From an uncultured Bacilli bacterium (GTDB lineage Bacteria > Bacillota_I > Bacilli_A > RF39 > UBA660), in contig CALVQO010000003.1 in assembly GCA_944358145.1 (NCBI GenBank), positions 1 through 35,677 of the forward strand: DNA of 35,677 nt. The letters are read 5' to 3'. Shown in pieces: positions 1-35,677 of this stretch; position 1 is the first letter of the stretch; the number at the start of each line of letters is the position of its first letter. A model generated the notes under the pieces. That model worked only from the letters and a program-made list of their open reading frames with translations, did no database searches and was not told the DNA's origin. The translations under genes and the position numbers were made by a program.

Positions 1-1235
1 TTTTTTTGTCTATCAGCATATTTTTTAGAATAATAAATCATTTGTTTTTGATAGATTAAATAGTTAACATTTCTTTTACCATCTTTTTTAATTTGTACTT
101 TTTTGGCATAAACTCTGGATTTGTGTTTAAATATAGCAGGCTTATCTTCATAACCTATGATTTTTCCTTCTTCATCTTTTATTGCCTCTTTATAGGTTAC
201 CAAATTACCGACCTCATCATATATTTCATCATAAATAAAATCATCTTGTTTTAAAGCCCATTCTTTAAATTCTTTATCGGCACCGAGTATACTTTGACCA
301 TAAACGTAACCATCATGATTGGAATGATCATCATCATTTTTCCCTGCGATAAATACAGTATTATCACTGGTATTTTGACCTCTATCTGCGACAATAATAG
401 TTCTATCAATACCAAATTTAGCTTTGGTCTTTTTTAGTGTTGGTCTCATTTGTAATTTTTCTGATTCATTCCCTGGGAACAAATCATAATACATAGGTAA
501 TCCATTTTTATCCATTAATAATCCCATTTGAACAATAGGGGGTTTCCTATGTTCTTTGCTTGGGCCTCTTTTTCTCATACCTTTTTTAACTATTTCACCT
601 TTATCATTCATTTCATCTTCATCGTTATAAGATATCTCAAAATAATAATTAGTAGTATCATAATAAGTGATCGAAGTATCACGATTATACTTATCTTTTG
701 TATTACTCCATAATGAAATAAGTAAATCGTTTTTATAAGTTGAAAAATAATCTAGTGAACGATACATATCTTGTAAAGAGAAATCAAATTTTTCAAAGAA
801 AATATCTTTATTGTTATAAGTTGATAATTTACTATTGGGATATAAAATACGAGAATAAATTAATAATTCAAAAATATCATTTAAAGAAAAATCAATTTTT
901 AGATTTTTTTGTTTTTGCTTTAAGAATTCAGGAATATTTAGTTCATTATAAATTATTTTTAAAATAACATAGCCAAGATTTTTAGTACAAGAATTTTCAT
1001 TAATAGTTTTAGTTTTTAGATTTTTAATAACTAATTCATTAGTTTCTTCGTTATTCCTTTGTTTAGCAATTTTCTTAAAATGAGAGATGGGATCATCATA
1101 TTGCTTTTTTAAATCATCTAACCATCCAATGTTTTCGATAGTTTTTTGTTTAACTTTGCCAGATTCATCACGATAGCCTTGGACAAAGGATAAGAAAGTT
1201 TTGCCACTTCTAGTTGGAGAAATTTTTAAAAACAT
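1..1235 (-). CDS. IS1634-family DDE transposase (3' end runs off the window start; absent from the ORF track)
   Basis: Manual minus-strand translation from ATG 1235: MFLKISPTRSGKTFLSFVQGYRDESGKVKQKTIENIGWLDDLKKQYDDPISHFK...KNLGY...YYDTTNYYFEI...RKRGPSKEHRKPPIVQMGLLMDKNGLPMYYDLFPGNESEK...IIVADRG. These are characteristic IS1634 motifs. An RBS (AAAGGTAGTGAT) lies upstream. Confidence 0.92.
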   Translation of the reverse strand, partial: MFLKISPTRSGKTFLSFVQGYRDESGKVKQKTIENIGWLDDLKKQYDDPISHFKKIAKQRNNEETNELVIKNLKTKTINENSCTKNLGYVILKIIYNELNIPEFLKQKQKNLKIDFSLNDIFELLIYSRILYPNSKLSTYNNKDIFFEKFDFSLQDMYRSLDYFSTYKNDLLISLWSNTKDKYNRDTSITYYDTTNYYFEISYNDEDEMNDKGEIVKKGMRKRGPSKEHRKPPIVQMGLLMDKNGLPMYYDLFPGNESEKLQMRPTLKKTKAKFGIDRTIIVADRGQNTSDNTVFIAGKNDDDHSNHDGYVYGQSILGADKEFKEWALKQDDFIYDEIYDEVGNLVTYKEAIKDEEGKIIGYEDKPAIFKHKSRVYAKKVQIKKDGKRNVNYLIYQKQMIYYSKKYADRQK

Positions 1236-1343
1236 ATAATCACTACCTTTATATAATTCTATTATACCATAGGTGCATTATGGTGCACAACATAAAAATG
1301 AATAAAACTTGACAAAATAAAACCTAGGCACTATCTAGGCAAA

Positions 1344-1373
1344 ATTATATTTCTCAAAAAGTGTAACTGTCAA
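1344..1373 (-). promoter_or_regulatory. Consensus sigma-A promoter for the transposase inside the IS end
   Basis: Minus-strand TTGACA (1373-1368), 18-nt spacer, TATAAT (1349-1344). Confidence 0.6.
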
Positions 1374-1380
1374 ACTTCGG

Positions 1381-1520
1381 TATACGGATATACAAAAACA
1401 ATGAAGTTAGTAAATGTAAGTGATGCTGAAAATGACATAGGAAAGTTAATCCAAGTACACATCACAGATGCCAAAAGTTTTAGTTTGGATGGTAAAAAAG
1501 AAATATTTGCAAAAAATTAA
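1381..1520 (+). pseudogene. miaB: 3' fragment (TRAM domain) of tRNA methylthiotransferase MiaB, cut off by the IS
   Basis: 1383-1520 reads YGYTKTMKLVNVSDAENDIGKLIQVHITDAKSFSLDGKKEIFAKN*, matching the Bacilli MiaB C-terminus (GYT...KLVN...IGK.V.V.I..AK..SLDG). No own RBS. miaA is about 1.8 kb downstream. Confidence 0.8.
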
Positions 1521-1585
1521 GCAAAAAGTACTTGTTAGAATGATAAAAATATCTTATAATTATAAATAGTAAAATAGGTGATAAT

Positions 1586-2182
1586 ATGAGAAGTGGTTAT
1601 AAAGTTACATTAGGTATTTTAACAATAATGATTTTAGTAACAATTACTATTGGAACAAGTTATTCCTACTATTCTATAGCAAGTGAACAAACAGATCCCA
1701 ATGAACTAGCTACTACATGTTTTGATATCAGTTATAGTGAGGGAAGTAATGGCTCAATTAACTTAGCTACAACTTATCCCATGAATGAAACTAATGCTTT
1801 ATCAAGATTAACTCCATATGAGTTTACTATTACGAATACATGTAGCACAGGAGCAGACATTAATTATGCTGTTACCCTAAATACCTTAACTAATCCAGCA
1901 TCAACGCTACCTTTATCTACATTAAGATATAAGTTAAATCAAACTAGTCCAACATCCATTACGGGAACAAGTGGCCTACTTGGTAGTGCTAGTGTATATG
2001 ATTTAAATGCGAGTATTAAATCTGATGAAGGAATTGATACAAGTTATAGTTTAGCAACAGGCTCTTTAGCCCCAGGAAGCAGTGTAACTTACAATTTATA
2101 TTTATGGATAGATGAAAACGCTACTAACGATGTCATGAATGACACATTTACTGGTAGAGTACTAGTTTATAGTTATATGTAA
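1586..2182 (+). CDS. Secreted TasA/camelysin-like protein with SipW-type signal peptide (paralog 1)
   Basis: Hydrophobic N-terminus ending GTSYSYY; S/T-rich mature region; PYEFTITNTC and YNLYLWIDE motifs; AGGTGAT RBS; TATAAT at 1555-1560. Confidence 0.65.
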   Translation: MRSGYKVTLGILTIMILVTITIGTSYSYYSIASEQTDPNELATTCFDISYSEGSNGSINLATTYPMNETNALSRLTPYEFTITNTCSTGADINYAVTLNTLTNPASTLPLSTLRYKLNQTSPTSITGTSGLLGSASVYDLNASIKSDEGIDTSYSLATGSLAPGSSVTYNLYLWIDENATNDVMNDTFTGRVLVYSYM

Positions 2183-2202
2183 CTTCCAAATTGGAAGTTT
2201 TT
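2181..2202 (+). terminator. Intrinsic terminator
   Basis: AACTTCCA-AAT-TGGAAGTT followed by a T run. Confidence 0.75.
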
Positions 2203-2271
2203 TAAATTTAATACTTTTCAAAATTACAAAAATACTATATAATGTATTATAGTGAGATAGTGGTGATAAAA

Positions 2272-2847
2272 TTGAACAACAAAAAATACATTGCCTTGTT
2301 AATTTCAACCATAGTGATAGTAGTTATTGCAACCATTGCCGTAACCTATGCCTATTTATCTTTTAATAGTTCCCAAACAGGGACAAATACCGTATCAACT
2401 GGATGTTTTGATGTAAGTTTTACAGAAGGTAGTAATTCAATATCAATGAATAGAAATGGAAATTATGCTTATCCAATAAGTAATGAAAAAGCTTTAAGCG
2501 ATTTAGATCCATATATTTTTACCGTAACTAACAATTGTGCAACTCCATCTGAATATCAAGTAATATTAAACATTCTATCATCAACAGATGAAGACATACT
2601 TTCCTATATTAACTATTCTATTGATGGAAATACTGTAAATAAATTATCCAACCTAACACCAACAACACCTCCAAGTGGAGCATCATCAAATACAACATCT
2701 TCATATATCATAGATACAGGTTCATTAGCTGGAATAAATGCTTCCCAAACTTACGAATTAAGAATGTGGATTGATGAAAGTGCAGGCAATGGCATTATGG
2801 GAAGTTCTTTAGAAGCTGAAGTAATGGTATATAGTGTAGCAGGGTAA
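2272..2847 (+). CDS. Secreted TasA/camelysin-like protein with SipW-type signal peptide (paralog 2)
   Basis: Likely TTG start at 2272: GGTGAT RBS at 2262, and the track's ATG 2242 overlaps a TATAAT box. Signal ends AVTYAYL. Shares CFD.S..EGS, YP, PY.FT.TN.C and Y.L..WIDE motifs with paralog 1. Confidence 0.65.
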   Translation: MNNKKYIALLISTIVIVVIATIAVTYAYLSFNSSQTGTNTVSTGCFDVSFTEGSNSISMNRNGNYAYPISNEKALSDLDPYIFTVTNNCATPSEYQVILNILSSTDEDILSYINYSIDGNTVNKLSNLTPTTPPSGASSNTTSSYIIDTGSLAGINASQTYELRMWIDESAGNGIMGSSLEAEVMVYSVAG

Positions 2848-2907
2848 GAAATTACCTTTTTTAAATGCTTTAAATATGATAAAATAGTAGTAGAAGTCGG
2901 AGGTAGT

Positions 2908-3306
2908 ATGAAAAAAAATATAAGTGAATTTAAAAAATTTATTGCCAGAGGAAATGTTATTGATTTAGCAGTAGGTGTGATCATTGGTGGTGCTTTCTCA
3001 TCTATTGTAACTAGTTTAGTAGAAAATATTTTAACGCCAATACTAGGTTTAGTTTTAGGAGGAGTAGATTTTTCTAATTTATCCATTACTTTTAGAGATA
3101 CCACTATTGGATATGGAGCTTTTATTCAAAGTATTATTGATTTTTTAATTATTGCTATTTGTATTTTTGCTATAATTAAATTTATTAATAAAATAACCCA
3201 CATCGGAAAAAAAGAAGAAGAAAAAGCCAAACCAAAGAAAAGCGATGAAGTATTATTATTAGAAGAAATTAGAGATTTATTAAAAGAGAAGAATGGTGAC
3301 TTATGA
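2908..3306 (+). CDS. mscL: Large-conductance mechanosensitive channel
   Basis: EFKKFIARGNVIDLAVGVIIGGAF and LLEEIRDLL motifs. Confidence 0.97.
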   Translation: MKKNISEFKKFIARGNVIDLAVGVIIGGAFSSIVTSLVENILTPILGLVLGGVDFSNLSITFRDTTIGYGAFIQSIIDFLIIAICIFAIIKFINKITHIGKKEEEKAKPKKSDEVLLLEEIRDLLKEKNGDL

Positions 3307-4154
3307 TTTTAGCAATAGTTGGACCAACAGGGGTAGGGAAAACTAGACTAAGTATAGAACTAGCCAAAAAATATAATGCAATCATTATCAATTGTGATGC
3401 CATGCAAGTATATATTGGTATGGATATTGGTACAGCAAAGATAAAAGAAAGTGAAAAAGAAGGGATTCCTCATAATTTATTAGATATAAAAGAGGTAAGT
3501 GATAATTATACTGTTTATGATTACCAAAAAGATGCAAGAAAATTACTAGAAGAGTACAAAGATAGAAACATCATCTTTGTTGGAGGCACAGGGCTTTATT
3601 TAAAATCAGCTTTATATAACTATGAATTTAAAGAAAGTGATCAAACAACAAATACTTACGAAGAATTTAGTAATGATGAATTGTACAAACTAGCCTTAAA
3701 AAAAGATCCAAACATGAACATTCATCAAAATAATCGCAAAAGATTAGTACGTTTTTTAAACAAGGAAACAACCAATTTACCAGCATGTTATCCTTTATAT
3801 GATGCAAAATACATTGGACTTACCTGTGATAGAAGCATACTATATGACAGAATTAATAAACGAGTAGATGAAATGTTTGAAGAAGGCTTATTAGAAGAAG
3901 TAAAAAACTTTTATGATAAAAATATTCATTCCAAAGCGATAAATACAGCGATAGGGTACAAAGAACTATATAAGTATTTTGATGGCGAAATCAGTTTAGA
4001 AGAAGCAAGTGAATTAATTAAGAAAAACTCAAGACACTATGCCAAAAGACAATATACATGGTTTAATAATCAAATGAATATTACTTGGTTTAATGCTGAT
4101 TTTGAAAACTTTAATAAAACAATAGATGAAGTAATAAAATTTATTGAACAATAA
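3303..4154 (+). CDS. miaA: tRNA dimethylallyltransferase
   Basis: GPTGVGKT, DAMQVY..MDIGTAK, VGGTGLY, AIGYKE and YAKRQYTWF motifs. Confidence 0.97.
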   Translation: MILAIVGPTGVGKTRLSIELAKKYNAIIINCDAMQVYIGMDIGTAKIKESEKEGIPHNLLDIKEVSDNYTVYDYQKDARKLLEEYKDRNIIFVGGTGLYLKSALYNYEFKESDQTTNTYEEFSNDELYKLALKKDPNMNIHQNNRKRLVRFLNKETTNLPACYPLYDAKYIGLTCDRSILYDRINKRVDEMFEEGLLEEVKNFYDKNIHSKAINTAIGYKELYKYFDGEISLEEASELIKKNSRHYAKRQYTWFNNQMNITWFNADFENFNKTIDEVIKFIEQ

Positions 4155-4163
4155 GGTGATTAT

Positions 4164-5258
4164 GTGAATAAAATAATTAAAAATATATTAAATAAAATAG
4201 AAACAGAAGGGTATGAAGCTTATATAGTAGGGGGATATGTCCGTGATTTATTAGTAGGAATATCTAGTTGTGACATCGACATATGTACAAATGCTACCCC
4301 AAAAGAATTAATGTTAATTTTTCCCAATGCATCTTCCAAAAATCTAGGTGGAATAGAATTTAAAGTAAAAGAATATCACATTGAAATTACAACATATCGT
4401 GAAGAAAAAAAATATAAAGATCGTAAACCAATAGAATTCAATTACATTAATAATTTAGTTTTAGATTTACAACGAAGAGATTTTACCATAAATGCCATCT
4501 GTATGAATAGTAAGGGAGAAATTATAGATTTAGTCGGAGGAATTGATGATTTAAGTTCCCTAAAAGTAAAAATGATAGGTGATACTTTCATAAAAATAAA
4601 AGAAGATCCCCTAAGAATGTTAAGAGGAATACGTATAGCAACTATACTTAATTTTAATTTAGATACTACTTTATATAAAGAAATAGAAACAAATAAAGAA
4701 TTAATTTTAACTTTATCTAGTACTAGATTAAAAGAAGAATTAGATAAAATATTATTATCAAAAAATGTAAAAAGAGGATTTAATTTATTAAATGATCTAG
4801 GTATTATTCATTTATTAGGAATCACGAATTGGGAAAATATTGTGCCAGTAAAAAATATTGAAGGAATGTATGCTCAAATCAAAATCAATTATGAATTACC
4901 ATTTACTAAAGTAGAAAAAAATAATATTATCTCTTTAAGAAGAATCATCAACACTGAAGAAATTGATAAACAAACTGTATATAATTATGGCTTATATTTA
5001 TCTCAAGTAGCAGGAGAAATATTAAATATAGATAAAAAAGAAATCAATAAATTATATAAAAATTTACCTATACATGATAAGAAAGAAATGAATATTAAAG
5101 CGAGTGATATAGTAGAAATATTAAATATAGATTATTCTAAAGTAATAAGTACAATAATGAAAGATATTGAAATTTTAATTATAAATGGTGAATTAAGAAA
5201 TAAACAAAGTGATATTGAAAAATATATATTAGATCATAGAAGTGAGTGGTTAAAATGA
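4164..5258 (+). CDS. cca: CCA tRNA nucleotidyltransferase
   Basis: VGGYVRDLL, DIDI, EITTYR, DLQRRDFTINA and EDPLRMLR motifs. Confidence 0.92.
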   Translation: MNKIIKNILNKIETEGYEAYIVGGYVRDLLVGISSCDIDICTNATPKELMLIFPNASSKNLGGIEFKVKEYHIEITTYREEKKYKDRKPIEFNYINNLVLDLQRRDFTINAICMNSKGEIIDLVGGIDDLSSLKVKMIGDTFIKIKEDPLRMLRGIRIATILNFNLDTTLYKEIETNKELILTLSSTRLKEELDKILLSKNVKRGFNLLNDLGIIHLLGITNWENIVPVKNIEGMYAQIKINYELPFTKVEKNNIISLRRIINTEEIDKQTVYNYGLYLSQVAGEILNIDKKEINKLYKNLPIHDKKEMNIKASDIVEILNIDYSKVISTIMKDIEILIINGELRNKQSDIEKYILDHRSEWLK

Positions 5259-5887
5259 ATTTAGATTATTTTAAATGCCCTAAATATATTACTAACAGTT
5301 TATTTATGAAAAAAGCATTACAATTAAAATTAACATTAGAAGAGTTTCTAATGTTAACTTATTTTGATAATGATTACAATAATTATTTAAACATAGATGA
5401 ATTAAGTAATAATATAGGGATATCATCAGAAAAAGCATATGAAATCTTTACTAATTTATTAAGCAAAAAACTAATTGATATCAAAACAGAAAAAGATATT
5501 GAAGGAAGATTAATTGAAAAAGTTAGTTTAGATAATTTTTATGAAATGATTATAGAAGAAGAAAAAGAAAGTGAAAAAAAGGAAATAAAAACTGACATTT
5601 ATAAAGAGTTTGAAACAGAGTTTGCTAGACCAATTACTAGTATGGAGTATGAGATAATTAATGCTTGGTTATCTCATAATTATAGTGAAGAACTAATTAT
5701 TGGCGCGTTAAAAGAAGCTGTATATAATGGAGTAAGAAACTTAAGATATATTGATAAAATATTATATGAATGGAATAAAAAAGGATTTAAAACAATGCAT
5801 GATGTAAATAATCATTTAGAAAGAAAAGAAGTAAAGAAGGAGGATAGTGAGTTATTTGATTATAACTGGTTAGATGATGAAGAGTGA
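5255..5887 (+). CDS. dnaD: DnaD replication protein
   Basis: FETEFARPITSMEYE..ALKEAV..LRYIDKILYEW and C-terminal YNWL; ATGA overlap with the cca stop; precedes nth as in Bacilli. Confidence 0.9.
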   Translation: MNLDYFKCPKYITNSLFMKKALQLKLTLEEFLMLTYFDNDYNNYLNIDELSNNIGISSEKAYEIFTNLLSKKLIDIKTEKDIEGRLIEKVSLDNFYEMIIEEEKESEKKEIKTDIYKEFETEFARPITSMEYEIINAWLSHNYSEELIIGALKEAVYNGVRNLRYIDKILYEWNKKGFKTMHDVNNHLERKEVKKEDSELFDYNWLDDEE

Positions 5888-6506
5888 AGATGTAATTAAC
5901 ATATTAGATGAGTATTATCCCGATGCTAGATGTGAACTGAATTACACGAAAGATTATGAATTATTAATTGCAACTGTCCTAAGTGCACAGTGTACAGATA
6001 AAAGGGTAAATCAAGTAACAGAGGTATTATTCCAAAAATATGATTTAGAAAGTCTTAAAGAAGCTGATATAAAAGACATTGAAAATATCATTAGACCTTG
6101 TGGCTCTCATACCAAAAAGGCAAAATATATAAAGACTATAGCAGAAAAACTAATTAATGATTATCATGGCGTTGTCCCTAATAATAGAGAATATTTAGAG
6201 AGCTTGCCTGGAGTAGGTAGAAAGACTTGTAATGTGGTATTATCAAATATTTATGATGTACCTGCAATTGCCGTAGATACCCATGTAGCTAGAGTGTCAA
6301 CTAGGTTAGGACTAGCAAAAGAGGGGAATGATGTATCAGTAATTGAACAAAAACTGATGAAGAAATTTCCCAAAGATAAATGGAGCAGACTACATCATCA
6401 ACTAGTTTTATTTGGAAGATATAACTGTACAGCTAGAAACCCTAAATGTAGTGAATGCTTATTTAAAGATAAATGTAAACATTATAAAAAAATTACTCAT
6501 GAATGA
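5874..6506 (+). CDS. nth: Endonuclease III
   Basis: LSAQCTD, HhH LPGVGRKT, AVDTHV and the C-terminal 4Fe-4S motif C-x6-C-x2-C-x5-C. Confidence 0.97.
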   Translation: MMKSEDVINILDEYYPDARCELNYTKDYELLIATVLSAQCTDKRVNQVTEVLFQKYDLESLKEADIKDIENIIRPCGSHTKKAKYIKTIAEKLINDYHGVVPNNREYLESLPGVGRKTCNVVLSNIYDVPAIAVDTHVARVSTRLGLAKEGNDVSVIEQKLMKKFPKDKWSRLHHQLVLFGRYNCTARNPKCSECLFKDKCKHYKKITHE

Positions 6507-6513
6507 GTAATTT

Positions 6514-7047
6514 TTATTGTGATCGAATATCTTGAGTTTCGAGTAGATCTTCAAATTCTTTAGCAGTATGAATACCATGAGTAGTAGCCAATTCTCCATC
6601 TTTAAAATATAAAATGATAGGAACTTCAGAAATAATACTAGCATCTATTTCTAAAGCATCAGCAATATCTTTTTTATAATTAGTATTAGTATCCTTAAAA
6701 TCAGTAACATTTAAGAAATAAAAACTATTTTGTAAATGATAATCATCAATTAAAGGCTTTAATTCTCTTTCTAAATTATAAACATCTTCATCACTAGTAT
6801 AACTAATATATAAGAAATAATAACTAGGAGTTTCTGATAAAACAGAACTAATTTCATCAATATCAGTCATTTCCAAACTAATGGTATTCGTACTAATTAA
6901 ATAGCTATTATAATATTTCTCTTGTTCTTTAACTGTATCCCATTTATGCAAATATAACGCAAGAAAAATTATGGCTAAAATAATACAAAGTCCAATAAAA
7001 TATTTTTTTAAAGTTTGAGATTTATACTTTATTTTACTACTTGCCAT
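6514..7047 (-). CDS. Membrane-anchored hypothetical protein with thioredoxin-like fold but no CxxC
   Basis: ATG 7047 with GGAGGGA RBS; one N-terminal TM; VPIILYFKDGEL resembles the thioredoxin cis-Pro strand. Confidence 0.6.
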   Translation of the reverse strand: MASSKIKYKSQTLKKYFIGLCIILAIIFLALYLHKWDTVKEQEKYYNSYLISTNTISLEMTDIDEISSVLSETPSYYFLYISYTSDEDVYNLERELKPLIDDYHLQNSFYFLNVTDFKDTNTNYKKDIADALEIDASIISEVPIILYFKDGELATTHGIHTAKEFEDLLETQDIRSQ

Positions 7048-7102
7048 AACATCCCTCCAATAATATTTTAACATACAATAATCTTATTTGTAAATCCCAT
7101 TT

Positions 7103-9331
7103 TTATTCTGATTTGTCTTCTAATTTAACTAAAACTTCTCTTGGTTTAGACCCATTAGGAGGACCAACAATACCTCGTTCTTCTAAGAGATCAACTACTC
7201 TAGCAGCTCGGTTATACCCAAGTCTAAATCTTCTTTGAAGTAAACTTGTACTAACTTTACCAGTTTGAATAGCAAATTCTACAATTTCATTATATAGAGG
7301 ATCATCATATTCTTCAGTTTCATTAGGTAGTCCATGAATACCACTACCAGTAGCATCTAAGTTTTGCATTTCTTCACTATAATGAGCAACTTGTTCTTTA
7401 CATACATAATCAATAATTCTCTTAATTTCATCATCAGTAATAAAACATCCTTGAATACGAATAGGAACATTTTCACCCATAGGTAAATATAACATATCAC
7501 CTTTACCAAGTAATTTTTCAGCACCACTCATATCAAGTATAGTTCTAGAATCGATATTAGATGCAACCGCAAAAGCAATACGAGAAGGGATATTTGCTTT
7601 AACAACACCAGTAATAACATCGGTTGATGGCCTTTGGGTTGCAACAATTAAGTGTATTCCTGCAGCACGAGCCATTTGAGTAATTCTCATAATTGAATCT
7701 TCAACTTCTTTGCTTGCTACAAGCATTAAATCAGCAAGTTCATCGATAATAGCAACAATATAAGGCATTTTAGCTACATTAGTATTATTCTTCTGATTTT
7801 CTTTCATAATCCATTCATTATAACCAGCAATATTCTTAACATTAGCATCACTAAACATATCATAACGTTTATCCATTTCTGCCACTAATTTTTGCAGTGC
7901 AATACTAGCTTTCTTAGGATCACTTACAACTGGACATAGAAGGTGAGGAACACCATTATAGTTGGATAATTCAACTTTTTTAGGATCGACTAACATGAGT
8001 TTTACTTCATCAGGTTTATAACGCATCAAAATAGAACATATCATCGTATTTGTACAAACAGATTTACCAGAACCTGTAGAACCAGCAATTAGAAGGTGAG
8101 GCATTTTCGATAAATCAGCAAGCTGTGGTCTACCCATGATATCTTTACCTAAAGCAACCACAATTTTAGCATCACTCATCGCCTTAGATTCATGAGCTAA
8201 AACTTCTTTAAATTTAACAGCACTAATACTTGGATTAGGTATTTCAACACCAATAGTGCTTTTACCAGGAATAGGAGCTTGTATTCTAACGTCTTTTGCA
8301 GCTAGTGCTAAAGCAATTTCTTTATTAATACCAACTATTCTTGATACTTTAGTACCACTCGGTACCTTTACTTCATATTGAGTAACTGCAGGACCAATAT
8401 GGATCTCTACCACTTGACCATTGATTTGGAAGTCTTTAAGTACTCGTTCCAAATTTTCTTTATTACTACGAATAAAATTATTGGATGCAGAATTCTTTTT
8501 AGGAGGAGTTACATCATCTAATAAAGATAAAGGAGGAAGAGTATAATTGCTATTCGCTTCATATATACTTTCTTTATTTGTTTCCAAGTTCTCTTTTTGA
8601 GGTTCTTTCATAGTTTTTAATTCTTCCATACTAGTAATAATAATCTTATCATTTTTCTTTTCTTCAAATTCCTGATCTTCTTCGTACTGATAAACTTCTT
8701 CTTTTTCTGGTTTTTCTTTAGGAGTTGCATTTTTAAGTTTACTAAAGAATGATTTAATCTTATTTACGATATCAGCAAAAGTAATATTAAAGATTAAGAT
8801 AACTGCAAATAAAATTAAAATAACACAAACAATTTTAGTACCAGTAAGTCCAAATAAACTAGATAGACCAATAGAAAATATAGCCCCTAATACACCTCCA
8901 CCAATTTCAATAGAAGTATCTCCACTAGTAAATAAAGCTGTATTAGATCCAATAGTAGAAATTCTAGCCATATACTGATCTATAGTAGACTGAAAAATAT
9001 CACCAGCTCCATCACATTCCCGAATATAACCAAAATGACTTGCTACAAGCAATACAATAATTACTACATAAAATCCTACTAATTTCTGACTCAAGAACTT
9101 AGGCAAACTTCTTTTAATTAACATATAAATTCCAAGACCTAAAATAAAAATTAAAAGAAAAATCCAAGCCCAACCTCCAACCAAGAACATTGCAAATTTC
9201 TTAATAATAGAGCCAACTGGACCAAAACCAAATCCAATAATACCAATTAATATTAGTATAAGACCAGTAAGTTCGACACTAAATCCTACTTTTTCTGTTT
9301 CATCTTTTTTTGTTTTTTTCTTCTTTGCCAT
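7103..9331 (-). CDS. ftsK: DNA translocase FtsK/SpoIIIE
   Basis: N-terminal TMs; PHLLIAGSTGSGKSV, IIDELADLM, ATQRPS and GAEKLLGKGDML motifs; gamma domain LLQRRFRLGYNRAAR. Confidence 0.97.
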   Translation of the reverse strand: MAKKKKTKKDETEKVGFSVELTGLILILIGIIGFGFGPVGSIIKKFAMFLVGGWAWIFLLIFILGLGIYMLIKRSLPKFLSQKLVGFYVVIIVLLVASHFGYIRECDGAGDIFQSTIDQYMARISTIGSNTALFTSGDTSIEIGGGVLGAIFSIGLSSLFGLTGTKIVCVILILFAVILIFNITFADIVNKIKSFFSKLKNATPKEKPEKEEVYQYEEDQEFEEKKNDKIIITSMEELKTMKEPQKENLETNKESIYEANSNYTLPPLSLLDDVTPPKKNSASNNFIRSNKENLERVLKDFQINGQVVEIHIGPAVTQYEVKVPSGTKVSRIVGINKEIALALAAKDVRIQAPIPGKSTIGVEIPNPSISAVKFKEVLAHESKAMSDAKIVVALGKDIMGRPQLADLSKMPHLLIAGSTGSGKSVCTNTMICSILMRYKPDEVKLMLVDPKKVELSNYNGVPHLLCPVVSDPKKASIALQKLVAEMDKRYDMFSDANVKNIAGYNEWIMKENQKNNTNVAKMPYIVAIIDELADLMLVASKEVEDSIMRITQMARAAGIHLIVATQRPSTDVITGVVKANIPSRIAFAVASNIDSRTILDMSGAEKLLGKGDMLYLPMGENVPIRIQGCFITDDEIKRIIDYVCKEQVAHYSEEMQNLDATGSGIHGLPNETEEYDDPLYNEIVEFAIQTGKVSTSLLQRRFRLGYNRAARVVDLLEERGIVGPPNGSKPREVLVKLEDKSE

Positions 9332-9476
9332 CTTACTTCACCATAATAATTATAACGTAAAGAAGAGTTTAATGCAAATAAATATTCGCTTAAATGAAAA
9401 GATAAAATGTAAAATAGATAAATTAAGGTTGAACTAATCTTAATGATTACTTTATAATACCATTAAGAGGTGTAAA

Positions 9477-9746
9477 ATGATAGAAGTAAATACGAATAAA
9501 ACAATTTATAAAATAGACGACCAAATATTAGGAGAAATAGATTATCCAAGCATTGATGACAAAACAGTAAATATCACTCATACTTTTGTTGATCCATCCT
9601 TAAGAGGACAAGGCATTGCAGATAAACTCATGACTGAAGTATTTAAATATTTAAGTGAGAATAATTTAAAAGTAGTCTGTACATGTTCTTATGCAGCTTC
9701 ATGGCTAGAAAAACACCCAGAATATCAAGATCTTAAAGTTGATTAA
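9477..9746 (+). CDS. Small GNAT-family acetyltransferase (YjdJ-like)
   Basis: ITHTFVDPSLRGQGIA..CTCSYA motif; 89 aa. Confidence 0.85.
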   Translation: MIEVNTNKTIYKIDDQILGEIDYPSIDDKTVNITHTFVDPSLRGQGIADKLMTEVFKYLSENNLKVVCTCSYAASWLEKHPEYQDLKVD

Positions 9747-9767
9747 TAGATGAGTTTATGTTATAAT
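9739..9767 (+). promoter_or_regulatory. Sigma-A promoter of the toxI-toxN locus
   Basis: TTGATT (9739-9744), 17-nt spacer, extended -10 TGtTATAAT (9759-9767). Confidence 0.7.
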
Positions 9768-9801
9768 GTATACACATATGTAATTGATTTACATATATAT
9801 A

Positions 9802-9917
9802 AAAAAAGCGGTGAATCCAGCCGTATAAATTGGAACTTAAAAAAGCGGTGAATCCAGCCGATAAATTGGAACTTAAAAAAGCGGTGAATCCAGCCGATAA
9901 ATTGGAACTTAAAAAAG
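9802..9917 (+). ncRNA. toxI: Type III TA antitoxin RNA (ToxI-like), about 3.2 tandem repeats of 36-37 nt
   Basis: Unit AAAAAAGCGGTGAATCCAGCCG(T)ATAAATTGGAACTT at 9802-9838, 9839-9874 and 9875-9910, plus a partial copy. No spacers. Potential H-type pseudoknot (CGGU/GCCG and UCCA/UGGA). Lies upstream of a terminator and toxN. Confidence 0.88.
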
Positions 9918-9918
9918 T

Positions 9919-9950
9919 AGGTTAGAGACTCAACTCTAATCTTTTATTTT
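9919..9950 (+). terminator. Intrinsic terminator between antitoxin repeats and toxin gene
   Basis: AGGTTAGAG-ACTCAA-CTCTAATCT followed by TTTATTTT; canonical type III TA layout. Confidence 0.8.
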
Positions 9951-9995
9951 GGTAATATTTATAGTATAATTTTATTAGATATGGGGGTTCATATA

Positions 9996-10501
9996 ATGAG
10001 AAATTTTAAAATTGTACGTGTAAATTCAGATTACTGTGATTATTTAAGAAAATTTGATTCAAAAGTAAGTTATAATAAAGGATCAAAAAAATTAAGACCA
10101 TTTGTAGGGGTATTATTTAAAATAGATAAGTGGGAATACATTGCTCCGTTATCAAGTCCAAAACCCAAACATAAACTAATGAAAATAGACTTGATTTTTT
10201 TAAAATAAAAAATGGAGAATTAGGAGCAATTAATTTTAATAATATGATTCCTGTTACTAAAAACAATTATACAGAAATAGACTTGTATAATACAAATTTA
10301 GATATAGAAGAAAGAAAATATCAAAAAATGTTAAAAGAACAATTATCATGGTTAAATGCTCATAGTTATCAAATTAAAGATAGATCACATAAACTTTATG
10401 AGCGTTACAAAACTAATAAATTATCAACACAATTAAAAAATAGATGCTGTAATTACCCTTTATTAGAAGAAAAAAGTTTAGAATATGTTAAAGTACATTA
10501 A
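9996..10501 (+). pseudogene. toxN: ToxN/AbiQ-family endoribonuclease toxin, split by a 1-nt frameshift
   Basis: 5' part DYCDYLRKFDSKV..RPFVGVLF..YIAPLSSPKPKH. The -1 frame continues NRLDFFKIKNGELGAINFNNMIPV...CCNYPLLEEK. One added base near 10182-10201 restores a 168-aa ORF. Confidence 0.88.
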
Positions 10502-10580
10502 AAGAAATGTGAAGAGTTAATTTTTTATTTACTTTTAAGGTTCAAAATGCTATGATGTTATAAAAAGAAAAGAGGATATT

Positions 10581-11570
10581 ATGGGATTATTTGATAAATT
10601 TAAAAAAATTTTTGTTAAAAAAGAAGAAAACAAAGAAGATGTAGAAACATATGAAAAAGGACTGGAAAAAACAAGAAAAGAATTTGTAAATGAACTAAGT
10701 ATATTAGGGCATAAATATACTAAAGTTAGTGATGAATATTTTGATGAACTAGAAAGTATTTTAATCATGGCCGATATAGGTGTTAATACGGTCATGGATT
10801 TTATTGATCGCTTAAAGGCAAGAGTAAAAAAAGAAAATATTACCGATACCAAATATTTACAAGAAGTTATTGTTGATGAACTATTTATTATCTATGTTAG
10901 TGGCGAATCTCTAAGTGATAAAATTAATATGAATCCAAATGGACCAACTGTTATTTTAATGGTAGGAGTAAATGGTGTAGGGAAAACTACAACCATAGCT
11001 AAACTTGCTTACAAATACAAAAAAGAGGGCAAAAGTATTATGATGATCGCTGGTGATACCTTTAGAGCAGGAGCCGTACCTCAATTAAAAGAATGGGCAG
11101 AAAAAACAGGTTCATTATTTTATGGCAAAGAAAATACTGATCCAGCAGGAGTAATTTATGATGGACTAGTAAAAGCCAAAGAAGAAAATGTTGATATTGT
11201 TTTAATTGATACAGCAGGACGACTTCAAAATAAAGTAAATCTAATGAAGGAGTTAGAAAAAATAAACAAAGTAATAGAAACTCATATAGAAGGAGCACCA
11301 CAAGAAACATTGCTAGTAATTGATGCTTCAACCGGGCAAAATGGAATTTTACAAGCAGAAGCTTTCAAGGAAATTACCAATATTACAGGTATAGTTTTAA
11401 CTAAATTAGATGGAACAGCTAAAGGTGGTATAGTTTTAGCAATTAAAGAAAGTGTAAATATACCAGTTAAATTCATTGGTTTAGGGGAAAAAATGGAAGA
11501 TTTAAAACCATTTGATATTGAAAACTACATTTATGGATTATTCAAGGATATGATCGATGATGGAAAATAG
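10581..11570 (+). CDS. ftsY: Signal recognition particle receptor FtsY
   Basis: GVNGVGKTTT, DTFRAGA, DTAGR and TKLDGTAKGG motifs. Confidence 0.97.
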   Translation: MGLFDKFKKIFVKKEENKEDVETYEKGLEKTRKEFVNELSILGHKYTKVSDEYFDELESILIMADIGVNTVMDFIDRLKARVKKENITDTKYLQEVIVDELFIIYVSGESLSDKINMNPNGPTVILMVGVNGVGKTTTIAKLAYKYKKEGKSIMMIAGDTFRAGAVPQLKEWAEKTGSLFYGKENTDPAGVIYDGLVKAKEENVDIVLIDTAGRLQNKVNLMKELEKINKVIETHIEGAPQETLLVIDASTGQNGILQAEAFKEITNITGIVLTKLDGTAKGGIVLAIKESVNIPVKFIGLGEKMEDLKPFDIENYIYGLFKDMIDDGK

Positions 11571-11847
11571 AGAATACTTAAATTCCTTATTTGACATTTA
11601 TAAAGAATTATTAACTAGTATAGAACAAGATACTTTTAAAGAATATTATGTTGAAGATTTATCACTTCAAGAAATAGCAGATAATCGTCAAATTTCCAAA
11701 AGTAGTGTTGGCAAAACATTAAAAAGTGCTACAGAAAAATTAGAAGAGTATGAATCTAAATTACACATATTAGAAAAGAACACCAAAATAAAAGAAGCAT
11801 TAATAACCAAAGATTATATAGCAATTGAAGAAATAATAGACATCTAA
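11557..11847 (+). CDS. ylxM: YlxM-family HTH protein
   Basis: LFDIYKELLT..YYVEDLSLQEIA..LEEYESKL; directly follows ftsY. Confidence 0.85.
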   Translation: MMENREYLNSLFDIYKELLTSIEQDTFKEYYVEDLSLQEIADNRQISKSSVGKTLKSATEKLEEYESKLHILEKNTKIKEALITKDYIAIEEIIDI

Positions 11848-11857
11848 AATCAGATGT

Positions 11858-12313
11858 CTATTTTATATACTTAGGATAATCAATTTTACCTAAAAGATAA
11901 TCAGCACTAATATGATATTTCTTGCAAAGATCATAAAGGAAAGAGGTAGCAATTAATCTTCTACCTATTTCATAGCCAGAAATTACTGAAAAAGTAGTAT
12001 TTAATTGATTAGCAAGTTTAGTTTGAGTTATTTTATTCTCTTTTCGAAAATCTTTAATTCTTTGACCAGAAAAATTTAAATTAATTCCTGTTTGATATGA
12101 ATTATACTGTACTAAATCGGTAAAACCAAACAAGTAATCAACAGAAGTGTTTAAATAATCAACAAGTTTAATTAAATGTTTAGATGGAATAATTTCATAT
12201 TCTATTTCATAAGCACTATAAGTTTTATTACTAATTTTTAATAATTTAGCCAAGTCAGACTGTTTTATTTCTAATTGCTCTCTTAAGTTTTTTAGCCGCT
12301 CTTTATAATACAT
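11858..12313 (-). CDS. Tandem (double) XRE-family HTH transcriptional regulator
   Basis: Two HTH_3 domains (RLKNLRE..QSDLAK..YSAYE; RIKDFRK..QTKLAN..ISGYE..SADYLLG). Start is probably ATG 12313 with a GGTGAT RBS. Confidence 0.85.
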   Translation of the reverse strand: MYYKERLKNLREQLEIKQSDLAKLLKISNKTYSAYEIEYEIIPSKHLIKLVDYLNTSVDYLFGFTDLVQYNSYQTGINLNFSGQRIKDFRKENKITQTKLANQLNTTFSVISGYEIGRRLIATSFLYDLCKKYHISADYLLGKIDYPKYIK

Positions 12314-12464
12314 GTTTATCACCAAAGATATTTTCTCATTTTTAATTAGCTAAAATATTTTAGTCTATAAATAGCGTAATTTTTCATGACTTTTAATATA
12401 CCAAAGTTTATAATTAATATGTAAGCTAGGAAACTCATCATAGCTTTCGTTAAGGAGAGTAGTT

Positions 12465-13775
12465 ATGGAATTTGAGGTATTAAAAAGAGGACATATTAAA
12501 AGGAATATTATTATTGGAAGTTTTGCAGTACTACTGATTAGTGCAATAATACTTAATTTTACGAGAGCAAAGTATCGAACGACAGCAGAAGTACCCATAG
12601 TAAATGGTACAATAAATTATAGTTTAGCAGACTTAAATATAGTAGCAATAACAGTAGATGGAGAAAGTGTTGATACCATACCTGAAGGTAATTATGAATT
12701 AACAGAGGAAAGTTATTGTACAATAGATGGAGAACAAGACGATAGCATAAAACTTTCTTATGATATGGAAACACAAAAATTAACAGTAAGTCCATTTACA
12801 ACCAAAGGAACAAAGTGCTATTTAGACTTTATTAAAAAGGATTTTGCCAAAGAAACATTAGATAAACTAGATTTAATCGTAACTGAAGGAACTCCAAACT
12901 TTAATAACACGAGTTGTACTAATGGAAGTAATAATGGAGGTAATTGTGGAGAACAAACGGTAGGCTTATATGAAGAAACCACAAGTAAAGGAACAACCTA
13001 TTATTTTAGAGGAGATGTAAATAATAACTATTTAGTTTTTGCAAACAAATATTGGCGAATCATTCGGATTAATGAAGATGGAAGCATCAGAGTGATATAT
13101 AGTGGTGAAAAATCAACAGTAGATAGTGCTGGAAAAGAAACAGTTCTTGCTAATGGCTATAATGATGAAAGCACAGGATATACCCAAATAGGGTCAGGTC
13201 GATATAATAATAATCCTAATCAAAATGAATCTGTTGGATTTACTTATACTGAAGGATTACAACGTCCTACTAATACAAGTAGTGGAACTCCAAGTGTGAT
13301 CAAAGGAATACTAGATACATGGTATAGCAGTAATCTAGAAGCATTTGATGGAATGATTACGAGTGCCCCAGGATTTTGCAATGACAGAGAACTGGCAAGT
13401 GGATATACATGGAGTACTGGTAGTAGTATAGATTATAAATTCTCGGAAAGAGTATATTCAGCAACATTTAGTACACCAACATTAGAATGCTCTAATTCAG
13501 ATGATTTATATCAAACGAAAATCGGCTTAATTACAGCAGATGAAGTAGTTTATGCAGGAGCTGGAAAAGGTAGTAATTATGGTTATTACCTATTTACGGG
13601 AAACAGTTGCTGGACAATAACACCATTGGGTGAAGGATCCGTGACTACTTTTTCAAAATATTTTGGAGACTTTCAAGTAACATTTACCTTTGGCGTACGT
13701 CCTGTTATTAATATCTCATCAAATATAACAATAACCGGTTCAGGAACAATACAAGATCCTTATGTTGTAAATTAA
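12465..13775 (+). CDS. Secreted/surface protein with DUF6273-like C-terminal domain
   Basis: N-terminal TM ending TRAKY; YYFRG..NNY..WRIIRINEDGSIRVIY, IGLITADEV, WTITP, GVRPVINI and GSGT..DPY motifs; AAGGAG RBS. Confidence 0.65.
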   Translation: MEFEVLKRGHIKRNIIIGSFAVLLISAIILNFTRAKYRTTAEVPIVNGTINYSLADLNIVAITVDGESVDTIPEGNYELTEESYCTIDGEQDDSIKLSYDMETQKLTVSPFTTKGTKCYLDFIKKDFAKETLDKLDLIVTEGTPNFNNTSCTNGSNNGGNCGEQTVGLYEETTSKGTTYYFRGDVNNNYLVFANKYWRIIRINEDGSIRVIYSGEKSTVDSAGKETVLANGYNDESTGYTQIGSGRYNNNPNQNESVGFTYTEGLQRPTNTSSGTPSVIKGILDTWYSSNLEAFDGMITSAPGFCNDRELASGYTWSTGSSIDYKFSERVYSATFSTPTLECSNSDDLYQTKIGLITADEVVYAGAGKGSNYGYYLFTGNSCWTITPLGEGSVTTFSKYFGDFQVTFTFGVRPVINISSNITITGSGTIQDPYVVN

Positions 13776-13842
13776 ATGTAAAATAATTGTATATATTTGC
13801 AACCTTTATCAAAATACTTTATAATAAAGATAAGGTGAGTAT

Positions 13843-14400
13843 ATGAAGTCAATATTAAGAGTTATTGTATCAATTTTTAAAACATTAATCGGAATAGTAA
13901 ATATTATTTTGATCTTAGTTATTGTATTAAATATTTTAAATTTTATTTTATTAAAAGTTCAAAAAAGGGACTATACAACTTTTTTAGATTATACATATGT
14001 AATTGTAGAATCTGATGAAGAATATTTAGGATTAGAAGAAAATGATTTTCTTCTTACTGATTTAAGAAAATCAGCCGTAAAAGAAGATTTAATTCTTTAC
14101 CAAGATAATAATAATGTTGAAATAGGTAAAGTATTAGAAATTGGTTCTAAAGATATAATTGTAGAAAGTAAAGGTACTGAAGTTACATTGAATAAAGAGT
14201 CAATTATAGGGACAGTAATAAAAGTAATACCAATTTTAGGAAATATTTTAAATATGATACTAGATTCTACAACATTCTGGATATCTGTATTTATTCTTAT
14301 CTTTACGAGTATTATTCAAACTTTACTAAGTAAAGCTAGCCAAAAATTAACCAAAGAAACTCCAGATTTAGTAAAAATTAGTCAAGAGGATTTACGTTAG
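13843..14400 (+). CDS. SipW/S26B signal-peptidase-like membrane protein lacking catalytic residues
   Basis: N-terminal TM, F..Y..V.S, D.I, IIG.V..VIP.LG and C-terminal TM follow the SipW layout. SGSM is replaced by SDEE and THR by IGK. Confidence 0.55.
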   Translation: MKSILRVIVSIFKTLIGIVNIILILVIVLNILNFILLKVQKRDYTTFLDYTYVIVESDEEYLGLEENDFLLTDLRKSAVKEDLILYQDNNNVEIGKVLEIGSKDIIVESKGTEVTLNKESIIGTVIKVIPILGNILNMILDSTTFWISVFILIFTSIIQTLLSKASQKLTKETPDLVKISQEDLR

Positions 14401-14432
14401 GAAAAGTGAAAAAGCAACTTTTCCTTTATTTT
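14399..14432 (+). terminator. Putative intrinsic terminator
   Basis: AGGAAAAGT...ACTTTTCCT followed by TTATTTTT. Confidence 0.6.
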
Positions 14433-14486
14433 TAATTAATTTTGTAGTAAAATTATAACCTGTGCATTTATAGGAGGGGAAAATAA

Positions 14487-15896
14487 ATGAAAAAAACAAA
14501 GATAATCTGTAGTATTGGACCTGCTACAAACAAAAAAGAAGTATTTAAAAATCTTGCTCATGCTGGAATGAATGTAGCAAGAGTAAACTTTTCACATGCA
14601 ACAATAGAAGAAAGAGAAACAGTTCGTGATTTAGTTTCATGGATTAATGAAGAAGAAAATTTAAATATAGGTTTACTTTATGATACTAAAGGTCCAGAAT
14701 TTAGAAGTGGAGAGGCTGTTGAAGAAGGAATCGAATTAATTCCAGGAAATACAATTCGTGTAGTTAAAGAAAGTGTAATAGGAAATAATGAAAGATTTAG
14801 TGTCAACCATCCAGAAGCTTTAGATAGCCTTAATATTGGAAGTGTAATTCAATTAGAAAATGGACTAATGAAAATTGAAGTAATATCAAAAGAAGAAGAT
14901 GGTGTTACTTGTAAAGTCATTAATGGAGGGTTATTAAAGAGTAAAAAAAGTTTATTTGCACCCGGAGTTAAACTGGATATTCCTTTTATTAGTGAAGAAG
15001 ATAAAGAAGACATTATTTATGCTTGTAGGAATAATGGGGACTTTTTAGCACTATCATTTGTTTCAACAAAAGAAGATGTATTAGAAGCAAGAAAAATTAT
15101 TAATGAGGAAAAAAGTAACATAAAAGTTATTGCTAAAATTGAAAGTAAAACCGGAATTGATAATTTAGATGATATTCTTGAAGTAAGTGATGGTGTTATG
15201 GTAGCACGTGGAGATCTTGGAGAAGAAGTACCAATATCCCTTTTACCAGTTTATCAAAAGTTAATTGTAAGAAAAGCCAGAGAGCATGGTAAATTCTGTA
15301 TAGTAGCAACAGAAATGTTAGAAAGCATGAAAAAGAATTCTAGACCAACTCGTGCTGAAGTTACTGATGTAGCAAATGCTGTACTAGATGGAACAGATGC
15401 AGTCATGTTAAGTGGGGAAACAACTGTAGGTTTATATCCAGTAGAAACCGTAAGTTACATGGCAAGTATTGCTAGTGATGCTGAAGATCATAGTGCTACT
15501 CATTTTGGCTATTTAGGTAAAATTGGCCGTACTGAGTGTATTGCTAAAAGTGCCGTAGACTTAACCAATTATGTTGATGTAAAAGCAATTGTTGCTGAAG
15601 CTATCAGTGGCTATAGTACCCGTATGATTAGTAACTTTAGACCAAATTGTCCAATTCTAGCTACATGTACAACAGCTAGTGTGGCAAGAAGTCTAGCCCT
15701 AAATTATGGTGTTTATACGACATTAGTACCACTAATGGATGATACAGATGAATTAGTAGACTTAGTAAGAGATAAAGCTGTAGACTATTTTAATTTAGAA
15801 AATGGGGATAAAATCATTATTACAGGAGGCTTACCAGCTGTAAATAATGTAAGATTAACAAACTTTTTAAAGATTGAAGAAATTGATAAATTATAA
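14487..15896 (+). CDS. pyk: Pyruvate kinase
   Basis: KTKIICSIGPA, RVNFSH, DTKGPE, VMVARGDLG, PTRAEVTDVANA and MLSGET motifs. Confidence 0.98.
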   Translation: MKKTKIICSIGPATNKKEVFKNLAHAGMNVARVNFSHATIEERETVRDLVSWINEEENLNIGLLYDTKGPEFRSGEAVEEGIELIPGNTIRVVKESVIGNNERFSVNHPEALDSLNIGSVIQLENGLMKIEVISKEEDGVTCKVINGGLLKSKKSLFAPGVKLDIPFISEEDKEDIIYACRNNGDFLALSFVSTKEDVLEARKIINEEKSNIKVIAKIESKTGIDNLDDILEVSDGVMVARGDLGEEVPISLLPVYQKLIVRKAREHGKFCIVATEMLESMKKNSRPTRAEVTDVANAVLDGTDAVMLSGETTVGLYPVETVSYMASIASDAEDHSATHFGYLGKIGRTECIAKSAVDLTNYVDVKAIVAEAISGYSTRMISNFRPNCPILATCTTASVARSLALNYGVYTTLVPLMDDTDELVDLVRDKAVDYFNLENGDKIIITGGLPAVNNVRLTNFLKIEEIDKL

Positions 15897-15917
15897 TATA
15901 ATAATTTAGGTGATACT

Positions 15918-16379
15918 ATGGATATAAATTTTAAAGAAGAAGGTTATACCTTTAATTTACGGGTTGCAGCACTTATTCGTAAGGGAAATAAAATCTTAGT
16001 TGAAAAAAATGATCAAGTAGATTATTATGGTCTAATTGGTGGTAGATGTAAACTAGGAGAAGATAGTATTAGTGCGATAAAAAGGGAGATCAAAGAAGAA
16101 ACAAGTGAAGAAACAGAATATTTAAGAAGTGTAGGAATAATTGAAAATTTCTTTATTTCTCGATACACCAATAGTCCCTATCATGAAATATTAATCATTC
16201 ATGAATTAAAATTTAAAAATCCAGAAGTATATCAACAAGATAAGATAACCAATTTAGAAGAATCGAAAGATGCTAAATTTTATTGGAAAGACATAAATGA
16301 GTTAAAGAAATGTAAACCAGAAATTGCTTTCCAACACTTAAATGACAGTACTTTCTTTCATTTAATTAATAAAGAATAG
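15918..16379 (+). CDS. NUDIX hydrolase
   Basis: Nudix box GGRCKLGEDSISAIKREIKEET. Confidence 0.9.
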   Translation: MDINFKEEGYTFNLRVAALIRKGNKILVEKNDQVDYYGLIGGRCKLGEDSISAIKREIKEETSEETEYLRSVGIIENFFISRYTNSPYHEILIIHELKFKNPEVYQQDKITNLEESKDAKFYWKDINELKKCKPEIAFQHLNDSTFFHLINKE

Positions 16380-16409
16380 ACCGAATTGAATAAATTTGGT
16401 CTTTTTTTT
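16378..16409 (+). terminator. Intrinsic terminator
   Basis: AGACCGAATT...AATTTGGTCT followed by a T run. Confidence 0.7.
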
Positions 16410-16442
16410 ACATGATTAGAATAGAATGAATTGGAGGCACTT

Positions 16443-18578
16443 ATGTTTAATAACTTTGGATTTATAGGCAGTAAGCTTTTAAAAGATGCAGAATTAGAAA
16501 GAATAAATTTACATCATCCCTATGTAGGAAGTGAACATTTGCTCTTAGCTATCTTAAAAGGAGATAGTGAGTCTAAAAAAATATTAGAAGATGCAGGATT
16601 AACTTACCAGAAATTTAAACAAGAACTAATTGATATTGTAGGTGTTCCGAAAAAAAACATAGACATAAATTTATATACACCATTATTAAAAAGAATTTTA
16701 TCTAATGCACTAAATGATGCTAAAGAAAATAATAAAGGAATAGTTACAGAAAGTCATTTAATTATTGCTATGTTAGATGAAGGAGAAGGAATAGCGATAA
16801 GAATTATGCTTGGTCTAAATATTAATTTAGATGATTTATATGATGAACTTAAAGTAAAGCCACAAGATATTAAAAAGGAAAAATTAGAAATTTTAAATAT
16901 TGGCCGAGTATTAAATGATTTAGTAGATGAATTTGATGAAGTAATTGGAAGAGATAAAGAAATTGACAATATAATAGAAGTCCTCTTACGCAAGAAAAAA
17001 AGTAATCCCTTGCTTATTGGTCCAGCTGGAGTAGGAAAAACTGCTATAGTAGAAGAGTTAGCAAGAAGAATTAGCGCCAAAGAAGTGCCATTTCCTTTAT
17101 TAAATAAAAAAATTATTGAACTTCCTATGGGAGATTTAGTTAGTGGCACAAAATACAGAGGAGAATTTGAAGAAAGACTAACCAAGATAATTAAAGAAGT
17201 AATAAAAAATAAAAATATTATTCTTTTTATTGATGAAGTTCATACTATGGTAAATGCTGGTGGAGCAGAAGGAGCGATAAATGCCAGTGATATTTTAAAG
17301 CCATACTTAGCAAGAGGTGATTTAAAAGTCATTGGTGCAACTACAACCGAAGAATATGAACGTTTTATTGCTAAAGATAAAGCTTTAGAAAGAAGATTTG
17401 AAACAATATTAGTAAATGAACCTACTCTAGAAGAAACAACAGAAATATTAAAAGGATTAAAAGAAAGTTATGAGACTCATCATCATATCAAAATAACAGA
17501 CGAAAACATAGAAGATATTGTATCTTTAGCCAATAAATATCTTTTTAAAAAGAAAAATCCAGATAAAACGATAGATTTATTAGATAGTGTATGTGCATAT
17601 GTAAAAAGAAAAAACATTGTAAAAGCAGAATTAATCGCTTTTGAACATAAATTAAATGAATTAAAAGAGTTAAAAGAAAGATATGTTTTAGATAATGTAT
17701 ATGATAAAGCCCTAGATACATGTTTAAAAATCAATGAAATAGAAGAAAATATTAGTAAGTTAAAAGAAAAGAAAGATGATGGCATAACCAAAGATGATAT
17801 ATTAAAAGTAATAGAAAATAAAAGTAATATTCCTTTATTTATCAATAAAGAAGAATTGATGATAAAAATAAAAAACAAATTATCAAAAGAGATTCTTTAT
17901 GAAGATCAAGCATTAGAAAAAATACTTGAAAATATAAAAGCTTTTTATGAAACAGAAAAGAGTGTAAAGTTATTATTAGTAGGTCCAAGTGGAGTAGGAA
18001 AAACAAGTTCAGTAAAACTACTTAGCAAAATTACAAAGAATAATTTAATTCGCCTAGACATGAGTGAATACAAAGATTCTTCATCAATAAGCAAGTTAAT
18101 TGGAGCCCATCAAGGTTATGTAGGATATGATGACCCCTTTATTTTTAAAGAAGTCAAATACAACCCATATTCTATTATCTTAGTAGATGAATTAGAAAAA
18201 GCACATCCAAGCATAATGAATTTATTTTTACAGATTATGGATGAAGGAATTATACATGATTCCCATGGAGAAGCAATAGATTTTTCTCATACTCTAATTA
18301 TAATGACATCTAATGCTTACAAAAATAATAATGTTGGTTTTATAAATCAAAAAAAAGATTTAACTGAATATTTTAGTGAAGAATTTTTAGGAAGATTTGA
18401 CGACATAATAACATTTAATCCTCTAACCAAAGAACAAGCTTTAGAATATTTAAAAAATAAACTACAAGACGAAAAAATAGATTATGAAAAATTATTAAAA
18501 GATACTTCTTTTGAAAAATATGGATTTAGATATATGAATAAAGTAATTGTAAAATATAAAATGAAAATACAAAGTTAA
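16443..18578 (+). CDS. clpC: ClpC-like ATP-dependent Clp protease ATPase subunit
   Basis: Clp N repeats (EHLLLA), two Walker A motifs (GPAGVGKT, GPSGVGKT), GTKYRGEFEER, RLDMSEY, DELEKAHP. ATG 16443 follows GGAGG. Confidence 0.88.
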   Translation: MFNNFGFIGSKLLKDAELERINLHHPYVGSEHLLLAILKGDSESKKILEDAGLTYQKFKQELIDIVGVPKKNIDINLYTPLLKRILSNALNDAKENNKGIVTESHLIIAMLDEGEGIAIRIMLGLNINLDDLYDELKVKPQDIKKEKLEILNIGRVLNDLVDEFDEVIGRDKEIDNIIEVLLRKKKSNPLLIGPAGVGKTAIVEELARRISAKEVPFPLLNKKIIELPMGDLVSGTKYRGEFEERLTKIIKEVIKNKNIILFIDEVHTMVNAGGAEGAINASDILKPYLARGDLKVIGATTTEEYERFIAKDKALERRFETILVNEPTLEETTEILKGLKESYETHHHIKITDENIEDIVSLANKYLFKKKNPDKTIDLLDSVCAYVKRKNIVKAELIAFEHKLNELKELKERYVLDNVYDKALDTCLKINEIEENISKLKEKKDDGITKDDILKVIENKSNIPLFINKEELMIKIKNKLSKEILYEDQALEKILENIKAFYETEKSVKLLLVGPSGVGKTSSVKLLSKITKNNLIRLDMSEYKDSSSISKLIGAHQGYVGYDDPFIFKEVKYNPYSIILVDELEKAHPSIMNLFLQIMDEGIIHDSHGEAIDFSHTLIIMTSNAYKNNNVGFINQKKDLTEYFSEEFLGRFDDIITFNPLTKEQALEYLKNKLQDEKIDYEKLLKDTSFEKYGFRYMNKVIVKYKMKIQS

Positions 18579-18598
18579 TAAAAAAGACCCAAAAAGGT

Positions 18599-19456
18599 CT
18601 ATATTCCCAAATCAAATTTCATTTGGGGATTTTTTTCTTTAATTAATTTTCTTGGATAACCTTCAATTTTAATATCATCTTGCGTAAAATCATAAAAATT
18701 CTCTTTTTCTGGGTTTAACCAAACAGTTGGATTACACTCTACTGGTTCGCGATTTAACATTTCATGAGCTTGATCAATATGACGATCATAGATTTGAATA
18801 TTATTATAAAACCAAGTGAATCTACCTGGAGTATACCCGCAATGCCTAGCAACCAAATAAAGAAAAATCATATATTGAACTTGATTAATACATCCTGCAG
18901 TTAAAAAATCACTACTTCTTTGAAATAAAGACATATCTAAATAATCAATTCCATCACGTCCATGTCGAACATTCCAAACAGTTTGATAGGCACAAGGTTT
19001 TAATCCATGTTCTTCTTTAAAATCGTCAACTTGCCACATATTAATAATATGTCTTCTACCATCAGGATCATTTTTAAGACCATCTAATAAATCTTTTACA
19101 AGAGTATGCCTTCTAACTGTCTCTCCATAACAAGAACCGATAGTTCTATTACCAATATCCCATTCGTCCCACCAAGTAACGCCATATTTATCTCTTAAAA
19201 CATCTAAATTGTTGGATTCGTCTTGATAAATCCATAAAAGTTCACCAATAGCACTTTTAACTGCAATTGGTCTAAGCGTAATAAGTGGGATTTCACCCTT
19301 AGTTAAGTCATAAGTGCACATGCCATGATTAACACTCAAAGTATGTGCAGGTGTTCCATCACTATATTTAGGTCTAGGATTTTTATCTAGACAACCTTCA
19401 TTTAAAATTCTTTCGATAATTTCTTTGGTATATTGATCACCTTTTGTACCTTGCAT
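18599..19456 (-). CDS. thyA: Thymidylate synthase
   Basis: ELLWIYQ, RRHII, catalytic PCA, QRSSD and N..QY motifs. Confidence 0.95.
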   Translation of the reverse strand: MQGTKGDQYTKEIIERILNEGCLDKNPRPKYSDGTPAHTLSVNHGMCTYDLTKGEIPLITLRPIAVKSAIGELLWIYQDESNNLDVLRDKYGVTWWDEWDIGNRTIGSCYGETVRRHTLVKDLLDGLKNDPDGRRHIINMWQVDDFKEEHGLKPCAYQTVWNVRHGRDGIDYLDMSLFQRSSDFLTAGCINQVQYMIFLYLVARHCGYTPGRFTWFYNNIQIYDRHIDQAHEMLNREPVECNPTVWLNPEKENFYDFTQDDIKIEGYPRKLIKEKNPQMKFDLGI

Positions 19457-19666
19457 AATTACCTCCTAATTATTATTATAAAATAATTTAATTAGAAGTC
19501 AATGAATGATAAAGAAAAAGAATGAGAAAGAAAGAAATTACCGAAAAAATTTAATGTCAATTAGTTTACATTCATTTTTAAAAGAATTTAAAAGGACTTT
19601 AAAAATTTATAATCAAAGTTTATTGACAATAGCACCCATTTTGTGTAAATTAAAAATGGTGATAGT

Positions 19667-20149
19667 ATGGTTTTAATAAAAATAATCGCGGCGATAGGAA
19701 AAAATAATGAATTAGGAAAAGATAATGATTTAATTTGGCACTTTAAAGAAGATTTAAAATTTTTCAAAGAAGAAACAACAGGACACAAAATAATAATGGG
19801 ATATAAAACATTTAAATCCTTGCCCAAATTACTCCCAAATCGTACTCATCTTGTATTAACCCATCACAAAATAGAAAATAATGAAGTAATTGTATTCTCT
19901 TGTTTAGAAGAATTATTAAATTATTTAAACGAGCTAAATGAAACAGTTTATGTTATTGGTGGTTCTTCAATTTATCAGCTATTTATTGATAAAGCAAATG
20001 AATTAATATTAACTGAAATTGATGACACAAGAGAAGCTGATACTTATTTTCCAAGATTTGATCCAAAAGATTATAGTGCAGAATTAATAGGTGAGTATAG
20101 CGAAAAAGATATTAATTATAAACGAATTAGATATAAGAGGAGGTCATAA
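19667..20149 (+). CDS. folA: Dihydrofolate reductase
   Basis: LGKDNDLIWH..EDLKFFK, IMGYKTF, LPNR, IGG and DTYFP motifs. Confidence 0.95.
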   Translation: MVLIKIIAAIGKNNELGKDNDLIWHFKEDLKFFKEETTGHKIIMGYKTFKSLPKLLPNRTHLVLTHHKIENNEVIVFSCLEELLNYLNELNETVYVIGGSSIYQLFIDKANELILTEIDDTREADTYFPRFDPKDYSAELIGEYSEKDINYKRIRYKRRS

Positions 20150-20151
20150 TT

Positions 20152-20844
20152 TTGAAAGGTAAAATTATAGTAATTGAAGGAACTGACTGTTCAGGAAAAG
20201 AAACACAAAGTAAATTATTAGTTGAAAAATTAAGGGCAAGTGGGGAAAAAGTAGCAACCATGTCATTTCCTGTTTATGACTCTCCAACCGGTAGAATTAT
20301 TGGTGCCTGTCTTTTAGGTAAACCAGATATGTGTGAAAAATATTTAAAAGAAAACCATGGATTTTTCCAAGAAGGTGGAGGAGAAGTAGACAGTTTAGCA
20401 GCCTTATGTTACTATGCTGCAGATAGACGTTACAACTTACCAACAATAAAAAAATATCTTGATGAAGGATACACATTAATTTTAGATCGTTATGTAACCA
20501 GTAATCTTGCTCACCGAGGTGGGATGCTTGATACGAAAGAAGAGCGCTTAAAAATGTATCAAAAAATAGATACACTAGAATATGACTTAATGGAACTACC
20601 AAGACCTGATCAAGTAATATTACTTTATATGCCATTTGAATATGCTTATGAATTAAAGCAAAATAGAAAAGAGAAGTTAGACGAAGCAGAAAGAGATGAA
20701 AAATATTTAAAAAGAGGAGAAAATGCTTATTTAGAACTTGCAGAGCTTTATGGTTATGATATTGTAAATTGCGTAAAAGAAAAGAAAATAAGATCAATAG
20801 AAGAAATATCAGAAGACGTTTACAAGTTAGTAAGAAAAAAATAG
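20152..20844 (+). CDS. tmk: Thymidylate kinase
   Basis: IEGTDCSGKETQ, YAADR, LDRY and LPRPD motifs; TTG start after GAGGAGG. Confidence 0.92.
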   Translation: MKGKIIVIEGTDCSGKETQSKLLVEKLRASGEKVATMSFPVYDSPTGRIIGACLLGKPDMCEKYLKENHGFFQEGGGEVDSLAALCYYAADRRYNLPTIKKYLDEGYTLILDRYVTSNLAHRGGMLDTKEERLKMYQKIDTLEYDLMELPRPDQVILLYMPFEYAYELKQNRKEKLDEAERDEKYLKRGENAYLELAELYGYDIVNCVKEKKIRSIEEISEDVYKLVRKK

Positions 20845-20854
20845 TGGAATCAAT

Positions 20855-20962
20855 ATGAATTTAAGAAAAATGACAAGATTATACCAAAGTACAAGAAAAG
20901 ATGAAAGAGCCTATTTGCAAAAACGATTACTTCAATTAGAAGAAACGCCAAAAAGAAGTTAA
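20855..20962 (+). CDS. Possible 35-aa small protein
   Basis: MNLRKMTRLYQSTRKDERAYLQKRLLQLEETPKRS* fills the gap between tmk and its terminator; RBS is weak. Confidence 0.3.
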   Translation: MNLRKMTRLYQSTRKDERAYLQKRLLQLEETPKRS

Positions 20963-20987
20963 ATTTTAATAAATAACTTCTTTTTTT
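20950..20987 (+). terminator. Intrinsic terminator of folA-tmk
   Basis: AAAAAGAAGTTA...TAACTTCTTTTTTT. Confidence 0.7.
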
Positions 20988-21021
20988 CATATATTAAAGT
21001 GTAAAGTAAAAGTAAGATTTA

Positions 21022-21049
21022 TTGACAATTAATCAATAGATGATATACT
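21022..21049 (+). promoter_or_regulatory. Sigma-A promoter of the PLP enzyme-dapF-GNAT-murE operon
   Basis: TTGACA (21022-21027), 16-nt spacer, TGaTATACT; only about 30 nt to the ATG; AGGAGG RBS. Confidence 0.7.
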
Positions 21050-21081
21050 AAAACTAGATAATTGTTTGTTTAGGAGGTTAT

Positions 21082-22260
21082 ATGAAAAATTTTACAAACT
21101 ATAAAGAATATGATAAGAAGGAGAACTTAAAAATTGGTTCAAAAGTAGTTCATGGTGCAGTAGGACATGATCCTTTTACTGGTTCAGTTAGTTTTCCAAT
21201 ATTTCAAACAGCAACTTTTAGATTTAGAGCCTTAGAAGATTCATTTGGTTATGATTATACAAGACTTCAAAATCCAACAGTTGAAGAACTAGAACGTACT
21301 CTAGCCATGCTTGAAAATGGTACTCATGCTCTAGCTCTATCTAGTGGTATGGCCGCTGTAATGTGTGCATTTTCACTGTTAAAAAGAGGTGATCATTTAA
21401 TATCAAGTGATGATATCTACGGAGGAACTTATGAAATTGCTAAAACAGAATTAAAAGAAAGAGGAGTAGAAACAAGCTTTGTTGATTTAAGTGATTTTGA
21501 ATTATTTAAGGAAAGTATCAAAGAGAATACAAAGATGATTTTTATTGAAAGTCCAACAAATCCCACGATGAAAGTAGCAGATATCGCGGAAATTTGCAAA
21601 ATTGCGAAAGAAAAAGGAATTATTGTTGTCGTAGATAATACACTACTTACACCATATTATCAAAAGCCACTTAATTTAGGTGCTGATATTGTCATTCATA
21701 GTGGAACAAAATATTTAGAAGGACACAATGATACCATGGCTGGTTTTGTCATAACCAATAAAGAAGAATACTTTACTCCAATGCGTGCCTTTTTAACTTA
21801 TCAAGGAGCATGTTTAGCCCCATTAAATGCTTGGTTAACCCTAAGAGGAATTAAAACATTAGAAGTACGTATGCAAAGACACAATGAAAATGCTCTAAAA
21901 GTAGCAGAGTTCTTACAAAACCATCCAAAGGTTACCAAAGTATATTATACCGGTCTAAAAGATCATAAAGATTATGCAACAACGATGAAGCAATCAACCG
22001 GTTTTGGTGGATTATTATCTTTTGAAGTAGACACAAAAGAAACAGCACTAAAAGTATTAGAAAAAGTAAACATGATTATTTTTGCTGGTTCTCTAGGTGG
22101 TGTGGAAAGCTTAATTTGTTATCCAGTTGTTGTAACCCATCATGAAGTACCAGAAGAAGAAAGATTAAAATTAGGAATTAATGATCGTTTACTTAGATTA
22201 TCTGTTGGTATTGAAGATGCCGAAGATATTATTAATGATTTAGCCCAAGCATTAGAATAG
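21082..22260 (+). CDS. Cys/Met-metabolism PLP enzyme (cystathionine gamma-synthase/lyase family)
   Basis: PIFQTATF, YDYTRLQNPT, SSGMAA, ESPTNP, VDNT, HSGTKYLEGH (PLP lysine), SLGGVESL and RLSVGIED motifs. Confidence 0.93.
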   Translation: MKNFTNYKEYDKKENLKIGSKVVHGAVGHDPFTGSVSFPIFQTATFRFRALEDSFGYDYTRLQNPTVEELERTLAMLENGTHALALSSGMAAVMCAFSLLKRGDHLISSDDIYGGTYEIAKTELKERGVETSFVDLSDFELFKESIKENTKMIFIESPTNPTMKVADIAEICKIAKEKGIIVVVDNTLLTPYYQKPLNLGADIVIHSGTKYLEGHNDTMAGFVITNKEEYFTPMRAFLTYQGACLAPLNAWLTLRGIKTLEVRMQRHNENALKVAEFLQNHPKVTKVYYTGLKDHKDYATTMKQSTGFGGLLSFEVDTKETALKVLEKVNMIIFAGSLGGVESLICYPVVVTHHEVPEEERLKLGINDRLLRLSVGIEDAEDIINDLAQALE

Positions 22261-22270
22261 GAGAGATTTT

Positions 22271-23128
22271 ATGAGATTTACAAAAATGCAAGCATACGGA
22301 AATGACTATGTATACATTGATGCCATAAATCAAAAGTTAGATAATTTAAATGAACTAGCTAAATTTGTATCTAATCGTCATTTTGGTATTGGTAGTGATG
22401 GTATGGTACTAATTTGTCCTAGTGATGTAGCAGATTTTAAAATGCGTATTTTTAATCCTGATGGAACGGAAGCTGAAATGTGTGGAAATGCAATTCGTAG
22501 TGTCGGAAAATATGTATATGATCATAAATTAACCGATAAAACAACATTAAAAATTGAAACTTTAGGTGGAATTAAAACGCTTGATTTAACAGTAGAAAAT
22601 GGTGTAGTAACTAATATTCGTGCCAATATTTCTAAACCAATTTTTGATGCTAAATTAGTACCAGTTAACACAGATAAAGAAAAATTTATTATGGAAAGTG
22701 TTAAAATATTAGATCAAACATTTAAATTAAGTAGTCTTTCATGGGGAAACCCTCACACAGTTTTATTTGTAGATGATGTCATGAATTTCGATGTTGCAAA
22801 ATATGGCCCAGCCATTGAAAATAATAGAGAAGTATTTCCAAACAGAACCAATGTAACCTTTGCTGAAGTAGTAAACAAAAACTACATTAAAATAAGAGAA
22901 TGGGAAAGAGGTACTGGTGAGACTATTGGTTGTGGAACTGGATGTTCTACTGCCGTAGTAATAGCATCTACCCTAGGACTTACCGATAGAAAGTGTGAAG
23001 TTGAACAAATTGGTGGTATTTTAGAAATAGAATATGCAGATAATGGTGAATTATACATGAAGGGTCCAAGTCATTTTGTATTTGAAAGTGAAATTGATGT
23101 TTCTCATATAATAGAAAAAACAAAATGA
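22271..23128 (+). CDS. dapF: Diaminopimelate epimerase family protein
   Basis: GNDY, FNPDGTEAEMCGNAIR, GNPH, TNV and WERGTGETIGCGTG; both catalytic cysteines present. Confidence 0.93.
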   Translation: MRFTKMQAYGNDYVYIDAINQKLDNLNELAKFVSNRHFGIGSDGMVLICPSDVADFKMRIFNPDGTEAEMCGNAIRSVGKYVYDHKLTDKTTLKIETLGGIKTLDLTVENGVVTNIRANISKPIFDAKLVPVNTDKEKFIMESVKILDQTFKLSSLSWGNPHTVLFVDDVMNFDVAKYGPAIENNREVFPNRTNVTFAEVVNKNYIKIREWERGTGETIGCGTGCSTAVVIASTLGLTDRKCEVEQIGGILEIEYADNGELYMKGPSHFVFESEIDVSHIIEKTK

Positions 23129-24067
23129 ATTTTATCACTTTAACAAAAGAAAATTTTAATCAATATGCTAATCAAATTGTTGATTTATGTAACGAAGCAG
23201 TTAAATTTAATGAAAACAATGATAAAAAAGGACAATTTTATACAACAACATTTAAAGAACTATTAGAAGAACAAATAAGAAAGAATGAATTTCAGGAAAA
23301 TAATCCAATTAGAAGATATATAACTGATCGTTTATATGAAGAATACAAAAAAATAGGAAAAGTAGAAGATTATACCAAAACAGCGTTTTATGCTCTAGCT
23401 GATATTAACAAAGAAAAGCTAATAAGACTAGCAAGAGACAAAAATCAAGATAAAGACTTAACGGAAAAGATAAAGATTTATGAACTATTTTTACAAGCCC
23501 AAAGTCCAGTTTTTATTTCTTTACCAACAATAAACATCGAAAAATATTTTGAATCTAATATAGATAATGCCATGGAAATAAATACTTACATTGTAAATCC
23601 AACTTATCGTGGTAATGGTCTAGCCAAAATATTACTATATGAAACATTAAAAAGGAAGATGGAAGATTATTTTTTACATACTGACAATGATATTTTATAT
23701 TTAAATACAACTATCCACAATGATAACATTAATTCTCAAAAAATTATTAGTATAATTAAAATGGAAGATTATTTATATATTGAACGAACTAAAGGAATTA
23801 ATAGAAGAGTATATTTTAAAAAAGTATGTAGAGATAATTATCAAGATTTATTACACGAAATGGAAATAGAGTTTAATAGACTACAATTATTATTCCCACA
23901 TATTTGGTATAGATTTAGAACAATTAAGAGAAATAATCAAATTAAAAATAAATGAGTACAATAATGGGTTACAAACTGCTAGAAGCATACAAGAAAAAGA
24001 AACTAAAGAAGCAAAATTAAATAGTTTATTAAAAACTGAATTATTAATAAGAAAAAGGAGTAAATAA
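23125..24067 (+). CDS. GNAT-family acetyltransferase, probably with a +1 frameshift near 23872 (as sequenced it stops at 23955)
   Basis: Motif A IVNPTYRGNGLAK and motif B TIHNDNINSQK; ATGA overlap with dapF. The +1 frame LIDYNYYSHIFG...LIRKRSK* runs to 24067, 3 nt before murE. Confidence 0.65.
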
Positions 24068-24070
24068 AAA

Positions 24071-25534
24071 ATGAAAAAATTAAAAGATATTTTAGAAGGA
24101 ATCAATTATTATGTATTAAAAGGAACTATTGATTTAGAAATTAATGATATTAAGTATGATAGCAGAAAAGTTAAAAATCAAGATATATATGTAGCTTTAA
24201 TAGGATATAACAGTGATGGTCATGACTATATTATAGATGCCATAAAAAATGGTGCTAAAGTAATCATAACTTCTAAAATGATAAATGTTGAAGAAGAAGT
24301 AACAGTAATAAAAGTAGATGATACGAGATTAGCTCTAGCTTATTTATCAGCTAATTATTTTGATCATCCAGCATCAAAACTAACGGTTATTGGTGTTACA
24401 GGCACAACAGGTAAAACAACAACGACCCATATGATTAGAGAGATGTTATTAAAAGTAGGAATAAATTGTGGATTAATTGGAAGCATCGGGGTAAAGTATG
24501 AAGATAAAATTATACACACAGACAATACTACACCTGAATCATATGAAGTACATAAATTTTTTAAAGAAATGTTAGATCATGGTATTACTCATGTTGTCAT
24601 GGAAGCATCAAGTCAAGCCTTTAAACTTAATCGTCTAGCTGGCATAATTTTTGATATTGGTGTACTTACTAATGTTACAACCGATCATATAGGACCGGGA
24701 GAACATGAATCACATGAAGAGTATGTAGCATGTAAAAATAAATTATTTTTAAACAGTAAATTAGTAATTAGCAATAGTGATTCTCTTTATTTAAAAGAAG
24801 TATTAAAAGGGGTAGAAGTACCAATAATAACTTATGGCGTAAAAAATGAAGCAGATTTAAAAGTTACTAACATCAATTTAATTAATGAAGCTAATTTTTT
24901 AGGTTCAGAGTTTATTACAGAAGGTTTAATTAATGATACATTTAAAACTTGTATTCCTGGAGAATTTAATGTCTACAATTCCTTATGTTCGCTATTAGTT
25001 TGTGAAGAGTTAGGAATAGATATCAAGAAATCTAAAGAAGCTCTACAAACACTAAAAGTTAGAGGACGTATGGAAATAGCACTAGTAACCCCAAAATATA
25101 AAGTATTAATTGATTATGCTCATACTGAAGATGGCATGAAAGGGCTAGTTAAAACTTTACGTGCTTACAAGCCTAAAAGATTAGTAAGTGTATTTGGTGG
25201 TGGAGGAAATCGTCCAAAAGAAAGAAGATATAGTCTTGGTGAAATTATAGGAGGAGCTAGTGATTTTTGTATTATTACCGAAGATAATCCAAGATTTGAA
25301 GAGTTAAGTAGTATTAATGAAGATATTAAAGTAGGATTAGATAAAGTAGGAGCTAAATATATTGAAATTCCTGATCGTGCTGATGCCATTAAATATGCTT
25401 GTGATAATGCTTTAGAAGGAGATTTAATTCTTTTAGTTGGTAAAGGTCATGAAGAATATCAAGATATAAAAGGTGTAAAACACTATTTTAGTGAACTTGA
25501 TGTAATTAATGAAATAAAAAAAGATTTAAAATAA
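24071..25534 (+). CDS. murE: UDP-MurNAc-L-Ala-D-Glu:diamino acid ligase, DAP-type
   Basis: YDSRKV, GTTGKTTT, TTPE, MEASS, DYAHT, DNPR and GKGHE motifs. Confidence 0.95.
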   Translation: MKKLKDILEGINYYVLKGTIDLEINDIKYDSRKVKNQDIYVALIGYNSDGHDYIIDAIKNGAKVIITSKMINVEEEVTVIKVDDTRLALAYLSANYFDHPASKLTVIGVTGTTGKTTTTHMIREMLLKVGINCGLIGSIGVKYEDKIIHTDNTTPESYEVHKFFKEMLDHGITHVVMEASSQAFKLNRLAGIIFDIGVLTNVTTDHIGPGEHESHEEYVACKNKLFLNSKLVISNSDSLYLKEVLKGVEVPIITYGVKNEADLKVTNINLINEANFLGSEFITEGLINDTFKTCIPGEFNVYNSLCSLLVCEELGIDIKKSKEALQTLKVRGRMEIALVTPKYKVLIDYAHTEDGMKGLVKTLRAYKPKRLVSVFGGGGNRPKERRYSLGEIIGGASDFCIITEDNPRFEELSSINEDIKVGLDKVGAKYIEIPDRADAIKYACDNALEGDLILLVGKGHEEYQDIKGVKHYFSELDVINEIKKDLK

Positions 25535-25589
25535 TCTTCTTTTTTTATTAAAAAAATGGTAAAATAATAAAAGGAAAAGAGTGATAATT

Positions 25590-26159
25590 ATGGAAGAAAA
25601 AATTATAGGAAAAATAGCAATTAGTAATAGACATTTACATCTAACAAAGGAAGTTTATGATCAACTTTTTGATGAACCAATAAGTATAAAAAGACCATTA
25701 AATCAAATCGGGGAGTTTGCTTCTTTTCAAACAGTAACCTTAAAAACAGAAAAAGCAGAAATCCCAAATGTAAGACTAATTGGTCCCTTAAGAGCATATA
25801 ATCAAGTAGAAATATCTAGGTCAGATGCTTATCTTTTAGGTTTAAATCCTCCAGTTCGTCAAAGTGGAGACTTAGAAGATAGTGAGACCATTACCGTTGT
25901 TGGGCCTAAAGGAGAAGTAACCTTAAAAGATGCTTGCATTCAAGCCGAAAGACATGTTCACATGAATGAGCAAAAAGCCGAAGAACTAGGATTAAAACAC
26001 GAAGACATGGTTAAGCTAATTGTTGATAATGACAAAGGTGGAGTAATGGAAGCTTTTGTTAAAGTTAGTAGTAATGGTTTCTTTGAAATTCATATTGATA
26101 AAGATGATGCCAATTGTTTTTTACTAAAAACTGGTGATGAGGTAGTAATTGAAAAATAG
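25590..26159 (+). CDS. pduL: PduL-type phosphate acyltransferase
   Basis: ISNRHLHL, LNQIGEFA, QVEISRSDA, PPVRQSGDL, RHVHM and HIDKDDAN motifs. Confidence 0.9.
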   Translation: MEEKIIGKIAISNRHLHLTKEVYDQLFDEPISIKRPLNQIGEFASFQTVTLKTEKAEIPNVRLIGPLRAYNQVEISRSDAYLLGLNPPVRQSGDLEDSETITVVGPKGEVTLKDACIQAERHVHMNEQKAEELGLKHEDMVKLIVDNDKGGVMEAFVKVSSNGFFEIHIDKDDANCFLLKTGDEVVIEK

Positions 26160-27144
26160 CTTTTTCATCAAAGATATAAAGATACCAACTAGACTAGTGT
26201 TAGCTCCTATGGCTGGAATATCTAACACATCTTATCGTAAAATTGTAAAAAAAATGGGAGCAGGCTTAATTTATGCTGAAATGGTTAGTTCCAATGCCTT
26301 AATGTATGGAAATAATAAGACGATGGAATTATTAAAAATGAGTGATGAAGAACGACCTATAGCTCAACAAATATTTGGAAGTGATGTGGATACATTTGTT
26401 GCATCTGCCAAAATAGTAGAAGAAAAAATGCATCCAGATATTATTGACATCAATATGGGTTGTCCTGTACCCAAAGTTGCTCTAAGAGCTCAAGCGGGAA
26501 GTGCTCTATTAAAAAATCCGGAAAAAATAAGAGAAATAGTTAGAGCTGTTGTAAATGCGGTAAAAGTACCAGTTACAGTAAAAATTAGAAGTGGTTGGGA
26601 TGAAGAACACATTAATGCTCCACTAGTTGCTAAAGTTTGTGAGAGTGCAGGAGCAAGTGCTATAGCTATTCATGCTAGAACAAGGCATCAAGGCTACAGT
26701 GGACATGCTAACTGGGATATAATCAAGCAAGTTAAAGAAAGTGTATCAATACCAGTAATAGGTAATGGTGATGTAAAAAGCCCAATTGATGCCAAAAATA
26801 TGCTTGAATATACAGGCTGTGATGCCATCATGATTGGTAGAGCAGCTATAGGAAATCCTTGGATATTTAAAGAATGTCTAGAATACATAGAAAATGGTGT
26901 GCTAATCCCAAAACCAACAGACATAGAAAAAATAGAAATGATAAAATATCATTACCATTTATTAAAAGAAGATAAAAACGAAAAATTAGCTCTATTAGAA
27001 ATAAGAACACATGCTCTAGCATATATAAAAGGAATGAAAAAAAGTAAAGAATACAAAGATTTAATTTGTAAAACAAAAACAGAAAAAGAATTTCTAAATG
27101 TTTTAAATGAATATGAAGAGTTTTTAAAAAATACGGCAGGATAA
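26149..27144 (+). CDS. dusB: tRNA-dihydrouridine synthase B
   Basis: LAPMAG, DINMGCP, VTVKIR, HART, GNGDV and MIGRAA motifs. Confidence 0.95.
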   Translation: MKNSFFIKDIKIPTRLVLAPMAGISNTSYRKIVKKMGAGLIYAEMVSSNALMYGNNKTMELLKMSDEERPIAQQIFGSDVDTFVASAKIVEEKMHPDIIDINMGCPVPKVALRAQAGSALLKNPEKIREIVRAVVNAVKVPVTVKIRSGWDEEHINAPLVAKVCESAGASAIAIHARTRHQGYSGHANWDIIKQVKESVSIPVIGNGDVKSPIDAKNMLEYTGCDAIMIGRAAIGNPWIFKECLEYIENGVLIPKPTDIEKIEMIKYHYHLLKEDKNEKLALLEIRTHALAYIKGMKKSKEYKDLICKTKTEKEFLNVLNEYEEFLKNTAG

Positions 27145-27156
27145 TATCCTGTTTTT
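27136..27156 (+). terminator. Putative intrinsic terminator after dusB
   Basis: CAGGATA-A-TATCCTG followed by TTTTT. Confidence 0.55.
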
Positions 27157-27277
27157 AATTTACATAAATTTTGCTAGATAAAGTCGTAAAGATTAAAAAT
27201 TGTGCCCATCTAACTTAACGGTTATTTACAAATTATATATGGTATGTTATACAGGGACTAGATGGAGGAATTTTCTC

Positions 27278-27923
27278 ATGAATGAAGAAGCATATTATAA
27301 AGAAATAGAACACTTAATAAAAAGAAATGAAATAAATAAACGAGTAAGAAAATTAGAAGAAAATCAGACACTAGTAACAACATATTGGGAAATAGGAAAG
27401 ATTTTAGTAGAAGCCCAAGGAGGTTCTTCACGTGCCAAGTATGGTAATGAACTAATTAAAAAATGGTCTAAAAAACTTACTGAACTTTATGGTAAAGGAT
27501 ATGATGCAACTAATTTATCTAGATTTAGAAAATTTTATTTATGTTTTCCAATACTTGGGCCAGTGGCCCAAATATCTTGGTCAATTATTTATACCTTACT
27601 TCCAATTAAAGATGAGAATAAGCGCAACTATTATATTAATCGATGTATTAAAGATGATTTATCAATTAGAGATCTTCGTAGAGAAATAAAATCAAATTCA
27701 TATGAAAGATTAATTAATAAGCCTGATAAAATAGATATCATTGTTCCAGAAAAGTATTCTATTACTACAGATATGAAAAATCCAATTATCATTGAAGTAA
27801 ATAAAGAAATTAAATCAGAGAAAGATTTAGAATTAAGTATTTTATCTAATCTATCATATTTTTTTAAACAATTGGGAGAAGGTTTTGTCTTTTAATATAA
27901 AATTAAATTGTTATTTTGTAGAA
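27278..27923 (+). pseudogene. YhcG/DUF1016-family protein with truncated nuclease domain
   Basis: ATG 27278 after GGAGG; YWEIG, AKYG..LIKKWS..L...YGKGY, ISWS and YER motifs. Stops at QLGEGFVF*, and a remnant FNIKLNCYFV follows in the next frame. Confidence 0.8.
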
Positions 27924-27964
27924 AGTGAAAATATAATTCCTTTAAATTATAAAATAAAAAATGT

Positions 27965-29347
27965 CTAATTAGACACTTTTTGATTTAAAATTAGTTTTGC
28001 TACTTGATTAACAGGTCCAGCCCCAATAGTTAAGATTAAATCATTAGGTTGTACATGTTCCATTAAATAAAGTGCAATTTTATCATAAGTAGGAATATGA
28101 ATAACATTAGGATTTTCTTTTTGAATTAATTTTACCAAATCATCTTCCTTAACATTCCAAATGTTTGTTTCTCTAGCTGGATAAATATCACAAATAATAA
28201 CGTGATCAAATTTACTTAAAATATTAGCAAATTCTTGTAAATGTTCAAAAGTTCTACTATAAGTATGAGACTGAAAAACAGCCCAAGTCTCATGATGTTT
28301 AATAGATTTACTAGAATCATAAGTGGAAGCAATTTCAGTTGGATGATGAGCAAAATCATCAAATACATGAGCACCATTATATTCACCCAAATATTCAAAT
28401 CGCCTTCCTACACCATGAAATTCTTTTAATGCTTTTTTTACTACTTCAAGATCAATATGATAATTAATACTCATTGCTATTGTAGCTAAAGCATTTAATA
28501 CATTATGTCTACCCAAAACACCTAATGTAAAAGTATCCAAATATTCATGATTAAAATAAACATCGAAAGTAGGGAACCCTAATTCTGAATAACAAATATT
28601 TTTAGCCATTAAATTAGCATCATGTTGAATACCATAAGTAAGTAAATGATCATGATTTAAAGTTAAATCATCAATATTTTCATCATCAATATTAACAACT
28701 AAAAAACCATTTTTAGGTAACAAATCAATATATTTTTGAAAAGATTTTTTAGTATTTTCAACAGTTTTAAAATAATCTAAATGATCATCATCAATATTCA
28801 ATATAATTTCACTAGTAGGATGAAAATGCAAGAAAGAATCTACATACTCACAAGCTTCTAAAATAAAATACTTTTTTCCACCAATATAATAATTACCATG
28901 AATTTTCTGTAAAGAAGCCCCAATATTAATTGTTGGATTAAGACCCGCTTCTAAAAAGACAGAAGCCACCATACTAGTAGTAGTACTTTTTCCATGAGTT
29001 CCACTAATACAAATTAAATTTTCATATTGTTTAGTATATTCTCCTAAAAATACAGCTCTTTCAACAGCTTCAATACCATGACTTCTAGCATAAGATAGTT
29101 CAACATCATCATCATGTATAGCAGCAGTATAAATTACTAAGTCTGCATTTTGAATCAATTCCACTTGATGACCAATTACAACCTTTATTCCAATACTTTC
29201 CAAATATTTAGTATGTTCTGATTCTTGCATATCACTACCAGTAACATTCTTTCCATCATGCTTTAACATAGCAGCTATAGCATACATACTAGCCCCACCA
29301 ATACCAATTAAATGTATATTTTGATATTCTTTTATTTCTTTTTTCAT
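27965..29347 (-). CDS. murC: UDP-N-acetylmuramate--L-alanine ligase
   Basis: IGIGGASM, GTHGKSTTT, EACEY, DHLDYF, GVGRRF, DDFAHHPTE and FQSHTYSRT motifs; ATG 29347 after GAGGTG. Confidence 0.96.
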   Translation of the reverse strand: MKKEIKEYQNIHLIGIGGASMYAIAAMLKHDGKNVTGSDMQESEHTKYLESIGIKVVIGHQVELIQNADLVIYTAAIHDDDVELSYARSHGIEAVERAVFLGEYTKQYENLICISGTHGKSTTTSMVASVFLEAGLNPTINIGASLQKIHGNYYIGGKKYFILEACEYVDSFLHFHPTSEIILNIDDDHLDYFKTVENTKKSFQKYIDLLPKNGFLVVNIDDENIDDLTLNHDHLLTYGIQHDANLMAKNICYSELGFPTFDVYFNHEYLDTFTLGVLGRHNVLNALATIAMSINYHIDLEVVKKALKEFHGVGRRFEYLGEYNGAHVFDDFAHHPTEIASTYDSSKSIKHHETWAVFQSHTYSRTFEHLQEFANILSKFDHVIICDIYPARETNIWNVKEDDLVKLIQKENPNVIHIPTYDKIALYLMEHVQPNDLILTIGAGPVNQVAKLILNQKVSN

Positions 29348-29491
29348 CTGCTTCACCTCATAACTTTATTATATTATATACTCGAAAATATGGTTTAAGC
29401 AATAAAAATTCTTTTTTTTTATGTAAAACAATGTTATAATTAAATTGGTTAATTTTAAATAATAATTTTTAATATATATTGGGAGGAGTTT

Positions 29492-30361
29492 ATGAGAGTT
29501 TTAAAATATTTAGTATTTGCTAATGTTATTTGTTTTGTAGCTCTTTGTAGTGCAAATGCAGCATCATGTACATATAAATATAATAATTATACTTATGAAT
29601 GTAATGTTACAACAAACTCATTAAGTTGTGATTTTCTATATAATAATAATTTAAGTAAAGATGCCATTAATACAAGTAATTTAAACATGACATTAAGTGA
29701 AGATGATTTTATTAATAGTGATGGTGAAGTAGACTGTAATGAGGTTAGAAATTTATACTTTGATCAAAATATAAATAATCGTTCTATTCAAATAATTTAT
29801 GATATTAGAAGTGATAATAATAATTGTCCAATTCATACACAAAGATATAATGCAAGACCTGGAGATTTTCTTACAGAAACAAATGGATGTGTAACTTATT
29901 CATTAAGCAATTCTTCTAATGATGATAGCAATGGAAATACATCTGATGAAGATGGAGGATTTAATCCTGGATCAGGGACAGGTACAGGATCTGGTAATAC
30001 AGGTGATGGTGAATTTAACACTGAAAATTTTTGCAGTGGATCAGTTCAAGGAGTATTTACAACTATAGGTTGGGTATTTTTCATTGCTAAAATTTTAATA
30101 CCTATAGTATTAATTATATTTGGAAGTATAGATTTTGGAAGAGCAATAATAGCAAATAAAGACGATGAAATTAAGAAATCTGCTAAATCATTAGTTATGC
30201 GTGCTGTAGCAGGAGTAATTATTTTCTTCATTCCAACTCTATTAAATTTTGTTGTTGAAATTATCGGTGGAGATGATTTATATAATGGCACATTTGCCAC
30301 TTGTACTCACTGTATGTTAGAACCAACAGATTCTAGTTGTAGAAAGTTAATAGGTGATTAA
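29492..30361 (+). CDS. Secreted Cys-rich domain fused to a C-terminal VirB2/TrbC-like pilin hairpin
   Basis: Signal peptide (SANA), G/S/T/D linker, then IPIVLIIFGSIDFGRAII-KDDEIKK-RAVAGVIIFFIP; GGAGGAG RBS. Confidence 0.7.
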   Translation: MRVLKYLVFANVICFVALCSANAASCTYKYNNYTYECNVTTNSLSCDFLYNNNLSKDAINTSNLNMTLSEDDFINSDGEVDCNEVRNLYFDQNINNRSIQIIYDIRSDNNNCPIHTQRYNARPGDFLTETNGCVTYSLSNSSNDDSNGNTSDEDGGFNPGSGTGTGSGNTGDGEFNTENFCSGSVQGVFTTIGWVFFIAKILIPIVLIIFGSIDFGRAIIANKDDEIKKSAKSLVMRAVAGVIIFFIPTLLNFVVEIIGGDDLYNGTFATCTHCMLEPTDSSCRKLIGD

Positions 30362-30362
30362 G

Positions 30363-31568
30363 ATGAAAAAATATATAATTTTAGCAATATTATTATTCAG
30401 TTTTAATTTAACAAATGTACATGCTACACCTATAGAAGATGAATGTATAGAAAATGGAACTTGTGAAGTTTTATGTAATTATGAAACAATTGTAAGTAAT
30501 GGCAAAAATAATGGCCAATGGAGACGAAATTTAACTATTTATTATGCTTTTGACGAAGGCTTATATATTAAATATCAGTCACCTACTGGTCAAGAAGTAC
30601 GAGAATATTCTAAAGGACCATATCCATCATTTAGTTATACACTCTCTAATGCCGGAGGATTTAACGTTTATTGGGGAATAGACTATACACCAGAGATAAG
30701 TAATTTTTCATGTCCAACAAATGGCTATATCGATACAAATGGCTTTAATGGTGGAAATGAAATTTGCTTTGACAATGATGGTGTAACTTGTAAAGAGGAA
30801 TACAGTAATTTTGCAACTTCATTTGGATTTGATCATAATTTTATTTCACAAAAAAAAGATTATGATTTTGAAGAACAAATAGCGAATTACAAAAACTGGA
30901 TATTTGGCGATATAAAAGAAGATATTTCAAACGGTACATTTAAAAATGAAGAAGAAATATATGATAAGATAGTAAAAGACTTCCAAGAAAATTTTTTGAG
31001 TGGCAATACATTACCAGCTTTCATGGCTAATTCTAAAGCCTTCCAAGATATATATAATAGTATCATAGAAGAATTTGAAGAAACAAAGCAAGAAGCTTTA
31101 GATGACGCAAAACAAGATGTCGCTGATGGAAATAAAACTCAAGAAGAATATGATGAAATAGCTAATAATTGGGAAAATTTAGATAGTGAAAAGTTAGAAG
31201 AAGAAGCCCAAAAAGCACTTGATACTATTCAACGAGAAAGTATTGAAAGTACATTAGAGTGGGAAGCTGACACTTGCAGCAGTTTTTTAGGCGATAAAAA
31301 TGATAGTAACGATCCGGCTTACTATTTGAATTTTATATTCAATTTATTGAAATATATTGCTATAGTTATATTATTTGTATTTTCTATAATAGAATTTGGA
31401 AAAGCCGTTATCTCAAATGATAATGATGCTTTAAAAAAAGCTGTACAAAAAACAATAAAAAGATTAGTAATATGTATTGTAATATTTTTCTTGCCTCAAT
31501 TAATTAATTTTATTATGGAACTTTTAGGAGTAATAGAAGATCCAACTTGTGGAATAGGGGTGAGATAA
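30363..31568 (+). CDS. Second secreted-domain / VirB2-like pilin hairpin fusion
   Basis: Signal peptide (NVHA), Cys-rich and acidic helical regions, then IIEFGKAVIS-DALKKA-KRLVICIVIFFLP; AGGTGAT RBS. Confidence 0.7.
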   Translation: MKKYIILAILLFSFNLTNVHATPIEDECIENGTCEVLCNYETIVSNGKNNGQWRRNLTIYYAFDEGLYIKYQSPTGQEVREYSKGPYPSFSYTLSNAGGFNVYWGIDYTPEISNFSCPTNGYIDTNGFNGGNEICFDNDGVTCKEEYSNFATSFGFDHNFISQKKDYDFEEQIANYKNWIFGDIKEDISNGTFKNEEEIYDKIVKDFQENFLSGNTLPAFMANSKAFQDIYNSIIEEFEETKQEALDDAKQDVADGNKTQEEYDEIANNWENLDSEKLEEEAQKALDTIQRESIESTLEWEADTCSSFLGDKNDSNDPAYYLNFIFNLLKYIAIVILFVFSIIEFGKAVISNDNDALKKAVQKTIKRLVICIVIFFLPQLINFIMELLGVIEDPTCGIGVR

Positions 31569-31569
31569 T

Positions 31570-33720
31570 ATGTTTGAAGAAATCTTAAATGTTATTCAAA
31601 CGGGAATATTTTGGCTTTTGTTAAAAATTGATGGTATTGTTTACACTTTTATCGACTGGGTATATCAAATAATTTTGTTATTAGCTAATGGAAACATACT
31701 AACTAATAGGGAATTTTTAAATGAATTGATAAACAGAATGTATATCGTAGTTGGAGTTATAGTTTTATTTTTAGTAGCTTATTCATTAATTAGAAGTATG
31801 GTTAATCCTGATGATGCATTAAAAGGAAAGGAATCACCAGCTAAAGTTATTCAAAATGTTATTATATCTGTTGTACTAATAGCTATTACACCTTATGTAT
31901 TTGACTTTGCAATGCGCTTTCAAACAGCTTTATTACAACAAAACACAATTGGAAAAATAATTTTAGGCGAGGGAAGTGGAGACATATCTTCAGAAGAGAC
32001 AATTAATGAAGGTGGCTTTACAATTGCTATAGATGTTTTTCAAGCTTTTTTTCAACCAAACACCAGAATAGGTTATTGTACTGGAATTGAGTCAATAGAT
32101 GCAAACTATCCAGACTGTAAACCTTTAAATAATGTTACAATAGGAACTTATACTAGCTACTATGATTGGTGGGATACAGAAGTTATCCAAAATAAAAACT
32201 TGTTTGCAATTGCTCAAGCATCTCATTTAGTAGCAGATGAAAGCATATCATACACATTTTTAATTTCTACAGCAGCTGGAGTCTTTGTATTGTATGTATT
32301 GGCATTATATTGTATTGAAATAGCAATAAGATTAGTAAAGCTGGCATTTTACCAACTAATTGCACCACTCCCAATTTTAACTAGAATAGTGCCAAAAGAT
32401 GATGTAAAAAAAATGTTTGATAATTGGATAAAAGCAACATTATCAACCTACCTTGAAGTATTTGTAAGACTAGGAATATTATTTTTTGCAATTTTTATAA
32501 TCAGGCTTATAATAGACAATTTTATGAGCATATTTAATGTTTTAGGAGAAAATTGGGGTAATGTAAATCCTGTCTTAGTTTTAATTGCTCAAGTGTTAGT
32601 TATTGTTGGAATCTTCCTATTTGTAAAACAGGCTCCTCAAATTATTAAAGATATTACAGGTCTTGATGGTGGAAAATATGGCAAAGCATTAATCAAAGGT
32701 GCTGGAATGATAGCTGCTTCTATTGGTGGAGGAACAACAGCAACAATAAGAAGTTTTGTTAGTGATAAAGATAAACCTTTACCTCAAAGACTCGGCCGAG
32801 CATTTACAGCAGGATTAAGTGGAACTACAAAAGGATTACATCAAGGAAGCAAAATTGATAAATTTGGTGATATGCCAAAAGCCGCGGGAACAGCATCCTC
32901 TAACGCTCTTAGTGGAAGAGCAAGAAGAGAAGCTGCAGGTGGTTGGAAAGGTTATTTTGGAGCTCAAAAAGATACATTATTATCAAAGGGAAAAAATTGG
33001 CTAAATGTTGATAATAATGATCGAGTACAAGAATTTGCTGGGAATTTAGATAAAGATATTAGCCAATCTCAAGGAGTATATAAAAAGAGTCAAGACTATA
33101 TTGATGCCAAAGCATTACAAACTAAGCTAAAAAATAGTATTAAAGATTATGACCAAGCATGGAATAATATTTTACTAGAAGCACAAAATGATGAAAGAAC
33201 AAAAGACCCAACGAAGGAAGGATATATTTCTGCGGAAGAGTTAGCTCAACAAAACTTTATTCAACGCTTTGGAAAATCAATAGATGCAATGCATATTGAG
33301 TTAAATGCTGCTAATAATACTGTTGAAGGAATTAAAATCAATGAATCAAGGAAAAAAGCAACCTCTGTTGCTGCTGGAGCAAGAGATTTTGTCTTCCAGC
33401 TCCAACGTTTTTCTGATTTGAAATTTGACGTTCAAGATGCAATAAAAATAAAATTGCAAAAGGATCCAAATGAAGCTCAACGACTAATTAATGCATATAA
33501 TAATTACAGCAAATTTAATGATGATCCTGAAAAATTATATGAACAAATAACATTAGACTTACAAAGTAAAGATGATACTATGGTAAAGAAAGCATTAGAT
33601 TATATAGATGCTTTAGACATGGCTAAGAACTATGCATTAGACTTGCAAAGTACTGCTGCTTTCAAAGAAACAGTATTTAAAGCAAAAGTTAAAGATACTT
33701 CTGGAGATAAAAAGAAATAA
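31570..33720 (+). CDS. VirB6/TrbL-like polytopic membrane protein (Mbov_0396-like)
   Basis: Multiple TMs; AIRLVKLAFYQLIAPLPI..FDNWIK..YLEVFVRL; FVKQAP..I motif followed by a Gly/Ala-rich stretch and a helical tail. Confidence 0.7.
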   Translation: MFEEILNVIQTGIFWLLLKIDGIVYTFIDWVYQIILLLANGNILTNREFLNELINRMYIVVGVIVLFLVAYSLIRSMVNPDDALKGKESPAKVIQNVIISVVLIAITPYVFDFAMRFQTALLQQNTIGKIILGEGSGDISSEETINEGGFTIAIDVFQAFFQPNTRIGYCTGIESIDANYPDCKPLNNVTIGTYTSYYDWWDTEVIQNKNLFAIAQASHLVADESISYTFLISTAAGVFVLYVLALYCIEIAIRLVKLAFYQLIAPLPILTRIVPKDDVKKMFDNWIKATLSTYLEVFVRLGILFFAIFIIRLIIDNFMSIFNVLGENWGNVNPVLVLIAQVLVIVGIFLFVKQAPQIIKDITGLDGGKYGKALIKGAGMIAASIGGGTTATIRSFVSDKDKPLPQRLGRAFTAGLSGTTKGLHQGSKIDKFGDMPKAAGTASSNALSGRARREAAGGWKGYFGAQKDTLLSKGKNWLNVDNNDRVQEFAGNLDKDISQSQGVYKKSQDYIDAKALQTKLKNSIKDYDQAWNNILLEAQNDERTKDPTKEGYISAEELAQQNFIQRFGKSIDAMHIELNAANNTVEGIKINESRKKATSVAAGARDFVFQLQRFSDLKFDVQDAIKIKLQKDPNEAQRLINAYNNYSKFNDDPEKLYEQITLDLQSKDDTMVKKALDYIDALDMAKNYALDLQSTAAFKETVFKAKVKDTSGDKKK

Positions 33721-34403
33721 TGTTCGGATTTAATGAAGCAAAAAAATCAGTTAATAATTGGACTAAAAACATTAAAGAAAAATACGAAAAAGAACTAACA
33801 ATAATTGATAAAATTATAGAATTAATAAATCAAATATTAAATATTTGGAAAAGTGATTTAGGATATAGAAAATATAATCAAAAAATTTTAATGTTCAAAT
33901 ATCAGTATTTTAACTTTCCTAGCTTTGATTTATTTTATAAAAATTATCTTGAAATAATTAGATCAGAAACTTTAGTAAAGCTTAACAAAAAAGGATATAA
34001 TGATTTTAGCGCCAAATTAGGGATTATAAAGTTTTTATTGAAACAATATAACTATCCAATAACAGAAATAAAAGATTTAAAAGAATTTTTAAACTGTTTA
34101 CAAAAATATCAATTTTTAATTGAACAAAGGGAAAAATATAAAAATAGTTTAATTCTGGAAAATTATTCTTTGATTTACTACAATTGTCTTTCAATAAGCT
34201 CATATCAAAAAAAATATTCGGAACTTTATAAAATTATTGGGAGATATGAAGATATTGATATTATATTAGGACCATATGGTGAGAAGATAAAAAGCGAAGA
34301 TCCTATATCTTTTACATTTATAAGTAGTCTAGAAACACTTTTGATTAATTTGGAAAATGAAAAAGCAATAATCGAACTATCTTATCATTCTAAAAATCGT
34401 TAA
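33720..34403 (+). CDS. Hypothetical protein, possibly truncated
   Basis: TAATG coupling to the upstream gene; no recognisable motif. Confidence 0.5.
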   Translation: MFGFNEAKKSVNNWTKNIKEKYEKELTIIDKIIELINQILNIWKSDLGYRKYNQKILMFKYQYFNFPSFDLFYKNYLEIIRSETLVKLNKKGYNDFSAKLGIIKFLLKQYNYPITEIKDLKEFLNCLQKYQFLIEQREKYKNSLILENYSLIYYNCLSISSYQKKYSELYKIIGRYEDIDIILGPYGEKIKSEDPISFTFISSLETLLINLENEKAIIELSYHSKNR

Positions 34404-34752
34404 AATATGACCAAAATTTAGAAGTAGATTTAATATAATTTTTATTTGATATGTTATATACCATTATTTAACAATAAGTGAAGAAGAAAAAGAATTAGAA
34501 CAAGAAGAAGAGGAAGAGTCAAAATGTTTAGATGAATTTCTTTATAAAGAACAAATTTTAAGAATGTATGATTTGAAAGTAGAACTAAAAAAGTTTAAAG
34601 GAAGATAAATGATTCTTCTTTTTTCTTTATAATTTATAGCAAAATAAAAGTTTTTTATGTAAATTACAATAAAGAAACAACTTTTTCAAGTGAGTTTCCA
34701 CCGTTTGACAATTTTCGACACCTTCTTATGTTATGATAGAAGCTAAACTTAA

Positions 34753-35589
34753 ATGAGAGGAGGTGCGAATATAAAAACAGAAACATTTGTTAACCTAACT
34801 AATGACATTCTATTTAAATATGTCTTTAGTCATGAAGAATTGACGTTTGATTTATTAAAATCTTTCTTTAATTATATAGGTATTCCTAAAGAAATAGAAA
34901 GTATACAAGTATTCAAAGATTATTCGATATATGGAACTAACATGGAAGATAAAGTTTTTTATAGTGATATTGTTGCTATATTAGAAGATACGGAATATAT
35001 ATCCATAGAAATGTACACATATTTTAGTAAAGAAGAATATATGAAAAGTGCATCTTATTTATCTAGATTATTTGCTAATCAGTTAAAAAGAGGTGATCTT
35101 TATACAAAAGCCAAAAAAGTGTACAGTATCAACTTTATGACGGGAAATTATTCAGAAGAAAATAAAGACATAGTAAATGATTATGGTTTCATTAGAAAAA
35201 TTGAAACGCCTAGCAAAGACAATGAATTCATTATCATGTACCTGATAAGACTTGATAAAGTCAGCAAAATAGTATACAATAAGAATGAATCAAGATTAGT
35301 AAGGTGGTTAAGACTAATGAAATCAGAAAGTATAGAAGAAATGGAAAGTATAGCGAAAGGAGATAAAACAATGGAACAAGCAATAGAATACGTAGATGCC
35401 TTCTTAAAAGAAGAAGGAACAACATTTCAAGATAAGATAGAGTATGAAAAAGCCAAGTCAGAAGCAAAAGGCCGTGAAGATGACAAAAAAGAAACGGCTA
35501 AGAATATGCTAAATAAAAGTTACTCTATTTCTGAGATAATGGATATCACTGGTTTAAGTCAAACAGAAATTGAAGCATTAAAAAAATAG
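34753..35589 (+). CDS. Rpn-family (PD-(D/E)XK) recombination-promoting nuclease / putative transposase
   Basis: NDILFKYVF, SDI......ISIEM, QLKRGDLY..KKVYSINF, WLRL and C-terminal AKNML..I..ITGLS..EI motifs. Confidence 0.88.
   Translation: MRGGANIKTETFVNLTNDILFKYVFSHEELTFDLLKSFFNYIGIPKEIESIQVFKDYSIYGTNMEDKVFYSDIVAILEDTEYISIEMYTYFSKEEYMKSASYLSRLFANQLKRGDLYTKAKKVYSINFMTGNYSEENKDIVNDYGFIRKIETPSKDNEFIIMYLIRLDKVSKIVYNKNESRLVRWLRLMKSESIEEMESIAKGDKTMEQAIEYVDAFLKEEGTTFQDKIEYEKAKSEAKGREDDKKETAKNMLNKSYSISEIMDITGLSQTEIEALKK
35252..35280 (+). promoter_or_regulatory. Intragenic sigma-A promoter within rpn
   Basis: TTGATA (35252-35257), 17-nt spacer, TACAAT (35275-35280). Confidence 0.5.
35371..35589 (+). 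CDS. Putative nested small protein (RpnS-like, 72 aa)
   Basis: AAAGGAGA at 35356-35363, 7 nt before in-frame ATG 35371. Confidence 0.55.
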   Translation: MEQAIEYVDAFLKEEGTTFQDKIEYEKAKSEAKGREDDKKETAKNMLNKSYSISEIMDITGLSQTEIEALKK

Positions 35590-35641
35590 TGCTTCTTTTT
35601 TTTAAAACTAATATTTACTACTATCCCTTTAAAAATAAATA

Positions 35642-35671
35642 TGTTATAATAATTAAGTAAAATTAGGAGGT
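35642..35671 (+). promoter_or_regulatory. Extended -10 and RBS of the next gene (outside the window)
   Basis: TGtTATAAT followed by AGGAGGT at the window end. Confidence 0.6.
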
Positions 35672-35677
35672 AGTAGT

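What the first reader, a model, noticed from the sequence alone, without database searches (positions are those of the whole stretch)
21022..25534. Candidate operon for a thioether (lanthionine/cystathionine) peptidoglycan: transsulfuration PLP enzyme + DapF + GNAT + MurE
Seen: one promoter, then four tightly spaced genes (10-nt gap, ATGA overlap, 3-nt gap if the GNAT is repaired). DapF keeps both catalytic Cys, MurE has the DNPR motif for meso-diamino-diacids, and no other dap/lys or met gene is in the window. Established: Fusobacterium nucleatum uses meso-lanthionine in place of DAP, made by a cysteine-synthase-fold PLP enzyme. E. coli dap mutants can build walls from lanthionine or cystathionine, and MetB/CSE-family enzymes can form lanthionine from cysteine by beta-replacement. 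Inference: here a fold-type-I enzyme makes L,L-lanthionine (or cystathionine), DapF epimerises it and MurE ligates it. This would be a two-step shortcut replacing the whole DAP pathway in a reduced genome, releasing H2S if cysteine is the donor. I know of no description of this gene set in Bacilli.
Basis: partly seen in the sequence, partly recalled or inferred. Interest (0 to 1): 0.88.

Follow-up and report, generated by a model that had tools for sequence, protein, structure and literature searches.

The report
Candidate thioether cell-wall precursor operon
A small-genome chicken-gut bacterium that cannot make the usual wall building block diaminopimelate keeps a three-gene set (a sulfur-amino-acid enzyme, an epimerase and the ligase that adds the building block). 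The same set recurs in other gut bacteria and most likely supplies a sulfur-containing substitute such as lanthionine, but no chemistry has been shown.

Summary
PLP enzyme (PF01053), DapF, a GNAT-like ORF and a DAP-type MurE lie head to tail behind one strong promoter-like site.

The conserved unit is three genes. PLP-DapF-MurE are adjacent in 19 of 20 loci from the same genus. The GNAT-like ORF is in 0 of 20; it is a frameshifted insertion specific to this lineage.

The same trio occurs in 15 gut Clostridia MAGs. The five whose genomes I searched also keep DapB and a second MurE, and four a second DapF. DapF and MurE are fused into one ORF in two MAGs.

The cassette PLP enzymes form one clade, sister to MetI/MetC/MccB-like enzymes, and reach no NCBIfam equivalog cut-off.

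The genus (reduced RF39-like Bacilli, 0.8-1.5 Mb, with PBPs) shows no Asd or LuxS in 41 genomes and no DapA, DapB or SahH in five near-complete ones. A DAP route or a Met-cycle role for the enzyme is therefore not available.

Best reading (0.55): the PLP enzyme makes an L,L-thioether diamino acid, lanthionine favoured, which DapF epimerises and MurE ligates.

Against: there is no chemistry. DapF without DapB also occurs in six sister genera that lack the cassette. One genus member lacks DapF. I found no paper describing this gene set.

The parts
21022..21049 (+). Promoter-like site, TTGACA-16 nt-TATACT with TG before the -10 hexamer
   Evidence: 11 of 12 positions match, the best of 25 sites in 20700-25700. 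The site count is not above shuffles, so this is a consensus match only.
21082..22260 (+). Fold-type-I PLP enzyme of the Cys/Met-metabolism family (392 aa). Member of a cassette-specific clade. Proposed thioether (lanthionine) synthase.
   Evidence: PF01053 at 488.6 bits. Best NCBIfam equivalogs are MccB 448.6 (cut-off 594), MetC 429.5 (cut-off 627) and MetI 427.7 (cut-off 642), all below cut-off. Best solved relative is 7d7o, 402 bits. The cassette clade of 42 rows has SH-aLRT 99 and is sister to MetI/MetC-like enzymes. RNA-library contigs lie on it.
22271..23128 (+). DapF-type cofactor-independent epimerase (285 aa) of the cassette subfamily
   Evidence: TIGR00652 at 264 bits, over cut-off. 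Active-site motifs align with solved DapFs. Cassette clade SH-aLRT 99, separate from the housekeeping DapFs of the same Clostridia. Signature A8, P63, W158, T196, E210, C225, Q246.
23125..24067 (+). GNAT-like ORF, frameshifted near codon 250. The ORF as read ends at 23955; the remainder is in another frame up to 24067. A lineage-specific insertion, not part of the conserved cassette.
   Evidence: Present in 0 of 20 genus loci. P0121 (314 aa) matches 246/250 residues and then the frame changes. There are no indels in contigs of two other studies. GC is 0.24 against 0.27-0.32 in the flanks.
24071..25534 (+). MurE, UDP-MurNAc-L-Ala-D-Glu: meso-diamino-diacid ligase of the DAP type (487 aa)
   Evidence: NF001126 at 479.6 bits over cut-off 373. 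DNPR at residues 405-408 and GKGHE at 457-461. The genus clade (SH-aLRT 100) nests among Clostridia cassette MurEs.

Best explanation
PLP-DapF-MurE is a self-contained, horizontally exchanged three-gene module. It supplies peptidoglycan position 3 with a thioether analogue of diaminopimelate.

Inferred steps:
1. The PF01053 enzyme joins two imported three-carbon amino acids. The likeliest reaction is 2 L-Cys -> L,L-lanthionine + H2S by beta-replacement. L-Cys plus L-Ser, or an activated Ser, is also possible.
2. The cassette DapF epimerises one centre to give meso-lanthionine.
3. The DNPR-type MurE ligates the product to UDP-MurNAc-L-Ala-D-Glu.

In gut Clostridia the module runs beside the ordinary DAP genes. 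In this RF39-like genus it is the only DapF/MurE set, and it stands in for a DAP pathway that the genomes lack.

Shown: gene families, motifs, linkage, phylogeny, gene fusion, and the absence of DAP and Met-cycle genes. Inferred: the substrates, the product and its incorporation into the wall. The confidence of 0.55 covers any thioether product; lanthionine alone is about 0.4.
For: (1) Linkage.
- PLP-DapF-MurE are adjacent in 19 of 20 genus loci.
- Of the 80 loci that one search found with the PLP protein, 25 carry the cassette-type PLP at 54-97% identity. 24 of these have the full trio and one is cut by the contig end after DapF. The other 55, at 38-48% identity, have neither DapF nor MurE nearby.
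- With a different DapF query (P0171), 62 of 80 metagenome loci show the trio. That is 12 of the 17 DapF clusters (90% identity) that have enough flank.
- Flanking genes differ between carriers.

(2) Fusion. DapF and MurE form one seamless ORF of 777 and 786 aa in two MAGs. The top cluster representative, P0147, is 776 aa.

(3) Parallel set. Five Clostridia carriers have DapB in 5 of 5, two MurE in 5 of 5 and two DapF in 4 of 5. One has a separate dapB-dapF-murE-murF cluster. Cassette DapFs form a clade (SH-aLRT 99) apart from those housekeeping copies.

(4) No other source of the diamino acid in the genus.
- DapA 0 of 5 and DapB 0 of 5 near-complete genomes; none in the window's genome.
- Asd 0 of 41.
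- Mpl 0 of 5 over cut-off.
- PBPs 5 of 5, so the genus builds a wall.
- DapF is single-copy in 37 of 41 genomes.

(5) No Met-cycle role is available. LuxS is 0 of 41, SahH 0 of 5 and Asd 0 of 41, so there is no homocysteine or O-acylhomoserine.

(6) DapF keeps the residues that hold both ends of a diamino-diacid. It has Gly at the Gln44 position in 41 of 41 cassette copies. In PMC12039745 (passages read), enzymes with Gly there epimerise lanthionine as fast as DAP. Cassette-specific changes sit beside the active-site motifs; the full nine-position pattern (these seven plus G44 and T215) is found in only 1 of 150 nearest cluster representatives.

(7) Precedent.
- Crude E. coli lysate epimerised L,L-lanthionine to D,L-lanthionine, and the activity was absent from a dapF-deletion lysate. 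That strain also incorporated D,L-lanthionine into its wall in place of DAP (Richaud 1993, as summarised in PMC12039745).
- F. nucleatum builds a lanthionine wall (PMC11602996, passages read).

(8) Contigs from two RNA libraries lie on PLP, on the PLP/DapF junction and on MurE. This is a weak hint only.
Against: - No biochemical or muropeptide datum exists. All carriers are uncultured MAGs.
- The PLP enzyme's sequence does not fix its reaction. It is sister to MetI/MetC/MccB-like enzymes. The two specificity positions are N/D (position 58) and E/G (position 336), which resemble CGS/CGL.
- MurE shows almost no cassette-specific change: one position against five housekeeping copies, and the same DNPR and GKGHE motifs.
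- Gly44 is also present in the housekeeping DapFs, 3 of 3, so it does not discriminate.
- DapF without DapB occurs in 9 genomes of 6 other genera of the order. These have no cassette PLP, and their DapF sits in unrelated contexts. DapF in a DAP-less genome therefore does not by itself need this PLP enzyme; scavenged DAP is possible.
- G004 (95% complete) has PLP-MurE but no DapF anywhere.
- 3 of 17 metagenome clusters have DapF-MurE without PLP, and 2 of 17 have PLP-DapF without MurE.
- The cysteine source is unknown. A fold-type-II PALP gene is present in only 23 of 41 genomes.
- The window's genome is 78% complete.
Confidence: 0.55

Rival explanations
1. DAP salvage plus an unrelated sulfur enzyme. 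The genus imports free LL- or meso-DAP from the gut, and DapF and MurE handle ordinary DAP. The PLP enzyme is a cysteine or methionine desulfhydrase/lyase used for catabolism or H2S, and it is linked only by descent from the transferred block.
For: DapF without DapB occurs in 6 other genera of the order that have no cassette PLP. MurE is a standard DAP-type enzyme with one clade-specific site. The closest solved relative is a cystathionine gamma-lyase/homocysteine desulfhydrase.
Against: This does not explain a second DapF and MurE tied to this PLP clade in Clostridia that already have a DAP set. It also does not explain why the three genes stay together across two classes in changing contexts. 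The PLP gene was exchanged in place, at least three lineages at the same locus, while the DapF and MurE copies of the genus stay monophyletic. Environmental DAP is mainly meso (my own knowledge), which makes DapF superfluous.
Confidence: 0.2
2. Same module, but the product is L-cystathionine (one atom longer than DAP) rather than lanthionine. It could be made by gamma-replacement on methionine with cysteine as the nucleophile, or from scavenged homocysteine. This is a sub-case of the best explanation and is counted inside its 0.55.
For: The sister clade is MetI/MetC/MccB-like, i.e. cystathionine enzymes. Position 58 is N/D, as in E. coli CGS D45 (the residue mapping is recalled from Farsi 2009, which I saw only as a title in the reference list of PMC13759103). 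The title of Mengin-Lecreulx 1994, seen in a reference list, states that cystathionine can replace DAP in E. coli.
Against: The genus has no Asd, LuxS or SahH, so it makes no O-acylhomoserine or homocysteine. Lanthionine is isosteric with DAP and has a natural precedent in F. nucleatum. DNPR-type MurE and DapF are essentially unchanged.
Confidence: 0.15
3. The PLP enzyme is an amino-acid racemase (D-Ala, D-Glu or D-Cys supply) that stands in for missing racemases, so the operon gathers wall D-amino-acid functions.
For: Canonical Alr is over cut-off in only 4 of 41 genus genomes, and MurI in 21 of 41. PF01053 members with racemase activity exist: the NCBIfam archaeal Ala/Glu racemase model hits at 315 bits.
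Against: That hit is far below its cut-off of 629 and ranks 24th. A divergent Alr-fold protein is present in most genomes (31 of 41 have a match; the copy in the window's genome scores PF01168 35.8 bits). Clostridia carriers have an ordinary alanine racemase (seen beside one cassette). This reading does not explain a dedicated second DapF and MurE.
Confidence: 0.07
4. The PLP enzyme acts on a DAP-pathway intermediate (for example as a DapL-like aminotransferase making LL-DAP), or it makes another, non-sulfur diamino-diacid.
For: The order PLP-DapF-MurE mirrors DapL-DapF-MurE logic. PF01053 shows weak aminotransferase-family hits. Carbon-carbon bond-forming gamma-replacement enzymes exist in this superfamily (recalled).
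Against: The genus has no Asd, DapA or DapB, so it has no tetrahydrodipicolinate or O-acylhomoserine to act on. Even so, the enzyme is kept in 22 of 24 genus genomes. The two without a strong match are 79% and 53% complete.
Confidence: 0.05

Closest known systems
Fusobacterium nucleatum lanthionine peptidoglycan (lanthionine synthase CysK1/FN1220 plus MurE)
   Same: The genome lacks the DAP pathway. A PLP enzyme would make a thioether isostere of DAP from cysteine, releasing H2S, and a DAP-type MurE would incorporate it (PMC11602996, passages read).
   Different: The F. nucleatum synthase is a fold-type-II (CysK-like) enzyme, whereas here it is a fold-type-I PF01053 enzyme. The F. nucleatum 'DapF' FN1732 is a histidine racemase with negligible lanthionine turnover, and meso-lanthionine may be made directly from L- plus D-Cys. 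Here a bona fide DapF (TIGR00652 264 bits; HisR model 20 bits against cut-off 400) is in the operon. No clustering or gene fusion is mentioned in the passages of PMC11602996 that I read.
E. coli strains whose wall carries lanthionine or cystathionine in place of DAP (Richaud 1993; Mengin-Lecreulx 1994)
   Same: The same logic: DapF-dependent epimerisation of L,L-lanthionine, then incorporation of the meso thioether in place of DAP. That a MetB/MetC-family enzyme supplied the thioether in those strains is my recollection.
   Different: That was a laboratory result using promiscuous housekeeping enzymes. Here there is a natural, dedicated, transferable operon with its own DapF and MurE paralogues. 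I saw these papers only through a summary passage (PMC12039745) and a reference-list title (PMC12632261). PMC205645 is not held.
Firmicutes transsulfuration enzymes MetI (CGS), MetC (CBL) and MccB (CGL/homocysteine desulfhydrase)
   Same: The same fold and PLP residues. The Clostridia members (52-57% identical), often paired in tandem, are the sister clade. The best solved match is the MccB-like 7d7o.
   Different: Cassette enzymes score lower on all three equivalog models (428-449 bits against 500-530 for the sister clade; all are below cut-off). They carry an N-terminal extension with an invariant Tyr7. They have invariant or near-invariant (at least 39 of 42) S37, L189, N216, A220, L245, Y298 and F334. 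The family's MTHAS segment is replaced by (R/V/Q)-T-H-(T/H/E)-E. They sit next to DapF-MurE rather than met or cys genes.
Housekeeping dapB-dapF-murE-murF clusters
   Same: DapF next to a DNPR-type MurE, as in G059.
   Different: Housekeeping DapFs are a separate clade without the cassette signature. They are accompanied by DapB rather than by a PF01053 enzyme.

Membership tests
Cys/Met-metabolism PLP enzymes (PF01053, fold type I) | Family profile over cut-off. Schiff-base Lys, PLP-stacking Tyr in YGGT, Asp to the pyridine N, Arg for the alpha-carboxylate. | tested here: met
   488.6 bits against cut-off 27. K210, Y113, D185 and R372 are invariant in all 42 cassette and 55 outgroup sequences. 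The roles of these residues are recalled from CGL and CGS structures.
MccB / MetC / MetI equivalogs (NCBIfam NF005810, NF005976, NF004821) | Whole-protein score at or above the curated cut-off | tested here: not met
   448.6 against 594, 429.5 against 627, and 427.7 against 642.
Methionine gamma-lyase | TIGR01328 over cut-off. Active-site Cys in a Y-G-C-T motif (recalled). | tested here: not met
   387.6 against 549.7. The motif is YGGT in 42 of 42 cassette sequences.
Fusobacterium-type lanthionine synthase (CysK-like, fold type II) | PALP (PF00291) fold | tested here: not met
   The operon enzyme is PF01053, not PF00291. A PALP gene exists elsewhere in only 23 of 41 genus genomes and was not found in the window's genome or in G018.
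Lanthionine synthase activity (functional class) | Formation of lanthionine from Cys (plus Cys or Ser) in vitro | not testable with these tools
Inferred from context only.
Diaminopimelate epimerase DapF (TIGR00652) | Equivalog score over cut-off. Two catalytic Cys. Asn/Arg/Glu residues that bind the distal amino-acid end. | tested here: met
   264.3 against 114.65. GND, CGN, GNPH, ERG and CGTG all align with chains 2otn, 5ha4 and 9mro.
Histidine racemase HisR (NF052224) | Equivalog score over cut-off | tested here: not met
   20.3 against 400.
Bifunctional DapF/glutamate racemase (NF038284, Chlamydia type) | Model score over cut-off | tested here: not met
   103.9 against 350.
MurE, meso-diamino-diacid-adding type | DAP-ligase equivalog over cut-off. 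DNPR motif. | tested here: met
   NF001126 at 479.6 against 373. DNPR is present in all 41 cassette and 5 housekeeping MurEs. The non-DAP paralogue of four genus members has EDPG instead.
GNAT acetyltransferase | PF00583 over cut-off. Intact reading frame. | tested here: inconclusive
   21.7 against 20.7 for PF00583; PF17013 26.5 against 35. The frame breaks near codon 250 relative to P0121.

The most novel reading that the evidence does not exclude
Some gut Firmicutes naturally build peptidoglycan with meso-lanthionine or another thioether diamino acid. They do so through a mobile three-gene operon that contains a fold-type-I lanthionine synthase and the first dedicated lanthionine epimerase, sometimes fused to its MurE. 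One reduced RF39-like genus acquired this operon from Clostridia and now depends on it in place of the whole aspartate-to-DAP pathway.
Probability: 0.45. Interest if true: 0.88.

Novelty: new variant of a known kind. Interest (0 to 1): 0.8.

Why it matters
If true, lanthionine-type walls would not be a peculiarity of Fusobacterium. They would be a transferable trait of common gut Firmicutes, made by a different enzyme fold.

It would supply a lanthionine epimerase, which remains unidentified in F. nucleatum, where the predicted DapF turned out to be a histidine racemase (PMC11602996).

It would show how a two-enzyme shortcut lets a 1.0-1.5 Mb genome drop the aspartate-to-DAP pathway yet keep a DAP-type, PBP-cross-linked wall.

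It would add a cysteine-dependent H2S source in the gut. It would also add stem peptides that NOD1 may sense: meso-lanthionine activates NOD1 according to the title of Uehara 2006, seen in a reference list.

It would also correct annotation. Such genomes are currently read as DAP-type organisms with an orphan 'cystathionine lyase'.

Tried and rejected
- **Identity threshold.** I first took PLP identity of 54% or more as a marker of the cassette. A draw of 400 scored Clostridia genomes (the centre G058 among them; a 401st could not be scored) refuted that. Eleven enzymes at 52-57% identity have no DapF or MurE within 1.5 kb, and seven of them lie beside a second PF01053 paralogue. The marker is the clade, not the identity. 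An earlier notebook figure of '28 loci' was a miscount; one search shows 25.
- **Riboswitch control.** No Rfam family lies beside the cassette in 11 loci. The only hit is a distant glycine riboswitch in L048.
- **Plasmid or phage carriage.** No plasmid hit reached 60% identity. One 'UNVERIFIED Bacteriophage sp.' faecal scaffold carries the trio; it may be bacterial DNA.
- **Specificity residues.** The PLP specificity pair, the MurE pocket and DapF Gly44 did not discriminate the product.
- **Peptide salvage through Mpl.** 0 of 5 genomes over cut-off.
- **Fold-type-II synthase as the universal source.** PALP is in only 23 of 41 genomes.
- **Literature.** Five full-text searches listed no paper whose title or listed abstract describes a PF01053-DapF-MurE operon or lanthionine walls outside Fusobacterium. 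The library lacks most subscription journals, and supplements were closed and not consulted. PMC13759103 (passages read) describes an unrelated DapF2 (Alr2 family).
- **RNA contigs.** The parts of the stretch without RNA-library cover say nothing.

Full report
**What is there.** The window is AT-rich (GC 0.23-0.33) and is contig C3 of a 1.196-Mb assembly in 116 contigs, 78% complete. Related public records are titled 'uncultured Bacilli bacterium', 'uncultured Tenericutes bacterium' and 'Mycoplasma sp. CAG:776'. Near-identical DNA is held by chicken-gut metagenome runs from several studies.

On the + strand lie these genes:
- a PF01053 PLP enzyme, 21082-22260
- DapF, 22271-23128
- a GNAT-like ORF, 23125-23955
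- MurE, 24071-25534

The promoter-like site at 21022-21049 is the best in the region (11 of 12 positions, with TG), but such sites are no more frequent than in shuffles. Upstream are ThyA, DHFR and Tmk. Downstream are a PTAC-family protein, Dus, a DUF1016 protein and a MurC-like ligase. No other dap, lys or met family was seen among the 28 window ORFs scanned.

**The conserved unit is three genes.** In 20 loci fetched from other species of the genus, PLP-DapF-MurE are contiguous in 19. G004 has PLP followed directly by MurE. None has the GNAT-like ORF.

The GNAT-like ORF has these properties:
- Its nearest relative, P0121, is 314 aa and 98% identical over 250 residues, after which the window's frame changes.
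- Other relatives are 408-420 aa, apart from one of 351 aa.
- Only 2 of 40 genus genomes have a distant copy (35-37%), at other loci.
- A 7.3-kb contig from one other study spans the whole stretch, and a 2.5-kb contig from a further study spans 22716-25231. Both carry substitutions only and no indel. The insertion and its frameshift therefore exist in the population and are not an error of this assembly.

**The cassette beyond the genus.** A scan of one genome per species with the PLP protein returned 80 loci. Twenty-five carry a PLP enzyme at 54-97% identity. Of these, 24 are followed by DapF and MurE in the same order, and one contig ends after DapF. The other 55, at 38-48% identity, have neither gene nearby. 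Fifteen of the 25 are labelled Clostridia (Faecalimonas, Mediterraneibacter, other Lachnospiraceae, Acutalibacteraceae, 'Clostridium'). All are MAGs from human or animal guts.

Identity alone is not the marker, and I had to correct this. In a draw of 400 scored Clostridia genomes (the centre G058 among them; a 401st could not be scored), 11 further enzymes at 52-57% identity have no DapF or MurE within 1.5 kb, and seven of them sit next to a second PF01053 paralogue. In a tree these form the sister group, while the 42 cassette enzymes stay one clade with SH-aLRT 99. Apart from the centre, 0 of 399 drawn Clostridia have the cassette, so it is rare there.

Independent support came from a more distant DapF that shares part of the cassette signature (P0171). 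It pulled 80 metagenome loci, of which 62 show PLP-DapF-MurE. Grouped at 90% DapF identity:
- 12 of the 17 clusters with enough flank have the trio.
- 3 have DapF-MurE without PLP.
- 2 have PLP-DapF without MurE.
- 8 further clusters are cut by contig ends.

DapF and MurE are one seamless ORF in two MAGs (777 and 786 aa). They are also fused in the 776-aa representative that tops a search of 1.84 billion cluster representatives.

**A parallel set in Clostridia, the only set in this genus.** Five Clostridia carriers all have DapB and two MurE genes over cut-off, and four have two DapF. One has a separate dapB-dapF-murE-murF cluster.

The trees show:
- Cassette DapFs form a clade (SH-aLRT 99) apart from those housekeeping copies. 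The DapFs of the genus are one clade (97) nested among Clostridia cassette copies.
- MurE of the genus is one clade (100) that groups with Clostridia cassette MurEs (supports 91 and 87). The split between cassette and housekeeping MurE is unresolved.
- The PLP enzymes of the genus fall into three groups mixed with Clostridia ones. The window's enzyme and six others are sister to a Clostridia trio at 76-77% identity (100). The PLP gene has therefore been exchanged in place.

In the order (200 genomes, 98 genera) the cassette PLP is found only in this genus: 4 of 4 sampled plus the window's genome, and 0 of 196 others.

**What the genus lacks and has.**

| Gene or family | Result |
|---|---|
| DapA, DapB, LysA (over cut-off) | none in the window's genome |
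| DapA, DapB, LysA (over cut-off) | none in five genomes at 93-99% completeness; 2 of 5 have a sub-threshold LysA-like decarboxylase |
| Asd | 0 of 41 |
| LuxS | 0 of 41 |
| SahH | 0 of 5 |
| Mpl (over cut-off) | 0 of 5 |
| PBP transpeptidase domains | 5 of 5, with 5-7 matches each |
| DapF | single copy in 37 of 41; 20 of 21 high-quality genomes |

The genus therefore makes a cross-linked wall with a DNPR-type MurE but has no route to aspartate semialdehyde, tetrahydrodipicolinate, homoserine esters or homocysteine. That removes both a de novo DAP source and the usual transsulfuration roles of a PF01053 enzyme.

**The proteins.**

*PLP enzyme.*
- It keeps the PLP Lys (K210), Y113, D185 and R372.
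- It has YGGT rather than the Cys-containing MGL motif (the motif is recalled).
- It reaches no NCBIfam equivalog cut-off. Its best solved relative is an MccB-type lyase, 7d7o.
- Clade-specific features are an N-terminal extension with Tyr7, invariant or near-invariant (at least 39 of 42) S37, L189, N216, A220, L245, Y298 and F334, and replacement of the family's MTHAS segment.
- None of this fixes beta- versus gamma-chemistry.

*DapF.*
- It keeps every motif that holds a diamino-diacid.
- Residue 44 is Gly in 41 of 41 cassette copies and in 3 of 3 housekeeping copies.
- PMC12039745 (passages read) reports that Gly-type enzymes (Anabaena, Arabidopsis) epimerise lanthionine as fast as DAP. The H. 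influenzae enzyme, which has Gln44, turns lanthionine over at only about 20% of its DAP rate. The cassette enzyme is thus compatible with lanthionine but not marked for it.
- Cassette-specific changes lie next to the active-site motifs: A8, P63, W158 before GNPH, T196, E210, C225 in CGTGC, and Q246.
- Among the 150 nearest representatives, W158 occurs in 5, C225 in 9 and E210 in 1. The full nine-position pattern (these seven plus G44 and T215) occurs only in the fused protein.

*MurE.* It has DNPR and GKGHE like the housekeeping copies, and one clade-specific site.

**Interpretation.** A PF01053 enzyme, a true DapF and a DAP-type MurE travel together across two classes, are partly fused, and duplicate an existing DAP set in Clostridia. 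In this genus they are the only such genes, and the genus has neither a DAP pathway nor a methionine cycle.
1. The PLP enzyme makes an L,L-thioether diamino acid.
2. DapF makes the meso form.
3. MurE ligates it.

I favour lanthionine over cystathionine for three reasons. It is isosteric with DAP. F. nucleatum uses it (PMC11602996). The genus lacks homocysteine and homoserine esters. Cystathionine from Met plus Cys by gamma-replacement is not excluded. [quoted passage not shown]

**Against this reading.**
- No product has been measured.
- DapF without DapB is also found in nine genomes of six sister genera without the cassette, in unrelated contexts. Scavenging of DAP in this order is therefore a live alternative.
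- G004 has no DapF.
- Some metagenome clusters lack one member of the trio.
- The cysteine source is unknown.
- RNA-library contigs lie on PLP, across the PLP/DapF junction and on MurE. Contigs cannot prove transcription or a single transcript.

**Novelty.** Five full-text searches found no paper describing this gene set or a lanthionine wall outside Fusobacterium. The library misses most subscription journals, and supplements were closed.

I rate the finding as a new variant of a known kind. The idea of a thioether wall is known. The enzyme fold, the dedicated epimerase, the operon and fusion, the spread in gut Firmicutes and the replacement of the DAP pathway in a reduced genome are not.

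Noticed in passing
window 23125-24067: GNAT-like gene inserted between DapF and MurE only in this lineage. It is frameshifted near codon 250 relative to a 314-aa relative (P0121). Other relatives are about 417 aa. The same sequence without indels is seen in contigs of two other studies.
   Followed up: yes
L029 5695-7218, L030 10737-12257, L031 839-2356, L032 6692-8203; L136 656-3390: Four genus members (G006, G014, G024, G015) carry a second MurE paralogue about 1.4 kb downstream. It has EDPG and GKGNE in place of DNPR and GKGHE (non-DAP type; TIGR01085 293.7 bits). In G014 it is preceded by a 403-aa ORF with only a weak ATP-grasp-like hit. This may mean two kinds of stem peptide in one cell.
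   Followed up: partly
L051 7254-9587; L057 7204-9564; protein P0147: DapF and MurE are fused into one ORF (777, 786 and 776 aa) in Clostridia MAGs from different sources.
   Followed up: partly
L021 / L135 (G004:C4): One 95%-complete genus member has PLP directly followed by MurE. It has no DapF and no MurI anywhere in the genome. Ku follows MurE.
   Followed up: partly
Genus genomes; G000:C10:3246-4265 (L133 447-1466); G000:C75:3388-4059: Canonical alanine racemase is over cut-off in only 4 of 41 genus genomes, and MurI in 21 of 41. Most genomes have a divergent 340-aa Alr-fold protein (PF01168 35.8 bits in the window's genome). The sources of D-Ala and D-Glu in many members are unclear.
   Followed up: partly
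L149-L154 (G646, G654, G586, G580, G534, G642): Six other genera of the order keep a DapF (283-323 bits) although DapB is found in only 1 of 201 genomes of the order. These DapFs sit among unrelated genes.
   Followed up: partly
window 29492-34403: Four consecutive + strand ORFs (289, 404, 716 and 227 aa) have no Pfam family at E 1e-5. A PD-(D/E)XK transposase-like gene follows at 34753-35589.
   Followed up: no
window 3-1235 (-), 12465-13775 (+): Two large ORFs (411 aa, open at the window edge, and 436 aa) have no Pfam family at E 1e-5.
   Followed up: no
L155 (MT835498.1 38172-51347): A 56-kb 'UNVERIFIED: Bacteriophage sp.' scaffold from human faeces carries the full PLP-DapF-MurE trio (57%, 65% and 47% identity; GC 0.43). 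It is probably bacterial DNA in a virome set, but carriage on a mobile element is not excluded.
   Followed up: partly
L139, L141-L143, L145-L147: The closest non-cassette relatives of the PLP enzyme in Clostridia lie in tandem with a second PF01053 paralogue (41-45% identical to the query), like metI-metC pairs.
   Followed up: partly
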